A stretch of DNA of 64,000 bases, taken from positions 2,815,728-2,879,727 of the forward strand of contig NW_003314272.1 in the NCBI RefSeq assembly GCF_000143415.4, in the 5' to 3' direction. Position 1 is the first letter of the stretch, and every line of letters begins with the position of its first letter. The notes under the pieces were generated by a model that was not told the origin of the DNA, ran no database searches, and saw only the letters and a program-made list of their open reading frames with translations. This DNA comes from Selaginella moellendorffii (taxonomy: Eukaryota > Plantae > Lycopodiophyta). Both the position numbers and the translations under genes were made by a program. Positions 1-64,000 of this stretch are shown in pieces.

Positions 1-832
1 AGTCCAGAGGAAAAACTGCAAGCTCTCAGCCAGGCAAGAAACCTTTCAAACTTTCATTTAAGAGAAACGCTTTGAAAGAGCTAACTTCGCAATTCTAGCG
101 AATCTCACGACGAATACAGTTGCCAACGATGAATAGAGTTTATCTCGCTAGCTCTCTCAGCCTGCTCTCGTCGCGACCATGGCCACAACGAAGGGTTCGT
201 GGACAGCGGGTAGAGGCAACGCTTACTTGCAGTAATCGGCGGCCAACTTGGGCTTAGTCATACAGGACGAGATGACCGATGTGCGTGGTGGTGGTGATAA
301 GAAGTCCAAACTCAATCACGGCAGGAGGTCGCTCGTCTTGGAGGCTGGATCGAACTTCAGAGTTGCCAGTTCTCTGTCTGCGCAGAGACTGAAACAAGTA
401 AAGTTGAAGGCAAGTACAACCATTATAAGTTAAGCTTGACTCGGTGATCATATGTGGTTCACTTGTTGGTGAGTCAGATCAAAGCAAGCTCACACTTTTT
501 CCTTTTTGTATTTGCTTGGAGATGTTTGAGGAGTACCATGTACACCTCGGCTCTTTTGGCAAACCGTTATTGAGAGGCTATGTCGCTGATGGCAATGGCG
601 ACGCGGAGTACGATTCGATTCAAACAACAACAGTAGCCTCCCAAAATCTGTTGATCCCGTGCATTGACGTTCAAACGGATGAAATGGCTTTTTCTCCAGT
701 CAAGGCAGATCAGTTAGCACATAAAAAATATTTCGAGTATCTTTTAAGCAAGAAAGTTTAAATATATTTCATTCTTCTACATATTTCTTGCGGAAAAAAC
801 AAGGAATTCATCCCCAAATAAATTTGTTAATT

Positions 833-1793
833 TTACAACACTTCTATGATTTTCTTTATGAATTCCTTGGCTAAGAGCATATACGTGTGTTCAGTTGGGT
901 GTATTATATCCCAAAAGACGTAATCGCTTGGATTCTTGCACAGCCCACTCAATGTATTCTTTTGTGAAAGGCAATTGGGACAACAACCCCCGGAATTCTT
1001 AAATCCAAACCTCTTTGGGTTCTCCACGTATGATTTGATCAAAGAGTAGCCATCCACAAATGTTCCTTTCATCCCTGGAAATCTCTTTGCCACCCCTAAA
1101 ACAATCTCCCGAGCTTGCACATTGAATTCTTCCACCAGATTGTTAATCTCGCTCACACATTTTCCTCCAGAGGTCACAATAGGTGAACATCCTAGTGCCC
1201 CAACACTTGAGTAGACGATCTTTCGAAATCCATACTTGTATAGCTGTTCCAATCCTTTCTCTAATGACATTAACATTGCTTTCAAGTCAACATCAGCAAT
1301 GTTTTGAAGATTCGCCGCAATATCATTCCCAGCAGAAGATATCACAACCACAAAATCATTGAGATTGAGATTTTTCTTGGAGAGCTGCGCGAGCTGCTTT
1401 AGCTGCTCGTTAAACGACACAACGCCCCAGTCCGAGTGAGTAGAGTCGAGTAAGCCACTGCCGTCTGACGCAAAATTAATGCTTGGTGGAAGTTGACTCC
1501 CAGCTTTCAAGCCCAGGAATGGTCTTGAAAAGGGCAAACCTATCGCCTCGTTTATCAGATCTGGAATTATAAACCCATCGCTACACCTCCCGGATGGCTT
1601 GCTAAACCTCGTCTCCCCATATGGCACAAAATCACAACGCGAAACTGAATTCTTCACATATTTGTTTGTGCCCACGTCGAAGATTGAATCTCCCATGTAG
1701 ATAGTTCTGAGTTGAGGAATCGCTCCCATACACGCACACGCAAAGAGCCAAGATCGCAACCACGAACACTAAGATCCTCGACCACTTCGTCAT
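833..1793 (-). pseudogene. GDSL esterase/lipase, intronless; signal peptide out of frame
   Basis: GDSI, GRxSDG, GND and FWDxxHPTE blocks are intact in ORF 833..1759. Relative to the 10322 copy, a 2-nt deletion near 1722 (TATGGGAGCGATT vs TATGGGAGGTCGATT) uncouples the ATG at 1793 and the signal peptide from the catalytic domain. Confidence 0.85.
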
Positions 1794-1923
1794 CTCGCCA
1801 AAACCTTAATATGGCAAAACCTAATGCACAAGCTAATTTATATAGAGTTAGGGAAAAGGAAAAGGTTACTTCATCTAATAAAAGTACCTTTAAATACTTG
1901 AATTAAAACTAAAATTTTAGCCA

Positions 1924-2839
1924 TCAGACAATAATAAACTGAGGCAAGATGGCAGCATTACACCACAAGCTCATCAAAGTTGAGGATCCCTCCCACTTCA
2001 CCAGACACGGAGTGATAGCCATCTGGTGGAGCAACCAACTCGGCCTGTCCTCGGTCACCTTGAACAATTGCCCGGCCAGAACATTACACACGAGCATGGC
2101 ATGGTGTCTGGAACCCGAGGAGCTGCCGTAGGCCTTGACATAGTAGTTTGCCTTGCTGCTGGCTGCCGTCACATAGATCGCCGCCCCAAACCGGAGGAAT
2201 CCATCAACCTTTGCTTTCTTCTTCTTGAATCAGGATGATGTTGCAGAGGCTGCACGAGAGATTGCTGCACAGTGACTGCTGCTGCAGCGTCCCGAGCCCG
2301 CACAAAACCGTTGTGCCATGGAAGCGCAGGACCCCGTTTCCATTCTTTCCAATCTTCTCGTCCTTGCTGCCTCTCTGGGCCATCAGCTTTTCTCTGTAGT
2401 CCACGAACCGCTTCACCGATTGTACACGCGGAGGATGTCAATGACGGACGCTTCGCTGCCTGGATGGTTCCATTTCGCATGGAAGTGTGCGATGACTCTT
2501 CCTCGTTCCGGGTCGTCGTTGCGCGTGCTCTCCACTGAAAAAACACGGGTAAATAACGAGAGAGCTCTTGGAAACTGGCCAGAGGAGTGGTTACCTGCGT
2601 GCTTTACCAGGAAGTTCTGGTCCAGGTACTGCGGGAGTCGAACTTCGCGCGGCACACGAAGCGTGAGAAGTGCTTTCCCCCGTCCCGTGGGCGTCACCCT
2701 TCATATGCGTTGCTGACGAGCACTGGTGTTGATGGTGATCCCAGAAATTCGCTCCACAGTCACTGCAGGCCAGAACTTTCGGAGTAGGAGCTGGGGCCGA
2801 GGGAGCCTTGGTTGAGCCAGAACATTGGCTGTGACTATC
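1924..2839 (-). pseudogene. Plant C2H2 zinc-finger + PARP/ADP-ribosyltransferase-fold family relic
   Basis: Pieces in several frames: CSDCG..H, C2H2 finger, GNGVLRFHGTT.LC.LG....SLCSNLSCSLCNII, TAASSKA, AMLVCNVLAG, SVSGEVG..NFDELVV, AILPQFIIV. This is the motif order of the plant C2H2-like ZnF/PARP-fold family. Multiple frameshifts. Confidence 0.75.
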
Positions 2840-3584
2840 GGATCGGACACACAAGACCCACTACAGCAGCAACTCCAGCAGCAGCAGCAGGAATCTGGAA
2901 CCGAGCTCTTTCGATTGCTGCTGGTCATTGGAATCCTCTCCGTGGCTGCTGGGCTCGTTTACTACTTGGTCCTCTTGGATTTCCCTACCACCATCCTCGC
3001 CCGGCCGTCCTGTTCATGGAGATGATGTATGGACAGGTGATCCCAGTGGATCCATTGGAGCAGCAGCAGCTAAAAGGAAGAGGAAACGACTACGCTTACA
3101 CGTTGAGGTTCGTCATGTTTTGCATCCTCAACATCACCAATCCAAACAAGAACGTGGATTTCTACCATGCGGATCTCGAGATAACGGTGCTCTACCGAAG
3201 TGAGGTCTGCCCATTGGCTATGCGATTGTGGAGGACGTTTTTCACCCGCGGTCTTCTTTGATTCAGCCCGAGTTTTTCATAGGTTCTATTGGTGTGCCTT
3301 TGCCTCTGCGGGAAGGGTACACCCTAGATCCGTACCTGAGAGTTTTTTTTTTGTTTGTTTTTTTTGTTTTTGGTTCGTACTCGGTGTGTTTGATCCAGAT
3401 GCAGGTGGAGGTGATCACACATTCGACCATGGTTCGAACGGCTGGGTTGAAATCTCAGCGCTTTCGCATAAGGTTTCGATGTCTTCTTTATCAAATGCTG
3501 ACGACGGGCGAGCTTTTGCAAGATTGCAAGTACACGAGTGCTGATGAATGGTATTCCAGAGATGCGGAGTTCAAGCTAAACTGA
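2840..3584 (+). pseudogene. NDR1/HIN1-like (LEA_2 domain) gene relic, 5' end cut at the inverted-repeat junction
   Basis: Hydrophobic TM segment (LLLVIGILSVAAGLVYYLVL), then LNITNPNKNVDFYH..LEITVLYRS typical of LEA_2/NHL. Apparent frameshifts near 2985 and 3225; T-rich intron-like tract at ~3342-3398. Confidence 0.55.
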
Positions 3585-3644
3585 AAGTCTGGCTTGAATT
3601 GGATTCGAGGAGCCGTACAAACACTTCAGAGGTAGAGTTTAAAT

Positions 3645-3668
3645 TCTCTCTCTCTCTCTCTCTCTCTC
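3645..3668. repeat. (TC)12 microsatellite
   Basis: Direct inspection. Confidence 0.95.
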
Positions 3669-3998
3669 CTGTTTGTTTTTGCGATGCCATTTTGTCTTGA
3701 GTCAAGGATCCTCATTTGCATTGTATATCCTTTGCCAACTTGCAAAGAGATTTCTTCTTCAGTCTCATTCAGTGCACGTTTTTTTGTCCTAGCAATGTCT
3801 CTTTGAATACGTCCGTAAGATCGACAGTAGTGCGCCCGCATGAGTCTCGTGCTGCAACTGCTGTAATAACCCTTCGTTTTAACGAGATAAGCAACTCTCT
3901 AAGGATGTGTCCTCGTCTCTTGGTCTCGCTTTCGTTTGCTGCAAATGCCAATGCCGCCAGTGATAGTAATCTAGATGGATGGTGATGCAGGCATCAGA

Positions 3999-4092
3999 AT
4001 GTTTGGCAACGTCGGCTCTGACCCTCCCAAATCCATCAACTGGAGAACTTTGGGAGCAGTCACACCTGTGAAAGATCGTAAAGGATACCAGA
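3999..4092 (+). pseudogene. Isolated exon fragment of a papain-family (C1A) cysteine protease
   Basis: Translates MFGNVGSDPPKSINWRTLGAVTPVKDRKGYQ, matching the mature N-terminus P.S.DWR..GAVTPVK. Followed by a phase-1 GTAAG donor. No downstream catalytic exon seen. Confidence 0.75.
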
Positions 4093-4619
4093 GTAAGTCG
4101 GTTTTTTCTCTCTATTTATATCCAATGCTGCTCGTGTCATGATTGAATTCGGCATCCCCAGATGCTGCTTGAACCGCAATGCTCTCCAGTTCTAGAACAT
4201 CTGTGATGAAGTTCTTGATGGATTTCAAGGCTGCCTTCCCTGCAAGACTCACTGGAGGGAAGGCAACCAGTGCTGAAAAGATTGTAGCTGTCTGTATGTT
4301 CATCTCGCTCCAAGCATGCAAAACCTAGGAAAGAGAGTTTTCAACGCTTGGCAAAACAAGAGATCTGAAGAAGAGAGTTTGAGAGCAATTTGTACATTAC
4401 CAAGATCTTACACGATTGGCAGTTATGGAGTTGATCATAGAAGTCTATCTGAGACACGTCAAAGGCCAAATGTCATGACTCCACTTCATTCACGATTGGA
4501 AACATCTCATCCGCATGAACTTCGGGATGACTTTTGGAAAACCTTTGGGGACAGGAACCACGTCCTGTAAAATTTCCAAAGGTTAGAGAAAACACAACGT
4601 TGCAAATTCACTCAGTACT

Positions 4620-5404
4620 TAGATTGCAAGCTTGCAAAGCTTTATCACCGGTAAGTACCTGGAGCGAACCACAGCGGAAAGAGTTACAGAAACGGAAGAA
4701 CATCCAAAGAATATGCACCACGAAGAAAGTAGAATGTAATTTCTTCTTCTGGCCGTGAAAGAAGATGGCGACAGAAAGAAGTGACCCGTTTGCGAAGGTT
4801 CACTGAGTTCATGAAGAGTACATCAAATTAGATGACAGAATGGCGGAAGGAAGTTCCCAGGTCCGGAATGCCTCGATGTTAGGAGCCTCCTGCGGCGAGA
4901 ACCACCAGACTGGATCTAGCTTCTCGAATGATAGCCAGGGAAAATCGAGAGAAAGCACCTGTAAGTAGAGTGAGTTTTCTAGCAACATATTAAAGTGAAA
5001 GAGAAGTTTTTGTTTTTTTTTTTAAAGTTTTACCTGTGGATCACGGCCAGTATTACCAGCCCCAGCTACGTGTTCAGTGTGTAAGCTGCTGACTTCCATA
5101 TGCAAACTACATCTTTCGTCCTGAATGCAAATATGGGAGAATGCAAAACTTTGTATATCACCTTGAACCAGTGTAAAGATCTTGTCAGATGAGAAACTAG
5201 AATCTGAACCACACAAGTAAGCTTTAGAACTCTTTTTGATTATTCCAATTAAAACGTCCTGCTTGACAGTTTTATATCAACAAAATGGAGAATAAAAAAC
5301 TGGAGGATCATACTCTTACCTGTTGAATGCCTTGAGGCGAGAGTCTCACATCAATTATCTTCTGATCTCCTCACAGGGTGGCTGCGCCAGACAAGATGAA
5401 TGAT
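4620..5404 (-). pseudogene. Histidine phosphatase / phosphoglycerate-mutase-like gene relic (multi-exon)
   Basis: GT-AG bounded exons: 5320-5404 (IIHLV...IIDVRLSPQGIQQ), 5034-5203 (ILVSHLTRSL...EVSSLHTEHVAGAGNTGRDPQ), and from 4958 down (VLSLDFPWLSFEKLDPVWW...LRKRVTSFCRHLLSRPEEEI..HSTFF..LTG). The motifs are in PGM-like order. Several frameshifts, and the catalytic RH is destroyed. Confidence 0.6.
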
Positions 5405-5906
5405 CTAAAAATGCCACAAGCTTAAAACGACAGACAGAGAGAAAGAGAGAAAGAGAGGAGGGAAGTATTTCTTTTCTTTCTTTGACGGAAGAGTAGATGA
5501 TGCACCTTCGTTCTTTGAAGGAAGCTTGGTCTGAGGTTCTTCCTCTTGAATTTATCAAAAAAGAGAGTCACTACAACTTCCAAGCCAAGGATAAGAAAAT
5601 CTTAACTGGTTTTTCATAATGCGTCCCTAAAAAATTAGTTCAAATTTAGGGCGCCAAGAGAATATTTCTTTTGTGGCATATTTTATTCTCTCAGAAGGAT
5701 TAGGGTAAGCGCCGATGAAGAGGGATTTGCTTCGGGAGTGTTAGGATAAGGGATTTTTTGATGTCCAACACAGTTGGACTAACAAGCGTATTAGGCTGAC
5801 TGGCGGAGAGCCTCCCAGAGGAGTAGCATCCGAGTCTCAACGGAAAATACATCAAGGGCTGCATCAAGGCTTATCACTTAAGGCTGCTCTAGCAGGTCCA
5901 GTAGCT

Positions 5907-7842
5907 ATGGATGTAGATTTGGTTCCATCGGCTTCCACAGCGTCGGCTTCCATTCCATCAGTGCCTCATGCTACCCCGGGTACCCCATTGGCTTCCTCGG
6001 TCGCGCGTCCTGCTACTCTTGTTACCCCGGCTAGCCCGGGTTCTAGCAGGGAAAGGTCTCTCTTGAACTGTCCGCCATCCGAAGCAACTGCAGCCTCCTT
6101 CATGTTCCAGCATCCGCTAGTATCTTGTTCCGGCAACTTTCCATCAGACGACAAGATGGATCAGACTTATGTGGGCTTGAGGCAGGCGACACTTGATTCC
6201 ATTCTTGACAAGATCAGTCGGGGACCAGCTGAGACGAAGCGCTGCTTTTCTGAGGCAGCTACTGAATCCCAAGACAGAATTCACATGGGCTCGCTGTTTC
6301 CCGGCTTTCGGTACGTGATTCCCCGTGATCGAGATATGATTGCAGAAGTGGAAGGAGTCACATGCTATGCCGTGCAACGCGACGAGAATGGTGAGATAAT
6401 TCGCGACGACGACGGAAACGCTGTTCTCGAGGTAAAGACGGACATGCGGGAATACCACGAGGTCGAGGACAAGGACGAACCCAAGGTAAGAGTAGCCTTA
6501 TGAAATGATCTGCCTGCCTATAACTTACGTGCTTCGTTCTGCTACAGCGGTGGCGTTGCGACTTCAAGAGCAAAGTGAAAAACGTTGAATTAATCCAGTG
6601 GATGAAGAAGCATTACCCTTACGTGAACCCCGAGTTCTGGCTGCCGGTTTCCGTCACTGGAGCTAAATGGAGGTAAATTAAATCCGTTTTCCCCTCGTAG
6701 CAGGCACTAACGAATGTTGGCCCAGTTTGAAAGACGAGGACACATTTCAGTCGGGCTCATCTGGCTGTAACGAGCTTTTGAGGGAGCTCGAGGAATTTCA
6801 CCCAGTTGATCGACTGTATACCTTTGTTTGGGCCAACGATGTGTACAACTATGGGATTTTGGACATTTTTGGATCGTGACAGTCTGCGACGGCAAGATCA
6901 CTCCAGAAAGCTACGCGTAAGTGAGACGACAGCACTAAACATATTTCTCATATTCTTCCTTTCAGGGCGTACAAGAAGCATGTTTCCAGTACGAGAGACT
7001 GGTTGAAGACCTCCTTCCCAGAGGAATCGTATAAGCTGGTGCCAGGTACTCTGGAGGAACTGCAAGCACAATATGATACGCGCAAGGTACAATATGAAAG
7101 GAAAACCGGCACAACGCTCACTCGAAGGAACTCCAAGTTTCTGGTCGGGGTTTACTACGTAAAACCCGATATGGTAAGCTGATCTCAATTCTTACAGCTC
7201 GTTCTCATCACCGCATTTTCAGAGGAAGAAACTGGTTACTGGCAATCTCGCAACAGACCTTGAGGACGCTTACAACTTCGTTCAGGGCTTCATGAGGATA
7301 CACGTCGGCAATGAATTCCTTGCGTGGACGCCGGAAATGGTTGAAGACATATACCAGCAAAGACTCATAGAAATCCGTAAAGAGCAGCGGAACGTCTTCA
7401 AGGCGAGAGTCTTTGAGCGGAACCTGGTGCTGTACGAATCTGAGCTGAAGGCCACAAAAGGGGAACTGTGCAGCATCAAGGAGTCGGAAGACAAGTATGT
7501 CATCCGTCTCAAACTACCGAGATTTGCAGGTTAGTGTGGTGTGTGGCCTCTTGACGATGCATGCTGACTGATATTGTGGTTGCTGCAGGGAGAATCGACA
7601 TTGTATCTGGCCCTGTGAAAGGTGACCTGCAAAAGACGTGTTTGGACATGGTGAAGATTTACAGCAACGAGGAGCCTGTGGAGGACGAGTGCTGCCTCAG
7701 CATTGTGTTTGAATTCTCGTCCGTCGATACTAAGCAGTCCTTTTGGGAGTATGACAACCAACAGGTGATCATTTCTCTTCCAAAGAAGACACTTCCGCAG
7801 CTGGAGATTGTCCGTATGCAGAAGAAACAGAGGACTTGCTGA
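5907..7842 (+). CDS. Six-exon gene of unknown function with a C-terminal alpha-crystallin/Hsp20-like domain; one 1-nt frameshift in exon 3
   Basis: Exons 5907-6485, 6548-6672, 6726-6916, 6966-7173, 7223-7529, 7589-7842, with phase-compatible GT-AG introns of ~49-62 nt (two contain CACTAA). C-terminus IKESEDKYVIRLKLP...VDTKQSFWEYDNQQVIISLPKK resembles ACD beta3-4 and beta8-9. One T is missing in a T-run at ~6857-6870. Confidence 0.65.
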
Positions 7843-8037
7843 AAGAGTTACCCTTCCGTTTTACCTGGTAATCTGATTTGTAGAAGATGTTTTGATCAAG
7901 AAACTGTATAGTTCAGTGAGAACCCTCCCCCCGATTTTCTTAGGTTTTGGGCCTGTTGGTTTAAACAAAAGCCTAACGGATAATGACATTATCACGTTTA
8001 TTATATGTTACTTTTTGTTTTCGAAACTTTAACACTC

Positions 8038-8156
8038 TTTTTTTGTTCTTCATCTACACAATCCAGCGTTCTCATCAGCTTCTCAAACTCGCTACAGTTC
8101 TTCATGACTGCCAAGCTGATGAGAACGCTGGATTGTGTAGATGAAGAACAAAAAAA
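8038..8156. repeat. Perfect 44-bp inverted repeat (hairpin) with a 31-nt loop
   Basis: 8038-8081 is the exact reverse complement of 8113-8156. Confidence 0.95.
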
Positions 8157-8159
8157 CCC

Positions 8160-8786
8160 GTTGTGGCTATGGTCGCGACGAGAGCAGGCTGAGAGAGCTA
8201 GCGAGATAAACTCTATTCATCGCTGGCAACTGTATTCGTCGTGAGATTCGCTAGAATTGCGAAGTTAGCTCTTTCAAAGCGTTTCTCTTAAATGAAAGTT
8301 TGAAAGGTTTCTTGCCTGGCTGAGAGCTTGCAGTTTTTCCTCTGGACTCCTTTCAAAATGTAAGTCTCCGATCGTGTCAAGAGAAAGAAAGAATCTATAA
8401 ATCACAAAATAACCTTACCTAATGCTTGCAGAGAGGTTTGTGATGGAATGAATGGACGCTGTCTGGAGGTCCAGCTCTTGTCCGCGGCTCACCAGCGATG
8501 TAGCAGTAGTGGGTTCTAGTCCAAGTTTGCGCTGCAGCAGCGACACCACCAAATGCTACGCCGAGGCGTTGCGAAGATGCGGGAGCAGCCAGAACCTCTG
8601 GGAAGGCAAGAGGCTCCACTTCCTCCTCAAGTCCCGCGGCTACGACGGCGATACGTTTCTCGGGAATTTGCTCGTCCAGATGTATGGTAAATGCGGCGAG
8701 CTGGATCAAGCGCGAAGTGCCTTCGACCGGATAGTCACCAGGAACGTCTTCTCTTAGACAATCCTCTACTTCTAGAACGGGCTCTT
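8160..8786 (+). pseudogene. Truncated duplicate of the PPR gene upstream region and first ~110 codons
   Basis: Near-identical to ~11944-12557. ORF 8452..8757 ends at a TGG>TAG stop, followed by a small deletion and an abrupt break. Confidence 0.9.
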
Positions 8787-9293
8787 AGCGCTTCGTAGTT
8801 TTAGGGTTTGTACTTTCCGTTTTATTACCAATTTTGAAGTTTTAAAATGTGAACTTTACGGACGGCTAGTTCTCTTGAAGAGAAAGAAGAGCCACAGAGC
8901 ATCGCTTCCTGTTCATCTTCCAGTGGGCGCAGCTCTAAACTTCTATGTTATTGGAACAATAAAACACGCAGAGGACTCTTGGAAACACCAGTTCAACCAG
9001 CAAACTTATCAAGGACAGAAAACATTAGGAACGACGGACACTGAAGACTATAGATGCAACTGCGAGCAATATGCCACGTAGGCATAATCACTTGTTACAT
9101 CATGCTATCCTCTCAACAGTACATCCAGCGTACGAAAAACGTCTATATTGCAAGAACGAGGAACGCTCCAAAAAGCACGGAAGGTAAGGACGTTTCTCTT
9201 TCAGTAAAAGTTCGATCCTTCTCATTCTTTCAGCCCTGCAAAGCTCCTGGTTGTTTGAGGTCGTTTACGAGCAACATGCTACAACATTTCAGA

Positions 9294-10175
9294 GATAGTC
9301 ACGGCCAAAGTTCTGGCTCAACCAAGGCTCCCTCGACCCCAACTCCTACTCCGAAAGTCCTGGCCTGCAGTGACTGTGGAGCGAAGTTCCGGGATCACCA
9401 GCAGCTCCATCAGCACCAGCGGTCGTCAGCAGCGCATATGAAGGTGTCCGGCCCATGGGACGGGGGAAAGTACTTCTCATGCTTCGTGTGCGGCGCGAAG
9501 TTCGACTCCCCGCAGTACCTGGACCAGCACTTCCTGCTAAAGCACGCAGGTAATCACTCCTCTGGCCAGTTTCCAGAAGCTCTCTCGTTATTTACCCTTG
9601 TTTTTTCAGTGGAGAGCATGCGCAGGGACGACCCGGAACGAGGAAGAGTCTTGGCATACTTCCGTGCCAAATATCCAGGCAGCGAAGAGTCCTCCTCCGC
9701 GTGTACAATCCGGTCACAGGGTGAAGCGTTTCGCGGACTACAGAGAAAAGCTGATGGCCCAAAGAGGCAGCAGGGGCGAGAAGATTGGAAAGAATGGAAA
9801 CGAGGTCCTGCGCTACCACGGCACGACGGTCTTGTGCAGGCTCGGGACGCCGCAGCAGCAGTCACTGTGCAGCAATCTCTCGTGCAGCCTTTGCAACATC
9901 ATCCTCGCCGGATTCAAGAAGAAGAAAGCAGAGGTGGATGGATTCCTCCGGTTTGGGCCGACGGCAACCAGCAGCAAGGCAAACTACTATGTCAAGGCCT
10001 ACTGCTCGTGTGTAAGGTTCTGGCCGGGATGGTTTTCAAGGTGACCGGGGACCGGCCGAGTTGGTTGCTCCACCGGATGGCTATCACTCTGTGTCTGGTG
10101 AAGTGGGAGGGGTCCTCAACTTTGATGAGCTTGTGGTGTAATGCTTCCATCTTGCTTCAGTTAATTATTGTCTGA
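9294..10175 (+). pseudogene. Second copy of the C2H2-ZnF + PARP-fold family relic
   Basis: Two C2H2 fingers (CSDCGAKFRDHQQLHQHQRSSAAH; CFVCGAKFDSPQYLDQHFLLKH), then GNEVLRYHGTT...CSLCNIILAGF in a different frame. The 373-aa ORF in the track is chimeric across frames. Confidence 0.75.
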
Positions 10176-10321
10176 TATCGTGTAGACAATGCTTGCTAAA
10201 TTTTAGTTTTCATTCAAGTATTTAAAGGTGCTTTTATTAGATGAAGTAACCTTTTCCTTTTCCCTAACTCTATATAAATTAGCTTGTGCATTAGGTTTTG
10301 CCATATTAAGGTTTTGGCGAG

Positions 10322-11278
10322 ATGAGGTCGAGGATCTTAGTGTTCGTGGTTGCGATCTTGGCTCTCTGCGTGTGCGTGTATGGGAGGTCGATTCCTCAAC
10401 TCAGGACTATCTACATGGGAGATTCAATCTTCGACGTGGGCACAAACAAATACGTGAAGAATTCAGTTTCGCGCTGTGATTTTGTGCCATATGGGGAGAC
10501 GAGGTTTAGCAAGCCATCCGGGAGGTGTAGCGATGGGTTTATAATTCCAGATCTGATAAACAAGGCGATAGGTTTGCCCTTTTCAAGACCATTCCTGGGC
10601 TTGAAAGCTGGGAGGCAACTTCCACTAAGCATCAACTTTGCTTCAGACGGCAGTGGTTTACTTGACTCGACTCACTCGGACTGGGGCGTTGTGTCGTTTA
10701 ACGAGCAGCTAAAGCAGCTCACGCAGCTCTCCAAGAAGAATCTCAATCTCAATGAATTTGTGGTTGTGATATCTTCTGGTGGGAACGATATTGCAGCAAA
10801 TCTTCAAGACATCGCTAATGTTGACTTGAAAGCAATGTTAATGTCATTAGAGAAAGGATTGGAACAGCTATACAAGTATGGATTTCGAAAGATCGTCTAC
10901 TCAAGTGTCGGGGCACTAGGGTGTTCACCTATTGTGACCTCTGGAGGAAAATGTGTGAGCGAGATTAACAATCTGGTGGAAGAATTCAATGTGCAAGCTC
11001 AGGGGATTGTTTTAGGGGTGGCAAAGAGATTTCCAGGGATGAAAGGAACATTTGTGGATGGCTACTCTTTGATCAAATCATACGTGGAGAACCCAAAGAG
11101 GTTTGGATTTAAGCATGCCGGCGGTTGTTGCCCCAACTGCCTTTCACAAAAGAACACATTTAGTGGGCTGTGCAAGAATCCAAGCGATTACGTCTTTTGG
11201 GATATAATACACCCAACTGAACACACGTATATGCTCTTAGCCAAGGAATTCATAAAGAAAATCATACAAGTGTTGTAA
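10322..11278 (+). CDS. Secreted GDSL esterase/lipase (SGNH hydrolase), single exon, 318 aa
   Basis: N-terminal signal peptide, GDSI catalytic Ser block, GND block III, DIIH catalytic Asp/His. TATA-like CTATATAAAT at ~10270. Confidence 0.92.
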   Translation: MRSRILVFVVAILALCVCVYGRSIPQLRTIYMGDSIFDVGTNKYVKNSVSRCDFVPYGETRFSKPSGRCSDGFIIPDLINKAIGLPFSRPFLGLKAGRQLPLSINFASDGSGLLDSTHSDWGVVSFNEQLKQLTQLSKKNLNLNEFVVVISSGGNDIAANLQDIANVDLKAMLMSLEKGLEQLYKYGFRKIVYSSVGALGCSPIVTSGGKCVSEINNLVEEFNVQAQGIVLGVAKRFPGMKGTFVDGYSLIKSYVENPKRFGFKHAGGCCPNCLSQKNTFSGLCKNPSDYVFWDIIHPTEHTYMLLAKEFIKKIIQVL

Positions 11279-12214
11279 AATTAACAAACTTGTTTGTTTT
11301 GTGGGATGAATTCCTTGTTTTTTCTGCAAGAAATATGTAGAAGAATGAAATATATTTAAACTTTCTTGCTTAAAAGATACTCGAAATATTTTTTATGTGC
11401 TAACTGATCTGCCTTGACTGGAGAAAAAGCCATTTCATCCGTTTGAACGTCAATGCACAGGATCAACAGAATTTGGGAGGCTACTGTTGTTGTTTGAATC
11501 GAATCGTACTCCGCGTCGCCATTGCCATCAGCGACATAGCCTCCCTCAATAACGGTTTGCCAAAAGAGCCGAGGTGTACATGGTACTCCTCAAACATCTC
11601 CAAGCAAATACAAAAAGGAAAAAGTGTGAGCTTGCTTTGATCTGACTCACCAACAAGTGAACCGCATATTGTCACCGAGCCAAGCTTAACTTATAATGGT
11701 TGTACTTGCGTTCAACTTTACTTGTTTCAGTCTCTGCGCAGACAGAGAACTGGCAACTCTTACGAGGAAAGATGGATCTGAAGTTCGATCCAGCCTCCAA
11801 GACGAGCGACCTCCTGCCGTGATCGAGTTTGGAGTTCTTATCACCACCACCATGCACATCGCTCATCTCGTCCTGTATGACTAAGCCCAAGTTGGCCGCC
11901 GATTACTGCAAGCGTTGCCTCTACCAGCTGTCCACGAACCCTTCGTTGTGGCCATGGTCGCGACGAGAACAGGCTGAGAGAGCTTGCGAGATAAGCTCTA
12001 TTCATCGTTGGCAACTGTATTGCGAAGTTAGCTCTTTCAAAGCGTTTCTCTTAAATGAAAGTTTGAAAGGTTTCTTGCCTGGCTGAGAGCTTGCAGTTTT
12101 TCCTCTGGACTCCTTTCAAAATGTAAGTCTCCGATCGTGTCAAGAGAAAGAAAGAATCTATAAATCACAAAATAACCTTACCTAATGCTTGCAGAGAGGT
12201 TTGTGATGGAATGA

Positions 12215-14077
12215 ATGGACGCTGTCTGGAGGTCCAGCTCTTCTCCGCGGCTCACCAGCGATGTAGCAGTAGTGGGTTCTAGTCCAAGTTTGCGCTGCAG
12301 CAGCGACACCACCAAATGCTACGCCGAGGCGTTGCGAAGATGCGGGAGCAGCCAGAACCTATGGGAAGGCAAGAGGCTCCACTTCCTCCTCAAGTCCCGC
12401 GGCTACGACGGCGATACGTTTCTCGGGAATTTGCTCGTCCAGATGTATGGTAAATGCGGCGAGCTGGATCAAGCGCGAAGTGCCTTCGACCGGATAGTCA
12501 CCAGGAACGTCTTCTCTTGGACAATCCTCATCCTCGCCTACTTCCAGAACGGGCTCTTCCGGGACGCTCTCGATGCCTATCAGGAGATGAAGGACGATAG
12601 AGTGGAGCCCGACGACTTCATCTTCTCCATCGCCCTGGGTGCCTGTGGAGCGCTCGGAACTGACGCCCTCGAGGAGGGACGGGCGATTCACTCGCACTTG
12701 ATCGTTGCGTCTTCCAGCGGCGGACAAGCAACGCCACCATCTTTCGGCAAGAGCAGCATCGTCACAACTGGCTTGCTGGACATGTATGCGAAGTGTGGCA
12801 GCGTTGAGGATGCTCGGAGAGCCTTCGACGTGATGGAGCGCAAAGATATCGTTGCCTGGGGAGCTATCATCACGGCCTACTCGGAGCACGGAGATGGAAA
12901 GACCACCCTGGAAATGTTTCGAAAGATGGAGCTGGACGGAACCAAAGCAAACATGTACGCTTACTCTGGAGTGCTGGACGCTTGCTCGAGGTTGGGAGCT
13001 CTCTCCGAGGGCATAGCCTTCCACAGCCGGATCATCGCTCTTGGATTGGAAAAGCACCTGGTGGTGGCCACCGCGATCGTCACCATGTACTCACGATGCG
13101 GGAGAATGCACGAAGCCAGGATCGCATTCGACACAGTCAAAAAGAAAGATCTCGTATGCTGGAACACGCTGCTCGCCGGATATGCCCAGCACGGGCATAG
13201 CAACGACGCCCTGCAATTATTCCAAGAGATGGTCATGGAGTCGTGCGAAATGAACCGAGTTACCTTTAACAGTATCTTGCACGCTTGCAGCCACACCGGA
13301 CTTGTGGAACTGGCCAGGAGTTACTTCGTGTCAATGACGATGGATCACGGCATTTCCCACGAGGTCGACCACTTCGTGCGCTTGATTGACGTTCTCGGCC
13401 GGGCTGGATGGGTCACTCAAGCCGAGGAGGTGGTGGACGAGATGCCTTTCCAGCCGACGAGTGTTATCTGGGTGACGCTACTCGGTTGTTACAAGATGCA
13501 CGGCCGCGTGGAGAGAGCCGAGCTCGTTGCCGATCGCGTTCTGGAATTGGATCCGGCGAATACCGCTGCGTTTGTGCTCCTCTCCAGTATCTATGGCCGA
13601 GTTGGGAGGTGGGATGACGTCCGGAGAATTCGACGAGCGATGCAAGAGAGAGGTTGGAAGAAGCTCCCAGGACAAAGTTATATCGAGATTAAGAATAGGT
13701 TGCACGAGTTTGGCACGACCGGCAAGCTGCACCCACAAACTGATAAACTTAAAGCCGAGTTGGAAAGGCTGGACCGGCAAATGCAAGAAGCTGGCTATGT
13801 ACCTGATATGAACGAGGTGCTGAGGGATGTTGAGACGATGGAAGAAAATGTGGAGCATCTCGGCTATCACAGCGAAAGAGTTGCTTTAGCTTTTGGTTTG
13901 TTGACAACTGATCCTGGCACCCCGCTTCAAATCGTCAAGAACTTACGGATCTGCTCCGAGTGCCATGCTGCAATCAAAGTCACTTCCAGGATCGTCGGCA
14001 GAGCTATAGTTGTAAGAGATGTAACATGTTACCATCACTTTGAGCATGGACAATGCTCCTGTAAAGACCACTGGTGA
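12215..14077 (+). CDS. PLS-class pentatricopeptide repeat protein with E and DYW domains (organellar C-to-U editing factor type)
   Basis: Repeated MYxKCG/xxSW PLS motifs, PG box (PGQSYIEI), HSER...CSECH zinc-deaminase signature, C-terminal CSCKDHW. Intronless, 620 aa. Confidence 0.95.
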   Translation: MDAVWRSSSSPRLTSDVAVVGSSPSLRCSSDTTKCYAEALRRCGSSQNLWEGKRLHFLLKSRGYDGDTFLGNLLVQMYGKCGELDQARSAFDRIVTRNVFSWTILILAYFQNGLFRDALDAYQEMKDDRVEPDDFIFSIALGACGALGTDALEEGRAIHSHLIVASSSGGQATPPSFGKSSIVTTGLLDMYAKCGSVEDARRAFDVMERKDIVAWGAIITAYSEHGDGKTTLEMFRKMELDGTKANMYAYSGVLDACSRLGALSEGIAFHSRIIALGLEKHLVVATAIVTMYSRCGRMHEARIAFDTVKKKDLVCWNTLLAGYAQHGHSNDALQLFQEMVMESCEMNRVTFNSILHACSHTGLVELARSYFVSMTMDHGISHEVDHFVRLIDVLGRAGWVTQAEEVVDEMPFQPTSVIWVTLLGCYKMHGRVERAELVADRVLELDPANTAAFVLLSSIYGRVGRWDDVRRIRRAMQERGWKKLPGQSYIEIKNRLHEFGTTGKLHPQTDKLKAELERLDRQMQEAGYVPDMNEVLRDVETMEENVEHLGYHSERVALAFGLLTTDPGTPLQIVKNLRICSECHAAIKVTSRIVGRAIVVRDVTCYHHFEHGQCSCKDHW

Positions 14078-14095
14078 AGTTGTCGATCGGATGAT

Positions 14096-16730
14096 TCATC
14101 CAATAAGCGACTTACAGTATCTGTACAGATTACAAACCAGGTAGTGAAGATGCAAAACAATTTTAAAGGCACCTGTCCAAAAGTTCTGCTTTGTGCTTAA
14201 TGTCAGAGGCCCATACAGCCGGCTTCGCATATTTTGGCAGGATCGCCTGGCTGTGTTTCGCTTCCCTAAGCCATAACTCCGCTTGATCGCATTCCGAAAA
14301 GACCTAGAAGAGAAAAACAAATAAAAATGTTGAGACTAACAAAACAATCACTTGCCCTTTCAATACGAAACTGATCAAGATGAGCACCCCTGGCAATAGC
14401 AGCATTTCGCACATTCTCGATGTGCCTTTGCATGTCTGACATTGCAGCATCACGAGCATGCTCCTCGGCCACCCGTTCTTCGAGTGACTTCACGAGCTGC
14501 ATTTACAAGTAAGCACTGAAGGCAATTGTCGCAATTTTACCATTTTAAGGTCCGCTAGCTTTGCAGCATAGACAGTTTTAGTCTCATTGTCTCCTCCTTC
14601 GTACAACCATGTTTCGGTATCTTGGAGTTTCTTCAGTAAATCTTTCTTCTCCGTTTCACTTGCATATTCTTGTAATTTTCCATAAAACTGCATGCATCAA
14701 TCGGTAAGAATCCCACAAGCAGTCATTGCAAATACCTTGTTTCGCATGTCATACACTAGAGCTTCCAATGCATTCTTCGCCTCTTTCGTTTCTTCGGACA
14801 CTCGATCCTGGAATTCCATCTCAAACTCTTTCTCGATGGCATTTTGCAGCTCCAATGAGGACAGCTCCTTCGTTGTCATTTCCACGATTGGCACATCAGT
14901 GTGTCTCAATCTTCTCATCCTACTTTGTCCCTGAAAACGACAGAGAGACGTTTCCTAGAGATTCTTAAAACGCTCTCTGATACCTGCTGCATGCCTGATT
15001 CCAGTTCTTCATCTTCCATAAGCTACAAATCCCATGACCAGATGAATGTCGAAAAACAAAAAAGACGAGACTTTTTTGCTATACTTACAGTGGCTGATGA
15101 CAACATGAGTATTCCATGCTGATTCAGGTGAATTGAAAGCCTTAGACGCGAAGATTCTGGTTTCCTGCAGCTCAAAGGTCCCACCTGAAGCGGATCGCAA
15201 TAAAAAACCATTCTGAAGTATCACAAGTTCTTACAGTAAATGTTGCAAAAGGGTTCGAAGCGCTTGCCGAAAGTTCAGTCAAATCTCCATATAACACTCG
15301 AATCTCGAATATCGGATTAGTTACCCAGAAAGTGAGCTGTTTGGACGTAGGAAACGACACCCCTCGCCGAAAAACAATGCTGTTTGGAAGAATCTGTGGA
15401 ACGATGGATGCTGAAGGAGTCGTGGGATCGTCAAGACCATACTCAAACGCTGCGGGTCCAGCCCACGAGAACGCTACAGGGAACAGGAAATAGTCATGGA
15501 CCTGTAGCAGCGAAACATATCAACACAACTAAAAAAATTGAAGGAATGCTTTACCTCGAGCTTCTTAACTCGAAAAGTTGGACTGAACATCGCACCTTGG
15601 AGAGCACAGCCGCGAGCAATGCTTTCGCTCGCATTTAAAGTCCTGCTAGGCTCCCTCCTAAAAGCGGCAGCGAGAACTCTAGCGATCGCAGGAACTCTGG
15701 AACCAGAACCGATCACTTCCACAGCGGAGATATCGTCCACAGCCAGTTCCGAATCCGTTAAAGCTCTTTCACAAGCATGCCTGATCCTCTGTAGCAGCGG
15801 GGCACACAGCTTCTCAAACTCTTCTCTCGTAATAAAGCCTTTGACGTCCTTCTCGTCCATGAGACACTCGATGCTGATGGGAGCCTCGGCATTGGCACTA
15901 AGGATCTTCTTCAGCTTCTCGCACGCTCTTCTCAATCTCTGGCAAGCCCGCGAGTTGGACAGGACGTCGATCCTGTAGGTGGCGGAGAACTTCGCAGCAA
16001 AGTGGCTGAACAGCACCTCGTCAAAGTCCCGGCCCCCGAGACACCGATCAAACGCGTAGGATAGAACTCGCAGCACACCTCTCCGGAGAGCCACGACCGC
16101 CACCTGGGTGTGCGCATGCCCGACGTCCACAAAAGCCACGAAGATTTCCCGAGTCTCGTGAAGAAGATCCGTCCGATAGAGGCCATAAGATATCGCGGCG
16201 GCAGTCGTCTCGTGGATGAGCTTGAGAGGCCGGAGACCCGCAATCGCAGCAGCATCGACGTAAGCTCGCCTCTGGACGTCGTCCATGAAAGCTGGAGTTC
16301 CTATCACGCACTCCCCTGGAGCTACTCCCATCATGTTCTTGGCTGCGATCGACTTCAAGTGCGCTAGAACCATCCCAAGCAGCTCCGTGGCCCCGAAGAT
16401 CCTGTGCTCGCCGAGATAGGAGACGTGGATCGCCGGCCATCCCCCTCTTCCCTCGGTGACAAGGCACGGCATGAGCTTGAGGTCGCTCTGGAGCTCCGGA
16501 TCCCGAAATTTCCTGCCGATAATCCTCTTGATCTGCCACACCGTGTTCTTGAGATTCCCCAGCGCCGACGCCGCGCCGGATGCGCCAATGCAGCGATCGC
16601 GCTGCGTGAAGGAGATGACAGAGGGCGTCTCGCGGCTGGATTCCTCGTCGAGAAAGACATCGACGCCGCCCTGCCGCGCGATCGCAATGCGGCTGTGCTC
16701 GTTGCCAAGATCCAGCCCTAGGCAGCTCAT
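14096..16730 (-). CDS. Hsp110/SSE-type Hsp70-family chaperone (multi-exon)
   Basis: GLDLGNE..RETPS..ETTAAA..LGGRDFDE..GSGSRVPA NBD in exon 15555-16730. Further exons (15235-15501, 15089-15184, then AKNALEALVY, ETWLYEGG, CDQAELWLRE) are separated by short GT-AG introns. Last exon RYCKSLIG* ends at 14096. Confidence 0.9.
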
Positions 16731-16951
16731 GGCGCCGCGACGACGTACCTCTGGATGATCTTGGATCCCTAAAATATGTTATATCCAAAGTAGAAAAGTT
16801 AACTAAAAGGCATTCATGGTAAAGTTTATCCCTCCAAGATTTTAACTAAGGATCATCTGTACTGCGCCATCGAGATTTCTAGCGAATCCATTATACGTGC
16901 TTTCCTTTAAAATGACCCTAGAGTCGTATAGATTGTATCACTAACTCGGAA

Positions 16952-17790
<839 letters not shown>

Positions 17791-18112
17791 TTTCTCGTGG
17801 ATGAAACTTAAACTGTTAGGAAATCACACTTTCTCTGTTTTTTATCTTAAAAAGTCGGAGGCGAAATAGTTACGTTTTTGTAATTTTCTACAACTATGTA
17901 CCGTGAAGTTACGTTTCTCTTGCACGAGCTTTGACATTCCAAAGGTAACTTGGAAGAAAATGGATCCTGCTATCGCTTATGCAGGTAGAATTGTTCTCAA
18001 GATTGAGTACAGTCAATCATGGAAGCGCCACAAGAGATTCAACAACAATAAGAACATCCTCTCATTCTCAGGAGAAGAAGCAGTTCTTTTTCTCCTAAAA
18101 GTTGGCTTTTGA

Positions 18113-18965
<853 letters not shown>

Positions 18966-19249
18966 TTTTCTGTTAAATGCACTACTTGGTAACCTAATCC
19001 CATATCTCATATAATATGGGATATAAATCTCATTTCAATGCATGATTTATGGTAAGGGTTATTAAATGAGTGTGAAGTGGATTTTTATTAGTCCAAAAAC
19101 CCTATTTTTTATACAAGTTTGGATTGAAACCAATCCGATAATTCAAAATCCACTATAGTAATATTATATACAACTTTTAATATTAATATATATCATTGTA
19201 ATTGTATACTTGGATTTCATCTCCTTTTCTTAGAAGGATAGAAGGCAAT

Positions 19250-20101
19250 TAAGTTCTTTAGTTTAGGTTGGGATCTAGAGGAACATTAAGAAGAGGCACC
19301 AATAGATTTGTAAGTGGTATTAATTGCTCTTGATCCCTTTGTACGAAGTATTTTAGCTATTGTATATGTATAATTTTTGGAGGATTAGCTTATTGAATAT
19401 AATGCCAAACTTCATAAACTTGAAATCCAACTTACTACAACACCTGATACGGTCCCTTCACTAAACAAGAAGCCTTTTAGACAAACCATATACCGTAAAA
19501 TTGAGAAAATTGACTAACACCAAGTCATTCACTTTGTACTTCATAGGTGGACAATGATGGGAATTGTAGTGCCATTGTTGTCCCACTTGTATGTGGCCTA
19601 AAAATTTAGTAGACTCAACTCAGACAACTGGAAGAATGCTCTTTAAATATTAATCCCAAGATCTAATATCGGCAACTCAACTCTGTTAATAATATTGGAT
19701 CATTACCATATAGAAGTTTATATAGTGAAGCACTAATAGAATTTTATACCCCTATAATATACACATACCAAAAAGAGGGCAAATAATCATCTCAATCTAA
19801 ATGTTAAAGTTCATATACTTCATAATCATCCCTTTAAAGGTCCAAATGAGCTATTCCACTAAACCGATAAAACACTTGTAAAAGTATGGTGTATCCCCAG
19901 TCAAGATGTTAAAACATGAAATGCCTTAGCCATAAATGCAAGACCATTATCTGAGAGAATTCGCTCTAGATAGGAATATTGAAACACCACTTGATTGAGG
20001 AGGAAGTACTCAACAATAGTTGTTAATGCACTAGCAAGAACACCAACTTCCACTTAGTGAGTCAAGTAGTCAAAGGCAATAATAGCATACTTATTGCTAA
20101 T
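19250..20101 (-). mobile_element. Old Ty3/Gypsy host element (A): degraded integrase
   Basis: Minus-strand remnants such as KYAIIAFDYLT..VEV, ERILSDNG and HTGDTPYF. Continues directly across the 20102-27477 insertion. Confidence 0.6.
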
Positions 20102-23100
20102 TGTCGCGAATGTGACTTCGGGTATCGAAAGTTACCTGTCGGCTAGTCCTTTCAGATATTCTTTCTTTACTGCCACGACGGCAGGAGGTTGGTATTGCTG
20201 GACCCGTTATTAGTCTCCGCCTAAACTAGTTGAGAAATTGGTCATCACATATGCACTTAGACCAAAAGGGCACTAAGGAAGGAAGTCCTAAGTTGTCATT
20301 TAGTCAAGCAGACTTGACACGGTGATGAGAAACTCATGATGTTGATTTGCACTTGTTAGTGTTAGGAACCCCTGCAATATTGAGCTTGGTCCCTCAATAT
20401 CGCTAGATGATAGCTTACCATGTCTGCCAAACACCCTTGCTATCATGCCCTTCGTGTTAGTTTCATTTCGGTCCCAAATGCTATTTATGGAAAGTGTCCA
20501 GATTTGCTCATTTGGCATATCTACAGAATATAGAGATCATTCTGAACACAATGGTGTTCATCCCGTGTCCAAATTCACAATCTAGGGACATTCCATATTT
20601 AGTAAGTTTCGAGCTTGTCTTAGAGACTAACTCCTGATACTAAGGGAAGTTTGGGGTGAAAGCCCAAAGCATGTGTTCCTCAAAGGGGGGGGGNNNNNNN
20701 NNNNNNNNNNNNNNNNNNNNNNNNNNNNNNNNNNNNNNNNNNNNNNNNNNNNNNNNNNNNNNNNNNNNNNNNNNNNNNNNNNNNNNNNNNNNNGGGGGCT
20801 GTGGGGGGTTCCAAATGTATAGTAGGGATAGTGGGTAGGTCGGGCATGGCTAACCAACCTGAGGTATAGTCTAACTCCTGCTTGTGTGCCTGTCCTTGTT
20901 TTGTGTTCGGCTTGGGTCTAAGCCCAAGTTCCATTCCATGCTAGTTGGTGGAGTACCTATGTTCTCGCGTTAGGCCACCGGTATGCCGAAATAGCGCCAG
21001 ACTCCATTTGGCTCCGTTTTGCGTGCTGGTCCTGGCATTGGGATGCTGGTTACTCTAGGACTGTTCCAAGTCGCTCCGGGCTCCTGTCCCTTCGCTCCTT
21101 GGGCTTTATGCTCGGGAGTTGCTCCGTGGTTCGGTCCCGTCACTCCTTGGCTCCATGCTTGAGAGTTTGGCACCGTTCTTTCGTTTAGTGGCCCAAGGCC
21201 TTGAACCTCAGGTTCCTATGGACACGTGGCATGTGACACGTGGCATCTGTCACATGGCACATAAAGGGTTTAGGTTCCGCTTCGTAGTGTTATCCTATGG
21301 TAAATCACCATAGGATAAAGGGTCAAAACCACGTGCGCTACATTTGGTATCAGAGGATGAGTCTCGGCGACTACTATCCAATGAGATTGGGCAACTAGTC
21401 TCATTGCATATGTAGAGATGAAAACAATGATCCGAGTGGGTATACGTTTGGGTGCAAAGACTTCGCGTCTGCTCCTTGGGTATGGATTTGGTTACCTTAT
21501 TGTACCGTAATAATGTGAGCTTGCTCTTGGGCTTATAAGATGGATTGAGTTGTATCATTTTGTATGAGTTTGAGCTTGGGCTCGTGAGTGAGGCACATTG
21601 GCAACTCAAGGTTACACTTTGAGTTGGCAGGATTAATGTTAGCCTATCGGTGGTTCCATGAGTTGTTCCATGTACCGTGGGTGAAAGCAAACTTTCCCTA
21701 GGTTTGCTATGAGTGGCAAATAGGTTGGTCCGTAGCTGTTTAGCATGGCACTAGTGGATCCTTCCTAGGCATGATTATAAGTGGATCAATCAAGACTATA
21801 GGAATGAGTCTATTGATTCAAGTAATTAATGCTATGCTCTTTCATAAACTTTTCTTGGATTGGATTGAAGGCAGTGCGAAAGCAAGCTTGAGGTTTAGTC
21901 AAAAATGAGACCGAAAAGAGAGTTGTCAGGGACGAAGGATCAAACACGTAAATCATCTTCTCTTCTTGGAGAGATGATTTGCAACAAGATGTGACTCATT
22001 GCTTGTGTTCACATCATGCAATCAAGAGTCCCTATCTTGATGTATGTTGGAGAAGATGGTCTTACAATAATGAGTTGTGGAATGGATAACAGTGAAGCGC
22101 TATACCATTTTGTCTAGGTTTGCTATTCGAAGACTTGGGTTACAATGCTCAATTCTTTTCTGGGAAACCTTGCTATTGCTCCTTGAGTAGCTTAGTGTTG
22201 GATTAGTGCTGAGTTTGGTCGAATGGAGAGTAGCATGAGCTTGTTCATGTTGTGAACAAAAGTTAGTGGTGTTGAGTGTTGTAAATCTCTATCGGTGGAG
22301 TGTGGCATTTATGTTGTATTTTGTCGAATCGAGTTGGCACTTAATGCTCATATAAACCTTTATAGTAATGACATGGGCATTGCTTGCAGTGTTGCTTGGT
22401 TGATGATCAAGTCATTGTGATTTTTATATCATATCCATGTGATAGTGAGCAATATGTTTAGGAAGTTGCTTGGTTAAATAATGATCAACCCCAAAGTGGT
22501 TGATGGAGAAGCTAGTCTACTTGCACGTAGTAGCATTGTAGTAGCTTTGACTGGATTCTCGATGGTGGTCCATTATACTAAGTTTACGTTGGTTCCTTAT
22601 TCCTTGAGGATTTGCCCATTAGGTATTAGAAAAGGGTTGTAGCATGCATTTGCTATAGCTCATTAGGTTATCCGTTAACACTTAAAGTAGATTGTTGGGT
22701 AGAGAAGGTGTGAGGTTGAGGCATTGACATTACTAGCACTTGTGTTAGTGGAAGTGGCATTGTTATTTTAAGTGATGAGGAAGTTTCCTTAGAGCTTGAT
22801 TTTCCATGTCATTTTTCTTATTAGTGTTTTAGCTTCACATTGGATCTTGAAGGTGGTTGAAGAAGAGTGTTAGTGCAAGGTGGATATCCGAAGATGTGGT
22901 CTTCATGATCAAGCCTTGGATGTTCCATTTGCATTTTACGGATGTCGGTGTTGGATGTCGAAAGAATGGGCAAAAAGATGTTCGAGGCTTAAACATACTA
23001 TGGGTTATGAGAATTTGTGTTGAGGTGAACCTATGTGAAGTTGTAGGTAGGAGGAAGTTGGTTGAGTCTTGGAAGTTTGTATTCCTAGACTGAGAGTCAT

Positions 23101-26100
23101 TCTTTCTCTAGGTTGGAAAATTTTCCACAAATTTTCTTGGACTTTTCCAATAGCTGATCTGTTGGTCACTTTGCTCGAAAACCATTCCGTTTTTGTAAGC
23201 CAGTACAAACTAGTGAAGGGGTTGGGGTTGACTTTGGTTAGCTTAAATCTTAGTAAGTAGTTTGTATGATGCAGCCCGAAAGGGATGCTAACTTTTGGGG
23301 TTAAGGCAATTGAGTTGGATAGAGTTTGGAGTTGGTGTAGAAAAGTGGCCGTTGTGCTTTTCTAGAAAGGTGACCCTTGTGCCTTTCTTCTGTAGCGTTG
23401 TGCTTGGTGGCAGGTTGCACTTTGCATTTCGTTAGACTCTATGAGAGTAGTGAGCTCTCACTGATCTTGACTTGGTCTTGGTGGCCCTGCGCCTTGGCTA
23501 AGGATGGTGATGTTCAACTTAGTTGTTTGAGTTTGAGATGTTGGTACCCGTAATATAGCTTTGTCTATAAGGAGGTTGTGTATCAATATAAGTCCATCTC
23601 ATGGTCTTCACTTGAGTTTTGACTTAGTATTGGTCATGCATAGTTAGCCTCTTCAAGGCATGCTCAGAGCTATTGACTAGATGTGTTGATGAGTTTATCA
23701 CGGTTGAGTTGGATTTGAGTGGTCATTTAGTTTGTGCTTGTCCACGAACTTTTATCTCATGGCTGGGGTATTACGTTCATGTTGGCCAAATATATAACTC
23801 AATGACACAAGTTTAGTGTTCGGGTCTTGTGAAGGCAAGTTGACAAGTGGTTGTTAGTTGCTTGGCAACTAGTGATTGCTTGTAGACTTTGTCAAGAGAT
23901 TTTGACATTTGCTTCACTCGATGATGATTTAGCAGTGATGGGTTTGCTTTATCGGATAGTGTTGTGGAGGATCGTGTTGTTAAACTTACATGGTTTGTCC
24001 ATGTTGGTATGTTGGCTTTACCTTTGTCGATATCATTTGATTGCATTTAGTTCGTGGTGTTAGATTTCATGGAGTCTTGGATGTGGTGATTCACTCCTTG
24101 AGGAAGTGTTATCTATAATTGAGTTTTGCTGAAGGATTGATCTCAGATACTGAATAAAGTATCTTCGACCTTGGTTAGCCTAGTTGCTAGGAAGTTTGGG
24201 TGGTGATTCACTCATGCTTTCTTCTAGCTTTGTTATGGTGTTGATGGCATTGAAGTGATGCCTTGCCGTTGACATTGTTGATATTGAGATTTAAGTGGAA
24301 TGAGATGTCTCTTCAAAAGATTGATGTCGAGTTTCATTACTTTCAATAAAGATAGTGTTGATGATTTGGCCATGACTTTGTGTTATTAGCATTCGTGCAT
24401 TTGCTAGTTAGCAACTATATTGATGTTCAAACAAGTTGAGTGGCAAGTTTGAGTTAGTTGTGTTCTAGACAAGATTGTTTTAGTAGAGGTTGAGCTTTGC
24501 GCTTTTCCTTGAAAAGTGATTTCGTCATGGACTATGCTAACTCTACGAGAAGAAGAGTTAGTGATCGATATTGAAATGTTTGAATCCTTGTTGGATTTGA
24601 GTTAGAATATATCGATCATTGATGATTCTTCTTGTACTTGTTACGAAGTGAGTTGCGTCTTGCTATAGATGGATTTATGGAGGATCGTTTGGTGATCACT
24701 TGTTGAGCATCGCTTTGATATGCTTAGCTTTTGGATTGATGCAGACATGCAAACATGCTCTTCATTAGCTTTGGCATTATGAAGTTTAACTTGTGGATTT
24801 GTTGAGGAGGATATTGTGGGTTGTACCATGGTTTCTTCTTTAGCATTGAAATTAGTTTATGCAAGACTCGTGATTGTTGTTAGGCAAGACTTAGTTATAG
24901 ACTTCTTCAAACTTTTAGTTCTTTGAGTTTTATGCTTATTGTTCCATTTGTTAAACGTTGTTGGGGAAGGCATTTTGGCTCATTAGCTTCAATGTTGAAG
25001 TTGACTTTTGCATCTAGCAATCATTGGTGATAATTGACTATCATCTAGGATAGTTGATAATCCTTGTCAAAAAGTTTTGCTTGATTGTTGTTGATATAGA
25101 CTAATTTGCCATTCTTTAGGATGGTAGATTCTTTCTTCGACAATGATTATGCATCTCTTTATTGATGGGATGATTAATGATCTTTCGTGATGGTTAATTG
25201 TTCTCCTTGATGGCTTTTGGCTTTTCGCAATACTACATGTTCTTTGTGGTTTGCTTTGGATTAGTCTCTTGGGTTTGAAACATCCGTAGGATGTTGCTAA
25301 CACTTGTTTGAGCAACTCTGGTTCCTTCGTGTTATTGACTGGGATCTATTCAGATTGACTTCTATGATAGTTGGCATGAATGGGTGTTTGTTGGTCTTAC
25401 CGCATTCATTCTGTTCTGTTGATTATTGCTCGAGTTAGTTCTGATAGGTTGGGATGTTATTTCCTTCGGATGATACATTCGCGAGTATTATGCTTGTTAG
25501 TCAATGATACTTTGTGCTCTTTGAGTTATCTCTAGTAAGTTGTTGGTTTACTGTCTACTATCTTTGGTAGTTAAGTTTCATCATTGAGTTTCCTTGATGA
25601 TATACTAGCTATTGAATTTTGTTGGATGGTGCATTATGTGTTTACTAGTTACAATGATCTTGGTGGTTTCTATACTATACTACTAGTTTATCGGATGATA
25701 ACTTACTTGGAATACTTTTGTGTTCTAATCTAAGATATACTCACTGATAATTAAGTCTCTAAGATATCATTGTCTATGACTTTGATATAGTCCATTTATT
25801 AATCTTTGAGTTTGGGCCAGTATAGGCAGACTGACTTCGGCACTTCGTGTGCATGCTGAAATCTTTAGTCATGGGTTAGCTACTATCAACTGGTCACATA
25901 ACTTGCCTCTCTGTCGATGTTCTTTATTCCATTAAAAGGGCGTGACCGTGTAAACAACTTTAACTACCTATTTACAGTAGTCTATCTAAACCTTACCAAC
26001 GGGTTTGGTTTCTTTGCTCAGGAGGGTTGGGGCTTTTTGCTTCTCTCTCTATGTTCCTACAGGCAGGGGCGTATCACACTTTTGTAAGCTGGGTGACTCC

Positions 26101-27477
26101 CAGAGCAGCAAGGGTGGCTAACTCCGTTGGTCATTTCCTTGTCGGCGACGGCCAGAAAGTGTCTGAGTTGGTAGCGCATCCGCGTTAGACAAAGAGGTTG
26201 CCTCCTAACTCATTTAAGTTGGTGCATTTCTCACATAGTGTGAGTACTATGAACTTTTTCTGGAGTTGTTTCCTTGGCGGTATTCTAGTCTCAAGTGTGC
26301 ATCGACAAGGACGTCGATCTTCCCTAGGGGGAGAGAGTGTCGCGAATGTGACTTCGGGTATCGAAAGTTACCTGTCGGTTAGTCCTTTTGGATATTCTTT
26401 CTTTACTGCCACGACGGCAGGAGGTTGGTATTGCTGGACCCGTTATTAGTCTCCACTTAAGATAGTTGAGAAATTGGTCATCACATGTGCACTTAGACCG
26501 GAAGGGCACTAAGGAAGGAAATCTTAAGTTGTCATTTAGTCAAGCAGACTTGACACGGTGATGAGAAACTCATGATGTTGACTTGCACTTGCTAGTGTTG
26601 GGAACCCCTGCGATATTGAGCTTGGTCCCTCAATATCACTAGATGATAGCTTACTGTGTCTGCCAAACACCCTTGCTATCATGCCCTTTGTGTTAGTTTC
26701 ATTTCGGTCTCAAATGCTATTTATGGAAAGTGTCCAGATTTGCTCACTTGGCATATTTACAGAATGTAGAGATCGTCCTGAACACAATGGTGTTCGTCCC
26801 GTGTCCAAATTCACAATCTAGGGACATTCCATATTTAGTAAGTTTGGAGTTTGTCCTAGAGACTAACTCTTGATACTAAGGGAAGCTTGGGGTGAAAGCC
26901 CAAAGTATGTGTTCCTCAAAGGGGGGGGGGGGGGGGGGGCGGGTTCCAAATATATAGTAGGGATAGTGGGTAGGTCGGGCATGGCCGACCAACCTGAGGC
27001 ATAATCTAGCTCTCGCTTGCGTGCTTGTCCTTGTTTTGCGTCCGGCTTGGGTCTAAGCCCAAGTTCCATTCCATGCTAGCTGGTGGAGTACCCATGTTCT
27101 CGCGTTAGGCCACCGGTATGTCAAAATAGCACCAGACTCCATTTGGCTCCATTTTGCGTGCTGGTTCTGGCATTGGGATGCTGATTACTCTAAGACTGTT
27201 TTAAGTCGCTCCGGGCTCCTGTCCCTTTGCTCTTTGGGCTTTATGCTCAGGAGTTGCTCTATGGTTTGGTTCCATCACTCTTTGGCTCCATGCTTAGGAT
27301 TTTGGCACCGTTCTTTTGTTTAGTGGCCCAAGGCCTTGAACCTCGGGTTCCTATGGACACGTGGCATGTGACACGTGGCATCTGTCACGTGGCACAAAGA
27401 GGGTTTAGGTTCCGCTTCGTGGTGTTATCCTATGGTAAATCACCATAGGATAAAGGGTCAAAACCACGTGCGCTACA
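20102..27477 (+). mobile_element. Complete non-coding LTR retroelement (LARD-like, family E)
   Basis: LTRs 20102-21342 and 26338-27477 (TG..CA), perfect 5-bp TSD CTAAT (20097-20101 / 27478-27482), tRNA-iMet PBS TGGTATCAGAG at 21345, PPT AGGGGGAGAGAG at 26326-26337. The ~5 kb interior has no long ORF. Confidence 0.92.
20694..20793. other. Assembly gap (100 N) within a poly-G run of the 5' LTR
   Basis: N run flanked by G runs; the equivalent position in the 3' LTR (26921-26939) is a pure G tract. Confidence 0.95.
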
Positions 27478-27573
27478 CTAATAATCAACTGTGGAAAAGG
27501 CTCTATTAGATCAAATACCACTAATTCAAATGGACAAGAAATTGATTCCAACTATCACTTTGCAGCACTAAGG

Positions 27574-28150
27574 TGTAAGCAACCAAAGGGAATAACTCAA
27601 GAGACGATCGATAAAGGTTTAAATATAAAGAGAGCACCCCTTTTTCCAATCGGTTAAGGATTTTAGGATATTTGGGGTTAAGCATCATTAAGTTTGAATA
27701 GTACTGGGTTGGGTGACCTCCTGGGAAGTCTAAATTCAGGAGATTACATTTGGTATCAGAGGGGTCTCAAGTTTGACTCTGTTAGTTAGCTTAGGGGAAT
27801 CACAACATTGATTGATATTTGATAGGTCCAATTTGCTCCACTGGGCTCGACCTGAGGGGTAGGGTGTCAAAAGATTGGGGCTCTTGAGAGAATTGTAGCT
27901 TTCAGTTTTCGTTCACGAGGGCGTGAACTTGTAAAGAAGTGTGGTGGATTATAAAAAACCAAAAGAAACGACTTGAGAAACAATCTATAGGGGTTCAAAT
28001 ATAGAGGGAAAGGGTCTATGAACAAGAATGCACCCTTTTATTTTTTTTCAATCGGTTAAAAGTTTTAAGATATTTGGGGTTAAGCATCCTTGGGTTTGAA
28101 TAATACTGGGCTGGGTGACCTCCTAGAAAGTTCAAATTTAGGAGTTTACA
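27574..28150 (+). mobile_element. Cassandra-like TRIM with 5S rRNA-derived internal promoter sequence in both LTRs
   Basis: LTRs 27574-27748 and 27950-28150, PBS TGGTATCAGAG at 27751, ~200-bp interior with a PPT-like tract. Each LTR carries GTTAAGC...TA(G/A)TACTGGG.TGGGTGACCTCCT(G/A)G(G/A)AAGT, matching the plant 5S A-box/IE/C-box region. Confidence 0.88.
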
Positions 28151-28320
28151 TAGAGGAGTAATATGGCCTTAGCACCAGCCATAATTATATATATATTGAA
28201 TAATATCACATCACATCTTCAACCAATAAAGAGATTTATATAACTTCTCAATCATATGCCAATGTCCTATATGCCCACATAGAATATGAGAGTTATGATA
28301 AACATAGAGAAAATGTGGAA
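28151..28320 (-). mobile_element. Host element A: integrase zinc-finger remnant
   Basis: HNSHILCGHIGHWHMIEKLYKSLYWLKM in ORF 28211..28549. Confidence 0.65.
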
Positions 28321-31300
28321 TATTGCCTTTCCCACAATTCGCCCAACACATTAGTGTTCTTGGCCTAACTTTGCCTTTTGGATTCTTTCCTATGATTCCC
28401 ATGACTCTATTTTTTTTTTTAGCCATTAGTCTTTTGCTCCTATCCTTGAGTGCTGGACCTAACAATATTGGATCACTACCTCTATTCTTGAGGTATCCTT
28501 TCAATTCCATAGTAAAGACTTTGCTTTGCCAAGTCCAAAGGGTGTTCACCCCTAGTACGTCTCTTTAGCATTTTCTACTGTGGGCCCTATCTCTGGCCCA
28601 ACTTTATGACCCTCATATGGGTCTCTTATAAAGACTACTTTCTTTGGATTCACTATGCTATCGCATAGTCACAGATCATTTCCCTTAGGTGTTCTTTCCA
28701 CTTGGTCACCTTGACCAAGCCACACCATCATCAATAGTTTAAATCAACACTTTAAACTAGGACCTTTATCCTTTAACCTCACAAGGACCTTGTCCTTGTT
28801 TTAGCCATAAGATCATTTTGTGATCTAACCTTGGGACCTTAACAAGTTTTCCAATAGGCACTAAATCCTCTAGACCTTTAAGTTGTTCACCATGACCCCG
28901 GGGGCATCCCCCACACTTGGCGGTGCACCCAAGCCAACCCTTCTGGCTAAGGGTCCATAGCAACTGAGACTGGGTATCCCCATCTTATTCACCACGTCCT
29001 TGGTGCCACTCGCACCAAAGTGTTCAAGTTAGATATGCCGAGCCACACTAAACAATCTAATTGTGCATCACGATTGTAGGGCATCCTCCGCTTGGCAGTA
29101 TGCCCAAGCCAGTCTTCTTATTGAGAGTCCATGACCACTGAAAAATGAGTGTCCTCATATTTCAAACCATCACTGTGCCCTAGTGAGTTGGGACTCAAAC
29201 CCAAGCACTAAAGGGTCGGGACTCGAACCCAACCTCCATATATGCATTTATGGATGGCATCACACAGGATGCTTGGCGTGACTCTCCACGCCAGTGCACC
29301 AACATGTACTTAAAACGTGCTATAGATCACAGCTTAAGAACCTAGTTCCTCCGCACTGTTGTGAGACACAAAATCCCTAGGCCCCAAAGTGGAGCCGGAA
29401 AGGGTGCCACGTGGTAGTGGCTGAAGCGAGAGCCAAACGAGCGTAACACGTTTGGACCAAAAGCTCCGACTTGAAAAGTCAAGAGCGGGAGTGGAACTCC
29501 CAACGAAGTGCTCGAGGAACGAGCACGAAGCGAGCAAAAAGCGAGGCTCCAAAAAGGGACCCAAAAGGACCAACACATGACACGTGGAAGTGTCCGAGAT
29601 GGACTCGAGTTGGAGTCCGAAGTGGAGTCCGAGATGGACTCGAGTTAGAGTCCGAAGTGGAGTCTGAGATGGACTCGAGTTGGAGTCCGAAGTGGAGTCC
29701 GAGATGGACCCGAGTTGGAGTCCGAAGTGGAGTTCGAGATGGACCCGAGTTGGAGTCCGAAGTGGAGTCCGAGATGGACCCGAGATGGAGTCCGAGGTGG
29801 ACCCGAGATGGACCCGAGATGGAGTCCGAGAGTCATCACATGGACAAGTAGTCCTAAGGGGCAGAGGTTGCCCCAGAGAACAAAAACAAGTGTCAGCGTA
29901 ACACTTGTGAAAATAGTTCTTCTGAGTAGGACAGGAATGCAGGAAGGGTATTCCAGTGAGCTAGTGCCTCACAAGTGGAACCTTACGGGTCCGTGGATTA
30001 ACCAAGTCCAAAACTGCTGGATGACTCAAGTAGAGTGAAGGGATGGTCCTAAAAGGACTGATGGAAGCAGTTTGACTGAGGTGTGTTGTACCCCACGAAG
30101 GATGGGGGGGGATCATAGGATCCAAGGATGAGAACAGAGGGTATCTCATCGATGGCAAAATGTGCCATGCTAAAGTTGTGGGAAAGGTGTTCCCAAAAAG
30201 AAAACAACTTTGACACAAAGTTGTGTGTGACCTCTATAGTGCAGTGCTAACCAATGGTTGGCATGAGAAAGAGCGGTATTGGTCTTGGCAAAGACTTATA
30301 CACAAAGAAGAAGTGTCATAGAGGTAGGCTCGTGAAGCCGATGGTGTGGAAACACAAAATGGGCCAAGGCGTGATACCTTGAGGCTATGTTGGTGGGTTC
30401 GTGAGAACCCCTTGCCAAAAGAATCCCAATGGAAATGGGAATGGCATAGCCTAAGCGTCAGAGCATGCAGTTGGAGTGTGGTGACCCAGATAATGATGGA
30501 GGTGTGGAAGCACCAGCAATGAGTTATAGGACTTGACAACTATGAGACAACTAAACAAGAGGTGCAAAATAATTGGTTAAACGGGTAGAAGGTAGCTACC
30601 CAAGCCTTCTTAATGGCATAGGAAAGTTGGACGTACCCTTACGGGGGATAAGTTGCTTATGTTGCGATATAGTAAGTTAATGTCATAAAAGGAAATACTC
30701 ATTATCAAGGAAGCCATCATTGGGACACCCGAACACTCTAGAACACTAGGAGGTGGTGTTTGATGTCGCGAGGGCAATGGATAAGGCCCAAGGGACTAAG
30801 TCCCTAGCAAATGATGGATAGAAGGTGCTATCCAAATGTCCAAGGTTGCGGAGACAGGAGAAGACTGTCTACCCGAGTTGGACAAAGCCAAAAAATGGAA
30901 TTTTGGCAAGGCTAGTGATGGGCATGTAAAGGCCCATAAACAACAATGTAATCCCAGTGTGTGGGATTATAAAGTGAGCATACCTGGATTGAGGAACCAC
31001 TTCCTAGGCTATTGGGTAGGTTCATCCTTAAGAATACTTGCTAAGGCATGATAGAAAGTGCAAAGCCATCCTCCTGGTCTGGAGGAGAATGACCAAAGGA
31101 AAGGTGTGAAGCCAAAAGCAAGAAGTAAGGGGATAGAACCGAATCATAGGAATCGAAAGGCATAACCAAGGTTGGTTATGCCAGCTGGGAGTGGAGAATC
31201 AAGTGGGGGCTCGAGGGTGTTGCCGCTAGCAACTGTGATACCATGGAGAGTCTAAAACATGGAATTGTCCATGTTAGACTATATGGTAATTGGAAAGCTT

Positions 31301-33217
31301 ACAAAAAAGGAGGCCTTAGCAAGCTAAGGGACAAAGTTCCTTCAAGGTTCCCAAAGAGGATTCTAGGTAGCTTAGTACCTAGAAAGACCAAGCGTAAATG
31401 GTTCAAGGAACGCGCGAAATCGGAGTGGCGCAGCAGAAGCGTGGTCTTGAAGCTTGCCATGAGGCAAGGCTATCAAGGTTAGGGAAGTAGTTCCCGAGTG
31501 TTCAAAGAGAGGGCTTTGAACGAAAGTTAATGGTTAAGGACTTCCACGCTTATGCATGAACCATGTTACGGTGGCCGGATGACTTGCTAAGTGAGATTGG
31601 CAAGTTGGGGGGAACAAATACCCTAGTTGAAGGTGCTAACTTCAAAAAAGGTGGCCCATGGGGCCAAGCATGGAGGAGCCCATGCATGATCACAGATATG
31701 TCAAGTGAGAGGACTTGGCAGTGTGGGGGAACTAGGTTCCTAAGCTGTGATCTGTAGCGCGCTTTGAAAATAGGTTGGTGCACCGGCGTGGGGAGTCACG
31801 CCAGGCATCTAGTGTGATGCCGTCCGTAGATGCATATACGGAGGTTGGGTTCGAGTCCCGACCCTCTAGTGTTTGGGTTCGAGTCCCAAATCACTAGGGC
31901 GTGGTGATGGTTTGGAATATGAGGACACACATATTTCGGTGGTCATGGACTCTCAGTGGGGAGACTGGTTTGGGCACACCGCCAAACGAGGGATGCCTCG
32001 GAGTCGTGATGCACGGTTAGATTGCTTAGTGTGAAAGCTCGGCATATCTAACTTGAACGCTTTGGTGCAAGTGGCACCAAGGACGTGGTGAGTGAGATGG
32101 GGACACCTAATCTCAGTTGCTATGGACCCTTGGCCGGAAGGGCTGGCTTGGGTGCACCGCCAAGTGTGGGGGATGCCCCCAGGGTTGTAGTTAACAAGTT
32201 AAAGGTCTGGAAGACCTAGTATCTATTGGCAAACCTGTTAAGGTGCCGAGGTGAGATCACTAGGTGATCTTGTGGCTAAATAAGGACAAGGTCCTTGTTT
32301 GGGTTAAGGAATAAGGTTCCTAGTTCAAAGTGTTGATTTGAACTATTGATGATAGTGTGGCTTGGTCAAGGTGACCAAGTGGGAAAAGCACCTTAGGGAA
32401 ATGAGCTATGTCATTGCGATGGCATAGTGTGTCTAAGGAAAGTAGTCTCTAAAGAGACCCATGAGAGGGTCACAAAGTTGGGCCGAGGATAGAGCCCACA
32501 GCAGAAGATGCTAAAAGAGACTTACTAGGGGTGAACACCCTAGTCTTGGCAAAGCAGAGCCTTTGCTATGGAATCAAAAGAACACCTCAAGGAGGGAGGT
32601 AGAGATTCGATGTTGCTTGGTGCAACAATCAATGGATAGGAGCAAAAGATGAGTGGCTAAGATAGGGCCGTGGAATCCCTTGGAAGGAATCCAAGTGGCA
32701 AAGTTAGGCAAGGAACACTAATGTGTTGGACGCTAACAAATTGCGGGAAAGGAAGTGTGTTTCCAAGGATGGATTCCGAATTGCTCCGATTTGGCGAAAG
32801 TGGAAGCTCCAAGGGAGGGAGCAATAAGGTAGCCAACTGATAAGATCATGAACAGCCCTAGCACAAAGTATGATGAATGGAACTTAGTGCCCAAGGTGGC
32901 ACGAAATAGAAGAGAGGATGATGGTGCCCTCAAGTAATGAACTTCCTAAGATAGGGAAGTGGAGTTGCACAATCTGTGCAATGCAAGGTGTTGGGGACAC
33001 CTAGGAAATTGACTTCCAAAAGTCAAAAGAGTAAAAGTTCCAAGGTGCAAACATTCAATAGATGGAAATTGAGACTACTCGAGAAGGAGTAGTGGGATTG
33101 ACTTAGAGAAGGGTCTCTAAGAGGTTTAGCGAGAACTAAACCAATAAAAGGAGAGAACCACTACATGTGGTCCAATCAGTCTCTAAGTTGGAAAGACTAC
33201 CCTCCTTAGAGGATGGG

Positions 33218-33349
33218 CAAGGCATGGTCAGCCTTTGGTGTCAAACCATTGACGAATATGCAGAAGGCATGGTGAGCCTTCAATGTCAAACCATTGATAA
33301 ATATGGAGAAGGCATGGTAAGCCTTCAATGTCAAACCATTGACAAATAT
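33218..33349 (+). repeat. 45-bp tandem repeat (~3 copies) upstream of the PPT; also at ~51907-52037
   Basis: Unit GCATGGTNAGCCTTYRRTGTCAAACCATTGAYRAATATGSAGAAG. Confidence 0.85.
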
Positions 33350-33689
33350 TGGCTAGGTGCCAAGAATGGAAATGGTAACACATGCGAGTGTTACTTTACA
33401 AAATGGTTTACCGTTCGATGAGGACATCGAACTTCGTCTATGGGTGGTGGAGTTGTGAGACACAAAATCCCTAGGCCCCAAAGTGGAGCCGGAAAGGGTG
33501 CCACGTGGTAGTGGCTGAAGCGAGAGCCAAACGAGCGTAACACGTTTGGACCAAAAGCTCCGACTTGAAAAGTCAAGAGCGGGAGTGGAACTCCCAACGA
33601 AGCGCTCGAGGAACGAGCACGAAGCGAGCAAAAAGTGAGGCTCCAAAAAGGGACCCAAAAGGACCAACACATGACACGTGGAAGTGTCC

Positions 33690-34080
33690 AAGATGGACTC
33701 GAGTTGGACTCCGAAGTGGAGTCCGAGATGGACTCGAGTTGGAGTCCGAAGTGGAGTCCGAGATGGACCCGAGTTGGAGTCCGAAGTGGAGTCCGAGATG
33801 GACCCAAGTTGGAGTCCGAAGTGGAGTCCGAGATGGACCCGAGATGGAGTCCGAGATGGAGTCCGAGATGGAGTCCGAGATGGAGTCCGAAGTCGAGACC
33901 GAGACCGGGACCGAGACTGAGACCGAGACCGAGACCGAGACCGAGATCGGGACCGAGAACGAGACTGAGGCCAAGGCCGAGACCGAGATCGAGCCCGAGC
34001 CCGAGTCCGAGTCCGAGTCCGAGTCCGAGTCCGAGTCCGAGTCCGAGTCCGAGTCCGAGTCCGAGTCCGAGTCCGAGTCT
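33690..34080 (+). repeat. LTR-internal satellite of 11/12-bp (GAGATGGAGTCC, GAGATGGACCC) and 6-bp (GAGACC, GAGTCC) units; also at ~29595-29830, 37495-37740, 46580-47040, 52375-52965
   Basis: Direct inspection. This repeat explains the low-complexity ORFs in all six frames. Confidence 0.95.
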
Positions 34081-37000
34081 GAGAGGGTGAAAGCCCAAAG
34101 CGTTCGCCTCCCAGACCCTGGGGGGTTTGGTGAGCTCCAAAAGTATAGTAGGGGGAGGACTGCAGTGGAGCCAATTTGGCCAGGAAAGGCCAGTTTGGCC
34201 CAGGAAGGCCGGACCCAGTGTTGGGTGATGAGCTGCCCACTAGGAAGTCCAAGACTAGAGTGAACACAGACCGACAAACGGGGTAGCTTGGTGAAGTGTT
34301 CAAGAGCCGACTCTAGTTCCCCCGGGAGATCGACTGGCCGATGCTCCCAGTCCAAGTGTGGGTGGCACTACCTACTTGGATACCTGGTGTGGCTCAACGG
34401 AACCCGCTCTAAGCCCATGGCTAGAGCACCCAAGGGCAGAAGGCGAGGAGAGTACCCAGGTGGCTCGCGTAAGGCCACGGTGTTCCGAAATGTTGTCCCA
34501 AAGGCCCAAACTGTGGAAAGGAAGAGGAGCAGTCCTCTGGGGTAGTGACCAAGGACACAGTCGTGTGGTGAGGAAGTCCCAGAGGACCGTGGGACTTAGT
34601 GGTCGGGCCTGTGGGTCTCGATCCAGTGGCAGTGTTGGCAAACATGGCCAGGGGCAGAAAGGGACTTAGTGGGGACTGACAGAGGGATATTGGGGAAGGC
34701 TATTCCCCTTGTTGGTGGGCATCCTAAGGATGCTAAGGAGTGGATCTGAGATGACCACTCACGGATGGTTTGCCTAGTCTTGGAGAGCCAAGACGGTGAT
34801 GCAAGTGGTATTGGACTACCAGTGTGGCAAAGGTGATTGGGCATGGCCTTAGCGTAACGGGCTGCTATGTCGGTGCTACCTTTGAGTGTCGGTCATGGGA
34901 TCGGACACGTGGAGCACTGGGACCAAGTGCAAATGTTGAGTGGCATGGATGCCATTCTCAGGGCTAGCAAGTCCCAAGTCCTGGATTGGACTTATGGAGG
35001 TTGTGAATGAGACTCCTCCAAGTGGTCAGAGGTGTGGTTAAGTGACTAAAGTAGAATGGAAAATTTAGTCGCTTACAACTGCCAAGTCCTCTCACCTGGC
35101 AAGTCTGTGATCATGCATGGACTCCTCCATGCTTGGCCCCATGGGCCACCCTTTTTGAAGTTAGCACCTTCGATTAGAGGATTTGTTCCCCTAACTTGCC
35201 AATCTCACTTAGCAAGTCATCCGGCCACCGTAACATAGTTCATGCATAAGCATGAAAGTCCTTAACCATTGACTTTCGTTCAAAGCCCTTTTTTTGAACA
35301 CTTAGGATTCCCCAACCTTGATAGCCTTGCCTCATGGCCAGCTTCAAGACCATGCTTTTGCTGCACCACTCTGATTTTATGCGCTCTAGGAACCATTTAC
35401 ACTTGGCTTTCTAAGTACTTATTTACCTAGAATTGTCTTTGGGAACCTTCAAGGAACTTTGTTCCTTAGCTTACTAAGGCTTCTCTTTTGCAAGCTCCCT
35501 ACTCACCATATGGTTTAACATGGATAATTTCACATTTTAGACTTTCTATGGCATCGCGGTTACTAGTAACAACATCCTTGAACACTCTCTTGATTCTCCA
35601 TTCCCAACTTGCATAACCATCGTTGGTTATGCCCTTCGATTTTTATGGTTCAGTTCCATCCTAATACTACTTACCTTTGGCCTCATATGTTTCCTTTGTT
35701 TATTCTCCTCCAGACTAAGAGGATAGCTTTGCACATTCTACCATGCCTTAGCAAGTATTCATAGGGATAAATCTACCCAATAGCTTAGGTAGTGGTTCCT
35801 CAATCTGGGCATGCTCATCTTATAATCCCACATACCGGGATTAACGTTGCTACTTATGGGCCTCTATATGCCCATCACTAGCCTTGCCAAAATCCCATTT
35901 TTGGTTTTGTCCAAATTAGGTAAATAGATTTCTTCTATCTCCAGAACCTTGGATGTTTGGATAACACCTCCTATCCATCATTCGCTAAAGACTTAGTCCC
36001 TTGGGCCTTACCTAATGCCCTTGCGACTCCAAACTCCACTTCCTGGTATTTTAGAGTGTTTGGGTGTCCCAATGATGGCTTTCTTTGGCAATGAGCATTC
36101 TTTTACGACATTGACTTACTATATCGTAACATAAGTAGTTCTCCCCCATAAGGGTATATTTAACTTCTTTATCCAATAAAAAGTCTTAGATAACTACTTT
36201 CTACCAATTTAACCAATTATTTTGCACCTTTTGCTTAGTTGCCTCATAGTTGTCAAGTCCTACAACTCATTGCTGATGCTTCCACACCTCCATCATTATT
36301 GGCCCTTTTCTATCCACCACCTCGCCTACAAGTTCACACATGAATTGTAGTGGAGAGTCATGTCTTCCCGACCTGCTACTCCTCAAGGATAGGCCCACTC
36401 CTAGGACCTTCCGATGCCAACACCAGTGGTAATATACTTGAGCACAACTAAAAGTCAGACTAAGGAACAACTTCGATACCAAGTTGTAAACGACTAAATT
36501 TTTCCATTCTACTTTAGTTACTTAACCACACCTCTGACCACTTGGAGGAGTCTCACTCACAACCTCCATAAGCCCTATTTCAGACTTGGGCTTGCTAGCC
36601 CTGAGAATGACATCCTTGCCACTCAACCTTTGCACTTGGTCCAAGTGCTCCACGTGTCCGATCCCATGACTAACACCCTAAGGTACCATCGACATATCAG
36701 CCTATTATGCTAAGGCCATGCCCCTTCACCTTGGTCACATCAGTGGTCTAACACCACCTGCATCACAGTCCTATCTCTCAAGGACTAAACCATCCATCCA
36801 TGAGTGATCATCCTAGATCCACTCCTTAGCATCCTTAAGATGCCCGCAGATATGGGGAATAGCCTTCCCCAATATCCCTTTTCTGGTCCCCACCAAGTCC
36901 CTTTTTGCCCATGGCCGTGGTCGCCAACACTGCACTAGATCAAGGCCCACAGGCCCGACCACTAAGTCCCACGGTCCTATGGGACTTCCTCACCATACGG

Positions 37001-37968
37001 CTGTATCCTTAGTCATTACACCAGAGGACTACTCTTCTTCCTTTCCACAGTCTGGGCCTTTGGGACAACATTTCGGAACACTATGGCCCTATACGAGCCT
37101 CATGGGTACTCTCCCCACCTTTCACCTTTGGGTGCTCTATCCATGGGCTTAGAGCGAGGTTCTGTTGAGCCGCGCCAGGTATCCAAATAGGTAGTGTCAC
37201 CCACACTTGGACTGGGAGCATCGACCATTCGATCTCTCGGGGGAACTAGAGCCAGCTCTTAAACACTTCACCAAGTTACCCCGCTTGTCAGTCTGCATTC
37301 ATTCTAGTCTTGGATTTCCCAGTGGTCAACTCATCACTCAACACCTAGGTACAGCCTTCTTGGGCCAAACTGGCCTTTCTTGGCTAAACTAACTCCACTG
37401 GGCTCCAACCCCCACACTCTCCCTACTATACTTTTGGAACCCCCCCTGGGGGACGATCACTTTGGGCTTTCACCCAATAGCCTGTAGTAGTATTCTGACT
37501 CGAATTTGGACTCGGACTCGGTCTTGATCTTGGTTTCGGACTCGGACTCGGTCTTGGTCTCGGTTCCATCTCGGACTCCATCTCGGACTCCATCTCGGGT
37601 CCATCTCAGACTCCATCTCGGATCCATCTCGACTCCATCTCGGGTCCATCTCGGACTCCATCTTGGACTCCATCTCGGGTCCATCTCGGACTCCATCTTG
37701 GACTCCATCTCAAACTCCATCTTGGTCTCCATCTCAGACTTATCCACGTGTCATGTGTTGGTCCTTTTGGGTCCCTTTTTGGAGCTTTGCTTATTGCTTG
37801 CTTCGTGCTCGTTCCTCGAGCACTTTGGTGGGAGTTCCACTCCTGTTCTCGACCTTTCAAATCGGAGCTTTAGTCCAAACGTGATATGCTTGTTTGGCTT
37901 TCGCTTTGGCCACTACCATGTGGCACCCTTTCGGCTCCACTTTGGGCCTAGGGATTTTGTGTCTCACA

Positions 37969-38660
37969 AACAAGTTCATTAGAAACAAGAGAAGAGGGTA
38001 AAGAAGGGAAAGGAGTTTGAGAAAGGGCATTAATATTAACCATAGAATTCCTTGGGTAATGAAAAGCCTTTAAATTATATATTTGAGCCCACTAAGTTGT
38101 ACAACTAACTAAGTTCTTCCGCTTTAATAACAAAGTAACTACAATATGATCACCTTTTAACAACATCCGAAAACCATTACATAAAGCTTATTGGAACCTT
38201 AAACTACTACTAAACACTCCTTCTCTATTGTGAAGTAATTCACTTCTATTGGTTATAATGTATAGTTGATGTATGCAATGGGATAATGCTGATCAGGCAC
38301 ATTCATACTTTCTTGTATTAAAACACCCCCAAGACTGATATCTAAAGCATCCACACGCAAAATGAAATATCAAGTGTAATTAAAATATGCTAAAATTGGA
38401 GGAGTCATTAATAACTCTTTGAGTAAATGTCTATTCACAGTCTTTAGATTAAATGAAAGATAACATTGACAACTTTAGCAACACTCATAATAGTGCGGTT
38501 CAATTAGAAAAATGATTAACAAAATAATTGAGATATTGCACCTTGTCTAGGAAGTGTTATATATCATTCAAACACTTTGGAGTAGGGAGTTTTTGAATGG
38601 CCACAAGTTTGTCAAGAACAATTTACAAACCCTTATAAGAAATATGGTACCCAAGATAAA
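37969..38660 (-). mobile_element. Host element A: degraded RT C-terminus / RNase H
   Basis: Minus-strand remnants YLGYHI, PPILAY, VDA..ISLGGVL, NALSQ. Confidence 0.6.
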
Positions 38661-41600
38661 TCATGTCTTTGGATCTTGGAGAACTACAAAATCTCTACAA
38701 TGATCTTGTGAATCCTCTCTAATCTAAACTAGAACCAAACATAAAAAGGAAAGAAATACTTAGCCATTTGCTATTGCAAAGATGTTAATGCTGAGATTGA
38801 TGCACATCTCACAGCCTTGATCCCCAGAAGGCAGTGAGTAAGACAGACATGGAAGAGAAGAGTAGATATTGAGCAAGTGGAGTGTATGTTATTATGGCCA
38901 AGGATATAAAAAGACAGAAAGGGGGATAGGTCTGGCGTGCTATCACCAGCCTATATAACCACTACATGCCCAGTCATCCAAGTCAAGAATTTAGACCGGG
39001 AGAAATCTTGATCTCAATTCCTGACTTAGGAAATGCCTTTGTGCGAAAATCACGATGCAAAATGCATGTACCTCTCTACTCTCTGACAACTAGAGTTGAG
39101 CGGCTCTTGCAGCTCAAGCTTCCATTGTGGTGGTAGTAGCAGTTGTGGTGTTAGCCTCTAGTTCTTCCTCGTAGTCCTCAAGCTTGTCGCGGGTGTAGTT
39201 CTTTATGGCAGTCTCGAGCACCTGTAGTCGGGCCTTGAGCTCCATGTTCTCTTTGGTGAGGCGGGCATTCTCGAGTTGGTACTGCTGCGCTAACTCGAAA
39301 GATTCTCGGCAGGTGTTTGGTGTTGGGAGTACGTGAGCCTGTATAGTGCAAAGGATTCCCTTTACCTGATTGAGTTCCTGAGCCATGCTCGCCATTTTCT
39401 CCTCGTGTGGGTGTGCAAAAACATTGTGGAAGAAGCTCTCCATTCCGTCCCGTGTGTACACCGCCATGTTGGAGTTATGGTACTGCTCCAGGAAGTTTGT
39501 AGGCATGGGACGGATCACTTTCGGCTGCTGCTGGTCCTGATGATGATGCTCCTGCTGCTCCGAATTGTAGTGGTGGTGCTTGTTGTTCATGCGCTTGTGA
39601 TGAAATTGGCGTTGCATTGTTGAACGAGGCGGCTGCATGTTGTCGGCAGTGGTGTCTGGAGCAAATGTCTGTTGCGGCTCAGCTGGCTGCTGTAGCTTGG
39701 TTGGCTGCTGCGGCAAAGATGGCTGCTCCTCAGCATGCTGGTGTGGTGAAGATGGCTGCTCAGCAGGCTGTGGCAACGAATGTTGGTGCTGCTCGACGGG
39801 CTACAACAGTGGAGGCTGCTGCTGCTGAGGCTAGTGCTGCTCGGCGGTCTGCTCCGTGGGTGGTTCGTAAAAAATGTTGTGCCCCTGCTCAACGGATGGT
39901 GGATTTGTAACCGTCTCAGGATTTTCAAGAATATCCTGCGTCAGCAAAATGTGATCGTCCACTGGAATTGTTGTACCTGGAGACAGAGGTTGTGCCAGTT
40001 CCTGCGGTGGTGATGGTGGCAAATTCGGCTGCGGTGAGCTAGGAGGCTGCAAGCTCCTCGTTGATGGCTGTGTAGGTGCCAAACTCTGCTTCCGTTTTGT
40101 TTTGGATCTAGAGGTTCTTGTTGGTTGTTGTCTCGGCACCATGTGCTGGATTGTTTGCACATCACTGTCGTCACTATCAATCTGTGGAGGCGCAACGTTT
40201 CTTCGGCCTTGTCCCCATGTTTTTCTTCGTGGAGTTGCTACTGTCTTTTGCTGGACCTCTTTCCTCTTAGTGTTCACCAAGTGTTCTTCAGCGTGGCGTT
40301 TTGAACTTTTTGTGGCTATGTGCTGCGGAAGCAGAGGTGGTGGACTGTAGATCACCATGGCTTGACTTCTGTGCGTGATGATGGCTCGGACATACAGTAG
40401 TACCAGTGTCCTCACACATTTCTTCGTGTTGAGTTCTCCTACCACCTTCTTAAGTTCCTTACGAAACTTCGGGATCACATATCCTGCTAAATCCACTTTC
40501 TTCCCAGCTTGAAGATCCTCCTAAATGAAGGCCACGGATCTACTCACTGTCGTAGCAGTCTTTCGAAATTCCAGGTTGAGAACAAGGAACTTGAATATGT
40601 TGTAGAGCTCGTCCTTGATGTTGGAGAATTGCAAACTAAGCGCCGAGTTGTAGCTCTCGGGATCTTTCATGATGTCGTGACTTAAAGCCTGTGTGCGTGG
40701 AGCAGAGACTGGCTCGCCTTCGTCCGGGAGACATAGAGCTGCTGCCACCTCCGAATCTTCAAGTCCAACCTGGTCAGTGGCGAGAGCCATCAAGTGAGCC
40801 TTCTCGTTGCTCACTTGATTCATGAGATACCCTTCCATTTGTTCTGCAAAGTTGTAGAGTCCGTGAGTGCGAGTCCAACTCTTGACATCGTCATTGAATT
40901 GCCACTCGAGATTTTGAGAAAGGATGACGGTTTCTACCTGGGATGTTTGCTTGGTTTGCATTGTGTCGACTCTTCGGTGCTGTTGAGAATGCTCTTGTGC
41001 CTGTGATGCAAATAGAGGAAAAGATATGAGCGCTCTTTCTATTCTTGTGAACACACTCTTCTTGCTTCTTTTGTGGGCACTCTCTTTTCTACTTGCTTTC
41101 TTGTTGTTTCTCTCGATTGGTGTGTTTCTTAGAATCTGATGCACTCGTTTGAGATGGGTGAAAGCGCCTAGCTGACAATCACTCTCTAGCACTCTTGTGA
41201 TCTCAAGATTTGCTTGCAACTCAAGCTTACCTTTGTGATGTTCCAGCGTGCGCTTCCTCGCCGTCAGGGTTAGGGCTAACTCTGTTTTGTTTTGTTCATA
41301 TTGTGTTCTTGCATTTTTACTAAGTCTTTGCTTGAGTATAGTTGTTTGTAATCGTTGTGGACTTGTTTGTGGACAACGTATATTGTTTCGGTTTCATTGG
41401 TAATCAATTCCAGCATGGTGTGCTTGGCTTGCATATACGTTATACTTGGTTCTTGATATTTTCTCAATTTGTTGAGATTAACTATTTGTATTTCTTCATC
41501 ATTGAGTGTTGCTAAATGAGCTGTGCCAGGTGTTTGCATACTTGTGATCTTGAATGGTCCTTCCCATTGATGTACCAATTTGCCTCCGATTTTGTCAACA

Positions 41601-44600
41601 TTTCCTCTATACCATAGAACAAAATTTCCAACTTCAAATCTATCAGTTTTCTTTTTAGTCTATTTTCTATCGTGATAAGCTTTTCTCCTTGCTTGTATGG
41701 CTTCAATTGTCCATAAAGCATATAATCTTTCTTCATTTAACTTTTCTAGCATAGCCAATCTTTTTTTGATTGATTCTTCTTGATTAATTTGCAGCTGAAT
41801 TGCCATTCTCAAGGATGGTACAGTATATTCTAGTGGTGTCAAAGCTTCAAGTCCATAAGCTAATTTGAATGGAGTTGAATTTGTTGAAACTTTATATGCT
41901 GTTCTATAAGCCCAAAGAGCATCATAAACTTTATTATCCCGATCTTTAAGATTGGTTTGCACTATTTTCTTCAGTATATTCTTAAGTGTTTTGTTTGTGG
42001 ATTCGGCTTGGCCGTTGCCTTGTGGATAATATGGTGTAAATTTCTTATGTTTGATGAAAAATTCATCTAGTAAAATCTTGATTGTTTCATTGAGGAAATG
42101 TGTTCCTCAATCCGTTACTATTTCTCGAGGTAATCCATATTTTGTGATAATCGTTTCATAAAGAAACTTTACTATATTCTTTGTTGTCGCTTTCTTGAGT
42201 GGTTGGGCTTCTGCCCATTTTGTCATATAATCTGTTGCTACTAGAATATATTGATTTCCATTTCTGCTCGTTTGTATAGGTCCTACAAAATCTAGGCCCC
42301 ATCTTTGGAAAGGTTCTATTGCTATAGTCGGATTCAGTTCTTGTGTTTGTTTCTTGGGTGGAAATTGTGTACGCTGACAAATATCACAAGTTTGACAAAA
42401 CTGTGAAGTGTCTTTCTATAATGTAGGCCATCATAGGCCTGCTTGCAATATTTTCCTTGCTGTAATTTCTTCTGCAAAATGCCCTCCAGAGCAACCTGCA
42501 TGGGCTTCTTCTAGTAACGTGTGTATCTCTTCTTGTGAACGTACACATCTTCTTAATATATTATCATGTCCAATTCTATAGAGTCTTCCTCCGACGACTG
42601 AGTATCGTCGTGTCCTCAAGACGAATTGTTTCCTTTGATCTTGCGTGGTACATGATGTGGGAACTGTTGTAGTTGTTAAATAATTAAAGATTTCTTGAAG
42701 TGTATCGTGGGTGGTAATCTTAAAAAGATGTGAATCAGGTAAGTCATCATTGGGGTCTTGTATATTTTCTCCGGTTGTAATTCTACTGAGATGATCAGCT
42801 TGTTCATGGTATTTGCCTAGTTTGTGAACTATTTCAAAATTGAATTCTTGTAATAACAAAAACCATCTGGCTATTCGTCCACTAAGGATGGGTTTGTTGA
42901 GTAGATGAATCAATGCTTGATGATCAACGAATATTTTGACTTTGTTGGAAAGTAAATAATGTCGGAATTTGGTCAAGGCATATATCATGCCTAAGGCTTC
43001 TTTTTCTGTGGTTGTATAATTCATTTCAGGTGGAGAAAGTTGTCGACTTGCATAATATATTAGGTGATCACAATGATCATCTTTTCTTTGGCACAGAATT
43101 GCTCCTAGCGCATAGTCAGAAGCATCAACTTGTACGAAAAATTCTTGAGTCCAGTTTGGTTGGACCAGAATTGGTGCTTGTGTAAGTTTTTCTTTAAATA
43201 TCAAGAATGCTTGCTGACATTCTTGAGTCCAGTGATAGAATTTGTCTTTCTTAAGTAACTCAGTTAATGGTGTAGCGACTTGGGCATAGTCCTTGATAAA
43301 TCTTCTATGGTAACCCATCTTGCCCAAAAAACTGCACAATCTTTTAAGATCATAAGGTGGTTGCATTTTCATAATGACGTCGGTTTTAGCTTTATCGATT
43401 TGAATGCCTTGAGTGGAAACAATGTGGCCAAGGAGTATGCCTGATTTAACAAAGAAAGTACATTTTTTAGGATGCAGAGCAACTTGGTTTTGTCTGCATT
43501 TGATAAAACATTTCTTGAGGTATTTAAGGTGTTTGTCTTTAGGTCCAAAAACACTAAAGTCATCCATAAAGACTCGCATAAAATTTGTGAGATAATCTTG
43601 GAAGGTATCGGTAATGATCCGTTGAAATGTAAATGGGGCATTGGTTAATCCAAATGGCATTCGCATGTATGCGTATGCTCCCCATGGATTTATGAAAGCT
43701 GTTTTATGTTGATCCTTGACAGCTATATGTACTTGATTGTAGCCTAAAAAACCGTCAAGAAATGAGTACATCTCATGTCCGGCAACGGCATCAAGTATTT
43801 CATTTGAAAATGGGATGGGAAAGGCATCTTTTGTTGTGGCATCATTTAACTTCTTGTAGTTTACACACATACGTAATTTCCCATTTTTCTTGGGTACAAT
43901 GACTAAAGGTGATAGCCATTGGGCATTTTGTATTGGATATATGAATCTTGCTTCAAGGAGCTTATTAATTTCAGCTTTTATTTTCTCAGCGAATGTTGGA
44001 TTCATCCGGTAAGCAGTTTGTTTAATGGGTTGAACTCCTGGAAGTAATTCGATTCGATGTGTACATAATTCAGGTGGTATACCCTTGAGGTCTTTATATG
44101 ACCACGCAAAGACATCTTTATACTTAGTAAGGAGCGTAATAGCCTCAAGTTTAAATGGTTTGTCGAGTTGTGTAGCTATTAAGATGTTTTGTGGGTTTGA
44201 GGGAACCCCTAGATTTAATTCTTCAATATCTTCATTGATATTTATACGAAGTTTGAATTCTTGATTTTCAGTGGTGAGTGCGGATTCGTCTTGTATATCT
44301 AGGTGATATTCTGTAGTTTATAGTTGTTTGGGTTGTATTGCTGGTCTTGCTTTTTGTACAGTAGTTTTTGTTGTATGTTTCTTCTTTAAATGAGGTTGTT
44401 TTGAATCTTCATAGTCTTGACACTTGATTATAGGGAGTATCCTATTAAGGTCAATTTCTTGAATTGCCTTAAGTTCAGGATATGCTTCAAATAATTTAGC
44501 TTCTTCAAGATCGTCTAAGCCTTCTTGCCAATTGTATTCTTGAACTTGTGTTGGTCAGAAACTTCTTGAGATTTTCTTGCTTGTCAATGTTGATATTTTA

Positions 44601-45660
44601 GTTTGTCCTTGTTGGGATTGGATACATATCTCATGTTCCATCCAATACTGTGCAGAAACAGCTTTGTTAAGCCAAGGTCTGCCTAACAAAATTTCGTAAG
44701 AAGATTCTTCAATCGGCATTTTTAACACAACAAAGTTAACTTTAAATTTATATCCTTTGATTGTTATAGAGACATCACGAATGATGCCTGCTGGTCTGAC
44801 AACTCTTTGATCAGCCATGCGTACATTGAATGGTGCAGCTTGTATATTGCCCAATCCTAAAGCTTTGCATAGTGCATATTCGATGATATTAACCCCAGAA
44901 CCTCTATCAAGGATAGCTCTTTCAATATGATTTTTGCCGATGTGTATGTTGATACAAGGTACATTATCATCATAATCACCAGGTTGGATTCTTTCAGCTT
45001 GCTCTTGTTGTGTTGGTTGAGATTGGTGTTTTTCTTATGTGCGAGCTTCAGGGATCCTTCGATTACAGATCTTCAAGTTTGGTCTTTCATATATGGTGCT
45101 ATTTGCAGTATTTGTTGTAGGGTTAAAGTAATTCCCTGCTGTAGTATGTGCTCAGCAATGGTTGTATGCTCATCTTGAGTAAAGCTTAATACTTGAGTTT
45201 GGTTGTCTTGATTGTATATTTGATCATTAATAATTTCGGGATCTTTGTTTCGAAGCTCTTGTTGAATGGTGTTAAGTATTTTCTTACTCTTTTTCCACTC
45301 AGTATTCTCGATTTCTATCGCGTGATCACTTTCATCTTGTTCTTCATAATTATCAGGTTGTTGACATTCATATTGTGTTCTAGTGATTGCCAATACTTCT
45401 GGTTCTTCAGTCATTAGTTGTTCTTCAACTTCTGCTTGAACTACTCGTGCTGCTGGTGGTCTTCCAGCAGGAGGTTGATTGACTCTTTGGTTTTGTGGAT
45501 TGTATTGTTATCGAATTTGATTTTCTTGTGGTTGATTTTGTCTTGGTTGATAATGCTGTTGCAAAGCTTGATTGTTGTAATTGTTATATTGCCTTTGTTG
45601 GCTTTGGTTGTAGTTGTTCCATTATGGACGTTGATAATTGTTTTGGTGTCCATTGTAATA
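38660..45660 (-). mobile_element. Internal fragment of a non-chromovirus Ty3/Gypsy element (D): partial gag, pol and an extra 3' ORF; no LTRs visible
   Basis: Protease region (ILLGRPWL), RT (WLSPLVIVPKKNG, FMDD), RNase H (VDASDYALG), integrase (HAGCSGGH, YYPQGNGQAES, WEGPF). No chromodomain; a few stops. Confidence 0.9.
39114..40961 (-). pseudogene. Extra ORF downstream of pol (~615 codons, two in-frame TAG stops)
   Basis: Track ORFs 40521..41219, 39831..40496 and 39114..39776 share one frame. Globular N-terminal domain, basic/Pro/Gln-rich linker, C-terminal coiled coil. Confidence 0.8.
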
Positions 45661-45744
45661 TGCTAATTTAGCTTTAATATGTAATGAAATATGCACTTCA
45701 ATCATTTTAGCTTTAAACTAACTTCTCACAATCAATTTAATACT

Positions 45745-48700
45745 TGTAAGGAACCAACTCCCCAAGGTGTCGTAGGCTAAAGGATCCCGGAAAGCACAAC
45801 CAAAATGATAAAGAGTTTATTGGATGGGACCAAGTCCGAGATCGAGTCCAAGATCGACTCTGAGACCAAGTTCGAGATAGAGTCCGAGATCGAGCCCGAG
45901 GCCGACTCCAAGACCGAGTTCGAGACCGAGTTCGAGATAGAATTCGAGATCAGGTCCAAGACCAGGTCCGAGGTCGAGTCTGTGGTCGGGTCTGAGGTCA
46001 AGTCCGAGATCGAGTCCGAAATCAGGTCTGAGATCAAATCCGAGATCAAGTCTGAGACCGAGTCCGGGTACTAATACAGGTCAAGGGGTGAAAGCCCAAA
46101 GCGTCTGTCTCCCAGAGGGGGGGGGGGGGGGGGGCAAGGGCTGCAGGGGGTTCCAAAAGTATAGTAGGATAGTGAGGTCCAGGAACTAGTCTTGAAAGAA
46201 CTCTCCAATGGTGTTTCCAAACTAACTTGAGGTTGAGATTGGGATCAAGGGGCCTTGCGTGGGAGTGAGCATGGACTCGAGTGGTGCCGAAGGGGCCACC
46301 CAAGGAAGTGCTCAAGAGCAGCTCCAGCTTCCAGAAAGGAAACCGATTGCGTGTGAGACACAAAATCCCTAGGCCCCAAAGTGGAGCTGGAAGGGCGCCA
46401 CGTGGTAGTGGCCGAAGCGAAAACCAAATGAGCGTAACACGTTTGGACTAAAAACTCCAACTTGAAAGGTTGAGAGCGGGAGTGGAACTCCCAACAAAGT
46501 GCTTGAGGAATGAGCACGAAGCGAGCAATAAGCGAGGCTCCAAAAAGGGACCCAAAAGGACCAACACATGACACGTGACGGAGTCGGAGATGGACCCAAG
46601 ATGGAGTCCGAGGTGGAGTCCGAGATGGAGTCCGAGATGGACCCGAGATGGATCCGAGATGGAGTCCGAAATGGAGTCCGAGATGGACCTGAGATGGAGT
46701 CCGAGGTGGAGTCCGAGGTGGACCCGAGATGGACCCGAGATGGAGTCCGAGGTGGAGTCCGAGGTGGACCCGAGATGGAGTCCGAGGTGGAGTCCGAGAT
46801 GGAGTCTGAGATGGGCCCGAGATGGACCCGAGATGGAGTCCGAGATGGAGTCCGAGTTGGAGTCCGAGATGGACCCGAGATGGAGTCCAAAGTCGAGACC
46901 GGACCAAGACCGAGACCGGGACCGAGACCGAGACCGAGATTGGGACCGAGACCGAGACCGAGGCCGAGCCCAAGTCCGAGTCCGAGTCCGAATCCGAGTC
47001 TGAGTCCGAGTCCAAGTCCGAGTCCAAGTCCGAGTCCGGAGCCTGAGAGGGTGAAAGCCCAAAGCGTTCGTCTCCCAGACCCTGGGGGGTTTGGTGAGCT
47101 CCAAAAGTATAGTAGGGGGAGGATTGCAGTGGAGCCAGTTTGGCCAGGAAAGGCCAGTTTGGCCCAAGAAGGCCAGACCCAGTGTTGGGTGATGAGCTGC
47201 CCACTGGGAAGTCCAAGACTAGAGTGAACACGGACCGACAAGCGGGGTAGCTTGGTGAAGTGTTCAAGAGCCGGCTCTAGTTCCCCCGGGAGATCGACTG
47301 GCCGATGCTCCCAGTCCAAGTGTGGGTGGCACTACCTACTTGGATACCTGGTGTGGCTCAACGAAACCCGCTCTAAGCCCATGGCTAGAGCACCCAAGGG
47401 CAGAAGGCGAGGAGAGTACCCAGGTGGCTTGCGTAAGGCCACGGTGTTCCGAAATGTTGTCCCAAAGGCCCAGACTGTGGAAAGGAAGAGGAGCAGTCCT
47501 CTGGAGTAGTGACCAAGGACACAGTCGTGTGGTGAGGAAGTCCCAGAGGACCATGGGACTTAGTGGTCGGGCCTGTGGGTCTCGATCCAGTGGCAGTGTT
47601 GGCAAACACGGCCAGGGGCAAAAAGGGACTTAGTGGGGACTGACAGAGGGATATTGGGGAAGGCTATTCCCCTTGTCGGTGGGCATCCTAAGGATGCTAA
47701 GGAGTGGATCTGAGATGACCACTCACGGATGGTTTGCCTAGTCTTGGAGAGCCAAGACTGTGATGCAAGTGGTATTGGACTACCAGTGTGGCGAAGGTGA
47801 TTGGGCATGGCCTTAGCGTAACGGGCTGCCATGTCGGTGGTACCTTTGAGTGTCGGTCATGGGATCGGACACGTGGAGCACTGGGACCAAGTGCAAATGT
47901 TGAGTGGCATGGATGCCATTCTCGGGGCTAGCAAGTACCAAGTCTTGGATTGGACTTATGGAGGTTGTGAATGAGACTCCTCCAAGTGGTCAGAGGTGTG
48001 GTTAAGTGACTAAAGTAGAATGGAAAATTTAGTCGCTTACAATTTGGTATCGGAGCTGTTCCTTAGTCCAACTTTTATTGGTGCTCAAGTATATCACCAT
48101 TGATGTTGGCATCGGAAGGTCCTAGGAGTGGGCCTATCCTGGAGGAGTAGCATGTCGAGAGGACATGGCTCTCCACTCAAGTTCATGCGTGAACTTGGGC
48201 ACAATGTGGTGGGTAGAAAAGGGCCAATAATGGAACGACTTTGGGATCTTGGGAACAATATATGGTTTTCCTCAGAGAGTTGAGGATGTGATCTAGATGA
48301 GCGTTTGACTCAGTAAATGGCCAATGTAGTTGTGGTAAACAACTAAAGTTGGGATCACAGGAAAGATAAAGACTCCAAAGCAATAAGGGAGTCACAAGAT
48401 TTTCCTCATGTAGTTGAGGTTGGTGCTCATGAATGTGAGACCAGAAGTAATGACCGTGGGAGGTCAAATATGGAAGAGGACTCAAGTCCTTGAAATGGTA
48501 GCCGGGGCTACCTTTAATAAATGCTGGAACAACCCAAGGAGTTGGGGGGTGTACTTAGAGATGAGTTGGCATTCTCATCACATGGACAAGTAGTCCTAAG
48601 GGGTAGAGGTTGCCCCAGAGAACAAAAACAAGTGTCAGAGTAACACTTGTGAAAATAGTCCTTCTGAGTAGGACAGGAATGCAGGAAGTGTATTCCAATG

Positions 48701-51700
48701 AGCTAGTGCCTCACAATTGGGACCTTACGGGTCTGTGGATTAACCAAGTCCAAAACTGCTGGATGACTGCAGTAGAGTCAAGGGATGGTCCTAAAAGGAC
48801 TGATGGAAGCATTTGGACTGAGGTGTGTGGTACCCCACAAAGGATGGGGGGGGATCATAGGATCCAAGGATGAGAACAGAGGGTATCTCATCGATGGCAA
48901 AATGCGCCATGCTAAAGTCGTGGGAAAGGTGTTCCCAAAAAGAAAACAACTTTGACACAAAGTTGTGTGTGACCTCTATGGTGCAGTGCTAACAGATGGT
49001 TGGCATGAGAAAGAGCGGTATTGGTCTTGGCAAAGACTTAGACACAAAGAAGAAGTGTCATAGAGGTAGGCTCGTGAAGCCGATGGTGTGGAGACACTAA
49101 ATGTGCCAAGGTGTGATACCTTGAGGCTATGTTGGTGGGTTCATGAGAACCCCTTGCCAAAGGAATCCCAATGAAAATGGGAATGGCATAGCCTAAGCGG
49201 CAGAGCATGCGGTTGGAGTGTGGTGACCCAGATAATGATGGAGGTGTGGAAGCACCAGCAATGAGTCGTAGGACTTGACAACTATGAGGCAACTAAGCAA
49301 GACGTGCAAAATAATTGGTTAAATGGGTAGAAGGTAGCTACCCAAGCCTTCTTAATGGCATAGGGAAGTGGATGTACCCTTACAGGGGATAAGTTGCTTA
49401 TGTTGCGATATAGTAAGTCAATGTCATAAACAAAAATACTCATTGTCAAGGAAGCCGTCATTGGGACACCCAAACACTCTAGAACACCAGAAGGTGGTGT
49501 TTGATGTCGCGAGGGCAGTAGATAAGGCCCAAGGGACTAAGTCCCTAGCGAATGATGGATAGTAGGTGCTATCCAAATGTCCAAGGTGGCGGAGACAGGA
49601 GAAGACTGTCTACTCGAATTGGACAAAGCCAAAAATGGAATTTTGGCAAGGCTCATGCAAAGGCCCGTAAACAACAATATAATTCCCGTGTGTGGGATTA
49701 TAGAGTGAGCATACCTGGATTGAGGAACCACTCCCTAGGCTATCAGGTAGGTTCATCCCTAAGAATACTTGCTAAGGCATGATAGAAAGTGCAAAGCCAT
49801 CCTCCTGGTCTGGAGGAGAATGACCGAAGAAAAGGTGTGAAGCCAAAAGCAAGAAGTAAGGGGATAAAACCGAACCATAGGAATCGAAGGGCATAACCAA
49901 GGTTGGTTATGCCAGCTGGGAGTGGAGAATCAAGTGCGGGCTCGAGAGTGTTGCCACTAGCAACCGTGATGCCATGGAGAGTCTAAAATATGGAATTGTC
50001 CATGTTAGACTATATGGTAATTGGAAAGCTTGCAAAAAGGGAGGCCTTAGCAAGCTAAGGGACAGAGTTCCTTCAAGGTTCCCAAAGAGGATTCTAGGTA
50101 GCTTAGTACCTAGAAAGACCAAGCGTAAATGGTTCAAGGAACGCGCGAAATCGGAGTGGCGCAGCAGAAGCGTGGTCTTAAAGCTTGCCATGAGGCAAGG
50201 CTATCAAGGTTAGGGAAGTAGTTCCCGAGTGTTCAAAAAGAGGGCTTTGAACAAAAGTCAATGATCAAGGGCTTTCACGCTTGTGCAGGAACCATGTTAC
50301 AGTGGTCGGAGGACTTGCCAAAGCGAGATTGGCAAGTCAGGGGAACAAATACCCTAGTTGAAGGTGATAACTTCAAAAAGGGTGGGCCATGGGGCCAAGC
50401 ATGGAGGAGTCCATGCATGATCACAGCCTTGTCAAGTGAGAGGACTTGGCAGTGGGGAGGAACTAGGTTTCTAAGCTGTGATCTATAGCGCGCTTTGAGT
50501 ATAAGTTGGTGCACCGGCGTGGGGAGTCATGCCAGGCATCCTGGATGATGCCGTCCGTAGATGCATATACGGAGGTTGGGTTCGAGTCCCGACCCTCTAG
50601 TGCTTGGGTTCGAGTCCCAAATCACTAGGGCATGGTGATGGTTTGGAATATGAGGACACTCATATTTCGGTGGTCATGGACTTTCAGTGGGGAGACTGGT
50701 TTGGGCACACCGCCAAACGAGGGATGCCTCGGAGTCGTGATGCACGGTTAGATTGCTTAGTGTGAAAACTCGGCATATCTAACTTGAACGCTTTGGTGCA
50801 AGTGGCACCAAGGACGTGGTGAGTGAGATGGGGACACCTAATCTCAGTTGTTATGAACCCTTGGCCTTAAGGGCTGGCTTGGGTGCACCGCCAAGTGTGG
50901 GGGATGCCCCCAGGGTTATAGTCAACAATTTGAAGGTCTAGAAGACCAAGTACCTCTTGGCAACTCTAATAAGGTGCCAAGGTGAGATCACTAGGTGATT
51001 GTATGGCCAAATAAGGACAAGGTCCTTGGTTGGCTAAGGAATGAAGTTCCTGGTTCAAAATGTTGAAATTGAACTGTTTAAGGTGGTGTGGCTTGGTTAT
51101 GATGAGCAAGTGGGAAAAACACCTTAGGAAAATGAGCTATGTCATTGCGATGGCATAGTGTGTCCAAGGAAAGTAGTCTCTAGAGAGACCCATGGGAGGG
51201 TCACAAAGTTGGGCCGTGGATAGAGCCCACTGCAGAAAATGCTAAAGAGACTTACTAGGTGTGAACACCCTAGTCTTGGCAGAGCAGAGCCTTTGCTATG
51301 GAATCAAAAGAATACCTCAAGGAGGGAGGTAGAGATTCGATGTTGCTTGGTGCAATAATCAATGGATAGGAGCAAAAGATGAGTGGCCAAGATAGGGCCG
51401 TGGAATCCCTTGGAAGGAATCCAAGTGGCAAAGTTAGGCGAGGAACACTAATGTGTTGGATGCTAACAAATTGCGGGAAAGGAAGTGTGTTTCCAAGGAT
51501 GGATTCCGAATTGCTCCGATTTGGCGAAAGTGGAAGCTCCAAGGGAGGGAGCAGTAAGGTAGCCAACTGATAAGATCATGAACAGCCCTAGCACAAAGTA
51601 TGATGAATGGAACTTAGTGCCCAAGGTGTCATGAAATAGAAGAGAGGATGATGGTGCCCTCAAGTAATGAATTTCCTAGGATGGGGAAGTGGAGTTGCAC

Positions 51701-54486
51701 AATATGTGCAATGCAAGGTGTTGGAGTGCCGAGGTGAGACATTCAATAGATGGAAATTGAGACTACTCAAGAAGGAGTAGTGGGATTGACTTAGAGAAGG
51801 GTCTCTAAGAGGTTTAGCAAGAACTAAACCAATAAAAGGAGAGAACCACTACATGTGGTCCAATCAGTCTCTAAGTTGGAAAGACTACCCTCCTTAGAGG
51901 ATGGGCAAGGCATGGTCAGCCTTTGGTGTCAAACCATTGACGAATATGCAGAAGGCATGGTGAGCCTTCAATGTCAAACCATTGATGAATATGGAGAAGG
52001 CATGGTAAGCCTTCAATGTCAAACCATTGACAAATATTGGCTAGGTGCCAAGAATGGAAATGGTAACACATGCGAGTGTTACTTTACAAAATGGTTTACC
52101 GTTCGATGAGGACATCGAACTTCGTTTATGGGTGGTGGAGTTGTGAGACACAAAATCCCTAGGCCCCAAAGTGGAGCCGGAAAGGGTGCCACGTGGTAGT
52201 GGCTGAAGCGAGAGCCAAACAAGCATAACACGTTTGGACCAAAAGCTCCGACTTGAAAAGTCAAGAGCGGGAGTGGAACTCCCAACGAAGCGCTCGAGGA
52301 ACGAGCACGAAGCGAGCAAAAAGCGAGGCTCCAAAAAGGGACCCAAAAGGACCAACACATGACACGTGGAAGTGTCCGAGATGGACTCGAGATGGAGTCC
52401 GAGGTGGAGTCCGAGATGGAGTCCGAGATGGACCCGAGATGGACCCGAGATGGAGTCCGAAATGGAGTCCGAGATGGAGTCCGAGATGGACCTGAGATGG
52501 AGTCCGAGGTGGAGTCCGAGGTGGACCCGAGATGGACCCGAGATGGAGTCCGAGGTGGAGTCCGAGGTGGACCCAAGATGGACCCGAAATGGAGTCCGAG
52601 ATGGAGTCCGAGATGGACCCGAGATGGAGTCCGAGATGGAGTCCGAGATGGAGTCCGAGATGGACCCGAGATGGGACCCGAGATGGACCCGAGATGGAGT
52701 CCGAGGTGGAGTCTGAGATGGAGTCCGAGATGGGCCCGAGATGGACCCGAGATGGAGTCCGAGATGGAGTCCGAGTTGGAGTCCGAGATGGACCCGAGAT
52801 GGAGTCCAAAGTCGAGACCAGGACCAAGACCGAGACCGGGACCGAGACCGAGACCAAGATCGGGACCGAGACCGAGGCCGAGGCCGAGCCCAAGTCCGAG
52901 TCCGAGTCCGAATCCGAGTTTGAGTCCGAGTCCAAGTCCGAGTCCGAGTCCGAGTCCGAGTCCGGAGCCTGAGAGGGTGAAAGCCCAAAGCGTTCGTCTC
53001 CCAGACCCTGGGGGTTTGGTGAGCTCCAAAAGTATAGTAGGGGGAGGACTGCAGTGGAGCCAGCTTGGCCAGGAAAGGCCAGTTTGGCCCAGGAAGGCCG
53101 GACCCAGTGTTGGGTGATGAGCTGCCCACTGGGAAGTCCAAGACTAGAGTGAACACGGACCGACAAGCGGGGTAGCTTGGTGAAGTGTTCAAGAGCCGGC
53201 TCTAGTTCCCTCGGGAGATCGACTGGCCGATGCTCCCAGTCCAAGTGTGGGTGGCACTACCTACTTGGATACCTGTCGTGGCTCAATGGAACCTCGCTCT
53301 AAGCCCATGGCTAGAGCACCTAAAGGCGAAAGGCGGGGAGAGTACCTAGGTGGCTCGCGTAAGGCCACGGTGTTCCGAAATGTTGTCCCAAAGGCCCAGA
53401 CTATGGAAAGGAAGAGGAGCAGTCCTCTAGGGCAGTGACCAAGGACACAGTCGTGTGGTGAGGAAGTCCCAGAGGACCGTGGGGCTTAGTGGTCGGGCCT
53501 GTGGGCCTCGATCTAGTGGCAGTGTTGGCAAACACGGCTAGAGGCAGAAAGGGACTTAGTGGGGACTGACAGAGGGATATTGGGGAAGGCTATTCCCCTT
53601 GTCGGTGGGCATCCTAAGGATGCTAAGGAGTGGATCTGAGATGACCACTCACGGATGGTTTGCCTAGTCTTGGAGAGCCAAGACTGTGATGCAAGTGGTA
53701 TTGGACTACCAGTGTGGCGAAGGTGATTGGGCATGGCCTTAGCGTAACGGGCTGCCATGTCGGTGGTACCTTTGAGTGTCGGTCATGGGATCGGACACGT
53801 GGAGCATTGGGACCAAGTGCAAATGTTGAGTGGCATGGATGCCATTCTCGGGACTAGCAAGTCCCAAGTCTTGGATTGGACTTATGGAGGTTGTGAATGA
53901 GACTCCTCCAAGTGGTCAGAGGTATGGTTAAGTGACTAAAGTAGAATGGAAAATTTAGTCACTTACATTGCGGTGCTCTTGACTTATGTGGAGTGGTGCC
54001 CCACTTAAGTATCTTGTGGCTCATTGATCCTCGCCCTTCCTAGGGGTTTGGGCCTTCCCTTCGGGATGGAAGTGGGGGGGGGGGGTTAGAGGTACCCATA
54101 CCGGGCTGTTAGGCCATGGTATTTCACCCTGGCATCCCGAAGCAAGCGTTGCACCCAAGGCTTGGGATTTAGAGGGTCCCATGATCAAGTTTTGTTGTAC
54201 CAAGGGATGTTAGGAACTTGGAGGCTTGGTGTGCTTGGCTGCGTGTAGTTGAACATTAAGTCCAATCTAACCCGAGAGGGGGATTAGGAGAGATTTGGGA
54301 ATCCGTGGATGGATGGCTAATGCTCCGTTGTTCGTGCAGTAAATAACTGAAACCAAGTAGGACTAAGTAGGAGCTGGTACAATAAGCGAGAACCTTGACA
54401 AGGGAACTTAGCTAAAATCTAAGGTAGTGTTGGTCGGATAAACGAGGTAAGCTAACAAATTGGAAAGGAAAATTTTGTGGCTTGCA
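45745..54486 (+). mobile_element. Solo LTR of chromovirus family C (45745-46351 + 53973-54486), split by B3
   Basis: The joined halves (~1.12 kb) align with LTR 57128-58257; TG..CA ends; TSD ATACT/ATACC. Confidence 0.9.
46352..53967 (+). mobile_element. Family B element, complete copy B3 (non-autonomous, ~4.1 kb non-coding interior)
   Basis: LTRs 46352-48041 and 52142-53967, perfect TSD TTGCG, PBS TGGTATCGGAGC at 48045-48056, PPT ATGGGTGGTGGAGT immediately before 52142. Confidence 0.95.
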
Positions 54487-55794
54487 ATACCTTTCAAACA
54501 TCATGAACGTGTTCTTCCCATGTCTCCTTCAAGTGGATTAAGACATTATTGAAGAAGTCAGTAGTCACCTCTTATATATTATAAAGAACCTCATCCACCA
54601 TCAATTAGAAAATTGCTAGAACATTGTTCAAACCAAATGGCATCACCAAAAACTCATATAAACTAAATGGTGTACAAAAAAAAATCTTGGAAATATACTC
54701 TTTAGCCATCAATATTTGCCAGTACCCAAAGCAAAATCAAACTTGGTGAACCAATAACTTATCCCTAGCTGATCTAGGAGATTAGCAGTGTAAGAAAAAG
54801 AGTATACATATGAAATAGTCACTTTTTTTAATGGATGGTAGTTGATATAAAAACTAATACTCCTATCAGATTTCGTTACAAGGTGAGGTTCATATGTCCA
54901 AGGATTCCACAACTTTTGAATAACACCATTTTCCAAATTTCATTGATGTTTGTATGTAAAATCTTGATCTCCTTTGGTGACCAATGACGAATAGGAACCT
55001 TGATTGAATGAGCATCCCTAATTAAAATAAGATGATATATTGTAATCTTGGCCCTAGATGAAAAGTCAAATTCGAAGAGATTAGCATACTTCTTCATGAG
55101 TCAGTGAACCATTGCAATGCAAAAATTGTTAAAGGGATTTGAAAAGGGAATAAAGGAATAAGATGGAAACATAAGAGGAATGAGGAGACAAAAGTGATGG
55201 AAACAAAAGTAGAAATAGAGAGATAAAGAAAAAATAAAAGTGAGAAGAATGAAAGAAAGATAAAAAACTATGAAACAATTATAGGAGAAGCCTCAAAGTT
55301 ATATTTGGCATGATTATACGCAACCAATCTATACCAAGGATGAGGTTAAAATTTTGACTCAGCACCACCCTCAACGACAGAAGCTCAACCTTGAGATTGC
55401 CCACACATACAACTAGGTCTGCCTCGTTTCGTGCATATGCATGTGTATAGCTGTTGCCATATAAATATAAAAATTGGCTTTGCCACACAGGACGGCAATG
55501 TGTGGCAATAGGCCAAGCAATAGAAGATAAATTCAAGTCTATATCAACTAATATAAAAAGAATAATAAAAAACCTTTTGTTATAAAAATGAACTTGAAAA
55601 GTAAACATTGGATAAACTAATGCCAAATAAACCCCTTGATGATACTCTTGAAAAAAAAATGAATGGGTCATTGACTTATTCACATAAGAACCCTTCACTA
55701 CTCATGCGACTCCTCGTTTCCCAGAAGCATCTTAGGACGCTAATTTGGAAAATGCTAACAATACTGATAAGTGTGACCAACCTCATCATACGTC
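54487..55794 (-). mobile_element. Host element A: degraded gag knuckle, protease and RT N-terminus
   Basis: VGHTYQYC, FNLILGIDWL, RHWSPKE, VTKSDRSISFYINYHPLKK, FTKFDFALG. Confidence 0.7.
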
Positions 55795-56875
55795 TGTGAG
55801 TGATTAAATTTTCCATTTTACTTTAATCACTTAACTACACCTCTAACCACTTGGAGAAGTCTCACTCATAACCTCCATAAGTCCTATTTTGGACTTGGGG
55901 ACTTGCTAGCTTTGTAAATGGCATCTATGCCATATAGCCTTTGCACTTGATTTGAGTGCTCCACGTGTCTGATCCCATGACCGACACCCAAAGGTACCAC
56001 TGACATATCAGCCCATTACGCTAAGGCTATATCCATTCACCCTAGTCACATCAATAGTCCAAGACCATTTACATCACAGTCCTGTCTCTCAAAAACTAGG
56101 CTATCCATACATGAGTGATCATCCCTTGACCACACCTTAGCACCCTTAGGATGCTTAAAGATATGGGGAACACTTTTCCCCGATGTCCCTTCTTCCATTT
56201 CCACAAGTCCCTCTCCATCCATGATTGTGCTCACCAACATTGCCACTGGGTCAAGGCCCAAAGGCTTGACTACTAAGTTCTATTAACCTCTAAGACTTCC
56301 TCACCATGTGACTATATCCTTGGTCACTATACCAAAGGATTACTCCTTTTCCTTTTCATAGTCTAGGACTTTGGGATGACCTTTCAAAACACTGTGGCCT
56401 TATGCGAGCCTCATGGGTACTCTCCCCACCTTCCACCCTTAAGTGCCTTAGCTATGTGGCTAGAGCGAGGTTTCAATGAGCCACGCAAAGTATCCAAGTA
56501 TGTAGTGCCACCCCCGCTTGGATTGGGAGCATCGATTATTCGATCTCCCAGGGGAGCTAGAATTGACTCTTAAACACTTCACCAAGCTACCCCATTTGTC
56601 TGTCTGTATTCACTCTAGCCTTGGACTCCTCAGTAGATATATCATAACCCAACACGTGGGTATAGCCTTCCTTGGTCACACTGGCTTTTCTTGGCCAAAC
56701 TGGCTCCACTAAAGTCCCCCCTTTACTATATACTTTTGGAGCTCAGGGTCTGGGAGACAATCGCTTTAGGCTTTCACCCTTGGACTTGAACTTGGACTTG
56801 GACTTGGTCTCGATTTTGGACTCGGTCTTAGACTCAAGGACTTGGTCTTAGTCTCGGTCTTAGTCTCGGTCTTGG
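55795..56875 (-). mobile_element. Diverged, truncated family B-like LTR
   Basis: Colinear with 36485-37560; breaks off inside the hexamer satellite; no PBS adjacent. Confidence 0.8.
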
Positions 56876-59800
56876 TGCAACGTATGTACATTACTCAATG
56901 TCCCTTAGAGACTAGTACAAAAGCAAATCGCTCATAGTGCTACTCTCTCAATAAAACCATCTTGCTATTTCCCACCTAATGGTGATCACTGCCTTTTAAT
57001 TGGGGTTGCTACAATTGCCTCCTCTACAAAGCATCCAGTGCCAAATCACCTTGTCTTGCCTCTTTGACTACAGTAGCTTTACTAAGTGGATATATCATCA
57101 CCCAACGCATGGGTATAGCCTTCCTTGTGTAAGGAACCAACTCGCCAAGGTGTCGTAGGCTAAAGGATCCCTGAAAACATGACCAAAATGACAAAGAGTT
57201 CATCAGATGGGACCGAGTCGAAGATCGAGTCCAAGACCGACTCTGAGACCGAGTTCGAGATAGAGTCCGGGATCAAGTTTGAGGCCAAATCGGAGATCGA
57301 GTTTGAGACTGAGTTTGAGACCGAGTTTGAGACAGAGTCCGAGATCCAAATCGGGTCCGAGACCGAGTCGGAGGTCAAGTCCGAAGTCGAGTCCGAGATC
57401 AGGTCTGAGATCGAGTTCGAGATTGAGTTTGAGATCGAGTCCAAAGTCGGGTCCGAGATCAAGTCCGAGACCGAGTCCAAGTACTAATACTGGTCAAGGG
57501 GTGAAAGCCCAAAGCGTGCGTCTCCCAAGGGGTTCCAAAAGTATAGTAGGGATAGTGAGATCCAGGAACCAGTCTTGAATGAACTCTCTAGTGGTGCTTC
57601 CAAACTGAGTTGAGGTTGAGATTGGGGCCGAGGGGCCTTGGGTGGGAGTGCGCAGGGACTTGGGTGGTGCTGGAGGGGCCACCCTAAGAAGTGCTCAAGA
57701 GTAGCTCCCACTCTCGAAAGGGAAATTGACTGTGGTGCTCCCGGCTCATGTGGAGTGGTGCCCCACTTGAGTACCATGCGGCTCATTGGTCCTCGCCCTT
57801 CCTAGGGGCTTGGGCCTTCCTTCGGGATGGAAGTGGGGGGGTAGAGGTACCCATACTGGGTTGTTAGGCCACGGTGTTTCGCCCCAGCATCCCGAAGCAA
57901 GTGTTGCACCCAAGACTTGGGATTTAAAGGGTCCCATGATCAAGTCTTGTGGTACCAAAGGGGTGTTAGGAACCTAGAGGCTTGGTGTGCTTGGCTACTT
58001 GTGCCTGTGGGGAGTGTAGCCAAACCTTAAGTCCAGTCTAACTCAGGGAGGGGGATTGGGAGAGATTTGGGAATCCGTGGATGGATGCCTAACGCTCCGT
58101 TGCTCGTGCAGTGAGTAGCTGAAACCAAGTAGGCCCAAGTAGCAGCTGGTACCATAGGTGGGAACCTTGGCGAGGGAACTTAGCAAAAGCCAAGGTAGTG
58201 TTGGACGGGTAGATGAGGTAAGCTGGCAAATTGGAAAGGAAAAATTTGTGGCTTACAATTTGGTATTGGAGCCTTTTCCTCAGTTCTAACGAAGGATAGA
58301 GGCGGATTGCTGAGAGATGGCAAAGGCAGGGCGGAAGCGAACCAAGGCGGAGACGAAACCTCCTCTAGAGCTGGAGCCTCCGATCGAACGAGAGGCTATA
58401 GATGTGGAATCCTTGCATGAGGAGGACTCCAGTGAGGAAACTTCCAAACAAGAGTCCAGTGGCAAGGTTCGGTCGTCCAAGGCTCAATTGGACGTTCTAG
58501 AAGGACAATTGGCACAGACCAATGCCCTGCTGGAGACTCTCGTATGCAAGCTAAAGCATGACGAGAAGCGGAAGAAAAAGCGAAAGACTACGGATGCTGG
58601 CAGCGCAGAAGGTGCAGACCTTTCGGTAGGGACTGAGGTAGAACCAAACAAGGTCGAACAGACCAAAGTGGAATCAGTCCTTCAAGTAGTTCCCAAGTAC
58701 AAACCAAAGCCCCCACCGGTCTTCAAGGGAGTGAATGACTATAAGGTGGTGGAGGATTGGTTTTACGATATGGAGGATTACTTCCGAGTGTTGTGATTAC
58801 CGAGCTTGGAGAAGGTCCCATGTGCAAAACCATACTTGGCAAATAATGCCAAGTCTTGGTGGAAAATGACGGAGGCCAACGAAGGACCGGTGGCCACTTG
58901 GGACATGATGAAGGCGAGGATCCGCGCAACTTACATTCCTCTGAATGCTACTTTACATCTAAGAGACGAGCTGAGTAAGCTGAAGTAGACCGGAACCATG
59001 TAGGAGTATGTGAATGGGTTTATGGCAAAGAGGATACTTGTCACAGACATGGGGGATATGGATGCGTTCCATGCCTTCATATCAGGTTTGCAAACCTAGG
59101 CTCGCGGTGAGGTGATGCGCTGGAACCCGACCAACTACAAGGAAGCGTTGGATGTGGCCATCAATGTGCATTTCAACGATAACCTGCAAAAAGGGAATGC
59201 GACAGAGTCGGGGTCCACATTTAGCAAAGGGGCCAAACCAAGGGGAACATATAGCAAAGGGAAATTCAAGAAGAGTTTCTCTAAGAATGAGTCCTTGGGG
59301 TTCCGAAAAGGCAAATCCGGTGGCCAGCGAGCGAGTACATAGGGGAGTCAAGCAAAAAGAGACAAACCCACGGATAAGAAGGTCAAGTTGTTTAGCAGCA
59401 TGGGAAACACGTATGCTACAACTACAGTGAAGTGGGACACTTTTCGAGGGAATGTCCCTACCCGAAGAAGGCCAGAGCCAATATAGCCATTAAGTCGGGT
59501 GAAGTCCAAACTGAGGTATGTGATTTAGTCCCTAGCTCATGGTAGAGAGTCGTTCGCGACATCTACTAGCCCTCCAAGGGAAGCTCAGGGGTAGCTTTGT
59601 TAAGATCCTTATTGACACAGGTGCTTCAGATAATTTTGTGGCTGCAGACATAGTCCAGCAAGCCGGACTAACAATGCAGCGGCTGGGCGAACCAAGGACT
59701 ATAGAGTTTGTTCAAGGTAGCCAAAGCACCAATGAGGTACTTCGACAAGCGAGAGTCGAAGTAGGGACTTGGAAAGTAGACATGGATTTCACTGTGTTGG

Positions 59801-62160
59801 ACATGGCGGGATTTGATGTGATCTTTGGGATGGATTAGTTCAATCGGTTCGTGGTAGCCTTGCATAGACAAGGTAGGAACCTTGTGGTACTAGCGAATGC
59901 CCAAGGAAGAAGATCCAGGGTGGAGGCCCAGGATCTAAAGGTAGGGCAATGCAAGGCCAAAGATTCATGCCTAAACCTGGTGTCCACGAGGGGACAACTC
60001 ACTAAAGGGACCAAGGCTGCATTTTTGTGCTTACTCTCTGTGAAGAGTGACAAAAAGACAGGAACAGAAGAAGTACCTTTAGTGATCCAGCGGGTGTTGG
60101 ACCAATTCTAGGATACCATGCCGGAGGAGCTACTAGCGGGGTTGCCCCCCGCACGACCGATAGAATATAAGATTGAGTTGGTCGAGGGTGCTGAGGCGGT
60201 GGTTCGTCCCCCCTATCATTTGAACGAAAAAGAACTCGCTGAGCTCAAGCACCAACTAAAGGAGTTGGTGTACAAATGGTATGTTAGGTTGAGCAAGTCA
60301 CTGTATGGGGCGCCGGTGCTATTTGTGAAAAAGAAAGATGGATCTATGCGCATGTGCATAGACTACCGGTTGTTCAACAAATATACAAAGAAGAACAAGT
60401 ACCCTTTGCCAAGGATTGAGAATCTGTTCGATAGGTTAGGAAAGGCAAAATACTTCTCAAGGATTGACCTAAGGTCAGGATACTACTAGATTAGGGTAGC
60501 AGAGGAAGATGTTGAGAAGATAACCTGTCAAACAAAGTATGGGAGCTTCGAGTTTCTAGTGATGCCCTTCAGGCTATGCAATGCGCTAGCAACATTTTCA
60601 GCATTGATGAACCATATCTTTGTACTCTATCTGGATCACTTTGTGGTCGTCTATATTGACGACATCCTGATCTATAGCAAAACGCTAGAGGAGCATGCCA
60701 AACATTTGACAAAGGTGTTTGAGAAACTAAGGGAACACCAACTGTATGCTAAAGAGAGCAAATGTGACTTTGCTCAGCAAGAGGTAAAGTTTCTCGGGCA
60801 TGTGGTGGGCAAGGACGGGCTTAAGGTGGACCCTAAGAAGGTTCAAGCGATCCAGGATTGAGAGCGACCATTGAATGTACATGAGTTAAGGGCATTCTTG
60901 GGGCTATGCAACTACTATCAAAAGCTTATCAGACACTATTCGAGAGTAACTCTACCCTTAACGGACCAAACAGAAAAAGTGAAGATGGTATGGACAGCGG
61001 AATGCGAGGTGGCATTCGTCCACCTCAAGGGGAAGTTGAGGAAGGCTCCCATGTTGGCATTACCAGACTTTGGTAAGGACTTTGAGGTAGAAACAGATGC
61101 TTCAGACTTTGCGTTGGGCGTAGTTTTGAAGCAAGACAACCATCTAGTAGCGTTCTTCTCAAAGAAGTTGGACAAGGCTCAACGGAAGTGGCCTACCCAT
61201 GAAAAGGAATTGTTTGCGGTGGTCAAGGCACTTAAGGAGTGGCGACACTACCTTGGGAGACACTTCAAGGTTTACACGGACAATGTGGCAACGAAACACT
61301 TCTTGTCACAACCCGACCTGAGGGGAAAACAATGTCGGTGGGCCAATGCTTTGGCCGAGTTTGATTGCGAGATTCTGTACAAGCCTGGGAAGAGCAACAT
61401 CGTGGCAGATGCGCTAAGTCAAAAAGCGAGCTTGAAGTTGGCGATATTCAGTGCGACAACAGCCTTTTGGGATGATGTGCGGACCGCATACGAAAACAAT
61501 GGTCTAGCACAAGAGGAATCTAGAGGCACGGGAAGCTCACCAGAGAGGTGAGCTGCCAACGGAAGAGAAAATGGGCTATGCGGAACGCAACGGACTCATA
61601 TATTACAAGCAAATGAGGGTGTATGTTCTAGAAGGGGAACTAAGGAAGGTAGCTTTAGAAGAGTGTCATAACGGACCTCTTGCGGGACACGGCAGAGTGC
61701 CCAAGACAATGGGTTTACTCAAGAGAAAGTACCACTGGCCAGATATGGCTAAGGACGTCGAAGACTATGTAAAGACATGTCCAACATGTTAGCAGGTCAA
61801 AGCCGTGACTAAGGCTAGTGGGGGCTTGTTACAAAGCATCCCAATTCCAGATCATCCGTGGAAATGTCTGACGATTGACTTCATCACGGGACTCCCTCCA
61901 AGCGAGGGGTTCGATGCGATATTTGTGGTGGTGGATTGATTTTCGAAGATGGCACATTTCATACCCACCACAACGGAAGTGGATGCGGAAGGTGTGGCGA
62001 AGCTGTTCTTCGAACAAGTGGTTCAAGTGCGGGGAAGGCCAGAAGAGATTATCTCAGATCAAGATAAGATATTCACCAGTAGGTTCTGGAGAACACTCCT
62101 GGAACAGTATCGCACCAAGTTGAAATTCAGCACAGCCTATCACCCATAGACAGATAATGG

Positions 62161-62204
62161 GTATTAAGTCAAGTTTGATGGCACTAACACTTCTTGACAA
62201 ACAG
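62161..62204 (+). other. Putative 44-nt spliceosomal intron in the integrase core
   Basis: GTATTA...CACTAAC...ACAG. Removal gives HP(Q)TDNGQTERVNR in frame. Confidence 0.7.
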
Positions 62205-62618
62205 ACAAACGGAAAGGGTGAATAGGCAGCTAGAGGATTATTTGCGATGCTATGTCTCGGGAGACCAGACTGATTGGGTAAGTCATTTGGGACTTGCGGA
62301 AATGTGTTATAACAACTCACCACATTCAAGCATCGGGGTGAGTCCATAGGAAGTCATCAATGGGCGAGCTATTGAAGGTCTTATGGAACTCAGCGTGGCC
62401 GAGTATCATGGAGAGTTACCCGTAGTGGAGGCATTCATGGCAGAAAGACTCAACATTTGGAATCTAGTGAGGGATTCCTTGGAATGGGCTCAACAAAGGC
62501 AAATCAAGTACGCGAACTAGAAGCACCGGGATGTAGAGTTCCAAGCTAGGGAAAAGGTGTGGCTGAACACCAAGAACCTCAGGCTACCAAGTGGGATCAG
62601 CTGGAAGTTGACCCAAAG

Positions 62619-62670
62619 GTAAAAATGCATGTATTCCTGTAAATGAATTGATCTTGAATTCCTTAAGTAG
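62619..62670 (+). other. Putative 52-nt spliceosomal intron just before the integrase GPY motif
   Basis: AG|GTAAAA...TAG|G. Removal gives KLTQRFVGPYEI exactly in frame. Confidence 0.75.
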
Positions 62671-64000
62671 GTTTGTAGGGCCTTATGAGATTGAAGCTCG
62701 AATCAGTAAAGTGGCTTACCGTCTCTAACTTCCTCGAGAGATGGGGAAGATGCACCCCGTGTTCCATGTGAACTTACTCAATCCGTATTTTGAGGATCCG
62801 CCTCGCAAGGACCAAGTAAGACCTTTACCTGAGGTGATCCAAGGGGAAGAGGAATACGAAGTCGAGGCCATCCTCAATGTGCGCAAGAGCAAGCAACAAG
62901 GACGTGAGGTGAGAGAGTTCTATGTGAAGTGGAAAGGATTTCCACACTGCGAAGCAACATGGGAACCAGAGGAGAACCTAGCGAATGTGTGAGGTCTAGT
63001 GGAGGAATTTCTACAAGGCAGAACTCTATGTACTTATGCAAAGTTCAATTAAAGTATCAATTTGTGAAGTTGAGTAATGGTATATGTTGGGACCCGAAGG
63101 CGCGCCGAAGGTAAGCTAATTAGTATGGGTTAGCTAGGTTGACCAAGTGTAGGGAACTACGCCCAACTCCCTGCGGGGATGTCGAATTCGTAAATGTATT
63201 CTATAAAGGTTGGGTTTGAGTCCCAACCCCCTAGTAAAGCAAGGCTAGGTTCAAGTCCCGACCCCATACTAGGGCGTGGTGAGGTGGAGTATAGGGACAC
63301 CTATATTCTGTTGTCATGGGCTCTTGGCTGGGGAGGCTAACTTAGGCACACCGCTAAGTGGGGGGATGCCCCCGGAGACATGGTCAACAAGTCGTAGGAT
63401 AAAAAAATAGACGTTCGATGTGGGCATCAAACTTCTTCTATGGGTGGTGGAGTTGTAAGGAACCAACTCGCCAAGGTGTCGTAGGCTAAAGGATCCCCGA
63501 AAGCATGACCAAAATGATAAAGAGTTCATCGGATGGGACCGAGTTGAAGATCGAGTCCAAGACCGACTCTGAGACCGAGTTCGAGATAGAGTCCAGGATC
63601 GAGTCCGAGGCCGAGTTCGAGACCGAGTTCGAGACAGAGTCCGAGATCCAAATCGGGTCCGAGACTGAGTCCGAGGTCGAGTCCAAAGTCGAGTCCAAGA
63701 TTGGGTCCGAGATTGAGTCTGAGACCGAGTCCGAAGTCGGGTCCGAGATCGAGTCTGAGACCGAGTCCGAAGTCGGGTCCGAGATCGAGTTCGAGATCAA
63801 GTCCGAGACACTGAGTTCGAGTACTAATATGGGTCAAGGGGTGAAAGCCCAAAGCGTGCGTCTCCCGGGGGGGGGGGGGGGGGGGCTGCAGGGGGTTCCA
63901 AAAGTATAGTAGGGATAGTGAGGTTCAGGAATCAATCTTGAAGGAACTCTTTAGTGGTGCTTCCAAACTGAGTTGAGGTTGAGATTGGGGCCGAGGGGCC

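Follow-up and report, generated by a model that had tools for sequence, protein, structure and literature searches.

The integrase gene of a chromovirus family of Selaginella moellendorffii is interrupted by two spliceosomal-type inserts. As proposed in an earlier note on this DNA, they belong to the family as a whole: they are fixed in its copies, and the first is exactly absent from one RNA read. Since the inserts are family-wide and an RNA read lacks exactly insert 1, the element likely copies itself from unspliced RNA and likely makes its integrase from spliced RNA. We thus consider it probable that this is a high-copy chromovirus with integrase introns of 47 and 52 nt, of which the unspliced RNA is replicated while the spliced mRNA yields the complete integrase.

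The element and its two inserts

The window, i.e. the whole stretch of 64,000 nucleotides analysed, contains a dead chromovirus copy (Table 1). The set of features is that of chromoviruses (Ty3/gypsy): LTR, primer-binding site (PBS), gag-protease-reverse transcriptase (RT)-RNase H-integrase, C-terminal chromodomain, polypurine tract and LTR. This copy carries 16 in-frame stops and several frameshifts. Outside the tandem array the 5' and 3' LTRs are identical at 93/98 and 147/156 aligned letters. The gag part 58317-58793 gave zero Pfam matches, and the first part of the integrase can be aligned with Ty3 and foamy-virus integrase as far as HPQT. No second copy of this integrase was found within the 64-kb window, nor any Rfam match across 57000-64000. 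Gene-less elements within the window have LTR and 3' UTR sequence in common with the chromovirus element.

Table 1. Features of the chromovirus copy (positions of the window)
Feature	Position	Strand	Remarks
5' LTR, 1130 bp	57128..58257	+	TG...CA ends; internal tandem array
Primer-binding-site-like stretch, 13 nt	58261..58273	+	presumably of the initiator-Met type
gag region	58317..59535	+	zinc-knuckle-like motif, decayed; the window copy has stops and frameshifts
Protease, reverse transcriptase, RNase H	59536..61500	+	Pfam RVP_2, RVT_1, RT_RNaseH
Integrase exon part 1	61508..62153	+	zinc-binding domain plus the greater part of the catalytic core; Pfam Integrase_H2C2, rve
Intron 1, 47 nt, phase 1	62154..62200	+	family ends GT..AG, both lost by decay in the window copy
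44-nt GT..AG look-alike, window copy only	62161..62204	+	closing AG letter absent from other copies
Integrase middle exon, 418 nt	62201..62618	+	catalytic Glu codon 62212-62214
Putative intron 2, 52 nt, phase 2	62619..62670	+	AG/GT..AG/GT; retention leads to TAA 62620-62622
Last exon	62671..63052	+	GPY motif, SH3-like part, chromodomain; Pfam Chromo, SH3_Tf2-1
Polypurine-tract-like stretch	63442..63452	+	
3' LTR, incomplete at window end	63454..64000	+	19-nt G run 63867-63885

The integrase frame shifts twice, as the earlier note claimed, from 61508-62160 to 62205-62618 and then to 62671-63050. The inserts are also AT-rich as claimed: the A+T contents of 62161-62204 and 62619-62670 are 0.64 and 0.71, versus 0.52-0.53 in flanking coding DNA, and in the window copy both stretches open with GT and close with AG. 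Elsewhere in 58317-63050 equally A+T-rich windows make up 0.6% (47-nt length) and 0% (52-nt length), and the seven GT(A/G)..(C/T)AG pairs of 40-70 nt with an A+T of at least 0.62 found in 58300-63050 all lie inside the two inserts. Besides this composition, the inserts have a host-like size, host sizes being taken from sequence alone, and leave a conserved frame when removed. Host introns had been put at ~49-62 nt; in an Hsp70-like gene, eight gaps delimited by eye are 44-66 nt long, and exact GT..AG occurs at the read coordinates in 5/8.

For intron 1 the 44-nt, phase-2 boundary (62161-62204) had been preferred, with 62154-62200 (47 nt) as an alternative; the alternative is the true intron 1, in phase 1. 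The other copies keep G at its splice sites. By summed depth, G is found at 62154 in 492,178/495,915 (DNA run X1), 20,550/21,039 (X2), 115/115 (X4) and 123/123 (X5), and at 62200 in 615,376/628,741, 22,852/24,179, 61/64 and 163/168 respectively, i.e. 98-100% and 94-98% of depth across the four runs. They also have G at 62203. Both intron 1 splice sites of the window copy have been destroyed by G>A decay, and since the AG of the 44-nt version arose through such decay in this copy alone, that version is a look-alike; it also misfits the RNA read described below.

Intron 1 has a branch-like motif, CTAAC, at 62184-62188, and the sole one of insert 2 is a weak TTGAT at 62648; G at +5 is absent from both donors. 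Retention of intron 1 brings into frame the TAA at 62165-62167, upstream of the catalytic Glu codon, in agreement with the claim that the unspliced frame stops before this residue. A 60-nt version of insert 2, with its acceptor at 62678, was rejected: it keeps the wrong frame and its AG is absent from other copies. The two inserts are unrelated to each other (best local match 6 nt), fold no better than shuffled sequence (z -1.44 and 0.82), and show neither a second copy within the window nor a terminal inverted repeat. Mobile introns of the introner type have related copies at unrelated sites and terminal inverted repeats.

Removing both inserts restores the frame, as had been proposed. The motif-to-GP distance, 540 nt in the window, falls to 441 nt, the spacing of related integrases: in the 57 measurable relatives (of 71 loci) it is 432-499, with 54 in the range 432-456 and most at 441-445. 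This distance was used because a stricter motif test of site 2 matched just 39/62 loci. Site 1 is contiguous in 71/80 related loci, the remaining nine having no motif match. Protein searches gave no close family member, the best identity being 59% among 17 matches, with none for the middle exon, and likewise 59% among 150 listed representatives. The catalytic motif is contiguous in 106 of these 150, the other 44 falling outside the pattern used, and no clear same-site intron was found among them. There was no relative among viral contigs.

Family copies, RNA reads and exon variants

Both inserts are family-wide. The element is matched by 17,019 contig pieces in X1 and 9,338 in X2, with depth in all 30 bins, both inserts included, and individual listed pieces cross insert 1 or insert 2 gap-free. 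The great majority of copies carry both inserts in 4/4 DNA runs; the prediction that they are fixed thus holds. Precise insert-less copies were found at 0/9 joints in X2, X4 and X5, and at 0/15 among the joints listed (30 in total) in a further DNA search; joints of depth 5-12, close to the lowest listed contig depths, were detectable, while rare variants get dropped by contigs, which limits the detection of such copies. Single-nucleotide losses occur inside insert 1 at 62174 (35% of X4 depth) and inside insert 2 at 62621 (7.5% of X2 depth, 34 contigs). Such indels are not limited to the inserts, 9/12 rows listed being exonic (1-6% of X2 depth).

Across 3 x 1,382 million letters the family is represented by just seven RNA reads (5, 2 and 0, with none in run X23). 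A 150-nt read (X21) joins 62108-62153 to 62201-62304 and so skips exactly 62154-62200; it is the only read crossing the intron 1 junction (1/1 spliced). It was decoded from bin depths, which agree with the spliced 47-nt model in 11/11 bins and disagree with the 44-nt model; it is a single read, below the 3-read listing threshold, and the two read searches drew on one subsample, hence are not independent. Intron 1 can be spliced exactly. The source of the read may be a host read-through transcript or an insert-less copy of another plant accession. For insert 2, 0/3 reads are spliced; all three enter the insert and then diverge from the window sequence, and they probably come from a broken copy. 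We infer that insert 2 is spliced as an intron too. Of the junctions put forward in the earlier note, 62160^62205 is not fitted and 62618^62671 is present in 0/3 reads; the join seen in one read, 62153^62201, is that of its alternative boundary.

Exon variants suggest that the exons were under selection during the spread of the family. Within the best-supported 40 of 236 rows, which this test covers, exonic variants of the non-decay type are third-position synonymous in the spliced frames in 6/6 cases (five downstream of intron 1), against 9/27 for decay-type variants (one-sided Fisher p = 0.0045). Lineage variants of the downstream exons are synonymous in 5/5 cases, those of the last exon in 2/2, one upstream of the ATG at 62741 and the other immediately before it. 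At four in-exon stop codons with coverage, most other copies have a sense codon.

SM1-Galahad and the rival explanations

The family is likely SM1-Galahad, a Galadriel-related chromovirus of S. moellendorffii (Novikov et al. 2012, PMC3350952), matched on its published description. The likeness, in the part of that paper available, extends to a length of ~7.5 kb, LTRs of >1 kb with a G run, a 13-bp PBS (Met in SM1-Galahad) and hundreds of copies. The published consensus has a long ORF reaching the integrase core, then ORFs of 316 and 309 bp, the latter holding the chromodomain (PMC3350952). In the window copy the published second short ORF corresponds to 62302-62619 (318 bp vs 316 bp) and the 309-bp ORF to 62741-63049, exact in length and with its own ATG at 62741; the long ORF spans 3851 from ATG to stop (frameshifted), versus a published 3885 plus stop. 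The available text of PMC3350952 contains the words "intron" and "splic" 0 times and leaves the three-ORF split unexplained; the two introns account for this layout. In the literature searched, which excluded subscription journals and Repbase reports, a single paper names SM1-Galahad, and introns are mentioned neither for this family nor within the integrase of any LTR retrotransposon. The accessible parts of PMC2864245, PMC6839031, PMC9940879, PMC6523491 and bioRxiv 2022.12.06.519325 hold nothing on the introns. Membership of Tcn1 was rejected, SM-Tcn1 being without PBS while the window element has a PBS-like stretch, and so was a Ginger / GingerRoot DNA transposon, the window element having RT, RNase H, protease and LTRs.

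The sister SM2-Galahad has a single continuous 4731-bp ORF (PMC3350952, section 2.1), with the same domain order and group I chromodomain as the window family but without such introns. It is described there as abundant, young and intact, with compatible TG..CA ends. As this uninterrupted sister is abundant and young, the introns are dispensable in the clade, and SM2-Galahad could supply integrase in trans.

It is conceivable, though unlikely, that the inserts crippled the element's own integrase and that the family spread on integrase borrowed from SM2-Galahad, splicing being incidental. Novikov et al. indeed found no intact copy of SM1-Galahad (PMC3350952, available text), whereas the young sister is intact and has compatible ends; RNA is scarce; and the LTR and 3' UTR shared by the gene-less elements of the window suggest trans-mobilisation in the group. 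But two unrelated inserts, both with exact GT..AG ends and a restored frame, are hard to reconcile with a crippled gene, as are the downstream lineage variants (5/5 synonymous) and the sense codons of most other copies at the four covered stops.

Still less probable is that intron 1 alone is spliced, insert 2 being kept to give a whole catalytic core without GPY motif and chromodomain, or a separate chromodomain from the 309-bp ORF. The absence of spliced reads at insert 2, its weak branch-like motif and the ATG of the last exon would fit this; those three reads nevertheless diverge from the element, probably as products of a broken copy, and insert 2 has exact GT..AG ends, the highest A+T among the 52-nt windows tested and a removal that restores the spacing exactly. 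The two synonymous last-exon variants, upstream of and just before the ATG, also argue against it. The inserts could finally be private scars of a dead copy, as its stops and frameshifts might suggest, or an assembly artefact. This can practically be dismissed: their restriction to the window copy, which the earlier note had named as evidence against its reading, is contradicted by the other copies in 4/4 DNA runs, the great majority of which carry both, and the published SM1-Galahad consensus has the identical three-ORF layout (PMC3350952, in the part available).

Proposed mechanism and other intron-bearing retroelements

In the preferred reading, with both introns spliced, the unspliced RNA would be the form reverse-transcribed, its polyprotein ending before the catalytic Glu, and the spliced mRNA would supply the complete integrase plus chromodomain. 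The gain of the introns would postdate the divergence from the uninterrupted SM2-Galahad; they may have inserted with duplication of 4 nt of target (ACAG, AGGT), which provided the splice sites. LTR retrotransposons rarely pair a replicated unspliced RNA with integrase from a spliced one; high copy number together with two spliceable integrase introns implies that the RNA must be sorted, one form serving replication and the other translation. More tentatively, and with considerable doubt, the two newly gained micro-introns may form an integration switch: unspliced RNA, the sole packaged form, would make particles and cDNA, and the spliceosome would ration the catalytically complete, chromatin-targeted integrase. 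If so, splicing would determine how much integrase a single-ORF element makes relative to Gag, and jumping would be tied to the host splicing state. The family offers two datable intron gains, and interrupted SM1 and uninterrupted SM2 make a natural pair for studying retroelement RNA choice in packaging. ORF-based screens would label such a family defective.

That LTR retrotransposons move through RNA was classically proven by placing an intron in the element, which is normally absent from the new copy (PMC12786077). Ogre (Tat clade, Ty3/gypsy) keeps one ~274 bp intron in the genome, which separates the gag-protease ORF from that of RT; a subset of its transcripts is spliced for the full polyprotein (available parts of PMC6317226, PMC4408406, PMC12786077). 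The window element is not an Ogre: it has a chromodomain, its inserts lie within integrase and its clade is different. By analogy the mechanism would be Ogre-like, but at a new place. The earlier note had held the two to be unlike; intron position, number and size do differ, but Ogre too requires splicing for its full polyprotein, making the contrast smaller (PMC6317226, in part). Unspliced Ogre RNA withholds RT, RNase H and integrase, whereas in the window family integrase catalysis and the chromodomain alone would need splicing. For the spliced gag RNAs of BARE1 and EVADE (Ty1/copia), splicing removes pol expression (PMC3735527, PMC5580714, available text), whereas here it would create a complete integrase. 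Penelope-like elements likewise keep spliceosomal introns after retrotransposition but, in contrast to the window family, are without LTR and DDE integrase and follow a different replication route (PMC8557442, available text).

An element with a divided integrase

The chromovirus copy at the end of the window is dead, with 16 in-frame stops (11 TAG, 4 TGA and 1 TAA) and several frameshifts, and has a G run of 19 nt. Judged by described features rather than by sequence comparison, it likely belongs to SM1-Galahad, a family of hundreds of copies of ~7.5 kb with LTRs >1 kb bearing G runs and a 13-bp Met PBS (Novikov et al. 2012, PMC3350952). As described there, a 3885-bp ORF stops within the integrase core and two short ORFs follow, 316 bp and then 309 bp long, with the chromodomain in the second; their window counterparts measure 318 and 309 bp. 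The sister family SM2-Galahad has a single 4731-bp ORF (PMC3350952). The strings "intron" and "splic" are absent from the text of that paper. A PPR protein encoded in the window groups with two proteins labelled Selaginella, one of these S. moellendorffii.

Features of the window, with positions on the forward strand unless marked (-)
Feature	Position	Details
5' LTR	57128-58257	1130 bp
Element order after 5' LTR		13-nt PBS-like stretch, gag, protease, RT, RNase H, integrase, chromodomain, purine tract, 3' LTR
Integrase, split over frames	61508-62160, 62205-62618, 62671-63050	three-frame translation
Insert 1 (first intron)	62154-62200	47 nt, phase 1
Insert 2 (putative second intron)	62619-62670	52 nt
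3' UTR part	63207-63398	72-74% identical to 31842-31997, 32080-32199, 50811-50936
3' LTR	starts 63454	cut by window end
Repeated elements	~29358-35078, 46352-53967	contain the 3' UTR-like stretches; LTR-type tandem array in common with the element; no pol match
Second gypsy-type element	41300-45100 (-)	integrase core uninterrupted; extra ORFs at 39114-41393 (-)
Inverted duplication	1-2839, 9294-12111	90% identical; one intronless ORF per half
Gene	14100-16800 (-)	gaps of 44-66 nt

The two gaps that an earlier note saw in the integrase do exist: each starts with GT and ends with AG, and their A+T contents are 0.64 and 0.71 vs 0.52-0.53 in the coding DNA on either side. Across 58300-63050, seven candidate GT..AG pairs span 40-70 nt and reach an A+T content of 0.62 or more, and every one of them lies inside the two inserts. 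For the first, the note had proposed 62161-62204 (44 nt), with the 47-nt boundaries as an alternative. In 4/4 public DNA runs, G makes up 98-100% of the depth from other copies at position 62154 and 94-98% at position 62200, so the alternative is the family's first intron; at 62203 G reaches 77-98%. The 44-nt version is a look-alike, the window copy being without both true sites after G>A change.

ACAG (family letters) flanks insert 1 as a 4-nt direct repeat (62150-62153 and 62197-62200) and AGGT (window copy) flanks insert 2 (62617-62620 and 62669-62672), as would be expected if short-target-duplication insertions had made the splice sites. Two tandem AG triplets close insert 2 (62665-62670), a possible in-frame alternative acceptor.

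Distribution and origin of the inserts

Contig pieces matching the region numbered 17,019 on 61400-63100 (run X1), and 9,338 (X2, same sample as X1), 33 (X4) and 121 (X5) on 62060-62770. Depth was present on 30/30 bins in every DNA run, and the contig pieces listed cross each insert ungapped. Both inserts are family-wide; that they are a private scar or artefact of the window copy, a reading with next to no probability left, is refuted. A precise insert-less copy appeared in 0/9 joints (depths 5-12) on 62060-62770 and in none of the 15 joints listed of 30 on 61400-63100; rare variants are lost from contigs, so this absence holds at limited sensitivity. X5, labelled as another organism, has the same family: the two inserts are present and the splice letters are identical.

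Among 80 related loci from metagenome contigs the first insert site is contiguous in 71, the other nine giving no motif match, and no insert of such size was found at either site. In the 57 measurable loci, 432-499 nt separate the site-1 motif from the GP motif (54 within 432-456); in the window the spacing is 540 nt, and 441 nt after removal of both inserts. Protein searches reached no close family member. The uninterrupted relatives, together with the uninterrupted SM2-Galahad, point to a probable gain in the SM1 lineage.

Transcripts and exon variation

Three RNA runs, each sampled at 1,382 million letters (~12% of the run), gave 5, 2 and 0 reads. One read of run X21 covers 62108-62153 and 62201-62304 but nothing between them, so intron 1 is spliced in the 1/1 crossing read. 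A 150-nt spliced-read model with a 47-nt intron equals the observed depth in 11/11 bins; a 44-nt intron does not match. Exact splicing is thus seen, from bin depths, at 62153^62201 and not at 62160^62205, the junction that the note had proposed to look for. Both readings of the run drew on one subsample, and the single joint falls below the joint listing threshold of 3 reads.

At insert 2, splicing was found in 0/3 reads (two runs; 62561-62653). All three enter the insert and then diverge from the window, the match of the X21 read ending at 62643; they probably come from a transcribed broken or chimeric copy. Splicing limited to intron 1 would agree with these reads but disagrees with the exact ends and restored spacing of insert 2, and we hold it to be very improbable.

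In the best-supported 40 of 236 variant rows, a small sample, 31 undo decay that the window copy has undergone (C>T or G>A). Among the nine of other kinds, three fall within intron 1 and the six exonic ones (five downstream of intron 1) each alter a third codon position synonymously when read in the spliced frames, vs 9/27 third-position among decay-type exonic rows (Fisher p = 0.0045). Of the length variants, the two most frequent both fall within an insert, at 62174 (35% of X4 depth) and 62621 (7.5% of X2 depth); exonic indels are also present (9 of 12 indel rows listed, at 1-6%). It is unlikely that the SM1 family spread on integrase borrowed from SM2-Galahad, which would leave unaccounted for both this synonymous pattern and two unrelated, exactly spliceable inserts.

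Possible working of the element and known systems

The first exon part of the integrase aligns with Ty3 and foamy-virus integrases as far as HPQ. If intron 1 stays in, a stop codon at 62165-62167 closes the frame ahead of the Glu codon of the GQTE motif (62212-62214), which we take to be the third catalytic residue. Unspliced RNA would be the reverse-transcribed form, because the introns persist in new copies, and would encode Gag, protease, RT, RNase H and an integrase that ends early; spliced mRNA would supply the full-length enzyme, including its GPY motif and chromodomain. We consider this division probable, splicing of intron 2 being presumed.

A single-ORF chromovirus must hold integrase under Gag, and Tf1 lowers it through integrase degradation; in an SM1-type element splicing could do so. 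A regulated switch, in which only unspliced RNA is packaged and host splicing rations complete integrase, is a tentative extension that we think rather doubtful. BARE1, with separate translated and packaged RNA pools, offers a precedent for sorting (PMC3735527). SM2-Galahad, uninterrupted, is described as abundant and young (PMC3350952), which counts against an essential role of the SM1 introns.

According to a 2025 review, introns are generally absent from plant LTR retrotransposons, with Ogre and EVADE as exceptions (PMC12786077). Ogre has an intron between gag-protease and RT, spliced for translating the full polyprotein (PMC6317226, PMC4408406); the window element works similarly but is not an Ogre element. 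In the Copia cases, by contrast, splicing yields Gag only (PMC3735527, PMC5580714), and Penelope-like elements keep introns through a different route (PMC8557442). Our literature search, which covered openly available papers, found no report of introns within LTR-retrotransposon integrase or in SM1-Galahad. The family-wide inserts in the integrase are real, the first an intron and the second a putative one, and the published split ORFs of a known family had lacked such an explanation.

Elsewhere in the window, the ORFs of the inverted duplication are presumably GDSL-lipase-like, and the gene whose gaps were taken by eye as introns is, we assume, Hsp70-like.
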